The notes under the pieces: model-generated
Told to the model about the DNA's origin: nothing
Database searches by the model: none
Seen by the model: the letters and a program-made list of their open reading frames with translations, nothing else
Shown: positions 1 to 64,000 of the stretch, in pieces
How the letters are laid out: each line of letters starts with the position of its first letter
Position numbering within the stretch: the first letter of the stretch is position 1
Translations under genes and position numbers: made by a program
Source of the DNA: an uncultured archaeon
GTDB taxonomy: Archaea; Aenigmatarchaeota; Aenigmatarchaeia; Aenigmatarchaeales; Aenigmatarchaeaceae
Assembly: GCA_964347265.1 (NCBI GenBank)
Contig: CAYFXV010000001.1
Span: forward strand, 14,397 to 78,396
Length of the DNA: 64,000 nucleotides
Direction of reading: 5' to 3'

Positions 1-1148
1 GTGTATACTTTACTTCTAATTCCTTTAACTTGTAAGGATAATTCATCTAATAATTTTAAAAATTTTTCAACATCAAAGAATCTTGGTAATGGGATTATTT
101 TGTCTCCATCTAAAAACAAATACGTAGCCATACCACAAGCTGCATTTGCTGTTAATTCATATCTTGGTCTTTCTGTTAAAGCTTCAAAGAAATGTGTTAT
201 TGGAGCAACTGTGGGAACTGGATACCAATCTTCTCTTCTAACAGCTCCATTTGTTTGTTCTTCTATTTTTTTAATAACATCAGGAATAGTTATTCTAAAC
301 TTTTCTCTATCTGCTTTCGTTATTCTTCCTACAAGAGAAACAGGTTGATAATTAACTCCACGAACGATATCAATGTTTTTTATTCCAAATCTTAAGATGT
401 TTCCAACATCATTATCATTAACAGTATTAATAATAGTTGGAACAAGAACTATTCCTACATGTGCTTTTCTACAATTTTCTATTATTTGGGGGATTTCCCA
501 ATGATTTTTGGGATTTGTTTGGGATGTTGTTCCATCATAACTCAAATATATTGTATTGATACCTGCTGCTTTTACTGCCCTAGCAAACTCTAAACTCTGA
601 GATAATCTAATTCCATTGGTATTCAATTGAACATGGTCATAATCTTCTTCTTTTGCAATTTTAATAATATCAATAATATCATCTCTTAACGTAGGTTCAC
701 CTCCAGTCAATTGCACAGCGTTTGTTTTAACAGGCTGTTCTTTCTTCATCGCTCTTAACATCATTCTTATTTGTTCTAAAGATGGTTCATAAACATAACC
801 CATTGCTTTTGCATAAAAGAAACAGTAAAAGCATTGTAAATCACAACGATTTGTAACAACAATATTTCCTAAGGCTGTGTGAGATTTATGCATTTTACAT
901 AAACCACAAGCTGTCGGACATATGGGGTTTTCAATATTAACATTAGGATTAGAAATACCCTTTCCATCGTGAGCAAAACTCATAGCTTTTAAATACATCT
1001 GGTAATCTCCCCAATATAAATCTTCAAACTCTCCATGCTCAAAACATTTTTTTCTTATCCAAACTTTATTATCTCTTTCGAAAATCTCTGCTGGAAGAAT
1101 TTTTAAACATTCGGGACAAAGGGATTTGGTATCTTTTATTTTGTTCAT
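1..1148 (-). CDS. Radical SAM protein. It has an N-terminal CPEC zinc-ribbon-like segment. The gene is partial: its C-terminus lies beyond the window start.
   Basis: Not in the ORF track because there is no stop codon inside the window. Manual reverse-complement translation from the ATG at 1148 gives MNKIKDTKSLCPECLKIL...NIVVTNRCDLQCFYCFF... with a CX3CX2C motif (CDLQCFYC), and the frame stays open to position 1. The track ORFs on the + strand at 1..348 and 192..395 overlap it and are likely spurious. Confidence 0.7.
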   Translation of the reverse strand, partial: MNKIKDTKSLCPECLKILPAEIFERDNKVWIRKKCFEHGEFEDLYWGDYQMYLKAMSFAHDGKGISNPNVNIENPICPTACGLCKMHKSHTALGNIVVTNRCDLQCFYCFFYAKAMGYVYEPSLEQIRMMLRAMKKEQPVKTNAVQLTGGEPTLRDDIIDIIKIAKEEDYDHVQLNTNGIRLSQSLEFARAVKAAGINTIYLSYDGTTSQTNPKNHWEIPQIIENCRKAHVGIVLVPTIINTVNDNDVGNILRFGIKNIDIVRGVNYQPVSLVGRITKADREKFRITIPDVIKKIEEQTNGAVRREDWYPVPTVAPITHFFEALTERPRYELTANAACGMATYLFLDGDKIIPLPRFFDVEKFLKLLDELSLQVKGIRSKVY

Positions 1149-1160
1149 GGTATCTAACTT

Positions 1161-1787
1161 TTGGAACTTTTTAAAAGTTATAAAAGTTTATATATTTCGA
1201 TTAATATAAAGTTAACTATGAGTTATATTTTTTATAGAACTTTGTCTTATGTCTTATCGGCACCCTTTATTGCACTATATGTCATAATTATATTTTCTTT
1301 TTTGTCACCAATCGGTTTAGGATACATAAATCCTTTTTCAAGTATATTGGTTGGATCAATTTTTCTAGTTTTAATTCCCATGGGTTCAGTATATTACTTT
1401 AATAAAAAAGATATAGAAGTTAATAAAAAAGAAGATAGAACAAAACTGTACTTAATTTCAATTGTTAGTTATTTGATGTCTTCTGCAATTTTTTGGCTTT
1501 TAAACTCTCATATCATGTTTGTAATATCCATGGCTTATGTTTTCGTATCGTCTGCAGTTTCTATAATAAATATTTTTTGGAAAATATCAGCACATTCAGC
1601 GGGGATTGCTGGACCAACAACTGCTTTGGTTCATGTATTTGGAACAAACTTAATACCTCTTTATATATTAACTCTTTTAGTTTTTTGGATAAGAATAAGA
1701 ATTAAAGCTCATAATATTTTACAACTCATAATAGGGGCAATAGTAGCTATTTTTATAACTTCATTGGTCTATACAATATTGTGGTAA
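1161..1787 (+). CDS. Polytopic membrane protein, possibly a PAP2-like phosphatase.
   Basis: 208 aa and highly hydrophobic with multiple predicted TM segments. It carries weak PAP2-like motifs (SAHSAG; R-x5-H-x3-Q). Confidence 0.4.
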   Translation: MELFKSYKSLYISINIKLTMSYIFYRTLSYVLSAPFIALYVIIIFSFLSPIGLGYINPFSSILVGSIFLVLIPMGSVYYFNKKDIEVNKKEDRTKLYLISIVSYLMSSAIFWLLNSHIMFVISMAYVFVSSAVSIINIFWKISAHSAGIAGPTTALVHVFGTNLIPLYILTLLVFWIRIRIKAHNILQLIIGAIVAIFITSLVYTILW

Positions 1788-1788
1788 T

Positions 1789-2265
1789 ATGAAAAAATTG
1801 AATGAAATCAAAAAAGATATTTATTCAAGTTTTGCGGACATAGCATCCTCAATAGGTTATTCTGAAATTCATGGAAGAATAATTGCTGCTCTATTGGTAT
1901 CTGATGGAAAGCTTTCTTTGCAAAATTTAGCAAAAGAGACTGAATATTCAATCTCAACACTATCATTAAGTTTAGATTTGTTAGAATTTTTAGGAATGAT
2001 TAAAAAAATTAAAAAAGCTGGAGATAGAAAACTTTATGTTGAACTTCAGGGTGATCTATTAGAAGGTCTAAAAAGAGCTTTTGTATTAAAGATTCAAAAA
2101 AATATAAACGACAGTTTGAATAGTTTTGAAAGATATAAAGAAATTTTAAAAGAATCAAAAGGTAATAAAAAGGAAAGAGTTATGAATGTATTAGGCACAT
2201 TGGAAGAAGAAATCAAAAAATTAGATAATTATATAAAACTTTTATCAAAAATAAAATTACCGTGA
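1789..2265 (+). CDS. Winged-helix transcriptional regulator (MarR/GbsR-like).
   Basis: 158 aa. The wHTH-like segment reads EIHGRIIAALLVSDGKLSLQNLAKETEYSISTLSLSLDLLEFLGMIKK, followed by a coiled C-terminal region. Confidence 0.5.
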   Translation: MKKLNEIKKDIYSSFADIASSIGYSEIHGRIIAALLVSDGKLSLQNLAKETEYSISTLSLSLDLLEFLGMIKKIKKAGDRKLYVELQGDLLEGLKRAFVLKIQKNINDSLNSFERYKEILKESKGNKKERVMNVLGTLEEEIKKLDNYIKLLSKIKLP

Positions 2266-2269
2266 TTAA

Positions 2270-2401
2270 ATGAAAATTGGTATATGTCAGTGCTGCGGTG
2301 GTGTAGCTACACAAACTTGTAAATTTTGTGGTGCTTTAGTTTGTATAAAATGCACTACCTCAAATGGTTGCAAAGTTTGTGAGGGAAGAAAAAAAATTTA
2401 G
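2270..2401 (+). CDS. Small Cys-rich zinc-ribbon protein (43 aa, four CxxC pairs).
   Basis: Manually found ORF, below the track's size cutoff: MKIGICQCCGGVATQTCKFCGALVCIKCTTSNGCKVCEGRKKI. It sits directly downstream of the wHTH gene on the same strand. Confidence 0.35.
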   Translation: MKIGICQCCGGVATQTCKFCGALVCIKCTTSNGCKVCEGRKKI

Positions 2402-2438
2402 TCTCATCTCGTTTCCGATTGACTTAAAATTTCTTACC

Positions 2439-2666
2439 TTATATAGATTGTAAGGCTTCTACTAAACTATCTTTTATTTCACTTTCAGCAGGAAATCCTA
2501 ACGCATTCTTGAATCTTTTTTGACCTGTTGGGGTGATGAATCCTTTTGAAATTGAAATGAATTCGTTCTCTCCTTCAGGTGTTTTAGCTACTTTTCTAGC
2601 TACTTCCAAGAATTTATTATTTCCGAACTTGATTTCCCTACTGTCTTTTGTTTCGAATTCTACCAT
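2439..2666 (-). CDS. Hypothetical small protein.
   Basis: 75-aa ORF with a clean start and stop. I recognise no motif. Confidence 0.35.
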   Translation of the reverse strand: MVEFETKDSREIKFGNNKFLEVARKVAKTPEGENEFISISKGFITPTGQKRFKNALGFPAESEIKDSLVEALQSI

Positions 2667-2721
2667 TTCTATACCTCCCTATTTTCTAAATTTAATAGCT
2701 GTTAACTATATTTAAATAGGT

Positions 2722-3075
2722 ATGATAAACTATTTAAATAGTCACCACAAAGTAATAAATATGCCATTTATACTGTTAAAACTAAAACAAAATGCTGAAG
2801 AGCCATATGCAATTCATGACTTGGAAAAGTTCGGGATATGGCTATTTAGAAAAAAGCATTTAATAGTGGGAAGCGTTCTTAGCAATAAAAACGACATAAC
2901 TTTAATTAGAACTAGTGAAACAAAGAGAAGAAAGTTTGGAGAAATAATAAAAACTAAAACTGGATGGTATTACAAGTTAGTAAACAAGAAAAAGAAGACA
3001 CTTGAGGGAACATTTAAAGACGGATTAAAAGTACCTATTTTTGACAATATTATAGAATTTAAAGAAAAGTTGTAA
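2722..3075 (+). CDS. Hypothetical basic protein.
   Basis: 117-aa Lys-rich ORF. An alternative start is the Met at 2761. No recognisable motif. Confidence 0.3.
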   Translation: MINYLNSHHKVINMPFILLKLKQNAEEPYAIHDLEKFGIWLFRKKHLIVGSVLSNKNDITLIRTSETKRRKFGEIIKTKTGWYYKLVNKKKKTLEGTFKDGLKVPIFDNIIEFKEKL

Positions 3076-3324
3076 TTAAATTACTGTTGAAGATTCAACC
3101 TCTACTTCAGAAATTCCATTTATAGATTTTATCTCAGTCTCTATACCTTCTATTCCTTTATCAGGAACTATAATTAATATTTTCAAGGCCTTTAAACCAA
3201 AAGCTAAAGGTTCTATTTTTGAATCTTTAATTTCTATTTTTTTAGCTATTTCCTCTTTCACTTTTTCTAAATCTGTATCAGTAGATTTGGGCATTATTTT
3301 TAATGAAACGGCAACATCTCCCAT
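3076..3324 (-). CDS. ef1b: Translation elongation factor aEF-1beta.
   Basis: 82 aa. The sequence MGDVAVSLKIMPKSTDTDLEKVKEEIAKKIE... closely matches archaeal EF-1beta (MGDVA.TLK.MPES.D.DLE.L...). Its length is typical. Confidence 0.85.
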   Translation of the reverse strand: MGDVAVSLKIMPKSTDTDLEKVKEEIAKKIEIKDSKIEPLAFGLKALKILIIVPDKGIEGIETEIKSINGISEVEVESSTVI

Positions 3325-3489
3325 TATGGACCCTCGAAATTACAAACATTACATTTATAAAGTCTTGAAAGTTTCTTACACTTTCTACAACGAATAATAG
3401 TTCCTTCTCCACAATTTGGACATTTAAATACAACAAATTCGTCCTGTCCTACAACATCTATTCCACAACTTGAACATATTAATTTCATT
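3325..3489 (-). CDS. Zn-ribbon RNA-binding protein (COG2888/DUF1610-like), the conserved partner of aEF-1beta.
   Basis: Manually found 54-aa ORF: MKLICSSCGIDVVGQDEFVVFKCPNCGEGTIIRCRKCKKLSRLYKCNVCNFEGP. It has four CxxC pairs and abuts the ef1b start, matching the conserved archaeal gene pair. Confidence 0.7.
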
Positions 3490-3543
3490 TTATTCACTTC
3501 AAGTTATATATATTTAAAACTTTCGATATTATTTATTGATTCA

Positions 3544-4695
3544 ATGCTCTATAAAAACCTTAATTTAAATCTTATTAAAATTCCTAAAGTTAGGGTTGCT
3601 ACTGGTCTTTATTCTCATTGGGACTCTATAGTTAAGATTGATGAAAATATTTTGAACTGGATTAAAAAGGCTTATAAAGAAGAACCAAAAGGTGTTATAC
3701 TTAATTCTTTAGAAGAGACAGTATTTACTATAAAAGAAGCCCTCGAAAATGAAGGTAAAGAATTTTTAATATCTGAAGATGTTTATAATAGATTAGATCA
3801 GTTTTTCTTAAAAAGAGAATTTAGAATTGGTGGTAATGGATATAACATGGGAAACATGTTATTTTTATCAGAAATTATTCCTGTTGTATCTTATCCTATA
3901 AGATCTAAAAAATTAATGGAAAATTCTCCTGAGTTTAAAATTGTTTTAAAGGGTGAATTAAAGAAACCAATAGAAACAATAAGGATAACAGATCAGGATT
4001 ATGATCACATAATTATTGAACTTGAAAATTCTAGACATATTTTGTCATGGGACCCAATGACATCTCGGGGAATTTTTGATTATGAATTTTTAAAATTTGC
4101 TTCTGATCCAAAAAATATAGATATATTGATTCTTGCATATGCCCATTTGTTATTGCCTGATTATAAAAAGAAAACAGATGCAATTATAGATTTCTTAAGT
4201 GAAAAAAGGCCAAGAACTCATCTAGAGTTTGGTCTAGGTTGCGAAGAGTCTATGAAATATGCTATGGAAAAATTCTCAGAAGATAAATGTTGTGAGTCTT
4301 GGGGATTAAATGAAATAGAATGCAAAGTTTACTTAAATGCAACATCTGAAAATAAAAATGATTTAATAGAGTCTGCTCTAAATGCTATTAAAGAATACAA
4401 TATAGATAGAGTCTGTGTTCATACACCTGAATTTGTTTTTTCTATTTCTAAATATGATATAATGAAGGAGTATAGAGCTCTAATAACTGCTTGTCTTTTT
4501 GCTGCAGCAAGAACTTTTGGTGATTTAAAATTAAAAATTGCTAAATCATTGCCAACAACATATGAACCTGTTAAAGAAAAAATAGAAGAATACAATTTTT
4601 GTTTAGTACCATGTTTAATAAATAAATTCCCTAGAGTTTTAACAGGAATTGGTGATGGTTTTGCTGCTATTCAAGCTGTTAAAGCTCTAAGCTGA
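3544..4695 (+). CDS. ADP-dependent sugar kinase (ADP-glucokinase/phosphofructokinase family).
   Basis: 383 aa. All three family motifs are present: RIGGNGYNMGNML (the GG...AN region), NEIE (NxxE), and the C-terminal GIGDGFAA (GXGD catalytic motif). Confidence 0.65.
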   Translation: MLYKNLNLNLIKIPKVRVATGLYSHWDSIVKIDENILNWIKKAYKEEPKGVILNSLEETVFTIKEALENEGKEFLISEDVYNRLDQFFLKREFRIGGNGYNMGNMLFLSEIIPVVSYPIRSKKLMENSPEFKIVLKGELKKPIETIRITDQDYDHIIIELENSRHILSWDPMTSRGIFDYEFLKFASDPKNIDILILAYAHLLLPDYKKKTDAIIDFLSEKRPRTHLEFGLGCEESMKYAMEKFSEDKCCESWGLNEIECKVYLNATSENKNDLIESALNAIKEYNIDRVCVHTPEFVFSISKYDIMKEYRALITACLFAAARTFGDLKLKIAKSLPTTYEPVKEKIEEYNFCLVPCLINKFPRVLTGIGDGFAAIQAVKALS

Positions 4696-4983
4696 TTTAG
4701 CAATTTTCTTAGCCAACCTGTTTAAAGAAGCTCTTAGAATGTCTCCTTTGATGTTTTTCTTCTTTATTCTTTTCATACTAGCAGCAAACTTTGGTCTATC
4801 CATTGTTCCTTTTAACCAAGCCTCAAAATCATTCCTATCATCTCTTAAATGAAACTCTAGGCTTTCTATAGGAACTGTCTTCAGGCATTCTGAAAATTCA
4901 GAAAGATTATGAGCAATCTTTCCTGTAAAGCCTGAAGTAGTACAAAACCAAAAAGCTTTATCATTTGATACATTTTTTCCCAT
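4687..4983 (-). CDS. Hypothetical protein.
   Basis: 98-aa ORF convergent with the kinase gene. Unknown family. Confidence 0.35.
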   Translation of the reverse strand: MGKNVSNDKAFWFCTTSGFTGKIAHNLSEFSECLKTVPIESLEFHLRDDRNDFEAWLKGTMDRPKFAASMKRIKKKNIKGDILRASLNRLAKKIAKSA

Positions 4984-5122
4984 TTTATCACCATTCTATG
5001 GATTTTTTAACATTTTTCATTATATGTTTAAATACAGTTTTTAATTAAAATTTAAATATGTAGTAAACCATATACATTACGTATAAACTATAAAGGATTC
5101 TAATATTTAAAGATGATGTAGA

Positions 5123-6268
5123 ATGAAGGTACTGATGCTTGGTTGGGAATTCCCACCAGCCAAAACTGGAGGCTTAGGTACCCATTGCTATGAACTTGTT
5201 AAAAATTTAAGTAAAAGAGGCGTTAGTGTTCTACTATTAATTCCAAAAAGAACAGGGAATAAAAAACATAATATACCAAATGTAGAAATAATAGAAGTAG
5301 GTTCTGTTGCCTTAAACCCTTATAATACAACAAAACCTGATGATAAATTTGAAAAAGGTTATGGATGGAACTTCTTTGAAGAAGTTAGAGCTTTTAACAA
5401 AAGATGCGTTGAAATAGCAAAAAACAAGAAATTCGATGTTGTTCATTGTCATGATTGGATGACAATAGATGCTGGAATTAAAATTAAAAAAACAACAGGA
5501 AAACCTCTAGTTTTCACTGTTCACTCAACAGAATATGATAGAACAGCTTATATCTATCCTATGAAATTTATAATTGATATTGAGAAAGGGGGGATTCAAA
5601 AAGCAGATTTGGTTATAACAGTTAGCAAAGGTATGAAAAAACAATTAATAGAGAAATATAATGCTGAAGAGAAAAAGATTATAGTAATATATAATGGAAT
5701 AAATCCCTCTAAATATTTTGGATTGATTAAGAAAGGTAATAAAGGAATTGTCCTTTTCTTAGGAAGGCTAACAAATCAAAAAGGACCTTATTTCTTTTTA
5801 CATACAGCAAAAAAGGTTTTAGAAAAAAGGAAAGATATCATGTTCATAGTTGCTGGTCAGGGAGAACAGATGCCAGAACTAATTAGAATTGCAATTGGAT
5901 TAGGTATTATGGATAATGTTGTTTTTACTGGTTATTTAACCGAAGAAGAGCTTTTACAAGCTTATTATATGGCTGATGTTTATGTTATGCCATCAGTAGC
6001 AGAACCATTTGGAATTACAGCATTAGAGGCAATTGCTTCAGGAACTCCTGTTATTGTTTCTAAAAATGCTGGTGTTGCAGAAAAAATATTGCATTGTTTT
6101 AAAGTGGATTTCTGGGACACCCATGAAATGGCTAATAAAATAATATGCTTATTGAAATACCCCGTTCTGGGAGAATGTATGAGAAAAAATTCTTATAAGG
6201 AGATAAGAAACTTTGGATGGGATAGAGTAGCTGAACAAACAATATCAGTTTATAGGAGAGCTATATGA
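5123..6268 (+). CDS. GT-B glycosyltransferase. It is probably a small archaeal (GT5/GT4-type) glycogen synthase.
   Basis: 381 aa. N-terminal MKVLMLGWEFPPAKTGGLGTH resembles the Pyrococcus glycogen synthase N-terminus. The C-terminal E-x7-E region is PSVAEPFGITALEAIASGTPVIV. Confidence 0.6.
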   Translation: MKVLMLGWEFPPAKTGGLGTHCYELVKNLSKRGVSVLLLIPKRTGNKKHNIPNVEIIEVGSVALNPYNTTKPDDKFEKGYGWNFFEEVRAFNKRCVEIAKNKKFDVVHCHDWMTIDAGIKIKKTTGKPLVFTVHSTEYDRTAYIYPMKFIIDIEKGGIQKADLVITVSKGMKKQLIEKYNAEEKKIIVIYNGINPSKYFGLIKKGNKGIVLFLGRLTNQKGPYFFLHTAKKVLEKRKDIMFIVAGQGEQMPELIRIAIGLGIMDNVVFTGYLTEEELLQAYYMADVYVMPSVAEPFGITALEAIASGTPVIVSKNAGVAEKILHCFKVDFWDTHEMANKIICLLKYPVLGECMRKNSYKEIRNFGWDRVAEQTISVYRRAI

Positions 6269-7440
6269 CATCGCTTTGTTTTTATTTTCAGGTTCACCAA
6301 CCAATGAGATTAAATAGATTTTCTATCTTTACTAAAGGTTCTCCTTATTTTGATGAAGAAAGAAACAAAGCGTATTTAAAAAAAGTTTCAAATAAATGTT
6401 ATTTACCAACTAACAAACTTCTTTTAGATCTAATAAATGAATATGAGAAAAAATTCAAAATTGCCTTTAGCTTAACTGGAGTTTTTGTAGAGCAATGTAA
6501 AAAATATGCACCTGAAGTTTTAGAATCTTTTAAAGAATTAACCAAGACTGGAAACGTTGAGTTTTTAAATGAAACTTATTATCATTCTTTAGCAGTCTTA
6601 TTTTCTGAAAAGGAATTTAAAGAACAAATAAAACTTCATAGGAAAATGATATTAGAATTGTTTAACCAAAAACCAAAAATTTTTAGAAATACTGAAGCAA
6701 TGTATTCAAACAGTATTGCCAAACTAATTGAAAAATTAGGATATAGAGGAATAATAACAGAAGGTCATGAAAGTATTCTAGGGTGGAGATCACCTAATTA
6801 CTTGTACTATCCAAATGGTTGTAAAAAAATTTCAGCCTTATTGAGGAACTATAAATTAAGTGATGATATTGGTTTTAGGTTTTCTGCTCGATGGTGGGAA
6901 GAATATCCACTGACTGCTGATAAATATTCGATATGGTTATCAAAATGTGAAGGTCATTGTATTAATGTATTCATTGATTATGAAACATTTGGAGAACATC
7001 AATGGGAAGATACAGGAATATTTAATTTCTTAAAATACTTACCATCTGAAATTTCTAAATATCCAAGTCTTGATTTTAAAACTCCATCTGAAATTATTAA
7101 ATCATATAAACCTGTTGGAGTCATAGATGTTCCACATACAATTTCTTGGGCAGATGTCCAAAGAGATCTTTCAGCCTGGCTTGAGAATGAAATGCAAAAA
7201 CTTGCTTTTGAACAAATGGCAAAACTTGAAGAACATGTTAAGAAAAACCCAGAATTGTTGCATACATGGAGATTACTTCAAACTTCTGATCATTTTTATT
7301 ATATGTGTACTAAGTGGTTTGCTGATGGTGATGTTCACAAATATTTTAATCCTTATAATTCTCCTTATGATGCATTTATTAACTTTATGAACATTTTACA
7401 AGACCTAAGAAGAAAGTTGGGTTTAAATGAAAGTAGATGA
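6265..7440 (+). CDS. GH57-family glycoside hydrolase (alpha-amylase, 4-alpha-glucanotransferase or branching-enzyme-like).
   Basis: 391 aa. N-terminal FYFQVHQPMR matches the GH57 region-I HQP signature. It overlaps the upstream GT gene by 4 nt, which suggests an operon. Confidence 0.5.
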   Translation: MTSLCFYFQVHQPMRLNRFSIFTKGSPYFDEERNKAYLKKVSNKCYLPTNKLLLDLINEYEKKFKIAFSLTGVFVEQCKKYAPEVLESFKELTKTGNVEFLNETYYHSLAVLFSEKEFKEQIKLHRKMILELFNQKPKIFRNTEAMYSNSIAKLIEKLGYRGIITEGHESILGWRSPNYLYYPNGCKKISALLRNYKLSDDIGFRFSARWWEEYPLTADKYSIWLSKCEGHCINVFIDYETFGEHQWEDTGIFNFLKYLPSEISKYPSLDFKTPSEIIKSYKPVGVIDVPHTISWADVQRDLSAWLENEMQKLAFEQMAKLEEHVKKNPELLHTWRLLQTSDHFYYMCTKWFADGDVHKYFNPYNSPYDAFINFMNILQDLRRKLGLNESR

Positions 7441-9373
7441 TCTAAAATGGGAATATCTACCAATAGAAAATCCTGATTGGGATTATGCTAGAAACCTCTT
7501 TACTGTTCTAAAAAGACCTCAAGCAACTTGGTCTCAATCTATTTTTTCTGTAAGACATAAAAACTTAATTGCACCTAACAGAGATTATAAATTTCAAGGA
7601 TTATATGTTTTTGTTAATAAGGAGTATTGGAAATTTTTAGATGCTATATTCTTTGGAATAAAAGAATTTCATATGGAACCTAAAAAAGTAATAATTTTTC
7701 CTTGGAAATCTGTTTATCAATATTTTGGAGATGGAATCGATGTTGATGTTTCTTATTATTTATCTAGAGATATGAGAGAAGGCATAACAGCAAAAATCAT
7801 ATTTGATATAAAGAACTCTTTTTTTAAAGAACTAATAATTAAACCTTTAGTTGATATTAGGAATATTTTTTCAGATTCAAAACCAGAAAAAATTAAAACT
7901 AAAGTTAATAACAACTCTTTGACTGCATCCTTTGGAAAAAATAAAATTTCTTTTTTTGTTAATGATAGTAGTATTTTAGCTGAAAAGGAGATTTTAAATT
8001 GGAAATATAAATTGGGAAGTGGATTTAGAGAAAATACTAGCAATGGTATAAGATTTGTTTCAGAATGGGCTAGGCCTGTATTCATTGGAGAAATTCACAA
8101 AAGATTATCTGGAGATGAAAAGATTTCTTTAATAATAAACTGTAATAGAAAAAATGATGATTTCGATGAAAATGAGGAAAAATTATATGTAAATCAAATA
8201 ACTAAGAAATTTAATTGTAAAAATGAATTGTTAGCAAGAATAATCTCATTGGATAGTTTTGGTATATTAGAAAAAAATATTTTAATACCAGAAGCCGGAG
8301 ATTTCTGGTTTAGACAAATATGGCTAAGGGATTTGTTAGAATCGTTAATTAATAATTTTCAAACTTTCATCAAATTAGATAACAAAAAAATAAATGAAAT
8401 AATAAAATGGATACTAAAACAACAAAATAGAAAAACTGGGAGATTCCCAAATTTCAAAAATAATTATAATTCTGTTGATACAAGTCTTTTATTCTTTATT
8501 TTAGCTGAAAAATACCTAAAACACTTCAATGATAAAACAATGGAAAAAAGAATTTTAGAAAGTTTTAATTTACTTTTTAAAAAATTTTCTGAAAATAAAA
8601 TAGAAAATAATGGGCCACCAGTAATTAAACATTATATGTTATACTCTATGCCATGGCATTCTTGGACAGACTCTAGAATTCCTTTCAGAGGAGATATGAT
8701 ATCTACAAGAATTCCACATGAATGGGTTAAAGAAGAGAATTTAGAAGAAATACTCAAACCATGTTTGTTACCTGAAATAAATGCAATGTTTATTAGAACT
8801 TTAAAAGTGGTGGAACTGTTAGGAAAAGATCTTGGAAATTTTTATAAAAAATCTTTAGAAAAATATAAAAAAATATTTCAAAATAATGATTTTCTATATT
8901 CTATAATTATTAACGATAAAAAAGATGCTACAGAAACTTCAATGGCATTGAATTCTGCTGTTTTGTTATATAATCATGTTTTTAATAAAAAAGATTTGGA
9001 AAAAATGTGGCCATCTGTTCAGAAATTATTAGTTAAAAGAAGTGGAAAATTGTTTGGTATTCTTTGTAGAAATATAAAAGATAGAATATATTACAACGAT
9101 TACCAATATCATGGAGCAGTTGTTTGGCCAAGAGACACTCCTTATCTCATTAGATACCTGAAAACAATTGGAAAAAATGATTTAGTAAAAGAAATTCTGG
9201 AAAGTAATTTAGAACATCAGATGAATGAATCTGGAATATTTTATTGTAATGAGTTATTTTCACTTCCTGAAGGAAAGAATCCATCCCCAACTAAAAGTGA
9301 TGGTAATCCTGTCCCAGTTAAGAACCCTATCCAATTATGGTCACATTTTTGTGATGATTATTTAAGAAGCTAA
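7427..9373 (+). CDS. Amylo-alpha-1,6-glucosidase / glycogen-debranching-enzyme-like six-hairpin glycosidase (GDE_C or GH15-like).
   Basis: 648 aa. It contains FWFRQIWLRDLLESL (a W.RD-type motif), and its size and operon context with glycogen enzymes fit. Confidence 0.45.
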   Translation: MKVDDLKWEYLPIENPDWDYARNLFTVLKRPQATWSQSIFSVRHKNLIAPNRDYKFQGLYVFVNKEYWKFLDAIFFGIKEFHMEPKKVIIFPWKSVYQYFGDGIDVDVSYYLSRDMREGITAKIIFDIKNSFFKELIIKPLVDIRNIFSDSKPEKIKTKVNNNSLTASFGKNKISFFVNDSSILAEKEILNWKYKLGSGFRENTSNGIRFVSEWARPVFIGEIHKRLSGDEKISLIINCNRKNDDFDENEEKLYVNQITKKFNCKNELLARIISLDSFGILEKNILIPEAGDFWFRQIWLRDLLESLINNFQTFIKLDNKKINEIIKWILKQQNRKTGRFPNFKNNYNSVDTSLLFFILAEKYLKHFNDKTMEKRILESFNLLFKKFSENKIENNGPPVIKHYMLYSMPWHSWTDSRIPFRGDMISTRIPHEWVKEENLEEILKPCLLPEINAMFIRTLKVVELLGKDLGNFYKKSLEKYKKIFQNNDFLYSIIINDKKDATETSMALNSAVLLYNHVFNKKDLEKMWPSVQKLLVKRSGKLFGILCRNIKDRIYYNDYQYHGAVVWPRDTPYLIRYLKTIGKNDLVKEILESNLEHQMNESGIFYCNELFSLPEGKNPSPTKSDGNPVPVKNPIQLWSHFCDDYLRS

Positions 9374-9398
9374 CTAATTAATGATATGAGGTATTGTT

Positions 9399-11189
9399 AT
9401 GAAAACCCAAGCAAATGTTTTGTTTGAAGTAGCTTTTGAGGTATGCAACAAAGTTGGAGGAATATATGCTGTTATAGAGTCAAAAGCTGCCCGAATGGTT
9501 GAATTATATAAAAATAATTACTTTGCTGTAGGACCTTATTATCCTGAAAGAGCTATTCTAGAAACCATAAAACAAAAACCTCCAAAATTTTGTGAAAAGG
9601 TTTTTTCTAGCTTAAATAAAAACGGAATTAAGTGTCATTATGGAAAGTGGATTGTAGAAGGAAAACCAAATGTCATACTAGTTGAATTTAATGATCTATT
9701 AGAAAAAGTTAATAATATAAAAACAGAATTATGGAAAAAATATAAAGTTGATTCTTGGGGAACTAAGTTTGATTTTGAAGAACCTGTTGCTTGGTCAACA
9801 GCTGCTGGAATGCTAATAGAAAAACTTTTTCCATGTTTTGAAAATAAAAATGTTGTTGCTCATTTTCATGAATGGTTATCAGGAGCAGCTTTATTATATC
9901 TAAAAGATAAAGTCCCTACTGTTTTTACCACACATGCAACAATGTTAGGAAGAACAATAGCTGGATGGGGAGAAGATTTGTATAAAGAGGTTAATGATGC
10001 AATTTATACTAATACTCCTTTAGATCCAAAAAGACCTCACAAATATGGAGTTCAAGCAAAACACCAAATGGAAAAAGCTTGCGCTGAAAATTGTACTATT
10101 TTTTCAACAACATCTGAAATAACATCCAAAGAAGCAATCTACATACTAGGAAAAATACCTGATATAATATTACCAAATGGTTTAGATATAGAAAGATTTC
10201 CTACAATGGAAGAGTTTGCTTTATTACACAGAAAATACAGAGAAAAAATCAAGCATTTTCTAAGTGCCTATTTTAATCCTTATTATGAAACAGATTTGTG
10301 GGATGCAATGGTTTTTTTCACATCTGGAAGATATGAATTCAGAAATAAAGGATATGATGTTCTAATAGAAGCTTTAGGAAAATTGAATGAAAGAATGAAA
10401 AAAGAAAAAATTAAAAAAAATATTTTTGTTTTCTTCTATGTTCCTAGAGGCGATATTAAAGATAATATTGAAATCATGGAAAGTACTCAATTATATGATG
10501 ATATGAGAGAAACCGTAGACGATGAATTGCCTTGGATAGAAGAAATGATTTTGGATTCGCTTGCAAAAGGCAAAATGCCAAAAATGAGAGTTATACTTAA
10601 AAAAGAGTTTTTAGAGGAATGTAAAAGAAAAATAGCTGCCTTTAAAAGAAAAGGCAATCCTCCTTTTTCTGCATATATTGTTGATGAAGATGATTTAATT
10701 GTAAATGCTTTTAAGGAAAACAGGCTCTTGAATAGAATTGATGATAAAGTTAAAGTAATATTTTATCCTTCTTATTTATCAACAACAGACAGATTATTAG
10801 GATTAAACTATGAACAAGCTGTTCAAGGTTCTCATTTAGGCGTGTTTCCTTCATATTATGAGCCTTGGGGATATACCCCCCTTGAGTGTGCTGCAAATGG
10901 TGTTTTGTCTATAACTTCTGATTTTGCTGGCTTTGGAATATTTATTAAACAGAATTCTGATCAAAGTAAAAACCCTGGAATAGGGGTTTTAGAAAGAGAT
11001 AGCAAAAGTCGTGAAGAAGTTATTGAAAAATTATATGAAATGTTATGGAACATTGTTATTATGTCTAGAAAAGAAAGAATACCTAAGAAAGCTCAAGCAA
11101 AAGACTTAGCTTCACTAGCTGATTGGAAAATATTAATTAAAAATTATGTTCAAGCACATAACATGGCTTTAGAAAGATTTAAGAAATAA
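9399..11189 (+). CDS. Glycogen synthase, GT3 (eukaryote-type) family.
   Basis: 596 aa. N-terminal LFEVAFEVCNKVGGIYAVIESKA closely matches the fungal/animal glycogen synthase N-terminus (LFE.A.EV.N.VGGIY.V..SKA). HFHEWLSGAALLYLK matches the HFHEW block. Confidence 0.7.
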   Translation: MKTQANVLFEVAFEVCNKVGGIYAVIESKAARMVELYKNNYFAVGPYYPERAILETIKQKPPKFCEKVFSSLNKNGIKCHYGKWIVEGKPNVILVEFNDLLEKVNNIKTELWKKYKVDSWGTKFDFEEPVAWSTAAGMLIEKLFPCFENKNVVAHFHEWLSGAALLYLKDKVPTVFTTHATMLGRTIAGWGEDLYKEVNDAIYTNTPLDPKRPHKYGVQAKHQMEKACAENCTIFSTTSEITSKEAIYILGKIPDIILPNGLDIERFPTMEEFALLHRKYREKIKHFLSAYFNPYYETDLWDAMVFFTSGRYEFRNKGYDVLIEALGKLNERMKKEKIKKNIFVFFYVPRGDIKDNIEIMESTQLYDDMRETVDDELPWIEEMILDSLAKGKMPKMRVILKKEFLEECKRKIAAFKRKGNPPFSAYIVDEDDLIVNAFKENRLLNRIDDKVKVIFYPSYLSTTDRLLGLNYEQAVQGSHLGVFPSYYEPWGYTPLECAANGVLSITSDFAGFGIFIKQNSDQSKNPGIGVLERDSKSREEVIEKLYEMLWNIVIMSRKERIPKKAQAKDLASLADWKILIKNYVQAHNMALERFKK

Positions 11190-11195
11190 AAATTC

Positions 11196-11591
11196 TCAAG
11201 CTCTCATATCAGGAAGTTCCGGTAATCGAACACTTAAAGATCTAGTAGGTATTCTATTCATTATCATTCTGTTTAGGTTTTTAATAGTTATTATTTCTTT
11301 TAATCTCCTACTGGTTTTAAATGGAACAGCATGATATACTCTTCTAGGTTTTTCATTATCCAGATGTCCTTTTTTTGAACTAACATAACCTTTTTCTTCT
11401 AAAGTGTGTAATAATGGATAAATTTCAGAGGGACTAAAAAGAACTCCATACTTTTCTCTAAAATCGGTAAGAAGCTTATAACCATGAGTGGGTTCTTTCA
11501 ATATATTTCTTAAAAATATTTCTTCCATATTGGCCTTCAAATCTTTTCTAACTAATTGTTTTATTGTTTCCATTCTCGATATTGTTTCCAT
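11196..11591 (-). CDS. PadR-family transcriptional regulator.
   Basis: 131 aa. THGYKLLTDF...YPLLHTLEEKGYV is a PadR wHTH signature. Confidence 0.65.
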   Translation of the reverse strand: METISRMETIKQLVRKDLKANMEEIFLRNILKEPTHGYKLLTDFREKYGVLFSPSEIYPLLHTLEEKGYVSSKKGHLDNEKPRRVYHAVPFKTSRRLKEIITIKNLNRMIMNRIPTRSLSVRLPELPDMRA

Positions 11592-11679
11592 ATTTTGTCA
11601 CCAATTAATAGTCATAATACTATTATGGAATAAATTGTAGAAAAAGAAAATTTACCCTTACGGCAGTAAAAAATACTTA

Positions 11680-12114
11680 TTAGTATTTTTTCAAATGTCC
11701 ATGAATATACTTCTCAAATATTGTAAGAAATACTAATTTATCTCTTCCAGTATTAATAACTCTATGATACTTGTTAGGGAGAACTGTAACCAAATCTCCT
11801 TTTTTAACATTAATCTTCTTCTTATCAACAATTATATATCCTCTACCTTTCAAAAAAATATAAACTTCTTCAGCATTGTGTTTGTGTCCCCTAGTCATTT
11901 TAAATTCAGAATTGACTTTTCCAGGATATAGAAAATTCATACAAACCATAAGTCTTTTCAAACCAGTTTTTTTAACAGGCAAGTCAATTAAAACTTCGTT
12001 AATATCGTTTTTATGACCTTTAATGTTTTTGTAGATATTTTTACCTTTTTCGATCGCGTCTTTAACTTTCATTTTTAATGTCTTACCTTTGAACTTATTG
12101 ATGTTAAATTTCAT
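11680..12114 (-). CDS. Cupin-domain protein, probably a cupin-type glucose-6-phosphate isomerase (cPGI).
   Basis: 144 aa. MTRGHKHNAEEVYIFLKG matches the cPGI signature T.GH.H....E.Y. It sits beside the TIM and FBPA/P genes. Confidence 0.5.
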   Translation of the reverse strand: MKFNINKFKGKTLKMKVKDAIEKGKNIYKNIKGHKNDINEVLIDLPVKKTGLKRLMVCMNFLYPGKVNSEFKMTRGHKHNAEEVYIFLKGRGYIIVDKKKINVKKGDLVTVLPNKYHRVINTGRDKLVFLTIFEKYIHGHLKKY

Positions 12115-12779
12115 TTCATCCCCATTATTAATTCTTCCATAGCTTTTTCAACATTTCCTGCTTTGACTACACCAGAAGCTAATATAACTCCTTTTGTTCC
12201 AAGTTCAATTGCTTTTTTAACATCTTCTCTTGTTTTAATCCCTGCTCCGCAAAGAACATAGGTTCTTGGTGAAATTTTCTTAACATCATTAACAGATTTT
12301 TTTATTATTTCTGGTTTAGCAGTTGAAACAGAAACATCACCTCCAATTAATTCTGGAGGTTCAATTGCAATAAAATCTGGTTTAAATTCTGCTATTTTTT
12401 TTACTTCATTATTATCTTTAGCACAAACAATCGACACTAATTCATATTCTTCACATAAGTCAACACATTTCTTAATATCTTCATGCGGAATCCTTCTTTC
12501 AGAATGATTTATTATAGAACCGACTCCGCCTAATTCCTTTACTTCTTTAGGAAGCAAAGCTCCTGTATGTGCACCTGGTTCATAAGGATCTAGATGTTGA
12601 GAAATAGTTGAAGTAATTTTGGCAACTTCATTTAACAAAGGAGTAGGCGGTGCAATTAAAATAGTTACATTATATTTATTAGACAACTCTTTAGCAACTT
12701 CTGCAAACTTTATAGGCTTTTCTCCAAGAACTTGTTCATACTCTTTCAAATTTATTATTAATATAGGAAGTTTCATCAT
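12111..12779 (-). CDS. tpiA: Triosephosphate isomerase (archaeal short type).
   Basis: 222 aa. It has the INHSERR motif, the GAGIKT phosphate-binding region and typical archaeal TIM length. Confidence 0.85.
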   Translation of the reverse strand: MMKLPILIINLKEYEQVLGEKPIKFAEVAKELSNKYNVTILIAPPTPLLNEVAKITSTISQHLDPYEPGAHTGALLPKEVKELGGVGSIINHSERRIPHEDIKKCVDLCEEYELVSIVCAKDNNEVKKIAEFKPDFIAIEPPELIGGDVSVSTAKPEIIKKSVNDVKKISPRTYVLCGAGIKTREDVKKAIELGTKGVILASGVVKAGNVEKAMEELIMGMK

Positions 12780-13870
12780 ATATCCTGGAATCTATTTTTT
12801 AGTTTTTCCTTTACTGCAGGTAAGGTTGTGTATTCCATTTCATCTGCACCTAACCTATGTGGTTCGAATGGTCCTTGTCTTCTTAGAATATCTGCAATTT
12901 TTAATGCTTCTTGTCTAGCTTTGTCAAATGATTTATCCTTAAGCATGTCCCTTGATGTACCTAACATTCCATTGGCTAATTGAAAACCCAATGCCATAAC
13001 TCTTGGCGGTCCATCAAATCTTGAGGGCGTAGCATCTTCAACAGCCACAGGCATTAAAGGACCGTGATGACTTCCTCTCATCCAACCAGCAACAATCCAT
13101 GGATGTGCAAATCCTTCTAAAACTTCTCCAACTGCTGGCAAACCATGTTGCGCTCTTACAAACATAACTGGATCATCTTTTCCAACATATTTTCCTGCAA
13201 TTAAACTTAATCTACTTGTAGATGTGGAAACTGCATACAATTTGTCTGAAGTTCTGTAAACATGTTTTATAACATATCTTCCAGGTTGTCCAATTAATGC
13301 TAACAAATCATAAATCTCTTCAGGACATTTTAATTCAACTTTTTTATTTTCTATAACATCATGAACCTCGAATGTAAATCCTCCATGCATATGAGGATCA
13401 ATAACTAGACCTGCTGTTGAGAATGGGTCTGCAAACATTTTGTATAATGGAATATTCCATGCTCCTGGCTCTGTTTTATCTGCCATAAAAATAATAACTG
13501 GTTCTGATTTTCTTTCTTCGAATTCCAGTTCTGCAACACCTGGTCCCATTCCTTTTAGATTCCCTGAGAAAGTATCTTTTAATAAATCTTGACCAGCTCC
13601 ATAAAGTTTTAGTTCTTTAGCTTTTTCTGTGCATTTTTTAAAAGTATTCCAAGCCATAGCATGCACATCTTTATTATCAACACCATGTTGATGAGTCATT
13701 ATTAGTTGTAAATCATCTCCACATCCTGTAACATAAAAATCTATTAAAAAACCTTTGTTTTTCTCGTCTTGAAGAATGTTTCTTGCCATTTCAAGAATTT
13801 CTGGATGACTTGAAGAATGTCCAACGTATCCTCCTATGTCAGCTTTGATAACACTTAGCGTAATTTTCAT
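12776..13870 (-). CDS. fbp: Bifunctional fructose-1,6-bisphosphate aldolase/phosphatase (FBPase class V).
   Basis: 364 aa. N-terminal MKITLSVIKADIGGYVGHSSSHPE...DDLQLIMTHQHG is highly characteristic of archaeal FBPA/P. A TATA-like TTTATATTA lies about 25-35 nt upstream on the minus strand. Confidence 0.9.
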   Translation of the reverse strand: MKITLSVIKADIGGYVGHSSSHPEILEMARNILQDEKNKGFLIDFYVTGCGDDLQLIMTHQHGVDNKDVHAMAWNTFKKCTEKAKELKLYGAGQDLLKDTFSGNLKGMGPGVAELEFEERKSEPVIIFMADKTEPGAWNIPLYKMFADPFSTAGLVIDPHMHGGFTFEVHDVIENKKVELKCPEEIYDLLALIGQPGRYVIKHVYRTSDKLYAVSTSTSRLSLIAGKYVGKDDPVMFVRAQHGLPAVGEVLEGFAHPWIVAGWMRGSHHGPLMPVAVEDATPSRFDGPPRVMALGFQLANGMLGTSRDMLKDKSFDKARQEALKIADILRRQGPFEPHRLGADEMEYTTLPAVKEKLKNRFQDI

Positions 13871-13913
13871 ACATTACAAATTGTAGAGGTTTAATATAAA
13901 GATTTCACAAAAA

Positions 13914-13940
13914 TGTGCGGAGGGCAGGATTTGAACCTGC
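13914..13940 (-). repeat. 27-nt tRNA 3'-end fragment (T-arm plus 3' acceptor strand), copy 1 of a direct repeat.
   Basis: The minus strand reads GCAGGTTCAAATCCTGC-CCTCCGC-A, a canonical T stem-loop plus 3' acceptor strand. No complementary 5' acceptor (GCGGAGG) lies upstream, so this is not an intact tRNA. Confidence 0.6.
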
Positions 13941-13992
13941 TGAAAAAGACAACCTACGGTTTTCTTCCTTAACCATCTTTCCCTTCATAAAA

Positions 13993-14454
13993 TCATTTTT
14001 TATTAATTAATACTTCCAATTCTCTTAAAGATAAACCGTCTTCTCTATAATGGGGAAAACCTTTTTCTTCTGCAAATTTCATAGCTTCGAATAATTCTCT
14101 ACCAAATCCTCTTAAAACAGTTGTTAAATCAGTATCTCTTTCATCGTTTATTCTATATCTTTTTGAAGCCCAATGCAAAAATTTATCTTTTATTCTACCA
14201 AAAGATGAAGTTTTTACATCTTTTACAATATGAGAAAGTTCTGAAGCTAAAACACCTTTTTTAACCGATTCGCTTGCAGATTTTACTGTTTCATCAACCT
14301 CTAGAAAAAATCCTTCTGGATCTAATTCTCCATATTCTGCTAAAGCATCACCTAATTTCTTATATTCTATTTGTATATCACAATCTAATAAATCTATGTA
14401 TCCTTTTATTATTACTGTGTCTAAAAGTCGTCTTAGTTTTCCCATAATTTTCAA
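13993..14454 (-). CDS. Hypothetical protein flanked by the tRNA 3'-end repeats.
   Basis: 153-aa ORF with no recognisable motif. It lies exactly between the two 27-nt repeat copies. Confidence 0.4.
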   Translation of the reverse strand: MKIMGKLRRLLDTVIIKGYIDLLDCDIQIEYKKLGDALAEYGELDPEGFFLEVDETVKSASESVKKGVLASELSHIVKDVKTSSFGRIKDKFLHWASKRYRINDERDTDLTTVLRGFGRELFEAMKFAEEKGFPHYREDGLSLRELEVLINKK

Positions 14455-14514
14455 TAGAATACTAATCTTTAAATCACTTTTGCTGCCCTCAAGTCAGCGG
14501 TGAAGAACATGAGC

Positions 14515-14541
14515 TGTGCGGAGGGCAGGATTTGAACCTGC
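14515..14541 (-). repeat. 27-nt tRNA 3'-end fragment, copy 2 of the direct repeat.
   Basis: Identical 27-mer TGTGCGGAGGGCAGGATTTGAACCTGC on the + strand. As with copy 1, no 5' half is adjacent. Confidence 0.6.
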
Positions 14542-14601
14542 GAACCCATTACTAGAGCAATACAAATATATTAAAGTACAAAGTATTCTTATTAGAGAAA
14601 A

Positions 14602-16071
14602 ATGTTTGATTCAATAAAATTTGTTAAGGACAATAAAACTGTTTACAAAATTCTAATTAATGGAAGATGGAAAGAATCTTCTAATAAAAAAACTTTTGGA
14701 ATAAAAAACCCAGCCGACGGATCATTAATAGCAGAAGTTCAGAAAGCTACTAAAAAAGACGCTGAAAATGCTGTTAAAGCTGCCTTTAATGCAAAATCAA
14801 AAATAGCAAACATGGATGCTTCTGAAAGAGGAGACATTTTAGATAAAATGGGAAATTTATTAGAACAACACAAAGAAGAATTCATAGACATTATTTGTAA
14901 GGAGTCTGGAAAAACAAGAAAACTAGCTCAAGGAGAACTTCATGCTTCAATAGGAAGACTACATTATGCATCTGATGAAGCAAAAGAAATAAGAGGAGAA
15001 CTAATAAAAGGAGATATTGCAGGTAAAAGAAATTCAATGGGAATTGTTATTAGACAACCTTTAGGAGTTTTATTAGCTATAACACCATTTAATTATCCTT
15101 TGTTTACAGGAATTGCAAAAATAGCTCCTGGAATAGCAATTGGAAACTCAATTGTGGTTAAACCTGCAAGCGCTGATCCTATATGCTTGTTAATGTTTGC
15201 AAAAATTATGCAAGAAGCAGGAATACCAGATGGTGTAGTAAATATAGTTACAGGTTCAAGTTCAGAAATAGGAGATTATTTGTGTTCTCATCCTAAGATT
15301 GATATGATTTCATTTACAGGAAGCAGTGCAGTTGGAAAACATATAACATCTATTGCTGGAATGAAAAAATTACATTTAGAATTAGGAGGAAAAGCACCAG
15401 CAATTGTTTTAGAAGATTGTAACTTTGATATAGCTGTTAAAGAAGTTGCAATTGGTTCTTTAAAGTTCTCAGGCCAAAGATGCGATTCAATAAGTAGGGT
15501 GTTAGTTGTAGAACCAATAGCTGATAAATTTGTTAATGCCATGTTAGAAGAAATTAAAAAATGGAAACTTGGAAACCCTAGAGATCCTGAGACTGTTGTT
15601 GGGCCTTTAATAAATGAAGCTGCTGCCAAAAAAGTTGAGGAATTAGTTAATGATGCTGTTAAAAAGGGTGCAAAACTTTTATATGGTGGGAAAAAATATG
15701 ATCGTGGATATTTTGAACCAACAGTTCTAGATTTTGTTAATAGAGATATGAGAATTGCTTGGGAAGAAACATTTGGACCTGTGGTTACGATTATAAGAGT
15801 TAAAGATTATGAAGAAGCAATTAAACTTGCAAATGAATCTGAATATGGATTAGATGCTTGTATATTTACAAAAGATATTGATAAAGCATTTGATGCTGCG
15901 CAAAGAATTGAAGCTGGTTCTGTTCATATAAATGCTCATCCAACTCATGGTTTAGGAGTGTTCCCATTTGGTGGAGATGAAAGCTCTGGAGTAGGAAGAG
16001 AAGGAATTAAATATAGCATAGAAGATATGTCAAAAGTTCATGTTATGGTTTTGCATTCTCACAAAGAATGA
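14602..16071 (+). CDS. Aldehyde dehydrogenase family protein, probably a non-phosphorylating glyceraldehyde-3-phosphate dehydrogenase (GAPN).
   Basis: 489 aa with ALDH motifs ELGGKAP and FSGQRCDS (catalytic Cys). The GAPN assignment rests on the glycolytic neighbourhood. The internal minus ORF 15288..15629 is spurious. Confidence 0.7.
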   Translation: MFDSIKFVKDNKTVYKILINGRWKESSNKKTFGIKNPADGSLIAEVQKATKKDAENAVKAAFNAKSKIANMDASERGDILDKMGNLLEQHKEEFIDIICKESGKTRKLAQGELHASIGRLHYASDEAKEIRGELIKGDIAGKRNSMGIVIRQPLGVLLAITPFNYPLFTGIAKIAPGIAIGNSIVVKPASADPICLLMFAKIMQEAGIPDGVVNIVTGSSSEIGDYLCSHPKIDMISFTGSSAVGKHITSIAGMKKLHLELGGKAPAIVLEDCNFDIAVKEVAIGSLKFSGQRCDSISRVLVVEPIADKFVNAMLEEIKKWKLGNPRDPETVVGPLINEAAAKKVEELVNDAVKKGAKLLYGGKKYDRGYFEPTVLDFVNRDMRIAWEETFGPVVTIIRVKDYEEAIKLANESEYGLDACIFTKDIDKAFDAAQRIEAGSVHINAHPTHGLGVFPFGGDESSGVGREGIKYSIEDMSKVHVMVLHSHKE

Positions 16072-17124
16072 TTATTTCATTTTAAAATTTAATATTTCAT
16101 CTGGAGTTAATGCTTTGTTATAAATTCTAAATGAATCTATTATTCCATTAAAAGCCTCTCCAGCACTTGAAGGTATAGCACCTATACCAAAATCATTTGT
16201 CATATCCATTACATAATTATATGAACCGGTTTCAACAGACTTTCCATTTCTGTATATTATCCAATTTCCTGTTATGGTTTCGTATGTCATAACAAAATGT
16301 GTCCAAATATCATAACCCCAACCACTCGACCATACAGACATAGCTGACCAAGTTGTTCCATCACCTAAATAACAATACATAGTTGTGGAACCAGAAAAGA
16401 AATAACATGTACTAAAATATCTAGAAAGGAAAGGTCGTTGCATACTACCTTTTTCTCTCATATTAAACCAGAATTCTATTGTAAAACCATCTGGAAAATT
16501 CCCAAATTTATTTATTGCTACATAATCATCTATTCCATCAAATTCTAAAGCCTTACCAAATTTACCATTAACCCATTTGGGACATTCAGAAGTAGGGGGG
16601 TCTGAACAAATAGTAGTATAATCATATAATGTTCCATCATTTTCATATCCAGATTTATCATGTGCAATTGTTCCTCTACCTTCATCAAAATCTAAAGCTA
16701 AAAGAGCAGAATTATGTAAAAGAGATTCTACTCTCTGAACAATTTGTAAACTTGGATTAGATATTTTTAAGTCATAATCTCCTATACTTATTCCTAATAT
16801 ATCAACTGTTATAGTTCCTATTTCTCCTTTTCTTATAGTTTCAGGTGTCATGTTAAATTCAAGAGGTTCATCATCCAAGAAAACATTTAAACTGTCATTA
16901 ACTATTACTCCGCTTCCACAATTTTTTATATAAATATTATTTTTATGGATTGAATCTACTATCATACAAGTAGAGAGAATCTCTCTTGTTCTTGTTGTTC
17001 TTTCAGTTCCAGATTCTGTTAATTCTTTTACTGTCCCAAAAGTAAATAACCAAAAAAGGGTTGTTAGGAATATTAAAATTAACAAGACTAATAGTAATGT
17101 TACAATCGCTGAAAGACCACGCAT
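16072..17124 (-). CDS. Type IV pilin-like protein with a LamG/concanavalin-like lectin domain.
   Basis: 350 aa. N-terminal MRG/LSAIVTLLLVLLILIFL resembles an archaeal class III (prepilin) signal peptide. The C-terminal region (DGIDDYVAINKFGNFPDGFTIEFWFN...) is LamG-like. Confidence 0.5.
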   Translation of the reverse strand: MRGLSAIVTLLLVLLILIFLTTLFWLFTFGTVKELTESGTERTTRTREILSTCMIVDSIHKNNIYIKNCGSGVIVNDSLNVFLDDEPLEFNMTPETIRKGEIGTITVDILGISIGDYDLKISNPSLQIVQRVESLLHNSALLALDFDEGRGTIAHDKSGYENDGTLYDYTTICSDPPTSECPKWVNGKFGKALEFDGIDDYVAINKFGNFPDGFTIEFWFNMREKGSMQRPFLSRYFSTCYFFSGSTTMYCYLGDGTTWSAMSVWSSGWGYDIWTHFVMTYETITGNWIIYRNGKSVETGSYNYVMDMTNDFGIGAIPSSAGEAFNGIIDSFRIYNKALTPDEILNFKMK

Positions 17125-17155
17125 AATTATAATTTAAAACAAGGTAATTATATTT

Positions 17156-18466
17156 ATGAGTATTTTTAGGGCTTATGATATTCGTGGAATTTATGGAAAA
17201 GATTTAACAGAAAAAGTCATGAAAAATATAGGAAAGGCTTTAGGAACTTTTCTTGGTGGTAACAAAAATGTTTGTGTTGGGTATGACACTAGAAAGTCAT
17301 CTAAAAAATTATTTGAAGCATTTTCTTCAGGATTAACTTCTACAGGTTGTAATGTTATATCTCTGGGATTAGTAGCAAACCCTATGCTATATTTTTATGC
17401 TTGGAAAAACAAAATTTTTGGAGCCTTAATAACTGCAAGCCATAATCCAAAAAATTGGAATGGTTTAAAAATGGTGAGACCAAATGGAGTCAGTTTCATA
17501 GAAGAGATTAAATTAATAGAGAATACATATGATTCCAAAAAATTTATTAAAGGTAGGGGAAGGATAACTAAAGCAGATGTATTTAAAAATTATAAAAAAT
17601 TTTTAGAAAGTAAGTTTGGGGTTATTAGAAAAAAAGTTGTCGTTGAGTGTTTTGGAGCAGCTGCTGTTACTGCTCTGCCAATTCTAAGAAGTTTAGGACT
17701 TGATGTAATAAGTCTTCATGACAAACCTGATGGAAATTTCTTTGGGTTTACGAGACCTGAACCAAAAGGAGAAAATCTAAATATGCTTAAAAAAGCTGTT
17801 AAAAGAGAAAAAGCTGATTTTGGAGTTGCATTTGATGGAGATGGTGACAGATCTGTTTTTGTTGATAACAGAGGTAGAGAACCTAATGTAAGCTCAGTAA
17901 TAGCAACTTTTGTTGATTATATATTAAAGAAAAAGAGGGGGTCTATTCTTTTAACAGCTGATTGTGCAAGCGAAATTGAAGATATTGCCAAAGAGTTGAG
18001 AGGAAAAACTATTTGGTGGAGAGTTGGACATGGATTTATAGAAGAAAAAAGTGCAAAAGAAAAAGTTTTATTTGCTGGAGAACAAAGTTCTCATCTTTAT
18101 TTCAATGAATTTTATCCATTCTCTGATGGCATACTTGCAACTATTTATTTAGCTAAAATACTTTCAGAAAGTAAAAAAACACTATCGGAATTACTTGACG
18201 AAATAAAAATACATCCAATAAAAAAATTATATATTAATGTTGGAAGCGATGAAAACAAAATAAGAATTATAGAAAGTTTAAAGAAAAGATATCCTAATGC
18301 TCTAGATATAATGGATGGCATTAAAATGAAATTAGATGATGTAGAATGGGTTCTAATAAGAGCAAGTCAAACAAATCCAGAAATAAATTTATGCGTGGAA
18401 GCAAGGAATGAAAACAGGATGAAAAACATTATTAGAGAATACATTAAATTAGTTAAACAAATTTAA
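17156..18466 (+). CDS. Phosphoglucomutase/phosphomannomutase (alpha-D-phosphohexomutase).
   Basis: 436 aa. It has the active-site loop TASHNPKNWNGLK (TASHNP), the metal-binding FDGDGDR, and overall domain order. Confidence 0.85.
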   Translation: MSIFRAYDIRGIYGKDLTEKVMKNIGKALGTFLGGNKNVCVGYDTRKSSKKLFEAFSSGLTSTGCNVISLGLVANPMLYFYAWKNKIFGALITASHNPKNWNGLKMVRPNGVSFIEEIKLIENTYDSKKFIKGRGRITKADVFKNYKKFLESKFGVIRKKVVVECFGAAAVTALPILRSLGLDVISLHDKPDGNFFGFTRPEPKGENLNMLKKAVKREKADFGVAFDGDGDRSVFVDNRGREPNVSSVIATFVDYILKKKRGSILLTADCASEIEDIAKELRGKTIWWRVGHGFIEEKSAKEKVLFAGEQSSHLYFNEFYPFSDGILATIYLAKILSESKKTLSELLDEIKIHPIKKLYINVGSDENKIRIIESLKKRYPNALDIMDGIKMKLDDVEWVLIRASQTNPEINLCVEARNENRMKNIIREYIKLVKQI

Positions 18467-19470
18467 TATTGTCTTGCAATATCAGAAAGCCTTTCTGGAA
18501 TTATATGAGGTACTGTTTCTCCTGAAAACTCTAAATATCCTTCCCAAGATTTAGTTCCTTGATTCAAAGGAGCTCTTGAAAATATTCTAAATTGATTACA
18601 AAAATTATCTCTAGGGGCTGCACTAAGATTTACAATATTTAATTGTTCAGAAACTCTATCAATTTTAATTCTTATTGCCTTGTCTAAGAATTTTGCAACA
18701 GCACTAATTTCTTTATCATTCATTTTTTGAAAACTAGAATTTTCTAAGGTCATTACAACAAATTCCGTTTTTCCAAAAACAGGAGACCATTCAACAAAAA
18801 ATACAACCTTGCTTTCTTCATCAAAATCTATAACCAATTCTTCTTTAATTAAAGCCTTAACCCAAGATTTCCAATACTTTTTACTTCCTAATTTCATAGT
18901 CAGGGCAGTTTTAGCTAAGGGTTTGTCTTCACAATGGAATTGAGCATGAAAATGTTCTAAAGAAGATGCTGCCTTAGAACCGCAATTAACATGCATAGAA
19001 ACATATTTTTTCTTTGAAAGTTTTCCTATTTTCTTTACAAGCTTAATACTATCTACCCAATTATTCAATAACAAATCTCTCGGATCTACTATGTGTCTTT
19101 TATAATTATGAACTACTACACCATGTATTTTCGCAAAAGGAAATAAATTTGAAAAAACAAGAGAATCATTTAAGATATATTGTTTTTTCAATCCAGTTTC
19201 TTTTGAAAACTTAGCACATTTTTTAGGATCACAAAAAAAGCATCTTAATGAAGGTGTTTTGAAACCGAGAGTAGTAGTTTCTATTTTTCTAGCTTCTCTT
19301 TCAGGAGCTATTCTAGATCTAGAATAAAAAGCAGGGTTGTTTCTTATTTTAGTTTCACATGCTTTAGATTGACCTTCTGGCTCTACAACAAAAACCCTAA
19401 TTGTTTTTTCGAGTTTTTTTAAGTCTGTTTTTCTAACCCCTTTTAGGTACTTTTCTAAAGCTTTTAGCAT
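18463..19470 (-). CDS. GalT-family (HIT-like) nucleotidyltransferase, either a galactose-1-phosphate uridylyltransferase or an NDP-glucose phosphorylase-like enzyme.
   Basis: 335 aa. It has an N-terminal zinc motif CFFCDPKKC and an H-x-H-x-Q motif in LEHFHAQFH, matching GalT's HPHGQ. It is adjacent to the phosphohexomutase. Confidence 0.5.
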   Translation of the reverse strand: MLKALEKYLKGVRKTDLKKLEKTIRVFVVEPEGQSKACETKIRNNPAFYSRSRIAPEREARKIETTTLGFKTPSLRCFFCDPKKCAKFSKETGLKKQYILNDSLVFSNLFPFAKIHGVVVHNYKRHIVDPRDLLLNNWVDSIKLVKKIGKLSKKKYVSMHVNCGSKAASSLEHFHAQFHCEDKPLAKTALTMKLGSKKYWKSWVKALIKEELVIDFDEESKVVFFVEWSPVFGKTEFVVMTLENSSFQKMNDKEISAVAKFLDKAIRIKIDRVSEQLNIVNLSAAPRDNFCNQFRIFSRAPLNQGTKSWEGYLEFSGETVPHIIPERLSDIARQY

Positions 19471-19521
19471 AAAAATATTTCATATAACTTTTATTAATAG
19501 TTTTAAAATTTAACTATTATT

Positions 19522-19595
19522 GCCCCTATAGTTCAATTTGGATAGAATAACTCCCTGCGGAGGAGTTGATTTGGGTTCGAATCCCAATGGGGGCA
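19522..19595 (+). tRNA. tRNA-Arg (anticodon GCG).
   Basis: Manual fold: acceptor GCCCCTA/TGGGGGC, anticodon stem ACTCC/GGAGT with loop CTGCGGA, T-loop TTCGAAT. The track ORF 19538.. overlaps it. Confidence 0.8.
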
Positions 19596-19624
19596 TTTAT
19601 TTTTATAGAAAAATAATATCTTTT

Positions 19625-19933
19625 ATGGTAGAATCCCCTTTTGTTATTTTAATTGAAATGTTGCAGGCCTTGATTGAGAACTTTATTGGTAGTTTTCAAA
19701 TTATTTATATAAAATTAATTGAACTTTTTATTACATTATCAATTATATCTGGAGTTAGTCCTGTAGCTTTTGTTGTTGTTGTAATTTTTGGTTCATTAGT
19801 TCTATTCTTTATTTTAAAGTTTGTTTTTGGTTCATCAAAGATATTGTTAGTAATATTCTTATTTTATTTCATATTCATGGTAATAATTTCATTTTCTATG
19901 TTATCTGCAACCCAAGCTGCACCACCTGCTTAG
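19625..19933 (+). CDS. Small hydrophobic membrane protein (hypothetical).
   Basis: Track ORF 19538..19933 trimmed to an internal Met downstream of the tRNA. It is strongly hydrophobic. Low confidence. Confidence 0.25.
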   Translation: MVESPFVILIEMLQALIENFIGSFQIIYIKLIELFITLSIISGVSPVAFVVVVIFGSLVLFFILKFVFGSSKILLVIFLFYFIFMVIISFSMLSATQAAPPA

Positions 19934-19935
19934 AA

Positions 19936-20634
19936 TTATAATTTTTGAATCAGTCTAGCAGTATCAGTTAAGGCTTTCTCTAATTTTTTATCTTCTGGCC
20001 TTTCAAGTAATATAAATTCAACAGAAGTTACAAAACCTTCTTTAATAAGAAAATTAGGAGTAATGTGCACATACAACATGCCTTTTTTTATTAAATTAAT
20101 TAAGAATTTTTTCTTATTCAAGAATTTACAAACTTTATCTGCTTTTTCATTTTTCAAAGAAAATAATCTATACAAACCTACAGATAAACTGTAAAGACCT
20201 ATAACTAAGAACAAAAACAAAATAAGTGCCCTAAATAGTATTAAAAATACAACTTGGAATAATGTAAACCAAATCAAATATGCTGTATACAATAAAATTA
20301 TTCCAAACAAAGTTACCAAAATAACTCTTATAGGTAAGTTCCCCCAATCTGCAGCTCTAAACTTTCTCTTTCCCTCATCATAAACTATCCATAAGTTATG
20401 TGGTTTTGTATATGCTCTTAAAACATAAGTAAGGGGATATTGAACAAATTCTACTCTAATTTTTCCAATTTTCTTAATCTTAACCCCAGAAACAAACCAA
20501 TAAAGACATACTGCAATGATTAAAGCTTCAATCAACAGAAGTATTGAAAAAAGTTGTCTTGATATAAAAGAAACAGGAAAAGACAGTATAAGTACTACAA
20601 AAAAAGTAATCATAAAAAACTTCAATTTGTTCAT
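19936..20634 (-). CDS. Membrane protein, possibly a bacterial-PH-domain (YdbT-like) protein.
   Basis: 232 aa with N-terminal TM helices, a soluble segment and further TM segments. No definitive motif. Confidence 0.35.
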   Translation of the reverse strand: MNKLKFFMITFFVVLILSFPVSFISRQLFSILLLIEALIIAVCLYWFVSGVKIKKIGKIRVEFVQYPLTYVLRAYTKPHNLWIVYDEGKRKFRAADWGNLPIRVILVTLFGIILLYTAYLIWFTLFQVVFLILFRALILFLFLVIGLYSLSVGLYRLFSLKNEKADKVCKFLNKKKFLINLIKKGMLYVHITPNFLIKEGFVTSVEFILLERPEDKKLEKALTDTARLIQKL

Positions 20635-20666
20635 ATATATAGATAGATTTTTATTTTATAAATGTA

Positions 20667-21002
20667 ATGTTTATTTTCATGGTAACAATAGAAGACTTCC
20701 AAAAAATAGATATAAGAGTAGGTAAGGTAATTGAAATCAAAGATGCAGAAACAAAAAAACCAATGTACGTTCTTAAAGTGGATTTTGGAGAGTCGGGGAT
20801 TAAACAGTCTATAGCAGGTATAAAACCTAATTACGAAAAAGAAGAGCTTTTAAATAAAAAATTCATATTTGTAATTAATCTAGAACCTAAAAGAATAGCA
20901 AATATATTATCAGAGTGTATGATATTAGCAGCAGAAAAAGATGATAAAGTGGTCATTTTACAACCTGAAAGGGATATAGAAATTGGTTCAAAGATTTCAT
21001 AG
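20667..21002 (+). CDS. tRNA-binding domain protein (CsaA/Trbp111/EMAP-like).
   Basis: 111 aa. FQKIDIRVGKVIEIKD... matches the OB-fold tRNA-binding domain (Myf domain) signature. Confidence 0.7.
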   Translation: MFIFMVTIEDFQKIDIRVGKVIEIKDAETKKPMYVLKVDFGESGIKQSIAGIKPNYEKEELLNKKFIFVINLEPKRIANILSECMILAAEKDDKVVILQPERDIEIGSKIS

Positions 21003-21009
21003 TGATGGA

Positions 21010-21552
21010 ATGGTTGATTTATTTGTAGAATTTGTAAAATCTTTATTAATTATTTTTCCAGCTTATGCTGCTAATGGATTTCCTCCCTTAGCTAAAGGTG
21101 AAAAACCCATGGATTTAAAAAGAAAATGGTTTGACAATAGAAGAATATTTGGAGATGGGAAAACATTTGAAGGATTTGGTTTTGGTTTATTTTCAGGATT
21201 TGTAATTGGTGCTTTAGAAGCTTATCTTTATCCTGATCTTAATGCTTATGCAATGTTTTTTGGAGTCCAATTACCTCTAATTAATTTATTTATTGGTTTC
21301 ATGATAGCTTTAGGAGCGTTGTGTGGTGATTTGGCTGGAAGTTTTCTGAAAAGAAGGTTTAAATTAAAAAGAGGTGCAGATGTTCCATTATTAGACCAAT
21401 GGAATTTCATTATAGGAGCTGTTTTATTTACTTTTTGGTTTACTGAAATAACAATCTGGATGTTTTTAATAATGCTTTTAATAACACCAATATTTCATAG
21501 GATAGCTAATATAATTGCGCATAAAATAAGAGTAAAAAAAGAGCCGTGGTAA
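21010..21552 (+). CDS. carS: CDP-archaeol synthase (CarS).
   Basis: IFPAYAANGFPPLAKGEKPMDLKRKWFDNRRIFGDGKTFEGF matches the CarS/DUF46 signature. I chose the start at the second Met; the track ORF begins at 20983. Confidence 0.75.
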   Translation: MVDLFVEFVKSLLIIFPAYAANGFPPLAKGEKPMDLKRKWFDNRRIFGDGKTFEGFGFGLFSGFVIGALEAYLYPDLNAYAMFFGVQLPLINLFIGFMIALGALCGDLAGSFLKRRFKLKRGADVPLLDQWNFIIGAVLFTFWFTEITIWMFLIMLLITPIFHRIANIIAHKIRVKKEPW

Positions 21553-21553
21553 A

Positions 21554-22237
21554 ATGAAAATAGATTGTCACTGTCATACAATTTACAGCAAACATTGGTT
21601 TTGGGGATTTGATGCTATAAACACGCCCTTGGAAATGATAAAAGTTGCAATAAAAAAAGGTATGGATGGATTAGCAATAACAGACCATGACACAGTAAAA
21701 GGAAGTTTAGTTGGAAAAAAAGTAGCAAAAAGATTTAAAAATTTTATTATAATAACTGGTTCTGAAATAAAAACAAAGGAAGGAGAAATAATTGGTTTAG
21801 ATATAAAAGAAAATATTCCAATAAACCTAAGCATTGGAGAAGCTATAGAAAAAATTCATGATTTAGGAGGTATAGCAGTAGCTCCGCACCCCTTCGGAAG
21901 CTATGTTTTTAGAAAATGTGCTCAAGAAAATGCTTTAAAAGCAGACGCAATAGAAGTTTATAACTCAACTTTAACAAAAAAACAAAATAACAAAGCTTTG
22001 CGTTTAGCAAAAAAATTTAAAAAATCTTTTACAGCTGGGAGTGATGCTCATTCTGCAAGAGAAGTTGGAAATGCTGGAATAATAGTTAATGGAAATCCTA
22101 TAGACTCAATTTTAAAAAACAAAGTAAAAATTTTTGGAAGACATACAAGCATATTAAGAATAGCTGGCACAATATCTAAAAAATTCATTAGATCTATTGA
22201 ATGGAGAATAACAGGTGGAAGGAGAAAATATAGTTAA
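21554..22237 (+). CDS. PHP-domain metal-dependent phosphoesterase.
   Basis: 227 aa. MKIDCHCHTIYSKH and GSDAHS histidine motifs are typical of PHP. Confidence 0.75.
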   Translation: MKIDCHCHTIYSKHWFWGFDAINTPLEMIKVAIKKGMDGLAITDHDTVKGSLVGKKVAKRFKNFIIITGSEIKTKEGEIIGLDIKENIPINLSIGEAIEKIHDLGGIAVAPHPFGSYVFRKCAQENALKADAIEVYNSTLTKKQNNKALRLAKKFKKSFTAGSDAHSAREVGNAGIIVNGNPIDSILKNKVKIFGRHTSILRIAGTISKKFIRSIEWRITGGRRKYS

Positions 22238-22245
22238 AATTTGTT

Positions 22246-22734
22246 TCAGAAAAATTGTAAAATCCAATTTATTCCGTAAAATCCTCCATAAGCAAGGACT
22301 AAAGCCATTATAGTTTTTCCTATGAAACTTGCCAAAAGAAATTTCTTAAATGGATACCTCAAAGTTCCACCAATTATGCCAACTATATCATCTGGAAGAG
22401 GTGTTGCAGCGAATAATACTATTATAAAAAAACCACCATATTTTTTAAACTTTTTTTCCCATTTTTTAATATCTTTCTTATATTTCTTATTTATTATTTT
22501 TCTTCCTCCTAAACCTAAAACATAACCAACTATTTCTCCTATTGCTTCACCTAATCCAGCTAGAATTCCAACTAGAAGAGGATCCAATATAGCACCAGCA
22601 GCAAAAACAATAATATCAGTAGGAAGAATAAATATTATAGTAGAAGAACCTATTAAACTAACTAAGAAAACTCCTAAGTAACCATAAGTTTGGACCAAAG
22701 ACGTAAAAAATTCTAAAATCATTAAAAACACCAA
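22246..22734 (-). CDS. DedA/VTT-domain membrane protein.
   Basis: 162 aa with TM helices and the PLPDDIVGIIGG motif typical of DedA. Confidence 0.65.
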   Translation of the reverse strand: MVFLMILEFFTSLVQTYGYLGVFLVSLIGSSTIIFILPTDIIVFAAGAILDPLLVGILAGLGEAIGEIVGYVLGLGGRKIINKKYKKDIKKWEKKFKKYGGFFIIVLFAATPLPDDIVGIIGGTLRYPFKKFLLASFIGKTIMALVLAYGGFYGINWILQFF

Positions 22735-22765
22735 TAATATATTTTAAGCATTATAACATAATATT

Positions 22766-23365
22766 ATGCTTTATAAAAAAAGAAAATACTTTAAGGAGTT
22801 AAGTAAAAATTTTGGTCGTGTTTTTAGTAAATTCCCTCTCTCTCCAAACCAATGGACAATTTCAAGTTTGATTTTAGCTATAATACTTGTTTATTTTTTA
22901 ATCAATCAAAATTTTTTAATTTCCTTTATTGTTGGCATTTTCACTGTTTCTATTGATATGATAGATGGTGCTGTTGCAAGAGTAACTAAAAGAGCAACAA
23001 AATTTGGAGCTTATTTAGATACTATAATTGATAGATTTATAGAATTTTTTACTATACTTGGCCTATTTTTTGTAGACTATCCTAATTTTATTTTTACTTC
23101 AAAAACTTGGTTAATGGTTTTACTTTTTGGTTCTTTGATGTCATCATATTCAAAACCTGCTGCTCTTGAAAAGAACTTAATTAAAAAGGAATTAAAGGGC
23201 GGCGGAATTCTAGAACATACAGATAGATTAATTTTATTTCTAATTATAATTTTAATATCTAATTTTTCATTGGAGTATGCAAATTATTTAATTGTTTTAA
23301 CTTCGATTCTAACATTGGTATCATTTATTCAAAGATTTTTTATTGTAACAAAAAGATATATATAA
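22766..23365 (+). CDS. CDP-alcohol phosphatidyltransferase (archaetidyl-serine/inositol-phosphate-synthase type).
   Basis: 199 aa. DMIDGAVARVTKRATKFGAYLDTIIDR matches D-G-x2-A-R-x8-G-x3-D-x3-D. Confidence 0.8.
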   Translation: MLYKKRKYFKELSKNFGRVFSKFPLSPNQWTISSLILAIILVYFLINQNFLISFIVGIFTVSIDMIDGAVARVTKRATKFGAYLDTIIDRFIEFFTILGLFFVDYPNFIFTSKTWLMVLLFGSLMSSYSKPAALEKNLIKKELKGGGILEHTDRLILFLIIILISNFSLEYANYLIVLTSILTLVSFIQRFFIVTKRYI

Positions 23366-23385
23366 AACAAAACAGATTTGGTTTT

Positions 23386-23724
23386 ATGAAACAAGCCATT
23401 CTAGTAAGAACTGATCTGAAAATGGGTAAAGGTAAAATAGCCGCACAGTCTGCCCATGCTAGTTTTGTAGCTTTTTTAAAGTCCAATAAAAGAAGTAGGG
23501 AAAAATGGATGAAGGAAGGCATGAAAAAAGTTATTTTAAAAGTCTCTGGTGAAAAAGAACTAAAAAAGTTCCATAGATTGGCAAAAAAGGAAAAGTTACC
23601 TTGCAATTTTATAAGAGATGCTGGCTTAACTCAAACTAAACCAGGAACTATAACTGCTCTAGGAATAGGTCCTGCAAATGATAAGAAAATTGACAAAATA
23701 ACTGGAAAATTAAAATTATTGTGA
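23386..23724 (+). CDS. pth2: Peptidyl-tRNA hydrolase, archaeal type (Pth2).
   Basis: 112 aa. LVRTDLKMGKGKIAAQSAHA and the C-terminal ITALGIGPA are Pth2 signatures. Confidence 0.85.
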   Translation: MKQAILVRTDLKMGKGKIAAQSAHASFVAFLKSNKRSREKWMKEGMKKVILKVSGEKELKKFHRLAKKEKLPCNFIRDAGLTQTKPGTITALGIGPANDKKIDKITGKLKLL

Positions 23725-23725
23725 T

Positions 23726-23989
23726 ATGATGAAGAAAAAATATAAAATAAAAATATATTGGAAACAAATAATTTTGATTGAATTCATACTTGCAATTAGT
23801 TTTTTAATTCCATATTCAATTAGTGCAAATGGTGTTGAAAGTTATGGATTTCCTTTTGCTGTTATAAGAGTAAACAAAATTTCAAATCTTATAAACACAG
23901 ATTGGAATGGATTCTTGTTCAATGTCATCTTTTATATAGCTTTAGTATTTTTATTAAATGTAATTTGGATAAAAATTAAAAAGAAATGA
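23726..23989 (+). CDS. Small membrane protein (hypothetical).
   Basis: 87 aa with two predicted TM segments. Confidence 0.35.
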   Translation: MMKKKYKIKIYWKQIILIEFILAISFLIPYSISANGVESYGFPFAVIRVNKISNLINTDWNGFLFNVIFYIALVFLLNVIWIKIKKK

Positions 23990-23993
23990 TTAT

Positions 23994-24836
23994 ATGTTAG
24001 AAGAATTCATAAATGAAAATTTCTTAATTCCATTATGTCATTATTATACTCCAGTTGGAACAATAAGTTATGGCTTAATTATGGTTTTAGCAGTTATAGG
24101 AACTTACAAACTTCTAAAATATTTAAAAATAAAAATAGATAAAAAATTCTTTATCGGACTTATAACTTTTATAGTATATGGCGGTTGGACAAGAGCTTTA
24201 AGAGATCATAAATTAGGTATTTATCAAAGTAATATTTTTTGTTCGCCACCTATTTACTTTTTTATATTTTTCATAGCTCTAGCTTCTTTATTACTAGGAA
24301 TTTCAATAGAAAAAATAACTAAGAAGAAGAAACGTAAAATTTCTTATGAAAAAATAATGTTTGTAATAGGTTTATGTTTTTTATTGTATAATGCAACTTT
24401 AACTAACATAAAAAACTTTTTTGCATTTTCCTCTATTTTATTATTGGTTGGTTTTTGGTCTTTAGTTTTTTTGGGTATACACAAAATAAAACCGAAATTA
24501 TTATCATTACAAAATGCTGGAATAATAGTTTCACATTTGTTAGATGCAAGCTCAACCTTCATAACACTTTCTTTCTTTGGTTATTGTGAACAACATATCT
24601 TACCAGGTGTTTTAACAGGAGCATATTGTGATGCAAAAAGCTTACCAAATTATTTAATTTTACCATTTAACCCGTGGGTAATGTTTCCATTAAAAATAAT
24701 TGTGGTTTGGATTGTTTTAGCATTAATTGATAGATCTAAAGAGGATATTTTCTTAAAAAGGTTTTTAAAAATCGTAATTTTGATATTAGGGCTAGCATTG
24801 GGCATAAGAGATTTTCTTACGGTTTCTATGCTCTAA
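23994..24836 (+). CDS. Polytopic membrane protein (hypothetical, DUF63-like).
   Basis: 280 aa with multiple TM helices and conserved Cys/His. Confidence 0.4.
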   Translation: MLEEFINENFLIPLCHYYTPVGTISYGLIMVLAVIGTYKLLKYLKIKIDKKFFIGLITFIVYGGWTRALRDHKLGIYQSNIFCSPPIYFFIFFIALASLLLGISIEKITKKKKRKISYEKIMFVIGLCFLLYNATLTNIKNFFAFSSILLLVGFWSLVFLGIHKIKPKLLSLQNAGIIVSHLLDASSTFITLSFFGYCEQHILPGVLTGAYCDAKSLPNYLILPFNPWVMFPLKIIVVWIVLALIDRSKEDIFLKRFLKIVILILGLALGIRDFLTVSML

Positions 24837-24874
24837 AATTAAAGTTTAAGAATTTATGTGTTTAGATAATAAAT

Positions 24875-26116
24875 ATGATGTATCCTATAGATGTGGTATA
24901 TTTGGTATTCGTCTTCATAACATTGTATTTTTCTATATTATTTTTTCTATTATTTTTAAGAAACAAAAGATTAATTAAAAGAATACCTAAACTTACAAAA
25001 CATCCTTCTGTAAGCATAATTATACCAGCTTATAACGAAGAAAATGTCATAGGTAAAACAATTGAAAACTTGAAAAAGCTGATTTATCCGAAAAATAAAC
25101 TTGAAATAATAGTAGTGAATGATGGTTCTAGTGATAAAACTGGACAAATAGCAAGAAGTTTTAAGGGAGTAAAGGTCTTTGATAAAGTTAATCAAGGTAA
25201 AAAAGCATATGCACTTAATTTTGGATTAAAAAGAGCTAAAGGTGAAATAATAGGTTGTATAGATGCTGACTCTTTTCCACGATCAAATGCACTTTTAAAA
25301 TCAGTATCCTTTTTTAATGATCCAAAAGTAGGTGCTGTAACTACTTCTATTTTTGTAAAGGAACCAAAAAAATTGATCCAAAAACTTCAATATTTAGAAT
25401 ACATAATGATAGTTTGGTCTAGAAAATTACTTGAATTTTTAGATGGCATATATGTTACTCCAGGAGCAATGAGTTTGTATAGAAAAAGCGTTTTACAAGA
25501 AGTTGGTGGTTTTGATGAAAAGAATGTAACAGAAGATATAGAAATTGCTTGGAGAATACTTCGTAAAGGATATTTAATTAAGATGTCAACTCTTGCAAGA
25601 GTTTATACAAATGTTCCTTCATCATTTAAAAAATGGTGGAAACAAAGAATAAGATGGAATATAGGAGGTTTTCAAACATCAGTTAAACATATAGACACTA
25701 TTTTTAGATCCAGATTTAAAAGCTTAGGAATATTTGTTGTTCCATTTTTTATATTATCTTATCTTATTTCACTACTTGGTTTTGGAGTATTTGTATATGT
25801 TCTGGGCACAGCAGTCTATGGCTATTCTAATATTATTTTTAAATCATTTCTCTATAGTTCTAATCCTATTAAATATACAAACTTTATGGATTTTTTAATA
25901 CTTCCAAATGTTTTCACAATTTTTGGTTTAAGTATCTTTATTTTATCATTAGTTTGGATGTTCATAGGTTTGAGAGCTACAGGTATGAAAATAAAAGGAT
26001 TTAAAGGAATATATAAGATTTTAATTTACTTAAGTCTGTATATTACAATTTTCCCTATAGTTTTGATAGATTCTATATTTAAATTTGTGAGAGGTAAAGA
26101 TTATAGATGGCGATAA
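24875..26116 (+). CDS. Processive family-2 glycosyltransferase with NodC/HasA/cellulose-synthase-like architecture.
   Basis: 413 aa. N-terminal TM, GT-A domain (SIIIPAYNEE, VVNDGSSD, DADS) and the QRIRW motif (QxxRW of processive beta-glycan synthases), followed by C-terminal TM helices. Confidence 0.8.
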   Translation: MMYPIDVVYLVFVFITLYFSILFFLLFLRNKRLIKRIPKLTKHPSVSIIIPAYNEENVIGKTIENLKKLIYPKNKLEIIVVNDGSSDKTGQIARSFKGVKVFDKVNQGKKAYALNFGLKRAKGEIIGCIDADSFPRSNALLKSVSFFNDPKVGAVTTSIFVKEPKKLIQKLQYLEYIMIVWSRKLLEFLDGIYVTPGAMSLYRKSVLQEVGGFDEKNVTEDIEIAWRILRKGYLIKMSTLARVYTNVPSSFKKWWKQRIRWNIGGFQTSVKHIDTIFRSRFKSLGIFVVPFFILSYLISLLGFGVFVYVLGTAVYGYSNIIFKSFLYSSNPIKYTNFMDFLILPNVFTIFGLSIFILSLVWMFIGLRATGMKIKGFKGIYKILIYLSLYITIFPIVLIDSIFKFVRGKDYRWR

Positions 26117-26117
26117 A

Positions 26118-26771
26118 ATGCAAAGTGATATTTTAATAAAAACCACTTTTATAACAGTAGTTGTTTTTGTATTAGGTATACTTGTTGGTATCTGGTTAGA
26201 CAATGCAAGACTTGAAGATATAAAAGAAAGATTAGCTTTTATGGATATTGAATGGAACGACGCAAGATTACAAAGTGTATTATATCAAAATTTTATAAAC
26301 AGTACAGAGTCTTGTGAAAATGCTATTAATTCAAATTTAGATTTTAATGAGAAGATCTATAAAGAAGGTATAGAAATTGAAAGACGTGAAAATGTAAATA
26401 AATTTACTCCAGAAATAATGTCTGAAAAAAGAAGATATGCCTTATTGCAATTACAGTTTTGGTTAAACAGCATAAACTTGAAAGAATCATGTAAAGCTAA
26501 TTATAGTTCCATTGTATATTTTTACTCATTCTTTGATGAAAATGCAAAAATTAATCAAAAAATTCAGAGTACTATCTTGTCAGACTTGAAAGAAGAATGT
26601 GGAAATCAATTAATTCTAATACCACTTCCTTTTGATTTAAATATCTCCACAATAGAATTCATAAAATCAAATTACAAAATTAATTCTACTCCGTCTATTT
26701 TAATAAATGAAAGAACTGTTTTAGAAGGCATACAAAATAAAGAAAAAATTTTAGAATATATGAGCTGTTAA
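26118..26771 (+). CDS. Membrane-anchored protein translationally coupled to the GT2 synthase.
   Basis: 217 aa with an N-terminal TM. Its start is 2 nt after the GT2 stop. Unknown family. Confidence 0.45.
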   Translation: MQSDILIKTTFITVVVFVLGILVGIWLDNARLEDIKERLAFMDIEWNDARLQSVLYQNFINSTESCENAINSNLDFNEKIYKEGIEIERRENVNKFTPEIMSEKRRYALLQLQFWLNSINLKESCKANYSSIVYFYSFFDENAKINQKIQSTILSDLKEECGNQLILIPLPFDLNISTIEFIKSNYKINSTPSILINERTVLEGIQNKEKILEYMSC

Positions 26772-27379
26772 GTCATTAAAACTAAAAGCATTTTATCAAC
26801 TGCTAAATCTAAATCAGTATACTTTCTATCGATTTCAGAAAAGTCTCTACCTTGTAAAATTATAAGATTATTATTAACTATTACAGACGTTTGGTTAGCA
26901 TAAGAAGGACCTAACAATAGTATTACAGGTTCTATTGGAGTTGGAATTAATTCATCGGTTGAGTTTATAGGTAATGACTTAAAACATCTTACCTCTTCAT
27001 CTTCAAAAAATAACATACAAGAACTACCGTCTACATCTTTAAAACTTCCTGTTTGACCTTTATAATAGTGTCTGTAAACTATTCCTAATTTATTTGTTGT
27101 TTCAAAGCTTGAGGCAACATAAAAAGCATTTTCAGTTTCATTGGGAATGAAAGCTATGTAAATTTTATAAACTTCTGGATTTAGTAAAACATCTTTAATA
27201 GCATCTTCATTAGGATAAACTGGTGTTTTATTGGCCTCAAACAAATTTGCTCTAAAATGTCTTATATCACCTTCATAATACAAAGAATAAGGATCTTTAA
27301 AGGTTCCTAAATTATTTAATAGGAAAACAAAAGCAATAACAATTATTGCTATTATTACTATAATATAATTTTTTTCCAT
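26768..27379 (-). CDS. Secreted/membrane-anchored hypothetical protein.
   Basis: 203 aa with an N-terminal hydrophobic anchor. Confidence 0.4.
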   Translation of the reverse strand: MEKNYIIVIIAIIVIAFVFLLNNLGTFKDPYSLYYEGDIRHFRANLFEANKTPVYPNEDAIKDVLLNPEVYKIYIAFIPNETENAFYVASSFETTNKLGIVYRHYYKGQTGSFKDVDGSSCMLFFEDEEVRCFKSLPINSTDELIPTPIEPVILLLGPSYANQTSVIVNNNLIILQGRDFSEIDRKYTDLDLAVDKMLLVLMT

Positions 27380-27394
27380 ATACTAACCTCTGAT

Positions 27395-27462
27395 TCTCGA
27401 GAAATAAAAAGAAAAAGAAAAAAGGGGTAGCTGATTTCTTCAAACTATTCTATTAAGAATAG
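27395..27462 (-). terminator. Putative terminator of the S-layer-like gene: a hairpin overlapping the stop codon followed by T-tracts.
   Basis: Inverted repeat CTATTCT-atta-AGAATAG at 27445..27462 spans the stop. On the transcribed strand it is followed by CCCCTTTTTCTTTTTCTTTTT. Confidence 0.4.
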
Positions 27463-30239
27463 CTTGGAGATGCTACTGTTCCCGTAACAGTTACTTCAGC
27501 ACCTGCTTTTTGTGTGTCTGTTGCTCCTGGGAATCCAGTTTGGACAATTCTAGCTGCTAAGTCTGTATCTCCTGCTTCCCAACCGGCTATCAATAGAGCT
27601 GTCTTACCTGTTGCGAATTTGTCTGCAACAAGTTTTATCAAACCTGCATTCTCAGGTATTCCTGATGCAGCTCCACATGTATAGTCAGTATGACCCATGA
27701 CTTCAGCTGCTAGCTTGTTAATACAAGGTCCACCAACTATGACTAAATCATAGTTTGATTTGTCTGAGCTTGTTACTTCGGTATCAAGTTTAACAACATC
27801 TGATGTAATTGGTAATACAACATCTGTTGTTATTACGCCTCCAACTCCACCACTTGTTATTACACCTGTTGGAGTCAACACATAAACATTTCCATATGTG
27901 AACACATCTGGATAGCTTATTGTTGCTGAACCTCCAAGGTTTGAAGTCAAGTGATCTGATAGAGTACCGTAAGTTGTCATACCCTTGTATTGTGTTGATG
28001 TTCCTAAGAGCGGAACGTCTGCATAAGCGCTGTCATCTGAATAAAGTGAGGTAGCTATGCTTACTTTGTTGTTTGTACTATCCCATGATACTGGTAGATA
28101 CAACCAATTATGTGTTTGTCCGCCTTGTTGTGCTTCTTCAACTAAGATAAAACCTGTACCATCATACCAAGCACTTGTACTTGTTCCTAGTTTAACTGTG
28201 TAGTTCATAGCAGCACTAGTTCTTCCAACTCTTACTACATAATCAATGTGGTTCTTTGCAAATGTTCCACTTCCATAAGCTCCGTCTTCAACTGGTTCTC
28301 CAATTGCTGTTTCATTAGTCCAAGTTCCTGCTGTAGGACCATATGTAGCAACTGTTGTTGTATTGTCAGCATTTCTAACAAGTCTTATACCTGCAAATCC
28401 TAGTTGTGGATAAATCCAGGTTCCTGCGGTCATTGCACCTGAAGAATAGTTTGTATAGAAATACAAACCACCTTGACCTGTTGTTATTAACTTTGGTGCA
28501 AGGAAAGAGTATTCTCTACCAAGAGGTCCTGGTGTAGTAAAATCTGTGTATGCTGTTCCTGCAATATATCCATCTCCATTTAGGTCAACATTGATAGTTT
28601 TAGATGTATTGCTTATAAGGTAAACTCTATAAATGTTTCCATCAACTATCAAATTTGCTATGGCTCCATTTGAAGTTTGGTTACCTGTTGCTGTAATTGA
28701 ATTTCCTGACTCATCTGTAAATGTAAATTCACCAGTTGCTGCTGTATAAGCTGTAAATACCATTGTGTGGGAGAATCCTCCTTTCTGTATCACGAAAAAG
28801 TCTTGATCAACTGCGCTAATGTTTGCTCCCTCATCAAATACAACATCTCTCCAATCGTTTTCAGTGCCTGATGCTGTTACGGGTGCTGATGCCCATCTCC
28901 ATGTTACTCCGTCTGATGAATAGACTGAGAACATTTGTTCTTCAGCATCTGCAGCATTCTTGTATTTTAAGAACATGTTGTATCCAGAAGGATTGAATGT
29001 TATTGATTGTCTGTTTGCTGCATCTGTAAAATCTGGAATAATACTGTTGAATTTTATGTCAAAGGTTGATGCAAAGGAATCTGCCACTTTATCTCCTGCA
29101 GATAACCACTTATCTAAAGTTGGAGTATAGGTTAAAGAGAATACGGACCAACCACCTGATACACTTGAAGTCATTCCTGATACTAATTCAGATACGACTG
29201 ATGTACCTTTTGTTACTGTTCCTGCAGAACTTACTTTAACTTTGTCTGCGCCTATTGCTAATGTTGCATAATCTGCTGCTCCTGTCTTACCTTGGAAGAC
29301 TTTTATTGCAGCAATTTGTGTTCCATCAGACAAAGTTTTGGTTTCTCCTGCCTTTAATGTAAATGATTCACCATTTACATCCCCAATGGCAGAATAATAT
29401 GTTGATGTTCCTATAGTTTGTGCAGCAACTCCTGTCAAAGTAACTGTATAGTCTTTTCCTTCAGATGTTATTGTTTGTGGTGCTCCTGTTTCTACAGTAA
29501 CTAAATTCTTACCTCCAAGTAAGGTCATAGTTGAGATTGTATCAGTTGAACTACCATATGTGGCATCTGATATAACGAAATCTTTTCCTAAAATACTTAT
29601 AGTTGTACCTTGAATTACAGCCTGCAATAGTGTATTACTGGTAACACCTGATAAAGAGACTGGTGTTGAAAATGTTAGTTTGTATGTATAAAGTGGATAA
29701 GATGCTGGAACTTTAAAGGAAATTCTTGGCGTATTTTCAGTTGTAGGTCTTTCAAATTTTATTTGTGCGCCATTGCTACCTAAATCAGTCTCACCCAATA
29801 AATACAAATACTGTTTATATTGGTAAGCTCCACCAGATGCTGATGAATAAGTTTTGGTTCCTAACAAAGATGGTATATCTGAAGTTGTTATAATTCCCTT
29901 AACATTTTGCGGGTTTGTATAAGGTGTTAAAAATATACCAGATGTTTCTATTTTTGCTCCACCTGTAACACTTTCTCCTGCAATTGTTGTTGTTACATCT
30001 GTGGTTGTCTTAGCATTTGCTGCCATATTAACAGCTACATCAACAGCACCTGCAACATCAGCTGGTGCGGCTCTTGCCCCGATTACAAACAGTGGAAAAC
30101 TAACTGTTGAATCTGTTACTGTTATCATATCTGATATTTTTCCTAATTCTGTTACAGTAGATGCTAACACTGGACTCATTAATGACATTCCTGTCATAAG
30201 TGCTGAACCTGCTATCGCAGCCAATTTTTTAAATTGCAT
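27453..30239 (-). CDS. Large secreted Thr/Ser/Gly-rich surface protein, an S-layer protein candidate.
   Basis: 928 aa with signal peptide MQFKKLAAIAGSALMTGMSLMSPVLAS and low-complexity T/S/G-rich beta-type sequence. It has a strong SD (GGAGG) and a GC-rich leader. The internal + ORF 30001..30264 is spurious. Confidence 0.5.
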   Translation of the reverse strand: MQFKKLAAIAGSALMTGMSLMSPVLASTVTELGKISDMITVTDSTVSFPLFVIGARAAPADVAGAVDVAVNMAANAKTTTDVTTTIAGESVTGGAKIETSGIFLTPYTNPQNVKGIITTSDIPSLLGTKTYSSASGGAYQYKQYLYLLGETDLGSNGAQIKFERPTTENTPRISFKVPASYPLYTYKLTFSTPVSLSGVTSNTLLQAVIQGTTISILGKDFVISDATYGSSTDTISTMTLLGGKNLVTVETGAPQTITSEGKDYTVTLTGVAAQTIGTSTYYSAIGDVNGESFTLKAGETKTLSDGTQIAAIKVFQGKTGAADYATLAIGADKVKVSSAGTVTKGTSVVSELVSGMTSSVSGGWSVFSLTYTPTLDKWLSAGDKVADSFASTFDIKFNSIIPDFTDAANRQSITFNPSGYNMFLKYKNAADAEEQMFSVYSSDGVTWRWASAPVTASGTENDWRDVVFDEGANISAVDQDFFVIQKGGFSHTMVFTAYTAATGEFTFTDESGNSITATGNQTSNGAIANLIVDGNIYRVYLISNTSKTINVDLNGDGYIAGTAYTDFTTPGPLGREYSFLAPKLITTGQGGLYFYTNYSSGAMTAGTWIYPQLGFAGIRLVRNADNTTTVATYGPTAGTWTNETAIGEPVEDGAYGSGTFAKNHIDYVVRVGRTSAAMNYTVKLGTSTSAWYDGTGFILVEEAQQGGQTHNWLYLPVSWDSTNNKVSIATSLYSDDSAYADVPLLGTSTQYKGMTTYGTLSDHLTSNLGGSATISYPDVFTYGNVYVLTPTGVITSGGVGGVITTDVVLPITSDVVKLDTEVTSSDKSNYDLVIVGGPCINKLAAEVMGHTDYTCGAASGIPENAGLIKLVADKFATGKTALLIAGWEAGDTDLAARIVQTGFPGATDTQKAGAEVTVTGTVASPSYS

Positions 30240-30269
30240 TTTTTATTCCTCCTCATTTAATTAAAGTTT

Positions 30270-30317
30270 GCGCGGTGTATGCGCTTTTTCTGGCGCCAAA
30301 AATGCGCTTGCGCGCCA
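30270..30317 (-). promoter_or_regulatory. GC-rich structured leader or operator upstream of the S-layer-like gene.
   Basis: GCGCGGTGTATGCGC and GGCGCCAAAAATGCGCTTGCGCGCC palindromic elements sit about 30-80 nt upstream of the start. They are strongly GC-rich against the ~27% GC background. Confidence 0.45.
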
Positions 30318-30491
30318 AAAAGATTAATACCTCTATTTATTTCTGACGCCATTTTGATTAAGAAATATTGTATAAAGCTAGGATATATAAACTTCTAGAA
30401 ACTGTTTACTGAACTGTTTATCATTGTTTACTTATATATTTTGAAATTAAAATAAGAATTTTTATATCTTCTAATTGTTTCTAAAGGCTTT

Positions 30492-31397
30492 TTATGCCTT
30501 TTTTCCAAATTTCTTCTCTATATAAACCTTGTTTTTCCTACCAATCCTTTCAAGTTTTATAAGACCTCTTTCTTTCAAACTTTTAAGAACTTTTGAAACT
30601 TTTGCTTTAGAATATCCACTATCTTTAACAATTATCTTTTGATTAACGCCATTACCATGTTTCATAACTGTATTAAAAATTATTTTTTCATCTTTTTTTA
30701 ACACAGGTAATATTAATTTTACAGTTTTATTTTTCCAATAAAATTGATAAAAAACTATGACGCCTGCAAATATTATTATGATTGTTATTGTAAAAAATTC
30801 AATCGGAAATTCAGATATAATAACATCTCCTATTTTTTCAAAAGCTACAAAAACATCAATTCTATCTCCTTTTTTAAAATCATTCATTTGCCAGTTAATA
30901 ATTGTTCTTCTGCCATCTGATCCTATTAAAGCATTTTCTGGACTATAAGAATTTTCTACAGGCTCTCTTAAACCAGTTCCTTCTGGAAGCTTAACTAAAA
31001 TAGGAATAATTTCAGTATCACCTCTAAATTTAAAAGAATCTGTAAACAAAAAATAATTATTTCTCTTATTAACTTTTTGATTTGAATTATAAGTTATAAT
31101 GACGTCTGTTCTTTCTGAAGCTTTCATAGTACAAACTATATTTGTTTCTAACATTCCAGGTTGGATTTTACAATCTGCAACAGAATCAACTTTAATGTTA
31201 TCAGGAGAACCTAGAGGTGTGATAAAACTTTGGTCTTGATGATTTACAAATATTAAAGTTAATTTATATTCAACTGTATTATTTTCAAAAATTTCTGCTG
31301 TAACTCCGTATTGATATAATTCTTGCGAAAAACAAGGAACTGAAAATAAAATAAAGAATATTAAAATTAGGATTTTTTTCATTTTATCACTCTTCAC
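30492..31397 (-). CDS. Single-pass membrane protein with an extracytoplasmic N-terminal domain and a cytoplasmic C-terminal winged-helix DNA-binding domain.
   Basis: 301 aa. It has a signal peptide (MKKILILIFFILFSVPCFSQ), a ~190-aa ectodomain, a TM (FFTITIIIIFAGVIVFYQFYW), then FNTVMKHGNGVNQKIIVKDSGYSKAKVSKVLKSLKERGLIKLERIGRKNKVYI (wHTH). Confidence 0.5.
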   Translation of the reverse strand: MKSDKMKKILILIFFILFSVPCFSQELYQYGVTAEIFENNTVEYKLTLIFVNHQDQSFITPLGSPDNIKVDSVADCKIQPGMLETNIVCTMKASERTDVIITYNSNQKVNKRNNYFLFTDSFKFRGDTEIIPILVKLPEGTGLREPVENSYSPENALIGSDGRRTIINWQMNDFKKGDRIDVFVAFEKIGDVIISEFPIEFFTITIIIIFAGVIVFYQFYWKNKTVKLILPVLKKDEKIIFNTVMKHGNGVNQKIIVKDSGYSKAKVSKVLKSLKERGLIKLERIGRKNKVYIEKKFGKKA

Positions 31398-31824
31398 CTC
31401 TCATGAAAACTATTCCACCAGCACCAGCTGCTGCAAGTCTATGCATCATATTTGAAATTGAATTCAAAATTGATTGAGCTTCACCAACATCTAAATTGAA
31501 TTTTTCTGGTTCTAATATTTCTATAGCAGATGGTCCATATTCAATAGCAATCTGTGCAAGGTTATCAAACTTTTTAGATATTAAATTAACTTCACATGTT
31601 ACAGAATATCCAACCTCAACATTTTGAATTGGTGTTTCAACTCTCTTAGTTTCCCCAAAACTTTTTTTATAAATTTTTACTCTATTGTCTCTGTCAAGTT
31701 TGTTAACCAAAGACTCTAGTGCATCTTTTGCTACGTTTTCATTTATTGCTAAAGCTTCGAACATAACCCAAGATTTAAACCATCCTTCTCTAACTTTTTC
31801 GTTTGCTTCTTCCTCGCTTATCAT
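31387..31824 (-). CDS. Hypothetical protein.
   Basis: 145-aa ORF. It overlaps the upstream gene by 11 nt. Family not recognised. Confidence 0.4.
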   Translation of the reverse strand: MISEEEANEKVREGWFKSWVMFEALAINENVAKDALESLVNKLDRDNRVKIYKKSFGETKRVETPIQNVEVGYSVTCEVNLISKKFDNLAQIAIEYGPSAIEILEPEKFNLDVGEAQSILNSISNMMHRLAAAGAGGIVFMRGEE

Positions 31825-31863
31825 ATAAGAATTAATTTCTTTCTTAAAGCTTTAAATTTGTTT

Positions 31864-32895
31864 CTAAAAGTGTTCTGGCACCCATCTTTTTCCAAAAATA
31901 GGTATTTCCTCTCCACATTTAGGACATTTAAAATCTTTTTTCAATGAGAATTTTTTAACACCTAAAATTGTTCTTTCAATAACAAGGTTTCCACAATTAT
32001 GACAATAAGTATTTTCCAACTTATGATTATGAACATTTCCTAAATAAACATATTTTAGTCCTTCTTTTTTTGCTATTTCATAAGCTTTTTCCATTGTTTT
32101 GATAGGTGTTCTAGGCAAATCTGTCAATTTATGGGTTGGAAAAAATTGAATTAAGTGAAACGGTGTTTTGTCTCCTAAGTTATCAAATATCCATTTACAA
32201 AGTTTTTTCACATCTTCCATATTGTCCCCAACTTTAGGAACTATTAAATCTGTTATTTCAATATAAATTTTGTTTTTCTTGTAAGCTAACAAAGCATCAA
32301 AGATTGGTTCTACTTTAGGAACGCTTGAAAATTCATTGTAAAACTTTGGATTTGCAGAACCTTTTAAATCAACAACAGCTGCGTCCAAATATTTTGATAT
32401 TTCTTTTATTGCTTCTGGAGAAGTATAACCATTTGTAACAAACATGTTATAAAATCCATTTTTTCTAGCTATTTTTGCAGTATCATAAGAAAATTCATAA
32501 AATATTGTTGGCTCTGTATAAGTATAAGAAAAGCCTTGAACACCAAATTTCTTTGCTAAATCAATTAATTGCTCAGGAGTATGATCTTGTCCAATAACAT
32601 TTGTCCATTCTTGTGATATTCCATAATTACAACAAAACTTACATCTAAAATTACATCCAACAGTAGATATAGATACGGTTCTAGAACCTGGAGCAAACAT
32701 GTATAATGGTTTTTTTTCAATAGGATCTACTGCTACTGAACAGAGTTTTCCATAAACAAGAGAATATAATTTGTCTTTAATGTTTTTCCTAACTCTACAA
32801 AATCCTACTTGATTTTCTGCTATAATACAATTTCTAGCACATAAACCACATTTAATAGCGTTTTTAATTTGTTTATAGAACATAGCTTCTTTCAT
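31864..32895 (-). CDS. Radical SAM enzyme of the COG1180 type (PflA/AmrS-like activating enzyme).
   Basis: 343 aa with CGLCARNC at the N-terminus and the radical SAM motif CNFRCKFC (CX3CX2C). Confidence 0.65.
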   Translation of the reverse strand: MKEAMFYKQIKNAIKCGLCARNCIIAENQVGFCRVRKNIKDKLYSLVYGKLCSVAVDPIEKKPLYMFAPGSRTVSISTVGCNFRCKFCCNYGISQEWTNVIGQDHTPEQLIDLAKKFGVQGFSYTYTEPTIFYEFSYDTAKIARKNGFYNMFVTNGYTSPEAIKEISKYLDAAVVDLKGSANPKFYNEFSSVPKVEPIFDALLAYKKNKIYIEITDLIVPKVGDNMEDVKKLCKWIFDNLGDKTPFHLIQFFPTHKLTDLPRTPIKTMEKAYEIAKKEGLKYVYLGNVHNHKLENTYCHNCGNLVIERTILGVKKFSLKKDFKCPKCGEEIPIFGKRWVPEHF

Positions 32896-32933
32896 AATAA
32901 CTTATATAATTTTCAAATATTTTATAGTATTAT

Positions 32934-33007
32934 GCCCCAATAGCTCAGTTGGCTAGAGCGACTGTCTCGTAAACAGTAGGTCGGCGGTTCAAATCCGCCT
33001 TGGGGCT
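32934..33007 (+). tRNA. tRNA-Thr (anticodon CGT).
   Basis: Manual fold: acceptor GCCCCAA/TTGGGGC, anticodon stem ACTGT/ACAGT with loop CTCGTAA, T-loop TTCAAAT. Confidence 0.8.
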
Positions 33008-33101
33008 ACTTTAACCAATTCTCAAAACTAGAAAAGATTTAATAATATTGTTCTTTAATTCTTGAAAATAATTAAAAAGTTAGGGTTCTAATAATTATAT
33101 T

Positions 33102-33899
33102 GTGAATGAAATGTCAGAATTGAAAGTCTTACAAATTGAGACAACTAATCTTTGTAATTCTCATTGTGTGTTTTGTGTTCATGATAGAATAAAAGAATAT
33201 GAAAATATGAGTGATGAACTATTTAAAAAAATATTGAATGACGCCAAAAAAATTGAAACAATAAAAAGAATAATCCCCATGATGACTGGCGAACCACTTA
33301 TGGATAAAAAATTTATAAATCGTCTTAAATTGATAAACGGGATATTACCAAACAAACAAATAGAAGTATATAGCAATGGCTCTTTTCTTACTTCTAAAAT
33401 CATAAAAGAATTAGCTTCTATAGAGAATTTGACGATGTTTTTTAGTATTAATGGTACTAGCAAAAAAACTAGAAAAAAATTAATGGGTTTAGATGATTAT
33501 GATTATGTAGTCAAAATGGTAAATTTATATGCTTTAACTGAAAAACCATTTAGAACAATATTTGTGGCTCACCCTTCAGTTAAAAAAGAAGAATTTCATA
33601 ATTTTATAAGAAGTTGGAGCAATAAGGCTTTGATTATCCCCTATGCCAATTTTATAGGAGAAAAATACAGAAGTGATACAATTGAAAAAACTTGCGTTAG
33701 AGCAATTAGTCATATGACTGTTATGTGGAATGGAAAAGTCAATCTTTGTTGTTTTGATGCTTTGGGAAAAGTCATTTTTGGAGATTTGAACACACAATCT
33801 ATTAAAGAAGTTTGGAATTCTAAAAAAAGACAATCTTATGCGAAAGCACATTTAAATGGAGAAATAATAGAACCTTGCAACATTTGTGTTTACATATAA
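33102..33899 (+). CDS. Radical SAM protein with a C-terminal Cys-rich SPASM/twitch-like extension.
   Basis: 265 aa. LQIETTNLCNSHCVFCV contains CX3CX2C. The C-terminal cysteines are CCFDALGKV...EPCNICVYI. Internal minus ORFs 33179..33463 and 33576..33851 are spurious. Confidence 0.65.
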   Translation: MNEMSELKVLQIETTNLCNSHCVFCVHDRIKEYENMSDELFKKILNDAKKIETIKRIIPMMTGEPLMDKKFINRLKLINGILPNKQIEVYSNGSFLTSKIIKELASIENLTMFFSINGTSKKTRKKLMGLDDYDYVVKMVNLYALTEKPFRTIFVAHPSVKKEEFHNFIRSWSNKALIIPYANFIGEKYRSDTIEKTCVRAISHMTVMWNGKVNLCCFDALGKVIFGDLNTQSIKEVWNSKKRQSYAKAHLNGEIIEPCNICVYI

Positions 33900-34080
33900 G
33901 AAGGCGACATATAAAATTTATATAAGCTTATAAAAGCTATAGTGACAGAATGGAAAAAAACAAAAATTATTTTTCGTTTCTAATTCAATTTTAAACATAA
34001 TATTATTAATAATATATTACTTTGCTTAATCTATACGGCTTTGAAAAAGATTTAAATAGATGCTATAAAAATCATATAAA

Positions 34081-34389
34081 GTGGATGAAATGGATTGGAT
34101 AACCTTTGTTAAAAAAGAAAATGTTAAAAAGGCTGAAGAAAAATTAAGAAGTGATTTTGATATAGCAGCCAAACAAAGCATAACAGTCAGAGATGCAAAG
34201 TCATTGGACATAGAAAAAGATGGAAGTTTCATTTTAATTAATGGAACAGAAGAGGGAATAGAAAAATGTAAAGAACTAATAAAAGAATTTGTTGAAGAAA
34301 TTGATGAAGATTATTTGAATAAAGCAGAAGAAAAAATTAAAGAAGAAGAAGAAAAAGCAGCAGAAGCATTTGGTGGAATATTGGGATAG
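34081..34389 (+). CDS. Acidic hypothetical protein.
   Basis: 102 aa with a Glu/Lys-rich C-terminus. No recognisable motif. Confidence 0.35.
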   Translation: MDEMDWITFVKKENVKKAEEKLRSDFDIAAKQSITVRDAKSLDIEKDGSFILINGTEEGIEKCKELIKEFVEEIDEDYLNKAEEKIKEEEEKAAEAFGGILG

Positions 34390-34391
34390 AA

Positions 34392-34649
34392 ATGATGGCT
34401 ATATTTACATTAGGAGCAGACGAAATAAGAATAAAACAAATGGAAAATATAGCTGAAGCTTGGGGATTTGCTGGAAAATATTCTAACACAGAAAATTTAT
34501 TGATTGATGCCAGAAAAAAGAAGTTTGATTCTATTTTAGTTATAGACCGTGAGGCTTTCGAAGATAAAGCCAAAATAGAACTTAATAATCTTGGTGTAGA
34601 AATAATTAGTTTAAAGGATAAGAAAGTTTTAGAAAAAAAGATTTTTTAA
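34392..34649 (+). CDS. Hypothetical small protein.
   Basis: 85 aa. Its start is 3 nt after the previous stop, so the two are probably co-transcribed. Confidence 0.35.
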   Translation: MMAIFTLGADEIRIKQMENIAEAWGFAGKYSNTENLLIDARKKKFDSILVIDREAFEDKAKIELNNLGVEIISLKDKKVLEKKIF

Positions 34650-34686
34650 TAAAATATTAATTTAATTCTAACAATTAGTTTTTTAT

Positions 34687-34758
34687 GCGCCGATAGTCTA
34701 ATGGTTAGGACATCAGCTTCCCAAGCTGACGATCTGGGTTCGAATCCCGGTCGGCGCA
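34687..34758 (+). tRNA. tRNA-Gly (anticodon CCC).
   Basis: Manual fold: acceptor GCGCCGA/TCGGCGC, anticodon stem TCAGC/GCTGA with loop TTCCCAA, T-arm CTGGG-TTCGAAT-CCCGG. Confidence 0.8.
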
Positions 34759-34812
34759 TCATTCTTGACGGGATGAGAAACTGATATAAATCAGGAATAT
34801 AAGCTAATTTAT

Positions 34813-35286
34813 ATGAAGAAACCATTTGAAATAGGTTTTAGTTTTGGTCTAACTTCTGGAATAATAACAACTCTTGGGTTAATGGTAGGTCTGCATTCTG
34901 GTACTCACTCAAAACTTGCAGTTATCGGAGGTATACTAACAATAGCAGTAGCAGATGCATTTTCAGACTCATTAGGTATGCATATTTCTGAAGAATCTGA
35001 AAAAAAGAAAACAAAAGATATATGGGAATCAACAATTTCTACTTTTCTATCAAAATTCTTTTTTGCATTGACATTTATTATTCCGATTTTATTACTCGAA
35101 CTTTTAACAGCAATTTTAGTAAGTATAGTTTGGGGTCTATTAATGATAGGTATTCTTAGTTTTAGGATAGCTAAAAAACAAAAAGAAACAGCGTGGAAGG
35201 TAGTTGCAGAACATTTGATTATAGCATTGGTAGTTATAGTTATAACTCATTATGTGGGTGATTGGATATCATTAACATTTGGTTAG
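34813..35286 (+). CDS. VIT1/CCC1-family membrane protein (iron/manganese transporter-like).
   Basis: 157 aa. GLTSGIITTLGLMVGLHSGT...AVADAFSDSLGMHISEESE resembles the VIT family (DUF125). Confidence 0.55.
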   Translation: MKKPFEIGFSFGLTSGIITTLGLMVGLHSGTHSKLAVIGGILTIAVADAFSDSLGMHISEESEKKKTKDIWESTISTFLSKFFFALTFIIPILLLELLTAILVSIVWGLLMIGILSFRIAKKQKETAWKVVAEHLIIALVVIVITHYVGDWISLTFG

Positions 35287-35309
35287 TCGAATCCCGGTCG
35301 GCGCATCAT
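35287..35309 (+). repeat. 23-nt direct repeat of the tRNA-Gly 3' end (att-like).
   Basis: TCGAATCCCGGTCGGCGCATCAT is identical to 34740..34762 (the tRNA-Gly T-loop/acceptor plus 4 nt downstream). It directly follows the VIT gene's stop. Confidence 0.65.
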
Positions 35310-35767
35310 AACAAATGAACTATTATTATGAAAATTTCGGAGCCAATAGCATGTAAAAGAAAACTTGGTAAGAATGATTTGCTTCTATAATTAATAGTTC
35401 CAAAAACTATTCCACCTATTGCTGAATAAGGAATTTCAAGAAATGGTTTTCCAATATGTGCTAGTGTATAGGGTATATCTTGAAGTACTATTGACCATTT
35501 ACCAAATCTTTTAGATAAGCCAAACAATAGAAATCCTCTAAAAAACAATTCTCCGACAAACATTCCAAAAAACCTATCAAATATACCTATAGGTGTTAAT
35601 GGTCGAGTTAAATAATATGCTCTAAAATCTGATAAGTTTGCTGCAAAAAATGATAGAGGGAGAGATAAAATCAATAACAAAAGAATTGTTAATAAATCTT
35701 TTCTATCTATAGAATTTAAACCAATATTGTTTTTCATATAAATTCTATTATTTATTAATTCTAACAT
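35306..35767 (-). CDS. CPBP-family intramembrane metalloprotease (CAAX protease/Abi-like).
   Basis: 153 aa with motifs VGELFFRGFLL (EExxxR), YTLAHIG and FLLHAIGSE. Confidence 0.65.
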   Translation of the reverse strand: MLELINNRIYMKNNIGLNSIDRKDLLTILLLLILSLPLSFFAANLSDFRAYYLTRPLTPIGIFDRFFGMFVGELFFRGFLLFGLSKRFGKWSIVLQDIPYTLAHIGKPFLEIPYSAIGGIVFGTINYRSKSFLPSFLLHAIGSEIFIIIVHLL

Positions 35768-35786
35768 AAAGATAAATAGTGTTTAA

Positions 35787-36437
35787 ATGAATGTTATCGA
35801 AGATTTATCAGAATTTCTTAAAATCTCTAAAGATAATGTGATCTCAAAAATGAAAAAAGGAGTTTTTTTAGTAAAGGATGATTGGATAAAAGCAAACCCA
35901 AAAACAGAAGAAGAAGTAATCAAATTTTACAAGAATTGTAAAAACTATTTATTTGATTTAGCTGCTTGGCACGAACAACCATATAAAAAACAATGGGACT
36001 TACAATTGATAGAAGTTGTAAAAAAAATAGAACCGAGTGTAAAAACTATTCTGGATTATGGTTGTGGTATAGGTTCTAATGGGTTTTTATTTCATGAGGC
36101 AGGATTTAATGTAACATTAGCAGATTTAGATTCTTTTACTTTAGATTTTGCTAAATTTATAATTAAGAAATATGGTCTGCCTATTAAAGTAATAGAAGTT
36201 GATAAAGAAGAAGTAAAAAGTAAATTCGATGTTATTATTTGTCTGGATACACTTGAACATATTTTAGATCCAAAAACACTTTTAGAGAAATTATCTCATT
36301 ATTTGAATCCTGAAGGAAAAATTATTCTAACAATTACTGAACGTGATGAATATCGTCCTATGCACTATGAAATGAAAAGCGATTTCTGGGAATATATGGG
36401 AAATTTAGTTAGAGAAAATAAAATCTTATTATTATAG
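35787..36437 (+). CDS. Class I SAM-dependent methyltransferase.
   Basis: 216 aa. LDYGCGIGSNGFLFHEAGFNVTLADLD (motif I), then ICLDTLEH. Confidence 0.8.
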   Translation: MNVIEDLSEFLKISKDNVISKMKKGVFLVKDDWIKANPKTEEEVIKFYKNCKNYLFDLAAWHEQPYKKQWDLQLIEVVKKIEPSVKTILDYGCGIGSNGFLFHEAGFNVTLADLDSFTLDFAKFIIKKYGLPIKVIEVDKEEVKSKFDVIICLDTLEHILDPKTLLEKLSHYLNPEGKIILTITERDEYRPMHYEMKSDFWEYMGNLVRENKILLL

Positions 36438-36444
36438 ATTTCGA

Positions 36445-37104
36445 TTATTCTTTCTGTATTCTTTTTTCCAAAAGTAGATAAGAAATTTTTTCATCAACTA
36501 TTATTTCTCCAATATGTTTACAAACAATTGATGTATCTAAAAAAACTTTAAATCCTTCTTTCTTTGCATTTTCACAAAAAGTCATATCTTCATTTAATTG
36601 TTCTACAATATCTGTATGTATATTTTTAAACTCAAAAAAAGTATTATAACCCCTTTCTTTTAATTTTTCAAAAACCTCTTTTTTAACTAAAACACAACCA
36701 AAACCAACAATATCAACTTCATGAAGGGCATTCAGTTTTACAAAATCAAGTAGTTTATATTTGCCTTCTTTATTTTTCATACAAACAACTGGCCTATATG
36801 GTGGTTTTCTTTGAAAATAAAGTGCTGAAATTATATCCTTATCTTTAGCGAATAAGTTGTCTAAAGTATTAGGAGGAATTAGCATATCTGAATCAATAAA
36901 CCAAAGATAATCTGGATTTTCTAATAAAGCTTTTTCAACAAGCTCATTTCTAGCTGCATCAAGTGGGAAACGTTTTGAAAAAACTAACCTTATATCATAC
37001 TTAGTTATGTTCTCATTTATTATGTTTAAAAAATTTAGAAAAAAATCACTATTAATAGTATTTGTTAGCGGTATGCAAAGGGAAACTCGTTTTTTGTTGT
37101 TCAT
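36445..37104 (-). CDS. GT-A-fold glycosyltransferase-like protein.
   Basis: 219 aa. The N-terminal CIPLTN...D..AARN and a DSD (DxD) motif suggest a nucleotide-sugar transferase fold. Confidence 0.4.
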   Translation of the reverse strand: MNNKKRVSLCIPLTNTINSDFFLNFLNIINENITKYDIRLVFSKRFPLDAARNELVEKALLENPDYLWFIDSDMLIPPNTLDNLFAKDKDIISALYFQRKPPYRPVVCMKNKEGKYKLLDFVKLNALHEVDIVGFGCVLVKKEVFEKLKERGYNTFFEFKNIHTDIVEQLNEDMTFCENAKKEGFKVFLDTSIVCKHIGEIIVDEKISYLLLEKRIQKE

Positions 37105-37193
37105 CTTAATCGTCTATTAAAAATAATATTAAGAGAAATATTTAAATTGTTAAATAAATTACCAATTTATTTAAAGGAAAACAACAATTTAGT

Positions 37194-37670
37194 ATGGCTG
37201 AAAACACTTATTTAATATTTCATCCAACAAGATTAGCATATTTTCTCTGGTATCTTATTGCAATAATTATAATAATTGTTGGTATTTTATCATTTTTTGA
37301 TATTATACCAATTTCAACTTTAATTGCAGATTATAATACTTATATTTTGATTTTCTTCAGTGCTGCTGGGATTATTTTAGTGGGAATTGCCGAAATTTTA
37401 AGAAAAACTGACAAATATGCAATAACAAATTTTAGAATTATCGAGAAAAAAGGTATAATAAATATTGAGGAAGACTCTATATACTGGGAAAAAGTAGCTA
37501 ATTATTCTTTAAGTCAAAATTTGGTGGATAGGATTTTTAAGATTGGCACAATAAAATTGTGGAGCATGGGTGGTGGAGGAGAAGGAATAGAACCTGAAGT
37601 AGTAATTAAAAAGGCTCCTCATATTAAAAAAATAAGATTTCTTTTGGATAAGTTGATACAAAAAAGATAA
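37194..37670 (+). CDS. Membrane protein with a bacterial-PH (YdbS/DUF304-like) domain.
   Basis: 158 aa with two N-terminal TM helices, then YAITNFRIIEKKG...IGTIKLWSMGGGGEG. Confidence 0.45.
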   Translation: MAENTYLIFHPTRLAYFLWYLIAIIIIIVGILSFFDIIPISTLIADYNTYILIFFSAAGIILVGIAEILRKTDKYAITNFRIIEKKGIINIEEDSIYWEKVANYSLSQNLVDRIFKIGTIKLWSMGGGGEGIEPEVVIKKAPHIKKIRFLLDKLIQKR

Positions 37671-37706
37671 TTCTTATAAATATTTGTTGTTTTAATAAAA
37701 TAAGAT

Positions 37707-37779
37707 GGGCCAGTGGTCTAGCGGCTATGACGCTACCTTGACAGGGTAGATATCGCAGGTTCGAGTCCTGCCTGGCCCA
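37707..37779 (+). tRNA. tRNA-Val (anticodon GAC).
   Basis: Manual fold: acceptor GGGCCAG/CTGGCCC, anticodon stem CTACC/GGTAG with loop TTGACAG, T-arm GCAGG-TTCGAGT-CCTGC. Confidence 0.8.
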
Positions 37780-37793
37780 CTTAGAGTGATAAA

Positions 37794-38225
37794 ATGAAAG
37801 CTTGGAAAATTATAGTAGCTGGAATTGTGTTTGCAATAATAGCTCAAATAATACACTATGTAGAAGCAATTGCTACAATGGGTTTCTACATGGATCCAAC
37901 ATATTTCACAGTTTGGAGCAAAATAATGATGCCAACAGAAGGTGCACCGCCAGCTGAATTCTATTACTTTTCAATTGGATTTGGAATAATAACAGGAATA
38001 ATTTATGCTGTGGTTTATGCAATGGTTAAAAAAAGTGTACCAGGAAAAACAATTGTTAAACAGGGCCTATATTTCGGTTTCCTCTTGTTTCTACTAGGAA
38101 TACCTCATACTTTGGCAATGTATTTAATAATTAACTTGCCAACATTATTACTATTTTACTGGACAATAACAGGCCTTATAATTAATTTAATAGGCGGAGT
38201 TATTATTGCTGGAATAGTTAAGTAG
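37794..38225 (+). CDS. Polytopic small membrane protein (hypothetical).
   Basis: 143 aa with four predicted TM helices. Confidence 0.4.
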   Translation: MKAWKIIVAGIVFAIIAQIIHYVEAIATMGFYMDPTYFTVWSKIMMPTEGAPPAEFYYFSIGFGIITGIIYAVVYAMVKKSVPGKTIVKQGLYFGFLLFLLGIPHTLAMYLIINLPTLLLFYWTITGLIINLIGGVIIAGIVK

Positions 38226-38233
38226 TGTTTTAA

Positions 38234-39496
38234 ATGAAAATTTTTGCCGATTTACATTTACATAGTCATTATAGTAGGGCAACTTCTAATAAAATGAATA
38301 TAGAAAATCTGGAAAGATATGCAAAAATTAAAGGAATAAATCTTTTGGGAACCGGAGATTTTACACACCCTTCTTGGTTAGATGAATTGAAAAGAAGCTT
38401 AATAGAAGTTGGAAATACTGGTTTATTTCAATTTAAAGACAAAAGTATATATTTCATGCTTCAAGCAGAAGTTTCAAATATTTATAATCAAGATGAAAAA
38501 ACAAGAAAAATACATAATGTTATTTTAGCTCCTAGTTTTGAAATTGTAGAACAGATAAATGATTTTCTTAAAAACTATGGTAAATTGGCAAGTGATGGAA
38601 GACCTATTTTAACTAATATAAACTGTGCAGAACTTGTAGAGAGTTTGATTAATATTTCCAGAGATACAGTAATAATACCAGCACATATATGGACTCCTTG
38701 GTTCTCTTTATTTGGAAGCAAATCTGGTTTTGATTCAATAGAAGGATGCTTTAAAGATAAGACAAAACACGTATTTGCTTTAGAAACAGGCCTTTCTAGT
38801 GATCCTGCAATGAATTGGAGACTATCTTCATTAGATAATTTTGCATTGGTTTCAAATAGTGATAGTCATAGCCCATGGCCTAATAGATTGGGTAGAGAAT
38901 TAAATGTTTTTGATATTGAAATGAAATATAAAGACATAATAAATGCGATTAAAAATAAGAATCCTAAAGAATTTCTTTATACTGTTGAAGTTGATCCTTC
39001 TTATGGTAAGTATCATTGGGATGGTCATAGAAATTGTAATGTTTGTTTGAATCCTAAGGAATCAAGAAAATATCATGATATTTGTCCTGTTTGTGGAAAT
39101 CCTTTAACAATAGGTGTGGAACACAGGGTTGAAGAACTGGCAGACAGAAAAGAAGGTTTTGTTCCTAAAAATGCTATTGTTTTTAAAACTTTGCTCCCAT
39201 TATCAGAATTAATAGCACATATCTATAATACCCAACCTTTTTCTAAGAAAGTCTGGACAGAGTCTACAAAATTAATAAAGAGCTTTGACTCTGAATTAAA
39301 TGTTCTATTAAATGCTAATAGAGAAAATTTAAAACTTTTAGTTAATGAAAGACTTGTTGATTTAATAATAAAAAACAGAGAAGGAAAATTAAAGGTTCAA
39401 CCTGGATATGATGGAGTTTATGGAAAATTAATATTAGATGGAAAAATTTCTATTAAACAACCTCAAAAAAGAATTGATAGTTATATTAATAAATAA
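38234..39496 (+). CDS. PHP-domain phosphoesterase with a C-terminal Zn-ribbon (archaeal TIGR00375-like family).
   Basis: 420 aa. N-terminal MKIFADLHLHSHYSRATS is the PHP His motif. Its Cys clusters are CNVCLNP...CPVCGNP. Confidence 0.6.
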   Translation: MKIFADLHLHSHYSRATSNKMNIENLERYAKIKGINLLGTGDFTHPSWLDELKRSLIEVGNTGLFQFKDKSIYFMLQAEVSNIYNQDEKTRKIHNVILAPSFEIVEQINDFLKNYGKLASDGRPILTNINCAELVESLINISRDTVIIPAHIWTPWFSLFGSKSGFDSIEGCFKDKTKHVFALETGLSSDPAMNWRLSSLDNFALVSNSDSHSPWPNRLGRELNVFDIEMKYKDIINAIKNKNPKEFLYTVEVDPSYGKYHWDGHRNCNVCLNPKESRKYHDICPVCGNPLTIGVEHRVEELADRKEGFVPKNAIVFKTLLPLSELIAHIYNTQPFSKKVWTESTKLIKSFDSELNVLLNANRENLKLLVNERLVDLIIKNREGKLKVQPGYDGVYGKLILDGKISIKQPQKRIDSYINK

Positions 39497-39545
39497 TAAA
39501 AATGAGAGTAGAGAAATGTTTCTCTACTTTTAAAACAGCGAAAAA

Positions 39546-40514
39546 CTACTTGCCTGAAACTGTTACGCTAGCTGTTCTTTCAACCCAATAACCATAGTCT
39601 GCTGTTACTTTGATCTGATCTGACCTAAATGTTGAAGGTATGGATGTTACAGTTACATCACAAGTTATTGTTGCTTCACCTTTTGTTAATTCAAATGTAT
39701 CGGCACAATCTTCCTCACCACTCCATCCAGGTACATCTGATACATCTATGTCTATCCAGTTTAATTGTGTTTCTGCATCAATTTCATAATCAGTTCCATC
39801 ATAAGCAACTGCACCTTGTAGGTAAACTGTTCCACCACCTACGCTACTAGCTTTTATTTGTAGTGTAAATGTTTGATCACCATCAACAATTACATTTGTT
39901 GGTTTTACTGTCACATATAATGCAACAGGACCTCCTGTTGAAGTGAATGAATTTTGATTTAATGATCTTCCTGCTGCTTTTGCTGCATCAGCTTCTGCCT
40001 CATCATAAATCCATACATTACCTGTAACAGTAGTTGTGTAATCGTAATAAAGTCTTCCTATGAATACATCAGTTCTTGATATTCCTGGATCAATAGCTGT
40101 AGGTGAGGTTAAATACCAGTTTACTGTCTTCTCGTCTGCTGGGACATCTCTAACTGGGTCATACGGATCCATATCCTTTCCCATAGTTTGATGAGTTGTA
40201 GTGGTAGTACCTCTTTCAGTCCAATATAAACCACCGTCTGGTGAGAAGTCACTTCGAAGAGCTGAACCTTGCAACACAGCTAATGCACTACCATCTGGTA
40301 CACTTGAACCACCTTTGTTAATAATTGTCATTGTAATTTTTGCTGAACGGTTGTTATAAACTTCTGTATTATCTATAGAGAATTCTTCTACTACTAAACC
40401 GCCTCCAGCAAAAACTGTAGGTGATGTTATCCATGGTATTGATATTGGTCCGCCCTGAATACACCCTGCTATAAAGATTATAGCCAGCGTAGCTAACAAA
40501 ATCTCTTTTTTCAT
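39546..40514 (-). CDS. Secreted lipoprotein-like protein, paralog A.
   Basis: 322 aa with signal peptide plus lipobox-like LAIIFIAGCIQG. It is a paralog of 40623..41582 and shares ETQLNW, the KAAGR block and overall layout with it. Confidence 0.5.
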   Translation of the reverse strand: MKKEILLATLAIIFIAGCIQGGPISIPWITSPTVFAGGGLVVEEFSIDNTEVYNNRSAKITMTIINKGGSSVPDGSALAVLQGSALRSDFSPDGGLYWTERGTTTTTHQTMGKDMDPYDPVRDVPADEKTVNWYLTSPTAIDPGISRTDVFIGRLYYDYTTTVTGNVWIYDEAEADAAKAAGRSLNQNSFTSTGGPVALYVTVKPTNVIVDGDQTFTLQIKASSVGGGTVYLQGAVAYDGTDYEIDAETQLNWIDIDVSDVPGWSGEEDCADTFELTKGEATITCDVTVTSIPSTFRSDQIKVTADYGYWVERTASVTVSGK

Positions 40515-40622
40515 TTAAAAATCACCTTTTATTTCTATCATAAAATTGTAAGGCGTATATTTATAGATTTAGGTTAGGGAGTTGTACATTGCTTACACTA
40601 CAAAAAATTTGCATTTTAGAAT

Positions 40623-41582
40623 TTATCTTCCTTGAACTGTTACAACTGCTTCTCTTTCTTGGTAATAACCATAGGTCACTAATACATTGAGTAGATATGA
40701 TTTAAAAGTTGATGGTGCTGAAGGTACTTTAGCTTCACAAACTAGTGTCATGGATCTTCCTCCAAAAACTTCCTGATCACCAGTACATTCTGCAACATTT
40801 AAATTTGGAGCATCCACAGCCACATTAAGCCAGTTTAATTGTGTTTCTGCATCTAATGCTAAATCAGAAACTGTTGCACTATCGTAATCTATGTCTTTAT
40901 TAAAAATTGTACCAGTTGCAGTATTAGTTATATCTATGTTAAAAGTAAATTCGGTTTCACCTTCATACAGTATTATTGGATTTGGAGTTAATCTAACATT
41001 TACACCAACTGGTCCTGAAATTGGTGTGAAACTTGATGTTCTCAGGGCTCTTCCTGCTGCTTTTGTTGCTTCTGCTTCCGAATCTGTATAAACCCATATG
41101 TTACCATTCACACCTGATGAATAATCACTGTAAACTCTTAGTATGAATGTGTCTTGTCTTGTTTGACCTGGTGTTATGGTCGGAGAAACCAAACTCCAGC
41201 TAAATCTTTCCATATCAGGTGGAGTGCCTCTTACAACGTTTTCAGGATCCATATCTTTAGAAAAATATCTTATTTCACTTCTATCATCACCTGCATCCCT
41301 ACCATACCAATATTTACCAGTTGTATCATCAAGATCAATATTTGAACCTGTTAAATAAACTAGAGCTGAATCATTTGCAACTGTTGTTCCTCCCCTGTTT
41401 TCAATTTCTCCTACTACTCTTACTGTTCTATTACTATAAACAGGAGTTGGATCTGCTGTAAAACTTATTATTTCTAAACCTATGCCTCCAAGTCCTACTG
41501 TTGGCCCCAATCCTGGTATTTCTCCTATACATCCTGCAACTAAAGCTATTGCTAAAATTGATATTAAAATTTTGGATTTCAT
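40623..41582 (-). CDS. Secreted lipoprotein-like protein, paralog B.
   Basis: 319 aa with signal/lipobox LAIALVAGCIGE. It has the same domain layout as paralog A, including TKAAGRALRTSSF versus AKAAGRSLNQNSF. Confidence 0.5.
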   Translation of the reverse strand: MKSKILISILAIALVAGCIGEIPGLGPTVGLGGIGLEIISFTADPTPVYSNRTVRVVGEIENRGGTTVANDSALVYLTGSNIDLDDTTGKYWYGRDAGDDRSEIRYFSKDMDPENVVRGTPPDMERFSWSLVSPTITPGQTRQDTFILRVYSDYSSGVNGNIWVYTDSEAEATKAAGRALRTSSFTPISGPVGVNVRLTPNPIILYEGETEFTFNIDITNTATGTIFNKDIDYDSATVSDLALDAETQLNWLNVAVDAPNLNVAECTGDQEVFGGRSMTLVCEAKVPSAPSTFKSYLLNVLVTYGYYQEREAVVTVQGR

Positions 41583-41689
41583 ATTTTCACTGATATAAAA
41601 TTGTAAAGTACGTATTTATAGTTAGCGGTCATTATTACACTTTATAAAAACAATGTGGATTAACAAATTAAAAGAATAAATATTCAGTA

Positions 41690-42952
41690 TTATTGTTTTG
41701 CTATAGGTGCATTGTGGATAAGTAAGTCATTTTCACCAAAGTAATTATGAGCTTCAGTCTCTATATTATAAACATAACCTGTATATGCGTTTATTTTATT
41801 TGAAACTAGAGAAACTAAAACTGCTTCTTCATTTAAAGATGGGAATACTTTATGATTCCATGTAAACCAGTTACCATTATAAAAATAAATATCCCAAAAT
41901 CCAAAATGAGATGTTTTTTCTTTAACTTTTGTTTCAACTTTTTTACCATCTTTATATCCTATTACTGTATCACCAACTTTCAAATCTTCAATTCTTTTAA
42001 ATCCTTCAGGCGTTAAAACCTTAAAACCCTCTATTAAACAACCTCCACCGCCTCCAAAAGGTGTGGGAGTTGTAGGTTTTTCTCCTTTTACTGTTATAGG
42101 AATATGGTTGTAAAGAGTGTATTTATAACCAATATCCATATTTAAAGATTTAATACTCATTATGGTTTGTGGAGCAGTGGAAAATTCACAAATTGTTGGA
42201 ACAGCCCTACCTTTTATAAATTTCAAATCTTTATTTAATGTAAAGGTCCCTCCACTCGACGTATAATTGGGACAACTACTTATAATTATATTGTTTGGAG
42301 CAGTGAATTTTATATCTAAATTATCAAAAAAACCATCTCCCCTATTATTATAATTAATATACATATCATATCCTGATAGATCCGCTATAAATGGCTGTGA
42401 TTCAGAAAAAGTTAAATAAACATTTAATGGGCCTTTTGCAAAAGTAGATTGAATAGGAATATCTTGAAGTGTTCCTTCTACTTCTCTTACAACATATTCA
42501 GATTCTGATAAAACTACTATATCTTGAAAAACAGAACTGGTCGCAGAATATGCTACAAAAAACTTTATTATACATCGTCTATCTATCTCTGATTCTTCTG
42601 ATTTCCATCTCCAATGCCACATACAAGTTTGGTTTGCTTTTAATGTTCCAGATGCATCAGTACCACAATCGTCTTTTAGAAATTTATTAGTAGCAACATC
42701 AAAACAAGGATAATCATAAACTATTAAATTAACATTGTTTAAATCATAAAGTTGCTTATTCCTTAATTCAAAAAAAACTTGAACTTCTCTTCCTCCTCTA
42801 ATTTCTGAAGAAGTTGTTTCTGCTTTTATGTAAAGGTCTGGACTTCCTGGATCAATTAAAAAAGTCTCTGGTTGTGGTAGTGATGGAAATGGAGGTAGAA
42901 TCGAACATAAAGAAATCAGAACAATGGGAAGTAATAAAAGTAAATATTTCAT
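41690..42952 (-). CDS. Secreted protein with a C-terminal Hint domain (hedgehog/intein-like, bacterial-intein-like type).
   Basis: 420 aa with a signal peptide. A Gly5 linker is followed by CLIEGFKVLTPEGFKRIEDLKVGDTVIG (intein block A), KTSHFGF (block B, TxxH), YNIETEAHNYFG (block F) and NDLLIHN (block G, terminal HN). Only 6 non-nucleophilic residues (APIAKQ) follow. Confidence 0.7.
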   Translation of the reverse strand: MKYLLLLLPIVLISLCSILPPFPSLPQPETFLIDPGSPDLYIKAETTSSEIRGGREVQVFFELRNKQLYDLNNVNLIVYDYPCFDVATNKFLKDDCGTDASGTLKANQTCMWHWRWKSEESEIDRRCIIKFFVAYSATSSVFQDIVVLSESEYVVREVEGTLQDIPIQSTFAKGPLNVYLTFSESQPFIADLSGYDMYINYNNRGDGFFDNLDIKFTAPNNIIISSCPNYTSSGGTFTLNKDLKFIKGRAVPTICEFSTAPQTIMSIKSLNMDIGYKYTLYNHIPITVKGEKPTTPTPFGGGGGCLIEGFKVLTPEGFKRIEDLKVGDTVIGYKDGKKVETKVKEKTSHFGFWDIYFYNGNWFTWNHKVFPSLNEEAVLVSLVSNKINAYTGYVYNIETEAHNYFGENDLLIHNAPIAKQ

Positions 42953-43881
42953 GGTCTTACCTCAACATCAACATTTCCTATTGTATAATAGTCGTAATCA
43001 ATTGATGCATTTATAAAATATGTTTTTTCTGGACCTGGAGAAATAATAGATGGTGTTGTAATGCCAGAACATCTTATTTCAAGAGATTTTTTATTTATTA
43101 TATAAATATCTTCATCACTCGTACATATTCTGCTTCCAGAATCACAATCAAAAAATGGACAAGTATCAACACCTCCGGTAACAGTGAAACCTTCAGGAAA
43201 TTCTATTTTAAATTTACCGCTAGGAATTTTTCTTAATAATCCAGTCCCTTTATCATGCACCACTAAATAAACTGCTAAAGAAGTACCAGTTTTTGCAGGC
43301 AAACTAGTTCCAAAATCAAAATAAATTTTTATAGGGCCTCTCCCAACATTTACAGTTGGTGTAAAAGTAGTTGTCTTTCCTGCCCTATGTAATTCTTGTA
43401 AGTGTGCTGTTTCAATTACAAGAATATCAATCTCTGATACTGCTGTGTGTTCAAAATCAAATTTAAATTTTATAGGACAAGTTGTTTTTATATTTGCAAT
43501 ATCTTCTGATGAAGGAGCTTGAAAAGTCCATTCAACTAATCTTGTTTCTGTTGGAGAAAGTTTAGTCCAAGCAGGATTACTTGTTGGGGGAATATCAGGA
43601 ACTCCTCCTACAGGTGTACATAAGCCAGTATCATAAATATTATAACCAACTTCTTTAGTATAAATTTCATCTTGGTTTAATAATTCAAAATAAATTGAAA
43701 ACTCATCTTCCGTACGAACAGATGTTGAAGGTAGAACAGTCAAATTGTGTATAGAGATTACATCATGTGGTTTTTCTTTTACTTTAGGACCAGAAGGAGT
43801 AAAAAATGGTATTTCAAATGGTAGACCTACACATCCTGAAAATAATAAAATTAATATTAAACTTAATAACAATTTTTTCAT
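42949..43881 (-). CDS. Lipoprotein-like secreted protein of the envelope cluster.
   Basis: 310 aa. Signal peptide ends in LLFSGCVG (lipobox-like). Its 4-nt overlap with the downstream Hint-protein gene indicates translational coupling. Confidence 0.45.
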   Translation of the reverse strand: MKKLLLSLILILLFSGCVGLPFEIPFFTPSGPKVKEKPHDVISIHNLTVLPSTSVRTEDEFSIYFELLNQDEIYTKEVGYNIYDTGLCTPVGGVPDIPPTSNPAWTKLSPTETRLVEWTFQAPSSEDIANIKTTCPIKFKFDFEHTAVSEIDILVIETAHLQELHRAGKTTTFTPTVNVGRGPIKIYFDFGTSLPAKTGTSLAVYLVVHDKGTGLLRKIPSGKFKIEFPEGFTVTGGVDTCPFFDCDSGSRICTSDEDIYIINKKSLEIRCSGITTPSIISPGPEKTYFINASIDYDYYTIGNVDVEVRP

Positions 43882-43921
43882 TAAATCTCCACTTTATATT
43901 TTATTTTTTAATTTAAAGATT

Positions 43922-46246
43922 TTATTGCGGAGGTGCAATTGCCAATTGTAAGCTTCGTGATTGTGTATTCAAATATCTGTAGTCAGTCAATCCTACTATC
44001 AAACTAGTTTTACTATCAACATCTGCAGGTAAAGCATCGGGTTTTATGAAAAAGGAAACTCTCTTGAATTCTTGAGATTCTATATCTCTACCATGGGTGC
44101 ATGTTATTACATAAAATCCAGAGGGGTTTGTAACTTCGCAACTATCAAAACTGTAATATAAGTCCGAATTAGATAAATTATCAATCAAATTATCAGGAAC
44201 TTTAATTACGAATTTCGCTTGTTTTATTATACCCGTACCTTCATTAAGAAGAGAAGCTATAACAATGTTCGTTTCATCGCTTCTTAATGGCTGTTTCCTA
44301 GAAATTAATGTTGCCTTAACAGGACCTCCAGTATAATAAGATGTCAATTCTTTTATTACTATTTGTTTGTTTTTAAGCAAATCCATGTATAAGCCCGTAT
44401 CCATAACATCAATTGGTATGGATACATTAACTTTATAATTATAAGTCAAATTAGCATTTACTTTAAATAATGTGGTAGCATAAGTATAGGTTGTACCTGG
44501 AACACAAGGAGCTGGATTACCATCTACATCGAGACATTGTCCTCCCAAATCAAGTGTTCCATTAGTCCAAGAATCTTCTTTATAAATAAATGAAGCTACT
44601 TCTATCTCACTTGGATATGTAACATCACTCCAAGTACAAGTGGATCCTGAACCACTACCACGACCACATTCTATTTCAGTAATAGATCCAACATCAGATA
44701 TTTTTGCTGTAACAGGATCTGTCCAAGTTGCATAAATCTCTAATGTTGAAGCTCCGAAAACAGAAGGATCTGATTGATATTCTCCTTTGTTAGTAAGTTC
44801 TATAAAACCTATTGTTGGTTCACTTGGTTCCAAAGTTCCAGGTATAGATGTATAAATATCAAAGCCTGTAAATTCGAGGGATAGTATTGTTCCTGTTGGT
44901 ATGCTTTTTGCTACTTGTATTTTTTGTTGTTGCAATAAATAGTATTGTTGAGGATTAGTCAATAACAACCAACTATCTGATAATCCGCTTTGGGCTTGTG
45001 CTAGAAGAACATTTAATGGGCTCAAATATGTTTCACCAAAACCTTGAACTTGGGGCCACCACACTCCGAATATTGCACTACCAACAAAACCTGTGTATGT
45101 AGTTGAAAATATGAACAATGATATCAAAATTACTATAACTCCAACAGCTGGTCTTGCTTCTGGTCCAGCTGTTGCACCTGAAAACAAGGAAAAAAACCAA
45201 ACAACTGAAAACAATACCACATTCACATCAGAAATATCAAAAGCAAAAGGTCCGAAAGGTTGAAAGAACGTAAAGAGAGCCCCAATCATAACAAGTGAAA
45301 AAATTAATGATTCTGCAGCTCTACCTTTTTTTGAAAGACTTAAATTTATTGTTATTACACCGCCTTCTTCTTCAATATGAGTAGGAATTGCTATAAAAAA
45401 TGCTGCAGACATCAAACCTAATGGCCAACTTAAAGGACCAGCAAAAGTTGAAGAAATTTGAAATGCTAAATAAATACCAAGAACTAATCTTACCCATGCT
45501 AATATAAGCTTATATGGTTGACTAGTCTTGTATCGGAATGGTAAGTTGAAATAAAATATAAATCCAAAAACTAAAGCTAGCATACGGTTCAAAGTAAAAA
45601 AGTCCAATAGTATGAAAAAGAATGCAACTAATTTGGCGAAAGCTTTTACTGTCAAAAAGCCCATAGCTCCACCACTTATCTGTTCCCCTCGTCCGACTTC
45701 ACTGACAATACTACGTTCTGAAGGAAAAACAGAATGAATTGCAATAAAAACAAACCCTATTGCTAAATATGTTCTAGGAGGTATACCAAAGAATGGTGGA
45801 ATAATTATAGAACATGCTGCGGCTATTATATAAATGAGAATTTGAAAAAATTTAAGTTGTGTTCCTTTTCCTGCTATTTCTGCGATAGTTCTAAAGCTAG
45901 GTTTTTTTACTTTAGAAGATGTTGGTCTTCCTTTTGTATAAGCTATGTCCTCTCCTTCCTGAGTCTTTGTTAATGCATGACCTCTCATTTTTTTAAAAAA
46001 ACTAACTAATCCAGTATCTCCCGCTGCTTCTGCTTGTTTTTGCCTTTCCATTGCATAACTTATGTTTGCACCACTATAGGCTTTTCTAACTGCTGTATTA
46101 AAATCTACTCCTTTTGCAGTATACTCATCTATTTTTTGTAACATATACAAATATCTTTGTTTTTTCGCATCTGAAAGATCATCTCTAGAAGCTTGTTTAA
46201 AAATATAATTATATAATTTTTTGTAATCTGTTTTCTTTGTTGCCAT
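43922..46246 (-). CDS. Large polytopic membrane protein: ~130-aa cytoplasmic N-terminus, 8-10 TM helices and a ~380-aa extracytoplasmic C-terminal domain.
   Basis: 774 aa. The hydrophobicity pattern is readable from the sequence, and no known family motif was recognised. The + ORF 43745..43951 overlaps this gene's 3' end and is spurious. Confidence 0.45.
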   Translation of the reverse strand: MATKKTDYKKLYNYIFKQASRDDLSDAKKQRYLYMLQKIDEYTAKGVDFNTAVRKAYSGANISYAMERQKQAEAAGDTGLVSFFKKMRGHALTKTQEGEDIAYTKGRPTSSKVKKPSFRTIAEIAGKGTQLKFFQILIYIIAAACSIIIPPFFGIPPRTYLAIGFVFIAIHSVFPSERSIVSEVGRGEQISGGAMGFLTVKAFAKLVAFFFILLDFFTLNRMLALVFGFIFYFNLPFRYKTSQPYKLILAWVRLVLGIYLAFQISSTFAGPLSWPLGLMSAAFFIAIPTHIEEEGGVITINLSLSKKGRAAESLIFSLVMIGALFTFFQPFGPFAFDISDVNVVLFSVVWFFSLFSGATAGPEARPAVGVIVILISLFIFSTTYTGFVGSAIFGVWWPQVQGFGETYLSPLNVLLAQAQSGLSDSWLLLTNPQQYYLLQQQKIQVAKSIPTGTILSLEFTGFDIYTSIPGTLEPSEPTIGFIELTNKGEYQSDPSVFGASTLEIYATWTDPVTAKISDVGSITEIECGRGSGSGSTCTWSDVTYPSEIEVASFIYKEDSWTNGTLDLGGQCLDVDGNPAPCVPGTTYTYATTLFKVNANLTYNYKVNVSIPIDVMDTGLYMDLLKNKQIVIKELTSYYTGGPVKATLISRKQPLRSDETNIVIASLLNEGTGIIKQAKFVIKVPDNLIDNLSNSDLYYSFDSCEVTNPSGFYVITCTHGRDIESQEFKRVSFFIKPDALPADVDSKTSLIVGLTDYRYLNTQSRSLQLAIAPPQ

Positions 46247-46300
46247 ATTAATCCCAATGCTTTTATCTAAACTAAATATGAGAAATCGTACTTATAATAT

Positions 46301-47086
46301 TTATTCAAAAAACACTATTACCTGAGCAGAAGAAACATCATACCTTGTATTCGGTTCTGTAGAAAATTCAATTGTATTATTTCCAGTTTTAAGAACACTA
46401 GTAGGAAAGTCCTTATAGATTGTTGTTATCCCACTATGAACTTTTACCCTATTTATAATAACATCAAGGTCTCCTATTCCTTCTCTATCAGCATAAACAA
46501 CAATTCTTGCTCTTTCCATATACTCAATCTCTAAATCATTTAATTCAAAATTAAAACTTTTAGTTTTCTTACCATAATAATTAACAATAACATCTGAATC
46601 AAAGATGTAAACAGTTGGAGCCCAAATTTTCCAACCAGAGTTTTCAGCCTTTATTTCTAAAATATTGTTTTTTTCTAAAATGTCTTTATCAAATCCAATT
46701 AGTTTTTCGCCAACAGGGGGATAGTCTGCATAAACTTGTTGTCCATTGACTAAAATTATCAATCTGCCATAATAGTTTGTGTTCCAAACTCTAAGATTTA
46801 TCAAAACTTCAGAAACTTCATCTGGATCTGAAACTTGAAAACCAACTCTTTTCTCTTCATTAACAAATGCGCCATTAGAAACCTCTCCTTTTACATAACC
46901 AACTTTTTCTTCTCCTGTTGTAAAAGAAACTTCAAAATTATAAAATTCTATTGTTCTATCAGCTGGTAAATATCTATAAGGATATGTTCTAGAAGGTCTA
47001 AAAATTAAGCCACCTCCTCCAAAAACTAGCAAAAATACAATTAAACAAATTATTGCTATTACTAAAATCGGTAGGAAGTCTGGCAT
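46301..47086 (-). CDS. N-terminally anchored extracytoplasmic protein, first gene of the envelope cluster.
   Basis: 261 aa. N-terminal TM MPDFLPILVIAIICLIVFLLVFGGGG, then a soluble domain. Confidence 0.45.
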   Translation of the reverse strand: MPDFLPILVIAIICLIVFLLVFGGGGLIFRPSRTYPYRYLPADRTIEFYNFEVSFTTGEEKVGYVKGEVSNGAFVNEEKRVGFQVSDPDEVSEVLINLRVWNTNYYGRLIILVNGQQVYADYPPVGEKLIGFDKDILEKNNILEIKAENSGWKIWAPTVYIFDSDVIVNYYGKKTKSFNFELNDLEIEYMERARIVVYADREGIGDLDVIINRVKVHSGITTIYKDFPTSVLKTGNNTIEFSTEPNTRYDVSSAQVIVFFE

Positions 47087-47123
47087 AGTTGATATTTAAA
47101 CACATAAGAATAAAAATATTCTC

Positions 47124-48140
47124 ATGCGCTCACGTTTTGATTTAAAGCACAACATAGGGAAAATAACTCCTCATTCAAAAGAGGATTTATACATATTAAA
47201 AGAAGTTATAACTCCTGGAAATTTTATTACTGCAAAGTCTCCAAGAAGTGTTAAAATAAGAAGAGAAGGAGAACTAATAAGAGCTAAAACAGGAAGAAAG
47301 GAATCAATAATGAAAATACTTGTTGAAAAAATTGAATTAAAAGATAAATTAAGACTAACTGGAAAGATTTTAGAAGCTCCTGAAAGAGTGGAGAGAGGTT
47401 ATCACACAATTGAAATCGAGCCTAACAAATTTTTAAAAATAGAAAAAGAATGGAAATCTTGGGAAATTGATAGAATTAAATCTGCTGAAAGAAGACCTGA
47501 ACCAGTTTTAGTATGTATATTAGATGAAAATGAAGCTGATTTTTATTTTTTAAAAGAAAGATACAAACATTTGTTTAATTTAGTTTCTAAAGCAACTGGA
47601 AAAAGATTTGATTCAAAAAAAGCTGAAAAAGAAAGAAAAGAATATTATGTTAATATTTTAAATGAATTGAAAAAAAGATCTAAAAATGTTAAAAAAATTG
47701 TAATAGCTGGCCCTGGATTTGCAAGAGATGATTTGCAAAAACTAATGAAACAAAGGGGAAAAGAATTGTTAGAAAAATTAATGATGGAATTTACTTATCA
47801 AACAGGAAATTTAGGTTTGCAAGAATTGTTAAAAAAGGGTTTAATAGAAAAAATAACTAAATACAGTAGAATTTCTCAAGAAACAAAAGCTGTTGAAAAA
47901 TTATTAGAAGAAATAAATAAAAATGGGAAAGCTGTTTATGGTTTGGAAAATACTAGAGAAGCTTTGGAAAATGGAACTGTTGATTTTCTTTTAGTTTCTG
48001 ATATTAAATTAAGAGAATTTGAAGAATTGTTAGATTTGGCAGACAAAATAAAATGTAAAATAATGATAATAGCTTCTGAACATGCTGCTGGAGAAAGACT
48101 GGTTGGATTAGGTGGAATAGCAGGATTGCTAAAATTCTGA
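47124..48140 (+). CDS. pelA: Protein Pelota (Dom34 homolog; mRNA surveillance/ribosome rescue).
   Basis: 338 aa, with Pelota-typical size and eRF1-like domain features (..IAGPGFARDDL.., C-terminal GERLVGLGGIAGLLKF). Confidence 0.75.
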   Translation: MRSRFDLKHNIGKITPHSKEDLYILKEVITPGNFITAKSPRSVKIRREGELIRAKTGRKESIMKILVEKIELKDKLRLTGKILEAPERVERGYHTIEIEPNKFLKIEKEWKSWEIDRIKSAERRPEPVLVCILDENEADFYFLKERYKHLFNLVSKATGKRFDSKKAEKERKEYYVNILNELKKRSKNVKKIVIAGPGFARDDLQKLMKQRGKELLEKLMMEFTYQTGNLGLQELLKKGLIEKITKYSRISQETKAVEKLLEEINKNGKAVYGLENTREALENGTVDFLLVSDIKLREFEELLDLADKIKCKIMIIASEHAAGERLVGLGGIAGLLKF

Positions 48141-48226
48141 ATCTAGCAAATATTTTAACTCTATTATTGTAGTTAATAAAACGAAAAGTTTAAATTTATG
48201 AATTATTTATTCTATATTGTGTTTGT

Positions 48227-48385
48227 ATGCCAGATGATCTTGATGTATTTATTGCATCTCAGAGGAGAAATAATACTAAATTAAAACATTTTGAAGAAGT
48301 TGGCAAAGATATATTTGTAGAATACAAAACTCCCATTAAACGAGAATATAAAGACTATATAAACATTTCTTCTCTTTTTAAATAA
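48227..48385 (+). CDS. Possible small protein (52 aa) in an otherwise empty 275-nt gap.
   Basis: Manually found ORF: MPDDLDVFIASQRRNNTKLKHFEEVGKDIFVEYKTPIKREYKDYINISSLFK. No recognisable motif; it may be non-coding. Confidence 0.2.
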   Translation: MPDDLDVFIASQRRNNTKLKHFEEVGKDIFVEYKTPIKREYKDYINISSLFK

Positions 48386-48415
48386 TTTAAATATAAATTT
48401 ATCCAAATTCTAAAC

Positions 48416-49171
48416 ATGATTGACAAACTTTTAAGAGCTTATTTAATTGAGAAAAAACCTTGGTATGGAATTGTATTAGGTTTTCTTTTTGCAAGCTTAG
48501 GAATAATATTTGCTTTTCTTATTTTTAGAACAGAACCATCATTTCCTGCAGTTTTTTTAACAACTTTAGCAGCAGCACCTTTAATTGTTAAATTAATAAA
48601 AAGTGAAAGACAAAAAGAAAACATATTAAGAAGACATGAAAATATTATTGGAGTTTATTTTTATTTGTTCTTTGGAATGACCATTGCATTTGCTTTATTT
48701 AATGCTTTTTTACCAACTGAAATTTCTAGTTCTATTTTTAGTGAACAGCTAAACAAATTTTCTGCAGGTTATTTTACAGGACAATCTCAACTATTTTTTG
48801 AAATAATTTTAAATAATCTTGGCTTAGTTTTATTCTTTTTCATATTATCTTTGTTTTATGGTTCTGGTTCAATGTTTCTTTTATCTTGGAACTCGTCCAT
48901 ACTTGGAGTAATGTGGGGCAATATATTGAAGATTTCACTTTCTTTAATGGATCCACTTGTTTTTGTTCAAAATGTTTTTTTCATATTTCCTTTCTTATTA
49001 CCTGAAGTTGAGGCTTATTTCTTAGCTTCAATAGCTGGTGGTATAGTTTCTGTAAACTTGGATAATAAGAAAAAATTAGAAACTGCAATGAATGATTCTT
49101 TGATGTTTTTAGTATTATCTATAGTGTTGATAATAATTGCTGGTGGTATAGAAACTATTTTGATTGCATAA
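48416..49171 (+). CDS. Polytopic membrane protein (SpoIIM/DUF95-like).
   Basis: 251 aa with six or more TM helices. Confidence 0.35.
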   Translation: MIDKLLRAYLIEKKPWYGIVLGFLFASLGIIFAFLIFRTEPSFPAVFLTTLAAAPLIVKLIKSERQKENILRRHENIIGVYFYLFFGMTIAFALFNAFLPTEISSSIFSEQLNKFSAGYFTGQSQLFFEIILNNLGLVLFFFILSLFYGSGSMFLLSWNSSILGVMWGNILKISLSLMDPLVFVQNVFFIFPFLLPEVEAYFLASIAGGIVSVNLDNKKKLETAMNDSLMFLVLSIVLIIIAGGIETILIA

Positions 49172-50501
49172 ATTTATGTCAGAATTATTAATTATGATTA
49201 TGAAAAAATGGATTTTTTTATTATTCTCATTAACGTTTGTTTTTGTTACAATAAATTTGACAAGGGTTGAAGCTATAACAAACCCTACCCCTGATCCTGA
49301 ATGTGATAGAAAAGAACCAGGAGAAAGCTTAAATGACGGAATTTGTAATTTAACTTGTCAATATATCGAATGCAATCCTGATGGAACTAGTGATTATGAA
49401 GTTAAGGTATTCAGGGAAGATTTCGATTATCTTGATAGCGATATATGGGCTTTTGAAGGAGTTGGACCCTTAGTTGAAAGTGGGAATTTAGTTGTGCACG
49501 TACTAGCATGGCAAACAAATTATGATACAAAGATTTTCACTGGAGAAAAATTTGGAAAAGCAATTTATGAGTTTAAAATTAAAATGACTGAAAAAGTTCA
49601 AGATGTTGCATCATTCTTTTTCTTGTATGAAGGACAAGAAACTGGATGTAAACCAGATTCGTATCCATTTTGTCAGGAAATAGATGTTGAATTTTTCGGT
49701 TACGTTCCCGAAGGATCAAACCCAAGAATAGATGATAGAAATTCAATTGTTTTTGCAAGTAGAAATTCTACTGGTCATTGGAGTTGGCATATAGTATCAG
49801 CTCCAAGCAACTTGGACGATGAGAATTGGCATTTATTCAGATTAGAATATAGAACAGATTCGATAGTACTTACAGTTGATGATTCAGTAATTGGAACTAT
49901 TACAGATATCATTCCGGATAAAAATATGCACATATATTTTGGGGCATATGGAAGTACCCATGAAAATTCGTATACCATGTATGTCGCTTATGTTGAAGTA
50001 TTTAAATTATTTAATGTATGTAAATTAGAATGTGGTGCTGATTCTGAGTGTGATGAAATAATACCAGGGTGTAGTGGTTGTAATGATACTTGCCGATATT
50101 GCTCTGGTGACGTAGATGGTGACGGTGATGTTGATTATAATGATTTCATTATTCTTGCAGGGGCTTATGGCTCGAGCAGCGGTCAACCAGCCTATGATGT
50201 GTGTGCAGACTTTGATAAAGACGGTGATGTTGACTATGATGATTTCATGGTTCTTGCAGGAAACTATGGGAAGAGTTGTCTAGGATCTACAGGAACGTTT
50301 ACAGGTCCTTCTAGAATAACAGAGAGCATGATGAAGAAATTAGAAAAAGAGAAAAAACCAAAAGCATACTTTACATTGCCTTATTTGTTAGAAGTTGTGA
50401 TTCCGTTTGTTAGTTTTGTAATTATAGCCTTGATTGAGATTTTTGTTTTAGGATTGATAATTAGAAAATTGCATGAGATGTATCCTAAGAAAAAGAAATA
50501 A
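49164..50501 (+). CDS. Secreted GH16-family glycoside hydrolase (beta-glucanase/laminarinase-like) with a dockerin-like module and a C-terminal TM anchor.
   Basis: 445 aa with a signal peptide. The GH16 catalytic motif is QEIDVEF (E-x-D-x-x-E). It has two Ca-binding dockerin-like repeats, DVDGDGDVDYNDFIILAGAYG and DFDKDGDVDYDDFMVLAGNYG, and a terminal hydrophobic helix followed by KKKK. Confidence 0.65.
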   Translation: MHKFMSELLIMIMKKWIFLLFSLTFVFVTINLTRVEAITNPTPDPECDRKEPGESLNDGICNLTCQYIECNPDGTSDYEVKVFREDFDYLDSDIWAFEGVGPLVESGNLVVHVLAWQTNYDTKIFTGEKFGKAIYEFKIKMTEKVQDVASFFFLYEGQETGCKPDSYPFCQEIDVEFFGYVPEGSNPRIDDRNSIVFASRNSTGHWSWHIVSAPSNLDDENWHLFRLEYRTDSIVLTVDDSVIGTITDIIPDKNMHIYFGAYGSTHENSYTMYVAYVEVFKLFNVCKLECGADSECDEIIPGCSGCNDTCRYCSGDVDGDGDVDYNDFIILAGAYGSSSGQPAYDVCADFDKDGDVDYDDFMVLAGNYGKSCLGSTGTFTGPSRITESMMKKLEKEKKPKAYFTLPYLLEVVIPFVSFVIIALIEIFVLGLIIRKLHEMYPKKKK

Positions 50502-50503
50502 TT

Positions 50504-51355
50504 CTATGCAATTGTTATTGTTGAATTTGTTGAATGAATTGTAGTATTACTAATACCTGTTGTTGTTATTGTAAAATCACCAATTAGTGTAGCCATTGCA
50601 ATTTGAATATTTAATACAGAAGTTGCAAAACCTTCAGAAGGAACATTAACAGGACTTATTGAATATGAACATATAGAACCAATAGGACAACCTGAAAGAG
50701 ATAAATGAACTAAACCTGAAAACCTATTGATTGAGCTTACATTAATTACAAATGAGGCTTTTTGAGCAACAACTTTAGTATAATTAGGTATTGACTCTAT
50801 AGAAAAGTCTTTTATGCAAGAACTATTATAAGCGCATCTAGATTCTATATCGCAGTTTGATGGTTCACATGTTCTAACCATATACATTTGAGAAGTACAA
50901 GGTCCTCCACAACCTTTATTAATCCACCTTGTACAAAGACATTCTTTAGGTTTAACAGTTAAATAATAAGTTGATGTTTTTTTAATACCAAAACTAGATG
51001 CAAAAATGTTTATTGGATAAGTTCCTTCAGGTGTTGATTCTGATGGTATAATTGTTAATTCAGAAGTATAAGTTGGTGTAGCATTATTTACTGATAAAAA
51101 ACATGCAGTATGTTTTGGACAATTTGAAATATATATTTCAACTTCTCTAGAATCTTCAGAATCAGAAAATACTATGACTGTAGATGTTATAGATTTTTCT
51201 TGACTTATTGTTCCTTCTTTTGGCTCTATGTAAATATTAAAATCAAATGGTTGAGGAAAAATATAAAACATAAAATCAAGAAAAAACCATCCAATGAAAA
51301 ATATTGTAAATACGATTAAGAGGGATATTATTTGTAAAAATGATTTCTTTTTCAT
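50504..51355 (-). CDS. Cys-rich secreted or membrane-anchored hypothetical protein.
   Basis: 283 aa with an N-terminal TM and clustered cysteines (CLCTRWINKGCGGPCTSQ...CEPSNCDIESRC). Confidence 0.4.
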   Translation of the reverse strand: MKKKSFLQIISLLIVFTIFFIGWFFLDFMFYIFPQPFDFNIYIEPKEGTISQEKSITSTVIVFSDSEDSREVEIYISNCPKHTACFLSVNNATPTYTSELTIIPSESTPEGTYPINIFASSFGIKKTSTYYLTVKPKECLCTRWINKGCGGPCTSQMYMVRTCEPSNCDIESRCAYNSSCIKDFSIESIPNYTKVVAQKASFVINVSSINRFSGLVHLSLSGCPIGSICSYSISPVNVPSEGFATSVLNIQIAMATLIGDFTITTTGISNTTIHSTNSTITIA

Positions 51356-51385
51356 AAATAATTTTTAGAATAATTAGATAATAAA

Positions 51386-51458
51386 TGGACCCGTCGGGAC
51401 TTGAACCCGAAACCTCCACCATGCCAAGGTGGCGATCTACCAATTGATCTACAGGCCC
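51386..51458 (-). tRNA. tRNA-Ala (anticodon GGC).
   Basis: Reverse-complement fold: acceptor GGGCCTG/CGGGTCC with a G3:U70 identity pair, anticodon loop TTGGCAT, T-loop TTCAAGT. Confidence 0.8.
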
Positions 51459-51466
51459 AAAAATAA

Positions 51467-51539
51467 TGGGCCAGGGGAGATTCGAACTCCCGACCTCCAC
51501 GGTGTAAGCGTGGCGTCATAACCACTAGACCACCGGCCC
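51467..51539 (-). tRNA. tRNA-Val (anticodon TAC).
   Basis: Reverse-complement fold: acceptor GGGCCGG/CTGGCCC, anticodon stem CCACG/CGTGG with loop CTTACAC, T-loop TTCGAAT. Confidence 0.8.
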
Positions 51540-51587
51540 TTAAGAAACAATAAAACTTGCAACATATAAAAAATTAACTAAAATAAT

Positions 51588-52151
51588 ATGTTTATGAGAC
51601 TTTCAAGAAAATTTTACTCAAGAAACACAAAAACAGTTGCAAAAGAATTGTTAGGAAAAATCTTAGTTCATAAAAAATGTAAAGGAAAGATAGTTGAAAC
51701 TGAAGCTTATTTTGGAAAGTATGATCCTGCTTCTCATGCCTATTGTAAAATTACAAAAAGAAATATAATAATGTACCAGAAACCCGGAACTGCTTATGTT
51801 TATTTTACTTATGGAAATCATTGGATGTTTAATGTTGTTACAGAGAAAAAAGGTATACCTGGAGCTGTTTTAATAAGAGCTGTAGAACCATTAAATGGAA
51901 TTGAAATAATGAAAAGAAGAAGAAAAATAAATAATATTAAAAATCTTACAAATGGTCCTGGTAAATTAACTAAAGCTTTTAGTATTAATAAAAAACATAA
52001 TTGTCTAGACTTAACAAAAAGTAATTTGTTTATAGAAAATTCTAATGAAAAGTTTAAAATTGTTAAAACAACTAGAATTGGTCTTTCTAAAGGTCAGGAA
52101 AAATTATTAAGATTTTATATAAAAGATAATGGATTTGTTTCTAAAAAATAA
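51588..52151 (+). CDS. DNA-3-methyladenine glycosylase (MPG/AAG family).
   Basis: 187 aa. ETEAYFGKYDPASHAY...GTAYVYFTYGNHWMFNVV...GAVLIRAVEP matches the MPG family. Confidence 0.8.
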   Translation: MFMRLSRKFYSRNTKTVAKELLGKILVHKKCKGKIVETEAYFGKYDPASHAYCKITKRNIIMYQKPGTAYVYFTYGNHWMFNVVTEKKGIPGAVLIRAVEPLNGIEIMKRRRKINNIKNLTNGPGKLTKAFSINKKHNCLDLTKSNLFIENSNEKFKIVKTTRIGLSKGQEKLLRFYIKDNGFVSKK

Positions 52152-52155
52152 GTGA

Positions 52156-52269
52156 TGGGCGAGGTGAGATTTGAACTCACGACCTCCAGTATTTACAGAA
52201 CGCAGCCACAAAAAATGACTAACGTCATTTTATAAGACTGGCGCTCTAACCAAACTAAGCTACCCGCCC
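52156..52269 (-). tRNA. Intron-containing tRNA. The anticodon is TAT (tRNA-Ile) if the intron is at the canonical 37/38 position.
   Basis: Reverse complement: acceptor GGGCGGG/CTCGCCC, D-arm GCTT..GAGC, anticodon stem CCAGT/ACTGG enclosing CTTATA plus a ~39-nt insert (with hairpin ATGAC-GTTA-GTCAT), T-arm GTGAG-TTCAAAT-CTCAC. Confidence 0.65.
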
Positions 52270-52306
52270 AATACCAATTTATTTATTGCTAAACTAATTT
52301 AAAAAT

Positions 52307-53200
52307 ATGTTGAATTTAAGACAAGAGGTTCAAGGATTCCTAGAAAAAAGCGATTATGTTACTTGTGAATATAAAGGTTGTTTTGATATAGCAGCCAAGA
52401 AAGATGCTTTATTGCTATTAAAAGTTTTGTTAAACATTGATGGTTTTCAAAGAGAACAAGCAAGAAACTTAAAAATCATATCAAACAATCTTGATGCTCA
52501 TCCTTTTTTAATAGGAGTTCAAACTAATAGAGAAAAACTAAAAACTGGAATAGTTTATGAAAGATATGAAACACCAACTGTTTCTTTAAAAACCTTTGAA
52601 GATCTAATTGTTAATTCAATATTTCCTAGAATATATAGAGATAGAGGAGGATTGTATGTAGAAATTGATTCTGCAATATTAAGAGAAATAAGAAAGAAAA
52701 AAGGTTTAACTCAAAGAGAATTGGCAGAAGCTATTGGAATTAATAAAAAGGTTATTTATGAACATGAGAAAAAGCAGTTAAGAATGTTATTAGAAATAGC
52801 TGAAAAAATAGAGAGAACACTTAATCAAAAAATAATAAAACCAATAGAAGTTTTTAAAAAATATGAAGAGCACGGATATCCTAAAGATTCTATAGAAAGA
52901 GGAGTTAAAAAACATTTGGAAAAAATAGGTTTTAAAACTGATTTTGTAAAACAAGCCCCTTTAGATGTTTTTGCTAAAGAAAAATCATTAGTTTTATCTG
53001 ATATTGAAATAAATAAAAGAAAAATGAAACAACATGCTGCAAGTTTAAAAGATTTTATAAACGTGGTAAAAAAGCCTGCTATTCTCATAACTGAAAAAAC
53101 AAGAGATGAAGAAATATTAGGAATACCTGTAATTGAGAGAAAAAAACTAAAAGAAATTGATAAAAAAGAATTGATTAAAAAAGCTAAGAAAGCAATTTAA
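52307..53200 (+). CDS. Archaeal HTH (XRE-type) transcriptional regulator of the MJ1164/PF0535-like family.
   Basis: 297 aa. Central HTH KGLTQRELAEAIGINKKVIYEHE. Its length and layout match the conserved archaeal putative HTH-type regulator family. Internal minus ORF 52825..53088 is spurious. Confidence 0.6.
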   Translation: MLNLRQEVQGFLEKSDYVTCEYKGCFDIAAKKDALLLLKVLLNIDGFQREQARNLKIISNNLDAHPFLIGVQTNREKLKTGIVYERYETPTVSLKTFEDLIVNSIFPRIYRDRGGLYVEIDSAILREIRKKKGLTQRELAEAIGINKKVIYEHEKKQLRMLLEIAEKIERTLNQKIIKPIEVFKKYEEHGYPKDSIERGVKKHLEKIGFKTDFVKQAPLDVFAKEKSLVLSDIEINKRKMKQHAASLKDFINVVKKPAILITEKTRDEEILGIPVIERKKLKEIDKKELIKKAKKAI

Positions 53201-53233
53201 ATAATTCTAAAAAGTATAATTTCTAGTGTTTTA

Positions 53234-53518
53234 ATGGGGATGATAAAAGAATTTATGGATTTTGTAAGGAAACAAAATGTTGTATCAGTTGCATTAGGTT
53301 TGGTAATTGGTTTTGGAACTAAAACATTGATAGATGCATTAATAGCAGATTTAATAGCTCCAGTATACGAACCATATTTGGGATTTGGCCCTGATGCTGT
53401 AATGACAGTGGGTTTATCTGTCTTTAAGGTGGGTCATTTCATACAAGCATTAATCAGTTTTCTAGTGATCCTACTTGTAGCTTTTATAATAGGAAAATCA
53501 ATGGGAAAAAAGCTGTAA
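53234..53518 (+). CDS. mscL: Large-conductance mechanosensitive channel MscL.
   Basis: 94 aa. EFMDFVRKQNVVSVALGLVIGFGTKTLIDALIADLIAP matches the MscL N-terminus/TM1 consensus. Confidence 0.75.
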   Translation: MGMIKEFMDFVRKQNVVSVALGLVIGFGTKTLIDALIADLIAPVYEPYLGFGPDAVMTVGLSVFKVGHFIQALISFLVILLVAFIIGKSMGKKL

Positions 53519-53611
53519 TTTAAATATCTTTCCTTTTTCTATTCTTAACCATTAAGTTTAAATATACTTACATACACATATTTTTTATCATACTATTTAT
53601 GAGGTGATAAA

Positions 53612-55327
53612 ATGACTAATGGACAAGCTCAATTAGGAGGCCAACCAATATTAGTCCTACCTGAAGGAACCTTAAGAACTTTAGGTAAAGGAGCTCAAAG
53701 AACTAATATAGCAGCAGCAAAAGCTGTTGCAGACGCAGTAAGAACAACTTTAGGACCAAAAGGAATGGACAAGATGTTAGTTGATAATCTAGGAGATATT
53801 GTAATAACAAATGATGGTGTAACAATTTTAGAAGAAATGCAAATAGAACATCCTGCTGCAAAAATGTTAGTAGAAGTTGCAAAAACACAAAACGAAGAAG
53901 TTGGAGACGGGACAACAACTGCAGCTGTTTTAGCAGGAGAATTACTAAAAAAAGCAGAAGATCTCTTAGAACAGAACATACACTCAACAGTTATTACAAG
54001 GGGTTATAAGATTGCAAGAGAAAAGGCATTAGAAATTCTTGATAAAATTTCTGAAAAAATAGAGCTAGAAGACACAGAAGATTTAGTAAAAATAGCAATA
54101 ACGTCAATGACAGGAAAAAGTGCAGAAATGGCATCAGAACACTTAGCAAGAGTTGTTGTAGAAGCAGTTAGAACTGTTATGGAAGACAAAGAAATTGATA
54201 AAGAAAACATTAAACTTGAAAAAAAGCAGGGAGGTTCAGCAGAAGATACAGAACTAATAAAAGGTGTAATAATTGACAAAGAAGTTGTTCACCCTGGAAT
54301 GGCTAAAAAAGTAAAATATGCAAAAATTGCTTTGTTAGATTCTTCGTTAGAAATTGAGAAGACAGAAACTGATGCACAAATACGAATAACATCACCAGAC
54401 CAGTTACAAAGTTTTCTAGATCAAGAAGAAAAAATACTAAAAGACATGGTTAACAAGGTTGCTTTGTCAGGATGTAGTGTATTATTCTGTCAAAAAGGAA
54501 TAGATGATGTAGCTCAGCATTATCTTGCTAAAAAAGGTATTTTAACAGCTAGAAGAATCAAGAAATCTGATATGGAAAAATTAGCAAGAGCAACAGGAGG
54601 AAAAATAGTTTCAAACATCTCAGATTTAAGTGAAGACGATTTAGGAGAAGCAGGCATTGTTGAAGAAAAGAAAATTTCTGGAGAAGAAATGATATTTGTC
54701 AGAGATTGTAAGAATCCAAAAGCAGTTTCAATATTAATCAGAGGTGGAACAGAACATGTTGTTGCTGAGGTTGAAAGAGCAATTGAAGATGCTATAGGAG
54801 CAACTAGCTCAGCCTTAGAAGTTGGTAAAATAGTTGCTGGTGGAGGAGCACCAGAAGAAGTTGTTGCAAGAGAATTAAGAGAATTTGCTCAAAGATATTC
54901 AGGAAGAGAACAACTAGCAATTAAAGCTTTTGCAGATGCAATGGAAATAATACCAAAGACGTTAGCAGAAAACGCAGGTCTAGACCCACTAGATATGTTA
55001 ACCGAACTAAGATCAGCACAAGAAGGCGATAGGAAAGAACATTATGAAGGACGTGAAATAAAAAAAACAGTTAAATTACATGATACTAAAACATATGACT
55101 TAAAAAAAGAACATTATGGAATAGATGTGTACACAGGAAAAATAGTTGATATGAAAGCAAAAGGTGTTATTGAACCATTGAAAATAAAAACACAAGCAAT
55201 AAAATCTGCTGCAGAAGCTGCAGAAATGATACTAAGAATAGATGATATAATATCTGCAGGAAAATTAGAAAAAGGTGGAGCACCACCAATGCCTCCAGGC
55301 GGACCAGGAATGGGAGGAATGTACTAA
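53612..55327 (+). CDS. ths: Thermosome subunit (group II chaperonin).
   Basis: 571 aa. [36 protein letters not shown] and the C-terminal GGMGGM-like tail are all present. Internal minus ORFs are spurious. Confidence 0.95.
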
Positions 55328-55397
55328 TTTTCCCATTTTTTCTTTTTCTTAAACTTTTATATAGAGGTTTTGATACAATTTTACTTAGGAGAACAAT

Positions 55398-55841
55398 ATG
55401 AAAGGAATATCCACAATATTGGCAATGATATTGATTGTTATCATAGTTGTTGCTTTGATAGGATTGACTTATACTTTTGCAGTAGGACTATTTGGAACAG
55501 CAACAGCAGGAGCTACTGAACAAACAGCAGCAGTTACAGAAAGATTGCAGAAAAGTGTTGCTATAGTTGCATCAAGTTGTAGTATATCTGGAGCTAATGC
55601 TACTTATCGTTTTACACTTAAGAATACAGGAACAATGACTGTTGAAGCTGCTTCATTAAAAGCTTTTGTAGATGGAACTCTAATTCAAGGAGCATCATTT
55701 GAAGATATACCTAAAGGACAAATTGATACACAGGAAAGAGCATTTACAAATGAAACGGCATCTCAAGGAACAGCAATAACTCATACTCTAAGAATTGCAG
55801 CACCTGCAGGAGAAGTAGATTCTTCAGTAACTTGTCAATAA
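55398..55841 (+). CDS. Archaeal type IV pilin-like protein with a class III signal peptide.
   Basis: 147 aa. MKG/ISTILAMILIVIIVVALIGL is an N-terminal prepilin-like signal with a hydrophobic helix. The remainder is Thr/Ala-rich. Confidence 0.6.
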   Translation: MKGISTILAMILIVIIVVALIGLTYTFAVGLFGTATAGATEQTAAVTERLQKSVAIVASSCSISGANATYRFTLKNTGTMTVEAASLKAFVDGTLIQGASFEDIPKGQIDTQERAFTNETASQGTAITHTLRIAAPAGEVDSSVTCQ

Positions 55842-55878
55842 AAAACATTTATATAGAAGCTTCAGCAAAACTATAGTT

Positions 55879-56397
55879 ATGCCAGAAGAAGATGTAGCTT
55901 ATGAAATAATACCAGTAACTCCTATCAAGAAACTAGAAGAAAGAATAGAAAAGATAGAAACAACAAGAACAACGCCCGATCTGCAGAATTTAATAAATCA
56001 GATAATAGAATTAATAAGAAACAATCAAAAAATTGTAAATGATGTTATCCAAGCAAATGCAGATTTAAAAAATGAACTTTCTAAGTTACCTTCTAAAATT
56101 GACGAATTATTAACTACTATAAATAATTTTCTTTCTTTAGTAGAGGCTGCTGGAAGAGAAGAGGTAGCAGCTAAACCCCCAGAACCCAAACCTGATGTAT
56201 TTAAACTAATGGTTGAAGAATTAAAGAAAATTTCTGAACAAAATAAAAAACTCATAGAAAGCAACCAATCTGTTCTTGAAGAACTAGATAAAATGAGCAA
56301 AAGAGTTAAGTCAAAAGGAGCAGCAGGCATGCCTGTTTCAACATTATTGTCCACATATCCTTTAAGAAAAGACATAAAAAAACCTGAACAAACATGA
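55879..56397 (+). CDS. Coiled-coil protein within the pilus locus (accessory protein, unknown).
   Basis: 172 aa, predicted helical, with a central Pro-rich linker. Internal minus ORF 56025..56375 is spurious. Confidence 0.4.
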   Translation: MPEEDVAYEIIPVTPIKKLEERIEKIETTRTTPDLQNLINQIIELIRNNQKIVNDVIQANADLKNELSKLPSKIDELLTTINNFLSLVEAAGREEVAAKPPEPKPDVFKLMVEELKKISEQNKKLIESNQSVLEELDKMSKRVKSKGAAGMPVSTLLSTYPLRKDIKKPEQT

Positions 56398-56834
56398 AAG
56401 GTATAAGCGCGATAATTGCAATAATTTTGATTTTGATGATAGTTGTTGCTTTGGCTGCTTTAGCATATACATGGTTTACTGGGATATTTGCTAGTTTGAC
56501 TACGAGTGCTGCTAATGCAACTACAACAGCTACAACAGCAATGGGAATGCAAATTAGAATAGAGGCTGCAAAATTTTTTGAAACACCATCTCATCAAGTT
56601 AATGCTACAATCAGAAACACAGGAACTGTAGATGTTGATCCAAACAAATTTGGAGTTTATATAGATGGAAGCCTTCACACAAGTACATATTATGATTCAG
56701 AACCATCTACCAAAATACCACCTGGAGGAACTGTAACTATCAATATCACAAACACCACAGCTGCATGCCCAAACAAAGTATTAAAAGTATCAATAGAAAC
56801 TGGTTTAGACGATTATAAAACAATAACTTGTTGA
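56394..56834 (+). CDS. Type IV pilin-like protein (paralog 1).
   Basis: 146 aa. The N-terminus MKG/ISAIIAIILILMIVVALAALAYTWFTGIFA is identical to the next gene's. Confidence 0.65.
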   Translation: MKGISAIIAIILILMIVVALAALAYTWFTGIFASLTTSAANATTTATTAMGMQIRIEAAKFFETPSHQVNATIRNTGTVDVDPNKFGVYIDGSLHTSTYYDSEPSTKIPPGGTVTINITNTTAACPNKVLKVSIETGLDDYKTITC

Positions 56835-56839
56835 TAAAC

Positions 56840-57256
56840 ATGAAAGGTATAAGCGCGATAATTGCAATAATTTTGATTTTGATGATAGTTGTTGCTTTGG
56901 CTGCTTTAGCATATACATGGTTTACTGGGATATTTGCTGGTTTGACTGGTGGTGCAGAAACTGCAGTAGAAGCTACTACCACAGCTATGGGAGTCAATTT
57001 TAGAATAGAAACAGCAAAAAATGTTACAGATGACGTATCAGTCACTATAAGAAATATTGGAACAAGCACAATAAATGTAAGTAAAATGACAGCTTATGTT
57101 GATGATGAAAAAGAAGAAATAACAGATATAGCAGACTCTATTTTAGATTATGGTGAAACGACAACTTTCTTTGTTAATAATACTGTTGAACCAAATGGAA
57201 AAAAATTAAAAATAGTAGCTGTAACTGGTTTAGAACAAACAGCAACAATTACTTAA
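56840..57256 (+). CDS. Type IV pilin-like protein (paralog 2).
   Basis: Start trimmed to MKGIS. The first ~100 nt are identical to paralog 1, and the C-terminal domain diverges. Confidence 0.65.
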   Translation: MKGISAIIAIILILMIVVALAALAYTWFTGIFAGLTGGAETAVEATTTAMGVNFRIETAKNVTDDVSVTIRNIGTSTINVSKMTAYVDDEKEEITDIADSILDYGETTTFFVNNTVEPNGKKLKIVAVTGLEQTATIT

Positions 57257-57279
57257 TAAACTAAAAACAATTAACTATC

Positions 57280-57789
57280 ATGAAAGCGCAGTCAGAGACA
57301 TTGGTGTTTGTTCTTTTGTTTTTATTAAGTGTTGGTTTATTTACAGTAGCTGTTTTTTGGAGTAAAGATGTTTTTCAACAAAACGTTGATATGACAAAGG
57401 TTTCTTCTGCTGAGAAATTCATGAAAGATATTGATTACACTATTAAGAGTTTGATAAAATTTGGTGGTTACAAGGAAATTGATTATAGAGTTGATGGACC
57501 AATAACACTAATTGATGGCAAAACTATTGAAGTAAGAACAGTTGTACCCTCTGAAATTTCATTACCAAGATATTGGAATAATATATCTTCTGACTCTTCT
57601 TTTATAAGAGAAATGCTAGATGGAGATGTATTTAGAATCCAGTTAATTTATCCTGAAAACGAATATAAAATTGAGTTTTTTACTGAAGGTCCAACTATAG
57701 CAAAACCAAAAATAGTTAAAGTTGAAAAAAATTCTACATATATTGAAAATAATAAAGCAGCAATCAAAATAAGAATAACCTTTATATAA
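57280..57789 (+). CDS. Pilin-like or FlaF/FlaG-like N-terminally anchored protein.
   Basis: 169 aa with N-terminal hydrophobic helix MKAQSETLVFVLLFLLSVGLFTVAV. It lies in the pilus operon. Confidence 0.45.
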   Translation: MKAQSETLVFVLLFLLSVGLFTVAVFWSKDVFQQNVDMTKVSSAEKFMKDIDYTIKSLIKFGGYKEIDYRVDGPITLIDGKTIEVRTVVPSEISLPRYWNNISSDSSFIREMLDGDVFRIQLIYPENEYKIEFFTEGPTIAKPKIVKVEKNSTYIENNKAAIKIRITFI

Positions 57790-57798
57790 ATATTCTTT

Positions 57799-58215
57799 AT
57801 GAAAGGGCAGTATTTAACTGTTGAATACATAATTTTTTTCATAATTGGAATAGGAATGATAATCTCTGTTTATTTCATATTCTCAAATGTAAATGAAATA
57901 TCTGAGAGAAACACATTAAAATCTCAACTTAAAGCTGTGGGAAAAATAATAAAAGGAACTGCCATAAACATATTAGAAATTTCATCTTCGACAAACAGTG
58001 AAATAAATTATAATTTATCTATACCTCCAAAGTTATCTAGATGTGTATATATGATAGAAGTTAATGATAACTTGAATCTAAATTGCAGTCATGATGTTAG
58101 TACTGGTGTTGTTTTGAGTCTGTATAATCTTAATATTACAACAGAAAATATTATATATAGCACAAAAGGCTATCTTGAAATGAATGCTCATAATGAAACG
58201 GTTGAGTTAAAATGA
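57799..58215 (+). CDS. Pilin-like or FlaF/FlaG-like N-terminally anchored protein.
   Basis: 138 aa with N-terminal MKGQYLTVEYIIFFIIGIGMIISVYFIF. Confidence 0.45.
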   Translation: MKGQYLTVEYIIFFIIGIGMIISVYFIFSNVNEISERNTLKSQLKAVGKIIKGTAINILEISSSTNSEINYNLSIPPKLSRCVYMIEVNDNLNLNCSHDVSTGVVLSLYNLNITTENIIYSTKGYLEMNAHNETVELK

Positions 58216-60029
58216 AGAAAATTAAATTAAAGCATATGCAACCTAAAGGAAAATTAAAATTAAAGCTTAGTAAATTCTTTTGGAGAACTGTTAGAGGATA
58301 CAAAATACTTAAAAAAATGGAACTATCGGGATTTGGGGGAAGAAGACTTAAAGGAATGAGATTTCCTTACCCACAAGAAAGTATTATGGGAGGAGGAAGA
58401 CTAGAAATAAAAGGACCTTCTGTAAAAATTAGTGAAATAAAAGCAGAAAAATTTGTGGTTGGAGAAGAGGAAGAATTTAAGGGAATACCAATAGTTACTG
58501 AAGTCGGGACTATAGTTAAAATAAGTGGTCCTGAATATAGTTTAAGGGATGTAAACATTTTTTATGATCTTATAAAATATGATTCCAAAGTTTTTGCATC
58601 TGCAAATATAAGATGGTCTGATGCTCAATCTTCTTTGATTTATAAGCTTATAGAACCGAAGTTAACAATAAATGAAAGGAATTTGTTGAATAAAATAAAA
58701 ATGATGCTTATAGAAAAATTAGATGTTGACTTTACAACATTAAGAAAGGGGCAAGCTAGAAGTTATTTATTCAAAAGATTTGAAGAGATGATAACAACGA
58801 TGGCACCTAATATTCCTGAAGATAAGAAAAAAGACTTTTTGTATTATATTGAGAGAGATTTTGTAGGTTTGGGGAAAATAGAAGCTTTAATGAAGGATCC
58901 TAATTTAGAAGATATATCATGTGATGGTGTTGGTGTTCCCTTATACGTATACCATAGAGATCCTTTAATAGGAAGTGTTAAGACAAATATATTCTTTGAA
59001 AGTTCCGAAGAACTTGATGTTTTTGTAAGTAAACTTTCACAAAGATGTGGAAAAAGCATTTCAGTTGCACAACCACTTATTGGAGGAACTTTGCCAAGCG
59101 GTTCTAGAGTTCAAGCAACTTTAGGAACTGACATAGCTAGAAAAGGAAGTAATTTTACTATTAGGAAATTTACTGAAAAACCATTAACACCTGTAAATTT
59201 ATTAAATCTTCAAACACTTGACCCTAAAATTGCTGCATATTTATGGCTGACTGTAGAATATGGTAGAAGTATTTTAATTTCTGGAGGTGTTGCTACTGGA
59301 AAAACAACTCTTTTAAATGCTATGTCCTTATTTATTAAACCAGAATTAAAGATTGTTTCAATAGAAGACACAGCCGAGCTACTTCTTCCACATTCCCATT
59401 GGGTTCCCAGTGTTGCCAGATTACCAATAGTAGAAATAGGAAGAAAAAAATTAGGAGAAGTAGATCTTTTTGATTTATTAAAAGAATCCTTAAGACAAAG
59501 ACCAGATTATTTAATAGTAGGAGAGGTTAGGGGCAGAGAAGCTTATGTCCTATTTCAGCAAATAGCTACTGGTCATAGTTCTTTATCAACAATACATGCA
59601 GATTCTATGGAAAGATTAATAGATAGATTAACAACACCACCGATTAGCCTTCCAGCAAATCTTATAGAAGCTTTAGACATAATTATTTTTCTTGTTAGAA
59701 TAAAATATGGACCAACATATGTAAGAAGAATAAGAGGTATCTACGAGATTGTCGGTTTTGATAAAAAAAAGAACTTTCCTATTGTAAATGAGATATTTAG
59801 ATGGAATCCGAATAATGATAGTTATGATGCAGTAAATCCATCTATTGTTTTAAAAAGAATTTCTCAGCAACATGGAATAAAACAAGTATATTTGCAACAA
59901 GAAATATCTCGTAGAATAAAAATTTTAGAATGGATGACTGAAAAAAATATAGAAGATTACAGAGATGTAGCAAAGATTTCAAAACTTTATTATGCAAGAC
60001 CAGATGAATTGCTAGAAGCCATACCATAG
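58212..60029 (+). CDS. flaI: FlaI/ArlI-type secretion ATPase (type IV pilus/archaellum assembly ATPase, TadA/VirB11 superfamily).
   Basis: 605 aa. Walker A is GGVATGKTT, Walker B/Asp box is LIVGEVRG, and it has a His box. The true start may be an internal Met (MELSG or MRFPY). Confidence 0.85.
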   Translation: MKKIKLKHMQPKGKLKLKLSKFFWRTVRGYKILKKMELSGFGGRRLKGMRFPYPQESIMGGGRLEIKGPSVKISEIKAEKFVVGEEEEFKGIPIVTEVGTIVKISGPEYSLRDVNIFYDLIKYDSKVFASANIRWSDAQSSLIYKLIEPKLTINERNLLNKIKMMLIEKLDVDFTTLRKGQARSYLFKRFEEMITTMAPNIPEDKKKDFLYYIERDFVGLGKIEALMKDPNLEDISCDGVGVPLYVYHRDPLIGSVKTNIFFESSEELDVFVSKLSQRCGKSISVAQPLIGGTLPSGSRVQATLGTDIARKGSNFTIRKFTEKPLTPVNLLNLQTLDPKIAAYLWLTVEYGRSILISGGVATGKTTLLNAMSLFIKPELKIVSIEDTAELLLPHSHWVPSVARLPIVEIGRKKLGEVDLFDLLKESLRQRPDYLIVGEVRGREAYVLFQQIATGHSSLSTIHADSMERLIDRLTTPPISLPANLIEALDIIIFLVRIKYGPTYVRRIRGIYEIVGFDKKKNFPIVNEIFRWNPNNDSYDAVNPSIVLKRISQQHGIKQVYLQQEISRRIKILEWMTEKNIEDYRDVAKISKLYYARPDELLEAIP

Positions 60030-60037
60030 ATGATTTC

Positions 60038-60919
60038 ATGAATATTTGGAGAACTCTTAGGGACTTATCATTTAAATTCTTCAAACATAGCTTAGATCCA
60101 TCTGTTAATTTATTTGAAAGTATAAAACCCGACTTATTAAAGGCGGACATAGGACTAACCTTAGTAGAATACGTCTATGTGATGTTTTTTTCAATTTTAT
60201 TGTTCTTTGTTATAGAATTTCCTCTAATTACAATTATAACAAGTATATTCTTACAGGATATTATTCTAGCTGTTTTATTTTCATTTACTTTAAACATTGT
60301 GATTGTTCTGATTGTTTTCTTTATTTTTTATACGTATCCTAGTATGGCTGCAGGAAATAGAAAAAAAGATATTGAAGCTGCCTTACCCTTTGCAACAACT
60401 TATATGGCAACAATAGCAAACTCAGGAGCACCTCCTATAACAATGTTTAAAGTTATTTCACACTTTGGAGAATATGGAGAAGTTTCTAAAGAAGCTGAGA
60501 AAATTTATAAAGATGTAGAAGTTTTTGGTATGGATTTAGTAGGTGCTATAAGAAAAACCGCTAATAGAACACCATCTGAAGAACTAAAAGAATTATTATG
60601 GGGTTTAGACACTGTTTTAACAAGCGGTGGCAACATTGGTGATTTTTTACACGAAAAATCTAGACTATTCATAGCAGAATATGGAAGAAGATTACAGAGA
60701 TACTCTAGGACTTTATCTGTTTTAATAGAAATTTACTTAACTTTGGTTTTAGTGGGTTCTGTATTTTTCATAATTATAACTGCCTTAATGTCAATATTAG
60801 GTGGAGGAGGCATGACTACTTATCTGTCTTTCATACAATTTTTAGTAATTTTTATAGTTTTACCTTTCATGTCTGTCGGTTTTATATTTTTGATAAAATC
60901 TATAGCTCCAGCAGCGTGA
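60038..60919 (+). CDS. flaJ: FlaJ/TadC-like membrane platform protein, N-terminal half (first T2SS_F-like domain).
   Basis: 293 aa with TM segments and a cytoplasmic domain (ATYMATIANSGAPP...). It is directly followed by the second half in another frame. Confidence 0.6.
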   Translation: MNIWRTLRDLSFKFFKHSLDPSVNLFESIKPDLLKADIGLTLVEYVYVMFFSILLFFVIEFPLITIITSIFLQDIILAVLFSFTLNIVIVLIVFFIFYTYPSMAAGNRKKDIEAALPFATTYMATIANSGAPPITMFKVISHFGEYGEVSKEAEKIYKDVEVFGMDLVGAIRKTANRTPSEELKELLWGLDTVLTSGGNIGDFLHEKSRLFIAEYGRRLQRYSRTLSVLIEIYLTLVLVGSVFFIIITALMSILGGGGMTTYLSFIQFLVIFIVLPFMSVGFIFLIKSIAPAA

Positions 60920-60923
60920 TGAA

Positions 60924-61874
60924 ATGAAGAAACATGAAAAAAAGAAGCAAGAAAAAAAGAGATTTAATATAAAATTTATACCAATAATAATAGCAGCAAT
61001 GTTAATTATCATAAGCACGTTTTTCTATGAAAATATAGGATTAATGGGAAATCTTATTCTTTTGGCAGTTATAATAGGGATAATTCCTTATGCATTTTTT
61101 TCGTATTTTGAATATAAAAAAGTAAAGACAATGGAAGAGCAATTACCAATATTTTTATTAGATTTGTCTGAAGCACAAAAAATAGGAATGACATTGCCAG
61201 AAGCATTAAAACAAGTATCAAAAACTGATTATGGGAAGTTAACAGAAGAGATTAATAAAATAAATTATCAACTTTCTTGGGGTGTACCTACACAAGAAGC
61301 TATGAACAATTTTGCTCTAAGATTAAAAAAATCAAAATTAATAGGAAGAGTTGTTAGAATTATAAATGAAGCTTATAGTTCTGGAGGCGATATTGCTAGA
61401 ACAATGGAAGCTACAGCCTCAGATATAACGTCAATAAAAGAGGCTGAAAGAGAAAGAAGATCTGTTACATATCAACACATGTTGATAATGTATGCTATTT
61501 TTTATATATTCATTGGAATAGTTATTGCTCTTTCTCAAACTTTAATACCTTTAATGGAACTAGATATTCAAGCTGGAATAGCAGGTGATATAATGAGTTT
61601 TAGAGATCCATGCGACATTTGTATAAATAATCCAGAGCTTTTTTGTATAAATTGTTCAATTTTTTCAGTTGTCTGTCAGATGTTTGGGATTGAAACAAGC
61701 TGTTATTATTATGCATTATTTCTTTTAATGGTTTTGATCCAAGGGATATTTTCTGGATTAGTAGCAGGACAGATTGGTGAAGGCTCTGTAACTGCTGGCT
61801 TAAAGCATAGTTCAATAATGACAATATCTGGTTTTAGTGTACTCTTATTCTTACTAAAGGCCGGTGTGATATAA
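60924..61874 (+). CDS. flaJ: FlaJ/TadC-like membrane platform protein, C-terminal half (second T2SS_F-like domain).
   Basis: 316 aa. Its cytoplasmic domain (LSWGVPTQEAMNNFALRL...YSSGGDIARTM) plus C-terminal TM helices match the second FlaJ repeat. Confidence 0.6.
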   Translation: MKKHEKKKQEKKRFNIKFIPIIIAAMLIIISTFFYENIGLMGNLILLAVIIGIIPYAFFSYFEYKKVKTMEEQLPIFLLDLSEAQKIGMTLPEALKQVSKTDYGKLTEEINKINYQLSWGVPTQEAMNNFALRLKKSKLIGRVVRIINEAYSSGGDIARTMEATASDITSIKEAERERRSVTYQHMLIMYAIFYIFIGIVIALSQTLIPLMELDIQAGIAGDIMSFRDPCDICINNPELFCINCSIFSVVCQMFGIETSCYYYALFLLMVLIQGIFSGLVAGQIGEGSVTAGLKHSSIMTISGFSVLLFLLKAGVI

Positions 61875-62278
61875 TGCATGGACAGACAAGAATAGAATTC
61901 ATTTTTGCTATTGTAATATTTTCAATAGTGATTTTTTATGTTGTGACTCAAATAAATACTGTGTTTTCTAGTATTATTTCAGATTATGAAATTGACGCTT
62001 TAAAAGCAGAAGCTTTAAATTCAATCACAAACCTTGTAGAAAGTGAATTATTAGCAAATGAACCTTATAATCTTTCAAAAGAAAAGATAGAAAACTTAAA
62101 CCAAAATTGTGGTCTTTTGGATAATTTTGGTATTGAATCTTATAGATTAAAGATTTACAATTCAACTGATCTAATGTTATTTTGCGGTATTGACAGCTTA
62201 AAACCTCCAAAAGTGTTTGTTATGAAATACGTCATAATTGAAAATGATTCTGGGAACACTACACTAGAATTGTGGTAA
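61874..62278 (+). CDS. Pilin-like or FlaG-like small anchored protein.
   Basis: 134 aa with N-terminal MHGQTRIEFIFAIVIFSIVIFYVV. Confidence 0.4.
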   Translation: MHGQTRIEFIFAIVIFSIVIFYVVTQINTVFSSIISDYEIDALKAEALNSITNLVESELLANEPYNLSKEKIENLNQNCGLLDNFGIESYRLKIYNSTDLMLFCGIDSLKPPKVFVMKYVIIENDSGNTTLELW

Positions 62279-62279
62279 A

Positions 62280-64000
62280 ATGAAAGGCTTTATTTATTTA
62301 TTAGAAATATCAATTGCCTTAATATTAATGTTAGTAGTCTTAGGAACCATATCTACTTATAATGTAAAAGAAAGTTGGGAAAGAGTTGATTTAGTAGGTG
62401 TTGCTGATAATTTAATAAAAATAATTGAAATTTTGGGTATTGAGAATACCTTAAATGGCAATCTAAGTAGAATTGAAATTTTAATTCCTCCAAATGTTGA
62501 TTTTGGATTAAGAGTTAATGGAATACCTAAAAAAGATATAATTGTTGGTTGTTTTGAGTTAGGATGGCCAGATACGAGTTGTGGTGGTTTAATTAGTATC
62601 TTAACGCGGTCTGTTTATTTAAACAATAGAGAGATTAATTTTAACGTTGTCTACTTATATAAGTTTAGTACCCCAATCCCAAATTATATAGATGTCATGG
62701 TATTCCACGAATGCTATGGAGCTTGTGAATGGAACTCTACAGTAAGAAGCTGGCTTGAGGATTATTTAAATAGAGGCGGTTCACTAATTTGGATAAACAA
62801 AACTGATGGAACAGACATCGATTTTAATCAATTTTTTGGTTTAACACCTTCTTCAGGAACAGAAAGCTTTCTTAATTTTACAAAATATGAACCTGAATGG
62901 GATGAAACTATGAAATATTTTTTAGGAGCTGGCTTTATTGTTGATATTTCAGGTGGTTCACCATATTCAAATATTTGGTACATATGGAGAAATTGCGGCG
63001 CAACATGCGGAAGTAATTTTGATTATTCACGTTATATAACTCAATTATCACCAAATACACTTAATTTCACAAACTTTTCAGCAAACCAAGGTCCAAATCC
63101 TCTTTGGTTTGTTGTAAATGAGGGTGAAATATTTACTCTTACAGGTCCTGATGGAAACAAATATTTTTTTAAGCTTAGAAAAATATGGGATAATGATAAA
63201 ATAAGTATACAGCCTTTAAACACAAGCTTTATTTTTCTTGATAATTCTGGTAAAAGTGTTGTAGGAAATAATATTTTAGCTAATTCAGACCAAACCTATG
63301 CTTCGGCAACAAAAAAAGGAAGCAATATCATATGGATGGGAGATAGCAGAGAATTCTGGGATTCAACACATGATTTTTTAACCAAAGCTGCAATACTATC
63401 TCTCACAGAAAAAGAATGGTTTCTAAAAAAATATAAATCTAGATATGAAAATGTAGAAGTTAGTTCTTTTATGTCATTATGTTGTGACATGCCTGAAACA
63501 GTTGAACTAAGTTTTATTTTGTGGTATAGGGCTTATTTATGGTATCCTGGCGACAAGGATGCTTGGACAGAATCATTAACTGGTTGGAGTGCTGGAAATC
63601 CTCCAACAGGAAATTTAGACTTAAGTACTGACAAAAAGATAGGAGATTATAGCATAAATTTCACTTCTACAAATAATGGTTTTAGAACTTTTTTCCATTT
63701 TTTTGATGTTAGTTCTATAAATCCTGATGATTACATCTTAAAATTTTGGTACAAAGGAAATAACACAAGGTGGATATTAGCTGATCAATATTTAAATTAT
63801 GAATTTGAAGATAATTTTTGCCCAATGCCTGGAGGAGTTATTTCTGGATACACAGGGGAACATAAAAATTGGACCTTAATTGAAGTTGATTTATCTTCTT
63901 TATCAGCTAATGGAGCACACGACGATACTGAAGGTTGTAATGTTAATAACGATTTTTATGATATAGAAGGAATTATTTTTCAGGATTGGAAATTCACATG
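62280..64000 (+). CDS. Large pilin-like adhesin with a class III signal-like N-terminus. The 3' end is partial and continues beyond the window.
   Basis: Not in the track because there is no stop codon. Manual translation from the ATG at 62280 is open to the window end (over 570 aa). It reads MKG/FIYLLEISIALILMLVVLGTIS..., then a large Asn/Trp/Cys-containing extracellular domain. Minus ORFs 63041..63223 and 63296..63490 are spurious. Confidence 0.55.
   Translation, partial: MKGFIYLLEISIALILMLVVLGTISTYNVKESWERVDLVGVADNLIKIIEILGIENTLNGNLSRIEILIPPNVDFGLRVNGIPKKDIIVGCFELGWPDTSCGGLISILTRSVYLNNREINFNVVYLYKFSTPIPNYIDVMVFHECYGACEWNSTVRSWLEDYLNRGGSLIWINKTDGTDIDFNQFFGLTPSSGTESFLNFTKYEPEWDETMKYFLGAGFIVDISGGSPYSNIWYIWRNCGATCGSNFDYSRYITQLSPNTLNFTNFSANQGPNPLWFVVNEGEIFTLTGPDGNKYFFKLRKIWDNDKISIQPLNTSFIFLDNSGKSVVGNNILANSDQTYASATKKGSNIIWMGDSREFWDSTHDFLTKAAILSLTEKEWFLKKYKSRYENVEVSSFMSLCCDMPETVELSFILWYRAYLWYPGDKDAWTESLTGWSAGNPPTGNLDLSTDKKIGDYSINFTSTNNGFRTFFHFFDVSSINPDDYILKFWYKGNNTRWILADQYLNYEFEDNFCPMPGGVISGYTGEHKNWTLIEVDLSSLSANGAHDDTEGCNVNNDFYDIEGIIFQDWKFT

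Follow-up and report, generated by a model that had tools for sequence, protein, structure and literature searches.

A putative self-removing, BIL-like HINT cassette at the C terminus of an exported protein of an Aenigmatarchaeota archaeon

The last 116 residues of an exported, presumably lipid-anchored protein of an uncultured archaeon probably form a self-removing cassette that resembles bacterial intein-like (BIL) HINT domains, a reading to which a rough probability of 0.6 is assigned. The gene was found in a window of 64,000 nucleotides, which is the whole stretch of DNA analyzed (GenBank assembly GCA_964347265.1, contig CAYFXV010000001.1). The module is homologous to HINT domains and shares their fold, keeps their catalytic residues, is under purifying selection, is present in some and absent from other syntenic orthologs, and is exchanged among host proteins. 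The Hint domain itself is already detected in databases, and the domain call will not surprise an intein specialist. NCBI lists a [quoted passage not shown] and Pfam matches to the present protein had already been precomputed, so that the novelty is lower than the first-pass annotation of the window implied. What is new is the placement of the module at the terminus, together with its family size, the exchange of the cassette, and a signature in which the terminal His-Asn (HN) is accompanied by Lys. The literature searched yielded no account of surface proteins of DPANN or CPR organisms that end in a Hint module.

The gene, taken from the open reading frame (ORF) listing, occupies positions 41690 to 42952 on the minus strand and encodes a precursor of 420 residues. 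The first-pass annotation had given these limits exactly and left the strand unstated; the plus strand of the same interval has stops throughout the frame. All features described below lie on the minus strand. The precursor consists, in order, of a signal peptide with a lipobox-like Cys16, a tandem beta-sandwich N-domain, a Gly linker, the Hint module, and a tail of six residues, followed by the stop codon TAA (41690 to 41692). The precursor matches hypothetical protein GTN40_00760 of a Candidatus Aenigmarchaeota metagenome-assembled genome at 100% identity. The window has a G+C content of about 30% and contains a thermosome gene and an intron-containing tRNA, which is compatible with a DPANN archaeon. 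The hydrophobic N-terminal signal segment (42905 to 42952) runs to a lipobox-like S14-L15-C16 and is defined by conservation among homologs, with M1, S14, L15, and C16 invariant across 22 of them. It is a single hydrophobic segment at the N terminus and, together with the Aenigmarchaeota match, it bears out the earlier view that the Hint module is carried by an exported archaeal protein. Three neighboring proteins of about 310 to 320 residues have canonical lipobox-like ends of their own (LFSGC, LVAGC, and FIAGC), and these sequence motifs suggest that the neighbors and the target are exported proteins that are possibly lipid anchored, in the target through Cys16.

AlphaFold2 modeled the full-length protein (pLDDT, 83.3) as two beta-rich regions separated by a disordered linker at residues 293 to 302, where the pLDDT falls below 50. 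The fold of the model defines the N-domain (approximately residues 28 to 290, positions 42083 to 42871) as two Ig-like or macroglobulin-like beta-sandwiches. It is followed by a Pro/Thr/Gly linker, EKPTTPTPFGGGGG (residues 291 to 304, positions 42041 to 42082), which leads to the predicted scissile residue Gly304. The N-domain is paralogous both to the upstream neighbor of 310 residues (BLASTP E value, 5e-9) and to the C-terminal ectodomain of a protein of 774 residues (hhalign against the family of that protein; probability, 87%; E value, 3.9e-6).

These genes belong to an operon-like block of six, in the order 261, 774, 310, target, 319, and 322 amino acids, which adjoins pelota and is syntenic in further Aenigmarchaeota-type contigs. 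The first gene (46301 to 47086) encodes a syntenic protein of 261 residues with an N-terminal transmembrane anchor and a beta-rich ectodomain. The second (43922 to 46246) encodes the 774-residue polytopic membrane protein, which has a helical N terminus, about 10 transmembrane helices, and a C-terminal beta domain; no enzyme fold was recognized in it, and its structure model gave no informative fold match. The 310-residue paralog with the lipobox LFSGC (42949 to 43881) immediately precedes the target gene, and co-translation of the two is probable since its stop overlaps the target start by 4 nt. Downstream lie two lipobox paralogs (together 39546 to 41582) of 319 residues (40623 to 41582) and 322 residues (39546 to 40514), which are 41% identical to each other and have a conserved TATA-like element, TATAAATAC, ahead of them. 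Pfam and NCBIfam gave no assignment for any gene of the block, and a Pfam Sortase match (E value, 0.2) was dismissed as noise. A scan for sigma-70 promoters and terminators returned 39 matches versus 37.7 expected, and its bacterial models are uninformative for an archaeon. The genome's S-layer-family gene lies away from the operon, at 27453 to 30239.

The predicted HINT (BIL-like) autoprocessing module comprises residues 305 to 414 (110 amino acids; 41711 to 42040). The target sequence alone stays below the thresholds of the public models: Pfam Intein_splicing gave an E value of 1.1e-5 and 25.7 bits versus a cutoff of 35.8, Hint_2 (PF13403) gave 18.2 to 20.9 bits versus a gathering threshold of 28.4 and covered block A alone, and NCBIfam intein_Cterm gave 12.1 bits versus 15.6. 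Significance was therefore drawn from a family profile and from structure. The Pfam check proposed in the first-pass annotation accordingly gave a divided outcome, in which the target by itself fell short of gathering, whereas each of the 16 modules in the alignment that underlies the profile (A1) individually matched both Hint_2 and Intein_splicing. The A1 profile matched the Clostridium thermocellum BIL domain 2LWY over nearly its full length (E value, 2.7e-10), Tetrahymena BIL2 (2.4e-7), and mini-inteins (1e-7 to 1e-5, with the gp41-1 intein at 1.6e-7). The proposed structure check came out in favor of the domain call: the modeled module has a HINT fold, and Foldseek ranked 2LWY first (TM score, 0.66; root mean square deviation, 2.8 Å), followed by BIL2 and mini-inteins. 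The family-profile matches and the HINT fold of the model make the HINT identity secure, and profile and fold together uphold the original call of a small Hint/BIL-type domain, and no classical intein, in the C-terminal ~115 residues. A six-frame hmmsearch at maximum sensitivity found no second copy of the module in the window.

The junction reads GGGGG|C305LIEGFKVLTPEGF..., and the module ends ...YNIETEAHNYFGENDLLIH413N414, followed by APIAKQ and the stop. Block A (C305-LIEGFKVLTPEGFKRIEDLKVGDTVIG, positions 41957 to 42040) begins with Cys305, the predicted nucleophile, whose codon is TGT (42038 to 42040). Blocks F and G (YVYNIETEAHNYFGENDLLIHN, 41711 to 41776) extend to His413-Asn414, with the Asn414 codon AAT at 41711 to 41713. 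The tail APIAKQ (41693 to 41710) has Ala at +1 and Lys at +5. The Gly linker with a Gly|Cys junction, the six residues after the module, and the nonnucleophilic +1 Ala can all be read from the ORF, as had been reported. The peptides quoted for the four blocks and their flanks (GGGGG|CLIEGFKVLTPEGFKRIEDLKVGDTVIG, YNIETEAHNYFG, NDLLIHN, and APIAKQ) are also all present, and one of the four blocks had been misassigned. Block B had been placed at KTSHFGF, which contains T-S-H instead of TxxH and whose His position holds L, Q, Y, or H among homologs. The invariant TxxH lies 20 residues farther on, at W-F-T364-W-N-H367 (T364-W-N-H367, positions 41852 to 41863, within WFTWNHKVFP). Its Thr and His (T60 and H63 of the module) are invariant in 16 of 16 sequences and align with TFDH of 2LWY. 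The invariant columns of A1 are C1, G5, T10, G13, I17, E18, G23, T60, H63, N99, Y100, L107, H109, and N110, and the nucleophile, block B, and the terminal His-Asn are all among them.

The module is optional. It is present in 9 of about 33 clusters that share the N-domain; most clusters without it stop a few residues past ...ITV[KR]G, and a few have other C-terminal extensions. The same operon slot is filled by either a 436-residue gene with the module (locus L001) or a 303-residue gene without it (locus L002). The ortholog lacking the module terminates directly after ...ITVRG, and comparison of the two forms reveals a clean insertion of linker, module, and tail ahead of the stop. The promoter-like element of the following gene, TATAAATAC, is kept in both forms, and the stop position is conserved across nine orthologous clusters. 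The module also terminates a 1,409-residue subtilase of another archaeon (locus L004), and its further hosts are unrelated extracytoplasmic proteins, including PKD-repeat, beta-propeller, crystallin-like, and type IV secretion system pilin-like proteins.

The similarity of modules does not follow that of their hosts. The N-domains and modules are 56% and 98% identical between P0002 and P0003, 70% and 60% between P0005 and P0007, and 36% and 84% between P0008 and P0010, respectively. The target module is 71% and 67% identical to modules of foreign hosts versus 65 to 68% identical to those of most orthologs. In addition, a tract of about 500 bp comprising the linker, module, stop, and intergenic region is shared by two contigs at 96 to 100% DNA identity and is bounded on both sides by sequence of 50 to 80% identity. 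The two contigs come from one metagenome assembly, so an assembly artifact keeps a residual probability; the bounds on both sides argue against it, as does the P0003 protein, which is identical in a second, independent assembly (L003). Judged from these sequence comparisons, the cassette of linker, module, and tail appears to move between surface-protein genes by recombination. A foreign or recently acquired origin of the module DNA was ruled out, since its G+C content (0.273) and GC3 (0.136) are like those of the host gene (0.301 and 0.141, respectively). The ratio of nonsynonymous to synonymous substitutions (dN/dS) is 0.23 to 0.33 for the module and 0.20 to 0.54 for the N-domain; the module is maintained by purifying selection and is not decaying.

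The wider family is large. An exhaustive profile search recovered 15,581 cluster representatives at an E value of ≤1e-3, with ordinary inteins and pre-toxin HINTs among them, and 1,350 and 58 representatives at the stricter cutoffs of ≤1e-10 and ≤1e-30, respectively. More distant members of this metagenomic family match PF07591 (PT-HINT). A scan of GTDB genomes for the module found two loci with a derived search pattern that was too specific. The family sample fetched for analysis consisted of 188 module-bearing proteins with 418 modules, 65 of the proteins carrying a single module and 123 carrying tandem arrays of up to 7 or 8 modules. The module lies within 12 residues of the C terminus in 51 of the 65 single-copy proteins. 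Residue 1 is Cys without exception (386 of 386 modules), the preceding residue is Gly in 176 of 386, and the terminal HN is kept in 371 of 390. Among those 371 modules, the +1 residue is Lys in 256 and Cys, Ser, or Thr in only 38, so that approximately 90% have a nonnucleophilic +1. Between zero and nine residues follow HN, and in 19 of 63 proteins the tail is a single Lys. Lys occurs in 42 of 43 distinct short tails, versus 12.3 expected from composition, usually at +1 to +5.

HINT chemistry begins with a Cys that, helped by the Thr and His of block B, turns a peptide bond into a thioester (PMC7664689, PMC7765530, PMC8616854). BIL domains, which lack a nucleophilic +1 residue, mostly yield products of N- and C-terminal cleavage (PMC7664689). 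By analogy, after export and folding, His367 and Thr364 would aid the attack of Cys305 on the Gly304 carbonyl in an N-S acyl shift, and the Gly304-Cys305 bond would become a thioester. Water would resolve it most simply and detach the 110-residue module, and the mature N-domain would remain, two sandwiches ending in a flexible C terminus, ...PTTPTPFGGGGG; cyclization at His413-Asn414 could shed APIAKQ. A self-removing passenger is favored because the product of hydrolysis would equal that of the orthologs without the module and because the module behaves as a cassette. Catalytic competence may be kept by selection in the manner of inteins, since an uncleaved module would burden its host protein, and purifying selection fits a useful function and intein-like self-preservation equally well. 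N-terminal cleavage alone gives no reason for keeping His-Asn where only zero to nine residues follow it, or for the Lys of the tails. These two features hint at a more specific way of resolving the thioester, and they keep two rival readings alive, transfer to a lysine or lipid and BIL-type ligation.

The first rival, which is possible but unlikely, is an enzyme-free covalent tethering device of ultrasmall prokaryotes, similar to hedgehog or the Tetrahymena BUBL system. A lysine amine of the protein's own tail, of a partner surface protein such as an operon paralog, or of the host-cell surface would attack the Gly-Cys thioester, or the thioester would be passed to a membrane lipid; in each case, the C terminus of the N-domain would become covalently attached. 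In Tetrahymena BIL2, the epsilon-amine of a Lys forms an isopeptide that conjugates the N-extein to other proteins (PMC8616854). With this ligation as a precedent, the earlier statement that splicing is excluded was too strong. Its proposal of a thioester-activated or transferred N-domain product is possible. However, the target has no adduct-recognition region, with six residues after the Hint module, whereas Hog domains carry SRR/ARR regions (PMC2362128), and no acceptor or helper enzyme was found among the operon genes. Module-less orthologs in the same operon slot indicate that tethering is not essential for the function of the operon, and the module is also carried by unrelated cargos such as the subtilase.

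The second rival is ligation as in A-type BIL domains, in which Asn414 would cyclize first, the alpha-amine of Ala415 would attack the Gly304 thioester, and APIAKQ would be joined to the N-domain. Dassa et al. are said to have found in 2004 that an A-type BIL domain with a native +1 Ala ligates its flanks by aminolysis after Asn cyclization. Such a reaction would account for the conserved HN, and the closest solved relative of the module by profile and Foldseek is the C. thermocellum BIL domain. In P0036, P0038, and P0043, KGGGGG and a hydrophobic helix come after HN, and there the Gly linker and transmembrane helix would be joined instead, which would reattach a membrane anchor; the tandem HNKG|C arrays also resemble serially excisable units. 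Nevertheless, this reading is given a low probability, as BIL products are mainly cleaved rather than spliced (PMC7664689) and the joining of a tail of one to six residues, often a single Lys, has no obvious use.

A catalytically dead Hint fold that serves as a structural or binding ectodomain in an intact precursor is improbable. It would be a compact folded domain, as in the model, and would be under purifying selection like any other domain. However, the residues that are invariant across many unrelated hosts are precisely the catalytic ones (C1, T60, H63, H109, and N110), the junction is preceded by a disordered Gly linker, and an inactive remnant should have lost Cys1 or HN. A classical intein in a truncated or miscalled gene, or a polymorphic-toxin pre-toxin HINT without its toxin, was rejected as extremely improbable despite weak matches to intein profiles, the PT-HINT matches of distant relatives, and the real inteins of related genomes, because +1 is Ala here and nonnucleophilic in most of the clade, the stop position is conserved, orthologs without the module end at the linker start and thus leave no C-extein missing, no endonuclease, PF07591 hit, or room for a toxin is present in the target, and a conserved paralog of the operon, instead of an immunity gene, lies downstream.

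What the module would mean depends on the fate of the thioester. Should it do no more than cleave itself, the module would be a passenger of the intein kind through which surface proteins diversify, and very small self-cleaving tags might be derived from it. If the thioester is passed to a lysine or lipid, cells with minimal genomes would possess enzyme-independent tethering, a functional analog of sortase and a prokaryotic counterpart of hedgehog and BUBL chemistry. Tethering of this kind could produce an isopeptide-linked surface assembly or an adhesin-to-host cross-link, and it would bear on how episymbiotic archaea build their envelopes and attach, as well as on the prokaryotic roots of hedgehog-type chemistry.

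The known roles of HINT domains in inteins, hedgehog proteins, and bacterial BIL and pre-toxin proteins are thus joined by a compact, strictly C-terminal variant on DPANN surface proteins. The target module has the HINT fold, Cys as its first residue, and TxxH in block B, which define the HINT superfamily. It shares the fold and the four splicing blocks with class 1 mini-inteins (gp41-1, NpuDnaB, and the Mtu RecA splicing domain), but these are inserted at conserved sites of essential proteins and have a C-extein and Cys, Ser, or Thr at +1, whereas the target has none of these and varies by presence or absence at a terminus. PT-HINT domains (PF07591) have the same prokaryotic secreted-protein setting. 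They are proposed to have an autoproteolytic releasing role and directly precede a C-terminal toxin, after which an immunity gene follows (PMC3482391); the target lacks the toxin, the immunity gene, and the PF07591 hit. The hedgehog Hog domain (1AT0) has in common with the target the Gly|Cys junction and the layout of cargo, Gly|Cys, and Hint. However, it is eukaryotic, is 14% identical to the target, and combines Hint with SRR/ARR (PMC2362128), whereas in the archaeal protein only APIAKQ follows and the intein-type terminal His-Asn is kept. BIL2 from the BUBL locus of Tetrahymena thermophila (6TMM/6Y75) belongs to the second group of profile and Foldseek hits, and as a nonintein Hint domain with lysine-directed isopeptide conjugation (PMC8616854), it sets a precedent for the Lys that is conserved close to HN. 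The flanks of BIL2 are ubiquitin-like domains, in a cytosolic polyprotein of a eukaryote, whereas the cargo of the target is an extracellular Ig-like domain and hardly any sequence lies beyond its module. B-type BIL domains (Hint_2, PF13403), for which the target scores below gathering, lack the intein C-terminal motif (PMC7765530), whereas the target has HN. Among solved structures, the A-type BIL domain of C. thermocellum (2LWY) ranks first by both profile and Foldseek and was used as the proxy for its type, as Pfam and NCBIfam contain no BIL-A-specific model. Like the target, A-type BIL domains end in His-Asn, have no nucleophilic +1 residue (PMC7664689), and occur in variable regions of nonconserved, often secreted hosts instead of at conserved sites of essential proteins (PMC7765530). 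In contrast, 2LWY has a bacterial and the target an archaeal (DPANN) host, their lengths are about 135 and 110 amino acids, and they are about 21 to 25% identical. Moreover, 2LWY lies between two substantial flanks, whereas modules of the target group lie at the extreme C terminus and, unlike 2LWY, have a near-constant tail Lys. Because of its archaeal host and the six residues after HN, the module is best described as BIL-like rather than as a member of the A-type BIL domains.

The 420-aa gene with the terminal Hint module (window 41690-42952, minus strand) belongs to a conserved six-gene block (window 39546-47086, minus strand), which adjoins pelota. Four of its protein products are of the lipobox type, one is TM-anchored, and one is a polytopic membrane protein of 774 aa. 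None of the proteins of this block was assigned to a family by Pfam or NCBIfam. Paralogy is detectable among the 310-aa protein, the Hint-bearing protein, and the ectodomain of the membrane protein, and the 319-aa and 322-aa proteins share 41% identity. The block probably encodes an uncharacterised envelope complex of Aenigmarchaeota. One operon version lacking the module contains an additional 633-aa gene (L002:2532-4433), which precedes the large membrane protein and shows a weak match to the transglutaminase core (PF01841). A conserved element, ACCGCTAA-TATAAATAC-N-TTTACAATTTTATATCAGTGAAAA, was found 5' of the 319-aa gene in the intergenic region of the window (41583-41689) and in the equivalent regions of the relatives' loci L001, L002, L005, and L006, with and without the module alike, and is probably an archaeal BRE/TATA promoter inside the block.

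Comparison of two relatives' operons (L005:5873-7225 and L006:2216-3610), both from the assembly GCA_012975005.1, revealed a bounded tract of approximately 500 bp that comprises the linker, Hint module, stop codon, and intergenic region and has DNA identities of 96 to 100%, whereas the operons outside the tract are 50 to 80% identical. This tract indicates that the Hint cassette recombined recently. The protein P0003 was found again in an independent assembly (L003).

The module of the 420-aa protein is followed by the tail APIAKQ (window 41693-41710). Among the proteins P0001 to P0213, lysine is present in 42 of the 43 distinct tails of 1 to 12 residues after the terminal His-Asn, compared with 12.3 expected from composition, and it lies mostly at positions +1 to +5. 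In total, 256 of 371 Hint modules have lysine as the +1 residue. The tail lysine could act as the nucleophile resolving the proposed Gly304-Cys305 thioester. Hint modules also occur in tandem, with 2 to 8 of them making up P0040, P0072, P0073, P0076, and 119 other proteins, and the junctions between modules read HN-K-G-(G)-C. In these proteins, a signal at the N-terminus or a TM helix at the C-terminus is frequent, as is a low-complexity tail.

Elsewhere in the window, a 928-aa S-layer-like family protein (27453-30239, minus strand; PF05124 outer domain, E = 2.8e-15) is encoded in the most GC-rich stretch (0.372). A 445-aa protein (49164-50501, plus strand) gave hits to the profiles of glycoside hydrolase family 16 and of dockerin type I, both near threshold; the presence of a dockerin in a member of the DPANN archaea may merit attention. 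A 114-nt Rfam tRNA match (52156-52269, minus strand; 59.9 bits), at which ARAGORN reported no tRNA, is probably an intron-containing archaeal tRNA.

Putative classical inteins were also found in relatives. A CPSF/beta-CASP-like gene (L004:5352-7904, minus strand) carries an insert that, in a by-eye reading of the translation, ends in VVHN|C and appears to be an endonuclease-bearing classical intein. An MJ0043_C family gene (PF27218; L002:11125-13515, minus strand), enlarged to 796 aa compared with 395 to 420 aa elsewhere, is the second candidate and has a faint Intein_splicing match. These candidate classical inteins provide a useful contrast to the terminal Hint module.

Follow-up and report, generated by a model that had tools for sequence, protein, structure and literature searches.

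Gene and protein architecture

Within a 64 kb stretch of DNA (hereafter the window; 30 % GC), which was examined out of a ∼0.9 Mb, 72 %-complete MAG, an ORF was found at 49164..50501 on the + strand, comprising 445 aa in the ORF list when counted from a TTG codon. The encoded protein is identical to NIM46683.1 (433 aa), which is named 'family 16 glycosylhydrolase' by NCBI and derives from the Candidatus (Ca.) Aenigmarchaeota MAG CS4-C008 from Gulf of Cambay marine sediment, and the same protein is present as a 441 aa gene call on contig WVZI01000016.1 of GCA_011772535.1. The ORF, which encodes a GH16 domain, a dockerin and a membrane anchor, is real; its likely start is either the ATG at 49200 (433 aa beginning MKKW..., which is the form of NIM46683.1) or that at 49176 (441 aa), whilst the TTG at 49164 (445 aa) is probably not used. 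Residue numbers throughout refer to the 445 aa frame. From the N- to the C-terminus we distinguish a signal peptide, a Cys-rich segment, a predicted, very divergent GH16 jelly-roll, a Cys-rich linker, a dockerin, a K/E linker, a TM helix and a KKKK tail, as follows:

49200..50501, + strand: coding sequence of the GH16–dockerin–anchor protein, 433 aa (ORF list; identity to NIM46683.1)
49200..49274, + strand: predicted Sec-type signal peptide MKKWIFLLFSLTFVFVTINLTRVEA, aa 13–37 (read from the sequence)
49302..49373, + strand: N-terminal Cys-rich segment, Cys 47, 61, 65 and 70 (cysteine positions)
49386..50018, + strand: predicted, divergent GH16-type β-jelly-roll (ConA-like) domain, ∼aa 75–285
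49677..49691, + strand: catalytic strand E172-I-D174-V-E176 (ExDxE; aligned to lichenase 3i4i and to 3axd)
50019..50102, + strand: Cys-rich linker CKLECGADSECDEIIPGCSGCNDTCRYC, 7 Cys (sequence)
50103..50279, + strand: dockerin module, aa 314–372 (phmmer against the PDB, Pfam, homologues)
50109..50171, + strand: dockerin repeat 1 DVDGDGDVDYNDFIILAGAYG, aa 316–336
50208..50270, + strand: dockerin repeat 2 DFDKDGDVDYDDFMVLAGNYG, aa 349–369
50316..50372, + strand: Lys/Glu-rich juxtamembrane linker ITESMMKKLEKEKKPKAYF (identical in the paralogue-like P0002)
50382..50462, + strand: C-terminal TM helix YLLEVVIPFVSFVIIALIEIFVLGLII, 27 residues, aa 407–433 (hydropathy, conservation)
50463..50498, + strand: predicted basic cytoplasmic tail RKLHEMYPKKKK, end of the protein, positive-inside stop-transfer (sequence)
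50499..50501, + strand: stop codon

All of the elements quoted in a first-pass annotation of the window (QEIDVEF, both dockerin segments, the terminal helix and the KKKK tail) are present. The signal peptide is probably cleaved after VEA, and the sister protein P0052 begins likewise, with MKKW and a hydrophobic stretch. The N-terminal Cys-rich segment may form a disulfide-stabilised cap or spacer. With regard to the second such region, a similar Cys-rich stretch lies upstream of the dockerin in a polysaccharide-lyase protein encoded on locus L001.

Genomic context and origin

The gene is interior to contigs of 92–198 kb, was recovered in 2–3 assemblies and is flanked by archaeal genes of 29–31 % GC (Pelota, thermosome, tRNAs); elsewhere in the window, synteny with the sister MAG CS1-C013 holds. 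Its own GC content is 30–33 %, with a GC3 of 0.16–0.31 (0.31 for the dockerin), compared with 47–53 % GC for Bathyarchaeia loci, and its nucleotide identity to Bathyarchaeia dockerins is 74–76 %. Judging from this composition and setting, the gene is native to the Aenigmarchaeota genome, and the DPANN-like cell suggested in the first pass is borne out by the identical protein in a Ca. Aenigmarchaeota MAG. Each of these observations speaks against the gene, or its dockerin, having been mis-binned or chimerically joined from a Bathyarchaeia or bacterial genome, an explanation that draws on the estimated contamination of the MAG (7.5 %; PMC8319310) and on the Bathyarchaeia-type best matches of the dockerin, but that we regard as largely refuted and extremely improbable. 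A recent HGT or chimerism of the dockerin was likewise rejected, given its GC and GC3 close to those of the host gene and the above level of nucleotide identity; the module may have been acquired by an ancient transfer.

The GH16 domain is a distant but recognizable family member

The Pfam comparison proposed in the first-pass annotation placed the domain above the gathering score of Glyco_hydro_16 (PF00722), although marginally so, by 1.3 bits (23.3 vs 22 bits; E = 4.9e-5), with aa 128–270 spanning model positions 38–166 of 175. When a profile built from the GH16 domain and its sole remote homologue, P0067 (27 % identical), was compared with the PDB, more than 10 solved GH16 enzymes were returned (E-values from 4e-6 to 1e-3) and the catalytic strand was in register, EIDVE pairing with EIDIE of lichenase 3i4i and with EVDIE of 3axd; in P0067 the motif is kept as EADVE. 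The match to the GH16 family, like that to the dockerin family described below, is beyond chance, and the Pfam and PDB profile matches together with the catalytic strand uphold the GH16-type, ConA-like domain initially proposed. Both catalytic Glu residues, E172 and E176, whose presence in the alignment had also been put forward as a check, were found along with the Asp; E172 probably serves as nucleophile, D174 as helper and E176 as acid/base. The motif class originally given, ExDxxE, is however wrong, as the strand reads ExDxE. Within GH16, ExDxE denotes the regular β-strand class (lichenase/XTH/Crh) and ExDxxE the β-bulge class (PMC6827312).

A phmmer search of 1.84 billion representative proteins with the GH16 domain gave five matches at E ≤ 1e-3. 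Searched with a profile at E ≤ 10, 5.8 billion proteins yielded P0067 and no further GH16-domain homologues, and none of the other genomes searched had an orthologue of the gene. GH16_21 lichenases (3i4i, 1gbg, 3o5s) share the predicted jelly-roll and the ExDxE strand (EIDIEF vs EIDVEF here), and can be aligned in three blocks (DKFGYGLY, SSFFTY and FHIY..W.P..I.W.VDG vs EKFGKAIY, SFFFLY and WHLF..Y....I.L.VDD here), whereas overall identity is 12–20 % and an extra loop, CKPDSYPF, precedes the catalytic strand in our protein. Of the aromatic residues with which lichenase-subfamily members bind their substrate (in 1GBG Phe-92, Tyr-94, Trp-103 as well as Trp-192; PMC6827312), the Phe and Tyr aligning to SSFFTY are retained, Cys170 is aligned at Trp-103 and the Trp-192 region is unalignable, the 1GBG numbering having been mapped by ourselves; a CAZy subfamily is not assignable here. 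Furthermore, the listed bacterial lichenases are single secreted domains, whilst the present protein adds Cys-rich linkers, a dockerin and a TM anchor. AlphaFold2 gave a pLDDT of 41 for the full protein as a single sequence and of 55 on a two-sequence alignment (<50 for the catalytic strand), and hence the active-site geometry rests on the sequence alignment and the model was used solely for fold-level searches. As the domain is so divergent, its substrate specificity cannot be read from the sequence; the substrate would be some β-linked glycan.

It is conceivable that the ConA-like domain merely binds glycans as a non-catalytic lectin or adhesin, with the dockerin as a Ca2+-stabilised stalk that has no cohesin partner. 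The marginal GH16 score, the loss of the Trp-103 equivalent, weak Pfam matches to Laminin_G and legume lectins at aa 204–269, and the presence in the window of a further ConA-like surface protein, pilin-like at its N-terminus (16072–17124), are all consistent with such a role. However, the three catalytic carboxylates stand in exact ExDxE spacing, also in P0067, the Phe and Tyr of the SSFFTY block are kept, and GH16 enzymes ranked above lectins in every search (profile against the PDB as well as fold-level). As such, we consider a purely binding function unlikely.

The dockerin module

Dockerins were defined by two ∼22-residue EF-hand-like loops, D-x-[DN]-x-D-G-x-x-[DN]-x-x-D, each followed by a helix. 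The protein contains two 21-residue repeats 33 residues apart, DVDGDGDVDYND-FIILAGAYG (aa 316–336) and DFDKDGDVDYDD-FMVLAGNYG (aa 349–369), each made up of a Ca-binding loop D-x-D-x-D-G-D-x-D-x-x-D and a helix F-x-x-L-A-G-x-Y-G, and every acidic Ca-ligand position is present in both. In phmmer searches of the PDB, aa 314–372 matched 2y3n_B, a cellulosomal Cel48 dockerin (E = 6.4e-8), and the dockerins 4wi0_B and 4u3s_B were matched at ∼1e-3. Whilst the repeats and the 2y3n_B match confirm the two-repeat, Ca-binding dockerin of the first-pass annotation, its suggested check against Pfam had a mixed outcome: Dockerin_1 (PF00404) did match, but at 21.1 bits, just under the GA cutoff of 22.9. Among 5.8 billion proteins the dockerin matched ∼60, many of which have a precomputed PF00404 match, mostly over 57 aa at 70–86 % identity; a second dockerin was not found in the 64 kb window.

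In comparison with P0002, a redoxin described below, the dockerin has a dN/dS of ∼0.14, which, together with the retention of all Ca-ligand positions, argues for a conserved, specific dockerin function and thereby against the stalk of the lectin explanation. From its sequence, the module should bind Ca2+ and cohesin. It is internal, lying beneath the enzyme domain and ∼35 residues from the membrane, and a position this close to the membrane is unusual for a module that reaches for a partner.

The membrane anchor and its reuse on other proteins

The C-terminal hydropathy of the GH16 protein is the highest among window ORFs of at least 150 aa, and no other C-terminal anchor of similar kind was found among the window proteins. 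The hydrophobic helix and KKKK stop-transfer noted in the first pass are both present, the former at aa 407–433 and the latter in the 12-residue tail. The helix is near-identical in P0002 and P0052; compared with P0002, the anchor has a dN of 0.078 and a dS of 0.40 (dN/dS ∼0.19), and we regard it as being under selection. An archaeosortase/exosortase sorting signal (PGF-CTERM, PEF-CTERM) was considered and rejected, the C-terminal 73 aa giving no NCBIfam match at E ≤ 10. In such CTERM signals a short motif and a TM helix come together with a basic tail of very few residues; the segment is treated here as a conserved, predicted TM anchor and not as a sortase signal.

Parts of this C-terminal cassette recur on other proteins, all of them low-GC. 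P0002 has an AhpC/redoxin (TlpA-like) N-terminus and matches aa 313–445 at 77 % identity, so that the dockerin, K/E linker and TM helix are all found on this redoxin. Downstream of it on L001, a gene encodes a PF14099 polysaccharide lyase followed by a Cys linker and a dockerin, on a contig that ends ahead of any anchor. Finally, P0052, from the sister MAG CS1-C013, has the same TM anchor with only a degenerate dockerin, and its enzyme part shows weak GH53/'Glyco_hydro_cc' matches (GH-A-like). The recurrence of cassette parts on a redoxin, a lyase and a GH-A-like hydrolase points to a module by which extracytoplasmic enzymes in general are displayed at the surface, and which probably serves the scavenging of sediment polysaccharides. 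A candidate P0052 remnant at the syntenic slot (13.9–14.6 kb) was also considered and discarded, as tblastn matched the GH16 gene's own anchor alone.

Neighbouring genes and envelope polysaccharides

Attack on a host wall and remodelling of a self-made glucan, as put forward in the first-pass annotation, are both speculation. For the remodelling of a glucan made by the GT2 at 24.9 kb, we found no support beyond co-occurrence in the window, and a functional link between the two genes was rejected. More broadly, the anchored ExDxE GH16 could cut and re-join a self-made polysaccharide, with the product of this GT2 (24875–26116) as one example. ExDxE-type GH16s include the XTH and Crh transglycosylases (PMC6827312). 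Moreover, the GT2 is of the QxxRW processive type (QRIRW motif), and a gene for a SpoIIM-family membrane protein lies 4–28 nt upstream of the GH16 gene. SpoIIM scaffolds wall hydrolases in Bacillus. The layout of our protein is also paralleled by the fungal Crh/Utr2 proteins (6ibu), which have an N-terminal signal peptide, an ExDxE GH16 domain and a C-terminal membrane tether, although their tether is a GPI anchor and not a TM helix, the dockerin is absent, and their chitin/glucan wall substrate has no known counterpart in Aenigmarchaeota.

In disagreement with a remodelling role, however, the GT2 gene is 23 kb from the GH16 gene with many unrelated genes between them, and it is closest to PgaC/IcaA, its best match being a β-1,6-GlcNAc synthase at 190 bits, far under the equivalog cutoff of 422 bits. 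To our knowledge, no polysaccharide wall has been described for Aenigmarchaeota, which we count against this role, and the lack of an orthologue of the GH16 gene in the genomes searched would be odd for envelope housekeeping. In addition, the presence of the cassette on a lyase and a GH-A-like enzyme fits catabolism better, and we therefore hold envelope remodelling to be quite unlikely.

Cohesins and a possible link to Bathyarchaeia

The search for a cohesin partner that the first-pass annotation had recommended was negative in the 64 kb window, whose six-frame translation was scanned with a family HMM, and on the low-GC relative loci L001, L002, L004 and L005. A convergent 283 aa neighbour was considered as a hidden cohesin and rejected (hhalign probability 0.5 %, no PDB relative). 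Matching cohesins were located at 58 metagenome and two Bathyarchaeia genome loci, all of 41–58 % GC and none low-GC; nine come from the same Gulf assemblies. The scans used a pair of peptides conserved in the Bathyarchaeia-type family and would thus miss divergent cohesins. The most 'low-GC-like' member by composition, P0073, has 47 % GC; amino acid composition as a proxy for GC gave a weak trend and was replaced by the direct GC of the 58 loci. The failure to find a cohesin in the window, on the low-GC loci or among scanned cohesin loci of low GC would also suit the lectin explanation.

A dockerin of the same type and a cohesin on one protein were seen solely in surface proteins that share sediments with the Aenigmarchaeota; this cohesin-plus-dockerin family has 189 members, which are Bathyarchaeia wherever named. 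The best dockerin match, P0003 (86 % identity), comes from GCA_012975005.1, a pooled assembly that the same Gulf of Cambay project produced, and a Bathyarchaeia MAG from this study (ERP108616) encodes P0065. These ∼265 aa proteins resemble ours in dockerin type (identity over 57 aa reaches 86 %; 70–86 % for Bathyarchaeia-type dockerins as a whole) and in their origin from the same Gulf sediments, but differ in combining a cohesin with a hydrophobic anchor or signal at the N-terminus, with no enzyme domain, and in being encoded at 41–58 % GC in clusters with other cohesin/dockerin genes. The three low-GC dockerins are 74–86 % identical to P0003 and 67–75 % among themselves, each being as close or closer to P0003, and at the helix positions usually in contact with cohesin, residues are either unchanged or conservatively replaced (YDDF[IM][IV]LAG).

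One explanation of this pattern is docking between species, in which the dockerin would plug into Bathyarchaeia surface cohesins and attach the DPANN cell with its enzymes to a host or partner, the GH16 and the lyase then acting on the partner's surface glycans or on a shared substrate. In its favour are the sequence relationships and the GC range of the cohesin loci given above, the negative cohesin search of the window, the Bathyarchaeia origin of the best dockerin match and of the two named cohesin loci within one sediment project, the report that Bathyarchaeota are notable among the HGT donors of Aenigmarchaeota (PMC8407114), and the role in cell–cell interaction proposed for cohesin–dockerin systems of ANME archaea (PMC9012536). 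Nevertheless, shared presence in a single sediment project is a weak argument, and the 57-residue similarity may reflect a constrained consensus or an old module transfer. As the MAG is 72 % complete and 64 kb of it were scanned, it may encode its own cohesin, which could belong to another type and diverge from the two peptides, and a membrane-adjacent dockerin under the enzyme domain would have an awkward reach to another cell. It therefore seems improbable to us that this DPANN archaeon, which shows neighbour-type dockerins without an apparent matching cohesin, docks to those of Bathyarchaeia.

Comparison with cellulosomal and archaeal systems

Cellulosomal GH16 enzymes, amongst them the Clostridium thermocellum lichenase LicB, which we take to carry a C-terminal dockerin, resemble our protein in combining GH16 with a two-repeat, type-I-like dockerin, and the dockerin aligns end to end with 2y3n_B. 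They differ in the C-terminal placement of that module; here it lies inside the chain with a TM anchor behind it, which already fixes the enzyme to the membrane, and the organism is a DPANN archaeon. A classical cellulosome is not what we see, in that there is no cohesin or scaffoldin in the window and the dockerin is not a free C-terminal module. The non-cellulosomal modules of archaea (Archaeoglobus fulgidus, ANME; Peer et al., 2009; PMC9012536) are similar in that dockerins are found on varied, non-cellulolytic surface proteins, and these archaea lack classical multi-cohesin scaffoldins, a cell–cell role having been proposed (PMC9012536). Unlike in those systems, a redoxin and carbohydrate-active enzymes carry the dockerins described here, which are linked to a conserved TM anchor and belong to a lineage in whose low-GC loci no cohesin was found.

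Proposed function and implications

The explanation that we favour, and consider fairly probable, is that of a type I membrane-anchored ecto-enzyme of Ca. Aenigmarchaeota (DPANN) with a dockerin between enzyme and membrane. The N-terminal part would be exported by means of the Sec signal peptide and the protein retained in the membrane by its C-terminal helix and KKKK tail. Outermost would be the highly divergent GH16 jelly-roll with its intact ExDxE strand, which by family membership is most likely a retaining endo-β-glycanase or transglycosylase acting by double displacement, and the two-repeat, Ca2+-binding dockerin would tie the enzyme to a cohesin-bearing surface complex.

Within its family the GH16 domain stands as an extreme outlier, and a new GH16 subfamily could be defined by the substrate it acts on. 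The gene bears on two questions, namely the hosts and attachment of Aenigmarchaeota and the function of archaeal cohesin–dockerin pairs, which has been asked since 1999. If the docking explanation were true, a cohesin–dockerin bridge between two species would constitute an attachment device of an episymbiont, carrying the GH16, the polysaccharide lyase, the GH-A-like enzyme and the TlpA-like redoxin along with it. On the more conservative reading, an archaeon with a reduced genome devotes resources to a cassette of enzyme, dockerin and TM anchor that can be reused to display carbohydrate-active enzymes, which bears on how DPANN cells get their sugars.

Identity and genomic setting of the GH16 gene

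In the six-frame ORF list, a 445-aa ORF runs from a TTG at exactly 49164..50501 (+), and all of the strings quoted from it in the first-pass annotation were found there. The architecture proposed at that stage was right: the QEIDVEF motif (E172/D174/E176, nt 49677-49691), two dockerin repeats (aa 316-336 and aa 349-369) and a terminal hydrophobic helix of 27 residues (aa 407-433) are all present, with the tail RKLHEMYPKKKK as the protein's final residues. The TTG is probably not the start codon used, as public gene calls, otherwise identical to the window protein, begin at ATG 49176 (441 aa) or ATG 49200 (433 aa); the latter form (NIM46683.1) opens with a textbook signal peptide, MKKWIFLLFSLTFVFVTINLTRVEA. 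Contig WVZI01000016.1 encodes the 441-aa form; it belongs to GCA_011772535.1, a MAG recorded as 'Ca. Aenigmarchaeota archaeon CS4-C008' (0.91 Mb, 31.5 % GC, 72 % complete, 7.5 % contamination) from deep Gulf of Cambay sediments (PMC8319310). The GH16 assignment itself is already in the public annotation of the gene product.

Features around the GH16 gene (window coordinates)
47124-48140, Pelota/eRF1-like gene (archaeal housekeeping)
48416-49171 (+), SpoIIM-family polytopic membrane protein gene (PF01944, 43.5 bits)
50504-51355 (-), gene for a 283-aa protein, convergent with the GH16 gene, 2 nt between its end and the GH16 stop
51385-51539, tRNA-Ala and tRNA-Val
51588-52151, methylpurine DNA glycosylase gene (archaeal housekeeping)
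52156-52269 (-), Rfam tRNA match over 114 nt (59.9 bits)
53612-55327, thermosome gene (archaeal housekeeping)

Given the identity to the CS4-C008 protein and the archaeal housekeeping genes flanking the locus, the earlier guess of a DPANN-like cell was correct. The window has a GC content of 30 % throughout, and mis-binning of the GH16 gene is largely excluded by GC, the size of the contigs and synteny. The SpoIIM-family gene stops 4-28 nt upstream of the GH16 start, and this short gap makes co-transcription of the two probable; in Bacillus, SpoIIM is a scaffold for cell-wall hydrolases. The convergent 283-aa neighbour has an N-terminal TM segment and two similar beta-rich halves with a Cys-rich insert between them; neither Pfam nor PDB holds a relative, the one NCBIfam match ('lipo-invert tail') is weak, and the protein was ruled out as a cohesin (hhalign probability 0.5 %). 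Within 52156-52269 (-), where ARAGORN reported no tRNA, the Rfam match probably represents an intron-containing archaeal tRNA.

Other surface genes were seen in the window. A run of seven in the same direction (39546-47086, -), with no Pfam family above threshold, looks like a lineage-specific cell-surface gene cluster; it includes two paralogous lipobox (AGC) proteins of 322 and 319 aa, a third lipobox protein of 310 aa, a 774-aa polytopic membrane protein with a beta-rich extracellular C-terminus and a 261-aa protein anchored N-terminally. At 41690-42952 (-), a 420-aa secreted protein ends in GGGGGC-LIEGFKVLTPEG...LLIHN, a C-terminus that scores 25.7 bits against the intein/Hint splicing domain PF14890 (under the GA of 35.8), and may be a Hint-type self-processing surface protein of a DPANN archaeon. 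A 350-aa protein with a pilin-like N-terminus (16072-17124, -; weak UpsA and TafC matches) has an orthologue with a Laminin_G_3 ConA-like domain at 8989-10056 of L005, a locus of the sister MAG CS1-C013, and may be a lectin-tipped type IV pilin or adhesin.

The GH16 domain

Residues 128-270 match Pfam Glyco_hydro_16 with 23.3 bits (gathering score 22; E = 4.9e-5), and weaker Laminin_G and lectin matches overlap the same ConA-like region. The domain is a near-orphan, with phmmer finding only five proteins at E ≤ 1e-3 among 1.84 billion representatives. Beyond the window protein itself, P0067, a remote homologue with 27 % identity, alone covers most of the domain; the other matches are two Laminin_G_3 proteins and one with weak, sub-threshold Pfam matches only. 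P0067 scores 34.5 bits against PF00722 and has in common with the window protein the motifs E-x-D-V-E-F-x-G and W-H-x-x-x-L-x-Y-x-x-D-x-I-V-L-x-V-D. When the two-sequence profile was compared with all PDB sequences, GH16 enzymes ranked first, headed by BoGH16MLG (7kr6/5nbo; 4e-6 and 7.5e-6) and followed by the lichenases 3i4i, 3axd, 3wvj, 3o5s, 1zm1, 1mve and 1gbg. The alignments pair EIDVEF with EIDIEF, SFFFLY with SSFFTY and WHLF...IVLTVDD with FHIY...IAWLVDG (window protein and lichenase, respectively). At the level of sequence profile and catalytic motif we accept the domain as a GH16 member with a putative active site, and it is unlikely that the ConA-like domain is a non-catalytic lectin on a Ca-stabilised stalk.

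The motif had initially been classed as E-x-D-x-x-E, which is wrong: it reads E-x-D-x-E and has the regular beta-strand form. Within GH16, that form sets the lichenases, XTH/EG16 and Crh transglycosylases apart from a branch with the beta-bulge E-x-D-x-x-E motif, to which laminarinase, agarase and carrageenase belong (PMC6827312). Of the lichenase aromatics (PMC6827312; residue numbers mapped in the present analysis), the Phe and Tyr aligned with SSFFTY are kept, but Cys170 stands at the Trp-103 position, with the extra loop CKPDSYPF before it. The label 'beta-1,3/1,4-glucanase-type' is therefore fair for the scaffold, whereas the substrate is not callable.

The dockerin and candidate matching cohesins

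The dockerin module (aa 314-372) can be aligned from end to end with 2y3n_B, a cellulosomal dockerin of solved structure (E = 6.4e-8); the scaffoldin dockerins 4wi0_B and 4u3s_B align as well. The acidic Ca-ligand positions are all kept in both repeats, followed by an F-x-x-L-A-G-x-Y-G helix; Pfam Dockerin_1 scores 21.1 bits, just under its 22.9 cutoff. At the nucleotide level the repeats are 90 % identical over 41 nt (window 50121-50161 versus 50220-50260), which suggests recent intragenic duplication or gene conversion. In a collection of 5.8 billion proteins there are ∼60 matches, nearly all via the dockerin alone and mostly at 70-86 % identity over its 57 residues, a length with little phylogenetic resolution. 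The matching dockerins form the C-terminal module of various surface proteins, NosD/beta-helix and CARDB proteins among them, and likewise of a family of ∼265-aa proteins carrying a cohesin (PF00963).

This cohesin-plus-dockerin family comprises 189 proteins at E ≤ 0.01, and all members with names are from Bathyarchaeia or Bathyarchaeota. One of them, P0003, has the dockerin closest to ours (86 % identity); its contig is in GCA_012975005.1, a pooled assembly produced by the Gulf of Cambay project to which the Aenigmarchaeota MAG also belongs. P0065, its 90 %-cluster mate, belongs to the Bathyarchaeia MAG ERP108616_co2_244 of the same study and lies in the following cluster:

L003 1791-12246 (Bathyarchaeia MAG, CAYFXU010000007.1), cohesin-like and dockerin-bearing genes

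The cluster also includes P0016 (cohesin-like plus dockerin), a Peripla_BP_6 substrate-binding protein with a C-terminal dockerin and a CARDB-dockerin protein. L003 is a non-cellulosomal cohesin-dockerin network in Bathyarchaeia, of which we found no description in the literature searched.

With a family HMM trained on the cohesin regions of the ∼265-aa proteins, we detected no cohesin in the six-frame translation of the 64-kb window or on the other low-GC loci examined; such scans hinge on two peptides conserved in the Bathyarchaeia-type family, and their genome coverage is 64 kb of a 72 %-complete MAG. The cohesin profile recovered 58 loci from the metagenome collection, all of 41-58 % GC, including nine from the Gulf pooled assemblies (43-58 % GC), and the most 'low-GC-looking' family member was on a contig of 47 % GC. 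The three low-GC dockerins are 67-75 % identical among themselves and 74-86 % identical to P0003. By the results from the window, the low-GC loci and the metagenome scan, matching-type cohesins thus appear plentiful in the co-resident Bathyarchaeia, with none visible in the Aenigmarchaeota lineage. Inter-species docking, in which the dockerin would plug onto Bathyarchaeia cohesins as a cross-species bridge, has similarity, co-occurrence and this cohesin absence as its sole basis, and we consider it improbable.

A shared dockerin and anchor cassette

The protein P0002, whose N-terminus is an AhpC/TSA-redoxin domain (TlpA-like, CxxC), is 77 % identical to aa 313-445 of the GH16 protein, spanning dockerin, K/E linker, TM helix and basic tail. 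Its contigs (5.6-6.5 kb, 33-34 % GC) are part of the pooled assemblies made in the same sediment project, and the gene after it, incomplete at the contig end, encodes a PF14099 polysaccharide lyase (52.6 bits) with a Cys-rich linker and the same dockerin. P0052, from the sister Aenigmarchaeota MAG CS1-C013, combines weak GH53 and 'Glyco_hydro_cc' matches with the remnant of a degenerate dockerin, and its TM helix is the same (PYLLEVVIPFVSFVII...RKLHE). The unit is complete on the GH16 and redoxin proteins, and was observed in part on the lyase (dockerin) and the GH-A-like P0052 (anchor). None of the NCBIfam CTERM sorting-signal models match the GH16 protein's tail, and no other protein of the 64-kb window has the anchor segment. 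We read the dockerin-linker-TM unit as a putative lineage-specific surface-display cassette. Compared with P0002, dN and dS, from small counts, are 0.15 and 1.09 for the dockerin and 0.078 and 0.40 for the TM-plus-tail; by these values both are under purifying selection, and the difference in dS hints at a mosaic cassette, such that dockerin and anchor may have different histories.

P0052 is inserted between FBPase and aldehyde dehydrogenase genes (L005 6001-7443), and the syntenic slot of the window (13871-14601, ∼730 nt) has no remnant of it; surface-enzyme content therefore differs between the sister genomes.

Comparison with known systems and predicted function

In the cellulosomes of Firmicutes, GH16 with a dockerin is a classical pairing. 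Archaeal non-cellulosomal cohesins and dockerins are known, although functionally unresolved (PMC9012536 and references therein), and another Aenigmarchaeota MAG is reported to encode a GH16 (PMC8407114). In full-text literature searches combining dockerin with DPANN or Aenigmarchaeota, no account of DPANN enzymes with dockerins came up. In contrast to known systems, the present dockerin has an internal position and is joined to a conserved TM anchor, one cassette is found on several extracytoplasmic enzymes within a single DPANN lineage, and matching cohesins are seen solely in another phylum of the same habitat.

Domain order, the conserved catalytic triad, complete Ca-binding loops, cassette reuse and the low-GC native context are direct observations, and the ordinary reading is that of a surface-anchored CAZyme with an existing GH16 annotation. 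The protein would be exported via Sec with type I topology and perform retaining endo-glycanase or transglycosylase chemistry, with E172 as nucleophile and E176 as acid/base, whilst the dockerin would bind a cohesin in a Ca-dependent manner. In a rival reading, the enzyme would be a Crh-like envelope transglycosylase linked to a QxxRW glycosyltransferase:

24875-26116 (+), GT2 with D,D,D and QRIRW motifs and C-terminal TM helices

These features point to a processive beta-glycan synthase type. However, the GT2 lies 23 kb from the GH16 gene, and its closest NCBIfam model, the PgaC/IcaA poly-beta-1,6-GlcNAc synthase (next CelA and NodC), gives 190 bits, well under the cutoff of 422; we regard the Crh-like alternative as quite unlikely. 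As the sister cassette proteins are a lyase and a GH-A-like protein, the balance tilts towards catabolic glycan scavenging over envelope remodelling, and the surface-anchored enzyme would serve this archaeon in the harvest of sediment polysaccharides at the cell surface.

Follow-up and report, generated by a model that had tools for sequence, protein, structure and literature searches.

A tRNA-Ile(UAU) gene with a 39-nt anticodon-loop intron and a probably relaxed splice motif in an Aenigmatarchaeota genome

Results

Organisation of the tRNA gene and its surroundings

The window analysed here is a 64-kb stretch (64,000 nt, 30% G+C) of the genome of an uncultured member of the Aenigmatarchaeota, and it encodes a thermosome, Pelota, an S-layer protein, a type IV pilus, and glycogen and gluconeogenesis enzymes. 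On its minus strand, positions 52156–52269 correspond to a complete pre-tRNA gene of 114 nt, identified with both the Rfam tRNA covariance model RF00005 and an ARAGORN intron search, from which a mature tRNA of 75 nt is predicted. Read from 52269 to 52156, the 5′ part of the minus-strand DNA is GGGCGGG-TA-GCTT-AGTTTGGTTA-GAGC-G-CCAGT-CTTATA; this is followed by an insert and then by ACTGG-AGGTC-GTGAG-TTCAAAT-CTCAC-CTCGCCC-A. The corresponding RNA is GGGCGGG UA GCUU AGUUUGGUUA GAGC G CCAGU CUUAUA(40 nt)ACUGG AGGUC GUGAG UUCAAAU CUCAC CUCGCCC A.

The RF00005 match spans exactly 52156–52269 and model positions 1–71 of 71, at 59.9 bits, where the gathering threshold is 29 (E = 1.9e-10 over the 64 kb searched), and its alignment places a 40-nt insertion after CUUAUA (position 37). 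ARAGORN with intron search reported tRNA-Ile(tat) with a 39-nt intron, and in default mode it did not detect the gene. No other Rfam family matched the tRNA region or the intron at E values up to 1. All four arms pair, their stems contain only standard pairs, and the invariant bases U8, A14, G18, G19, A21, U33, U54-U55-C56, and A58 are present; the terminal CCA is not encoded. The original prediction of a minus-strand gene with four arms and an insert of about 39 nt in the anticodon loop therefore agrees with the model match in coordinates, arms, and insert length.

Under the splice register that we favour (38/39, see below), the 5′ exon covers tRNA positions 1–38 (40 nt, 52230–52269, minus strand; its end moves to 52231 if the gene is spliced at 37/38). 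The predicted 39-nt intron occupies 52191–52229 on the same strand, or 52192–52230 for a 37/38 splice. The anticodon U34-A35-U36 (52232–52234, minus) is the same in either plausible register. The 3′ exon (52156–52190, minus) contributes the ACUGG strand of the anticodon stem, the variable loop AGGUC, the T arm, the 3′ strand of the acceptor stem, and the discriminator base A73.

Oligo-T tracts terminate archaeal RNA polymerase, and a run of six T residues on the minus strand (52143–52148), 8 nt past the discriminator, is a likely transcription stop. Upstream, an AT-rich spacer of 37 bp (52270–52306) separates the tRNA 5′ end from the start codon (52307) of a divergently oriented PDDEXK/HTH gene, so the promoters of both genes must share this spacer. 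It holds a candidate TATA box, TTTTTAAATT (52296–52305, minus), 27–36 nt upstream of the mature 5′ end in this genome of 30% G+C. A scan for sigma-70 promoters and hairpin terminators gave nothing of relevance to an archaeon.

Genes for tRNA-Val(UAC) and tRNA-Ala(GGC) lie 7 nt apart on the minus strand at 51385–51539, about 620 nt downstream of the Ile gene, and this neighbourhood of Ile(UAU), Val(UAC), and Ala(GGC) is shared with Candidatus Aenigmarchaeum subterraneum (L032). The other tRNAs of the window carry anticodons starting with G, as is typical of archaea. Elsewhere in the window, positions 3544–18466 hold a carbohydrate-storage and gluconeogenesis cluster with genes for an ADP-PFK/GK-like protein, two glycosyltransferases, a GH57 protein, glycogen synthase, FBP aldolase/phosphatase, an aldehyde dehydrogenase, and a phosphoglucosamine/phosphoglucomutase, which amounts to a comparatively rich sugar metabolism by the standards of DPANN genomes.

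Anticodon and splice site

The 46 nt between the two strands of the anticodon stem allow only three 7-nt loops after splicing. These are CUUAAAU, with the anticodon UAA and U at position 38; CUUAUAU, with the anticodon UAU and U38; and CUUAUAA, with the anticodon UAU and A38. We scanned every pair of cut sites under the archaeal rule of two 3-nt bulges separated by a 4-bp helix, with one cut behind the second base of either bulge. The rule proved self-consistent on homologues with a perfect motif; in L014, for example, the helix CUUA:UAAG with an outer helix of 5 bp gives the product loop CUUAUAA.

Across all registers of the window gene, the sole 4-bp helix that yields a 7-nt loop is formed by U33–U36 (52232–52235, minus) and GUAA (52193–52196, minus), the latter followed by AU and then A39 in an imperfect 3′ bulge. 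With this geometry, cleavage would follow A38 at the 5′ site and precede A39 at the 3′ site, removing 39 nt and leaving the loop CUUAUAA. The 5′ site lies in a 3-nt bulge (AA/A, the slash marking the cut), and the 3′ site (AU/A) in a 2×3 internal loop opposite U31 and C32. Around the central helix of 4 bp, the outer helix has no base pair in register and the inner helix has a single pair followed by a U-C mismatch. The U33–U36:GUAA helix is paired in 100% of the 24 distinct sequences of the clade, in which pair 33:44 changes from U:A to U:G.

The strict hBHBh′ motif at 37/38, with two 3-nt bulges, a 4-bp helix, and in-register flanks, is absent from the window gene because C32–A35 cannot pair with the 3′ end of the intron; in this register, only two of the four positions pair with UGUA. 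What the register scan revealed instead is a relaxed motif, a 4-bp helix with one recognisable bulge, as described for bulge-helix-bulge (BHB) introns of the HBh′, hBH, and BHL types (PMC5829648). On this model the junction is probably 38/39, with a relaxed motif of the HBh′ type, and the exact junctions that we give are predictions from the geometry of this helix.

The 48 homologues in other genomes and the window gene (n = 49) were classified by their motifs. The strict hBHBh′ motif at 37/38 (CUUA:UAAG or UGAG) is found in 22 of these sequences, whereas 19, the window gene included, have the UUAU:GUAR helix that leads to 38/39 and lack an outer helix in register. Among all sequences collected, including the listed matches of a looser pattern in metagenomes, the loop CUUAUAA results in 133 of the 141 that have a 4-bp helix, and the gene of one intron-less homologue (L006) carries this loop as such.

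The most serious competitor of the 38/39 junction is a splice of the same tRNA-Ile(UAU) at the canonical position 37/38, giving the loop CUUAUAU with U38, which we regard as possible but the less likely of the two. This is by far the commonest intron position in archaeal tRNAs. Besides being the position in the 22 strict-motif genes, it is that of the ARMAN-2 precursor (PMC3239211), and the two registers give an identical product in 20 of the 24 clade sequences, whose introns end in A. Against it stand the failure of C32–A35 to form a helix, the fact that UUAU:GUAA predicts an exact 7-nt loop solely at 38/39, and the behaviour of position 38 itself. Under the 38/39 model this base is A in all 24 clade sequences; a 37/38 splice would turn the conserved A38 into a variable base, with U in four of them, the window gene among these.

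The anticodon UAU is secure, judging from the gene sequence and its homologues, since both helix-supported registers retain it and ARAGORN likewise returned Ile(tat). The original prediction of an intron-containing tRNA that carries UAU after splicing thus stands, and its concern that a non-canonical splice site might yield another anticodon is answered by the 38/39 site, which still gives UAU. Its placement of the intron at 37/38 fares less well, as the only helix points one nucleotide further downstream, and the BHB motif expected there is not the strict one.

A second arrangement that resembles a strict BHB was considered and rejected. In the window gene and in L012, L038, and L046, exon bases G26–A29 can pair with intron UGGC next to an outer helix of 6 bp. 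In the window gene and L012 the resulting cuts would fall at 31/32 and inside the intron, deleting the anticodon and leaving a 12-nt loop. We judged this pairing coincidental because single bases that it needs vary in relatives.

Structure of the intron

The intron contains a local hairpin, AUGAC-GUUA-GUCAU (52215–52228, minus), that is paired in 100% of the 24 clade sequences and shows covariation, with U:A replaced by G:U in L054 and L152 and G:C replaced by A:U in L012. When the cloverleaf is enforced, the best predicted fold (−37.8 kcal/mol) combines a helix of U33–A37 with U-G-U-A-A, a long-range intron helix (h′) made of the strands GACGU/GCGUU and AGUCAU/GUGGCU, and a U5 loop. This fold is more stable than those of shuffled introns (z = −2.8), its energy being reached by 4 of 300 shuffles. 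The long-range helix is paired at 94% in the alignment of 24 sequences, and its changes are one-sided only. The local hairpin and the long-range helix are mutually exclusive, and of the two the hairpin has the better covariation.

On this comparative evidence we take the hairpin to be real, yet it is other than the helix that defines the splice sites; indeed, it competes with the long-range helix that a proper 5′ bulge would need. The suggestion that the hairpin belongs to a BHB splice motif is accordingly retained as to its presence and covariation and dropped as to its role, which falls to U33–U36:GUAA.

Immediately after the hairpin, the intron has a T6 run of its own (52210–52215, minus), and a run of A residues lies upstream; at least four of the T residues are invariant in 24 of 24 clade sequences. 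Together, the A run, hairpin, and T6 run resemble an intrinsic terminator inside the tRNA gene.

Two further ideas about the intron were examined. Its 5′ half is no convincing diverged duplicate of exon positions 22–37, as local alignment scores were no better than those of shuffles. The intron of haloarchaeal pre-tRNA-Trp is a box C/D guide, for which the boxes RUGAUGA and CUGA are diagnostic; direct reading of the intron of the window gene, AAUGACGUUAGUCAUUUUUUGUGGCUGCGUUCUGUAAAU, revealed neither UGAUGA nor CUGA.

Complementarity between exon and intron

The intron segment GGCUGCGUUCU (52197–52207, minus) can pair either with the 5′ half of the intron, as part of h′, or with exon residues A21–C32 (52236–52247). 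The second pairing dominates the unconstrained minimum-energy fold predicted for the precursor (−45.6 kcal/mol, about 8 kcal/mol below the cloverleaf fold), in which GGCUGCGUUCU and exon A21–C32 form 11 bp around a bulged C27 and neither the D stem nor the anticodon stem survives. Across the 24 clade sequences, 98.9% of the pairing between the segment and exon 21–32 is kept, and one pair changes in a compensatory way (C28:G to U:A). Moreover, a related motif, G-R-C followed by CGYUCU, recurs in many other DPANN tRNA-Ile(UAU) introns that differ widely in length; in many short ones it lies directly 3′ of the 5′ splice site, and in these mini-introns exon base 30 tracks intron base 4, G30 occurring with C and, in four sequences, C30 with G.

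These observations would fit an intron element that is functional and conserved, pairing with exon 21–32 and holding the precursor in an alternative, splicing-incompetent fold, a proposal to which we give little credence. The exon–intron duplex alone is not significant, as 36 of 300 shuffled introns do as well. The UCU of the G-R-C/CGYUCU motif is in any case part of the splice helices, and the pattern used in the metagenome search itself demanded CGYUCU. In three sequences with A26, CGCUCU is unchanged and there is no compensation; the compensatory events are few, and each may reflect a single lineage. Were the element nonetheless functional, the exon–intron fold would open the D stem and set the UAU anticodon on a long helix, which could gate splicing. 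By analogy with yeast tRNA-Ile(UAU), such a fold might also serve as a substrate for an intron-dependent modification of the anticodon.

Usage and decoding of AUA

Codons were counted in 72 non-overlapping ORFs, which together span 90% of the window. Isoleucine is encoded most often by AUA, with 1008 of 19136 codons and 52.9% of all Ile codons. To see which residues stand at these positions in other proteins, homologues at most 85% identical were aligned, leaving out the homologues' own AUA codons. Residues aligned with AUA of the window were I in 31%, V in 25%, L in 16%, and M in 6% of cases, resembling those aligned with AUU (I 40%, V 26%, L 13%, M 4%), whereas 67% of the residues aligned with AUG were M. 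AUA is read as isoleucine in this genome and, at this frequency, needs an efficient decoder. The earlier reading of the tRNA as an isoleucine decoder of AUA is thereby strengthened, AUA being both the dominant Ile codon and one whose positions align like those of AUU.

The tRNA itself has features consistent with isoleucine identity, namely A73, A37, the anticodon, and its family resemblance. Charging by IleRS, the enzymes involved, and any modification of U34 are points that we infer.

In most archaea, the reader of AUA is tRNA-Ile2(CAU), in which TiaS turns C34 into agmatidine. It is conceivable that this genome also has tRNA-Ile2(CAU) and TiaS and that the UAU tRNA reads AUA alongside the agmatidine route, as a redundant or auxiliary decoder, and does not replace it; we think this rather improbable. 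The evidence against it is weak throughout: ARMAN lineages with tRNA-Ile(UAU) were described as being without both tRNA-Ile(CAU) and TiaS (PMC3239211), and the 64-kb window has no CAU tRNA among its 7 tRNAs and no TiaS domain in its ORFs of at least 300 aa. Among the 168 fetched loci, no archaeal tRNA-Ile(GAU) or CAU tRNA of the same lineage was found, and a literature search for TiaS in DPANN returned nothing usable.

Conservation and functionality

The gene order tRNA, PDDEXK/HTH gene, MscL, thermosome, and pilus genes recurs in relatives at 72–95% protein identity. Identity of the syntenic proteins is 95% to L100, about 82% to both L095 and L164, and 72% to L012, a MAG titled Candidatus Aenigmatarchaeota; this gene order points to an Aenigmatarchaeota-like DPANN archaeon. 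A protein of the window whose gene lies 38 bp from the tRNA has an identical counterpart on contig WVZI01000016.1 of MAG GCA_011772535.1. The 24 aligned clade sequences hardly vary in their exons and have a conserved intron architecture. Pair 28:42 of the anticodon stem changes from C:G to U:A in three of the 24 sequences, and the T stem is GUGAG/CUCAC in the window gene and GAGAG/CUCUC or AAGAG/CUCUU in relatives. Because the syntenic locus is kept in relatives with compensatory changes in the stems, we consider the tRNA gene functional.

A decaying, non-functional tRNA-like pseudogene that has retained an insert is very unlikely in the face of these orthologues at the same locus, with their near-invariant exons, compensatory stems, and conserved intron architecture, and of a codon that makes up 5.3% of the total and must be decoded. 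Three observations could be cited in its favour: the splice motif is imperfect, the T6 run after the intron hairpin could halt transcription, and the predicted alternative fold beats the cloverleaf in stability.

Least tenable of all is an intron located further 5′, after position 33, 34, or 35, with the loop CUUAAAU and a UAA (Leu) tRNA: on the sequence alone, two to four loop bases plus the last three to five bases of the insert also make a 7-nt loop, but the register scan revealed no 4-bp helix for these registers, the 5-nt variable loop is at odds with the long variable arm of tRNA-Leu, and the strict-motif homologues and the intron-less L006 are all UAU.

Homologues and their annotation

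ARAGORN with intron search labelled several homologous tRNA-Ile(UAU) genes as Ser(tga), Tyr(ata), or Arg (L007, L010, L014, L018, L033, L041, L040, L042, and L045) because it places the intron arbitrarily; owing to this inconsistency on homologues, its isotypes and intron positions were not relied on. Default bacterial-mode finders miss the gene altogether, and an AUA-rich genome could then seem to be without a decoder for AUA.

On direct reading, many of the homologous tRNA-Ile(UAU) genes have another insert, located in the variable region or the T-arm region, and several have no recognisable 5′ part of the acceptor or D stem upstream of A21. Genes with such oddities include L083, L084, L097, L164, and L167; L002–L004, L009, L011, L028, and others; and L016, L023, L025, L027, and L047. 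Their sequences suggest multiple-intron or split genes.

The metagenome sequences L114/L151, L130/L153, and L052/L104 are intron-less, bacterial-looking tRNAs with a CTTATA loop, and L114 encodes CCA. They were matched because of a chance CGYTCT in the T arm or acceptor, and are possibly bacterial tRNA-Ile(UAU) genes unrelated to the gene of the window.

Discussion

The locus very probably represents a functional archaeal gene for the minor tRNA-Ile(UAU), with a 114-nt precursor, a 39-nt intron in the anticodon loop, a relaxed BHB motif probably at 38/39, and a role in reading AUA. In the pathway that we propose, U33–U36 of the precursor would pair with GUAA near the 3′ end of the intron, and this 4-bp helix would direct the splicing endonuclease to cut two nucleotides past each of its strands, behind A38 at the 5′ site and ahead of A39 at the 3′ site. 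Ligation would then produce a 75-nt tRNA with the loop CUUAUAA, which, after addition of CCA and charging by IleRS, would read AUA, the commonest isoleucine codon of this AT-rich genome.

Genes of this kind are not confined to a few lineages. Exact matches to the 18-mer TAGAGCGCCAGTCTTATA, whose last bases are the anticodon, were found in 48 species-representative genomes. The lineages named are Aenigmatarchaeota, Woesearchaeota, Micrarchaeota, Nanohalarchaeota, and Nanoarchaeota, the remainder being unnamed archaea, and the titles that name a lineage are all DPANN except for three labelled Methanosarcinales. The view that tRNA-Ile(UAU) is rare and restricted to groups such as Nanoarchaeota and Korarchaeota, from which the original prediction started, is outdated by this count and by the ARMAN genomes reported in 2011 (PMC3239211). 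Since the UAU route is widespread across DPANN, the tRNA is a weak taxonomic marker, and the hope of using it as one is not borne out.

The gene performs the same task as the archaeal tRNA-Ile2(CAU)/TiaS route, which is to read AUA and not AUG; that route starts from C34, whereas the gene described here has T at position 34. In eukaryotes, the precursor of tRNA-Ile(UAU) is cut by the Sen endonuclease through a ruler mechanism, and the intron of the yeast gene is required for pseudouridylation of the anticodon. Like the window gene, the eukaryotic tRNA is a minor Ile tRNA for AUA with an anticodon starting in U; its mature anticodon is pseudouridine-A-pseudouridine (PMC6000648, PMC3575796). Mycoplasma mobile, which is without the cytidine-modifying enzyme, likewise reads AUA with a tRNA-Ile2(UAU), in which U34 was shown to be unmodified (PMC3575796); the gene of M. 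mobile is bacterial and intron-less.

Among archaea, Nanoarchaeum equitans and Korarchaeum cryptofilum also encode tRNA-Ile(UAU) (PMC6000648, PMC3895270), with an intron in the K. cryptofilum gene (PMC6000648); they belong to other phyla, and we liken them to the window gene by their published descriptions. Closer counterparts are the three ARMAN lineages, which have tRNA-Ile(UAU) and are without tRNA-Ile(CAU) and TiaS (Fujishima et al, 2011, PMC3239211). Like the window gene, theirs come from DPANN archaea, read AUA with UAU, and have the anticodon loop interrupted by an intron, and Micrarchaeota sequences in our collection carry the same exon 18-mer. The best-studied example is the precursor of ARMAN-2 (Candidatus Micrarchaeum acidiphilum); its 25-nt intron lies at 37/38 in a strict hBHBh′ motif, and the epsilon2 endonuclease cleaves this precursor in vitro (PMC3239211).

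The gene described here is one more of this widespread and already described kind. It differs from the ARMAN-2 gene in having an intron of 39 nt and not 25 nt, most likely located at 38/39 and not 37/38, and a relaxed rather than strict motif, features that are common to about 40% of its homologues. That so many genes appear to carry an intron one nucleotide further downstream with a relaxed motif would fit the loop-bearing, broad-specificity splicing endonucleases (EndAs) reported for many DPANN lineages (PMC5829648).
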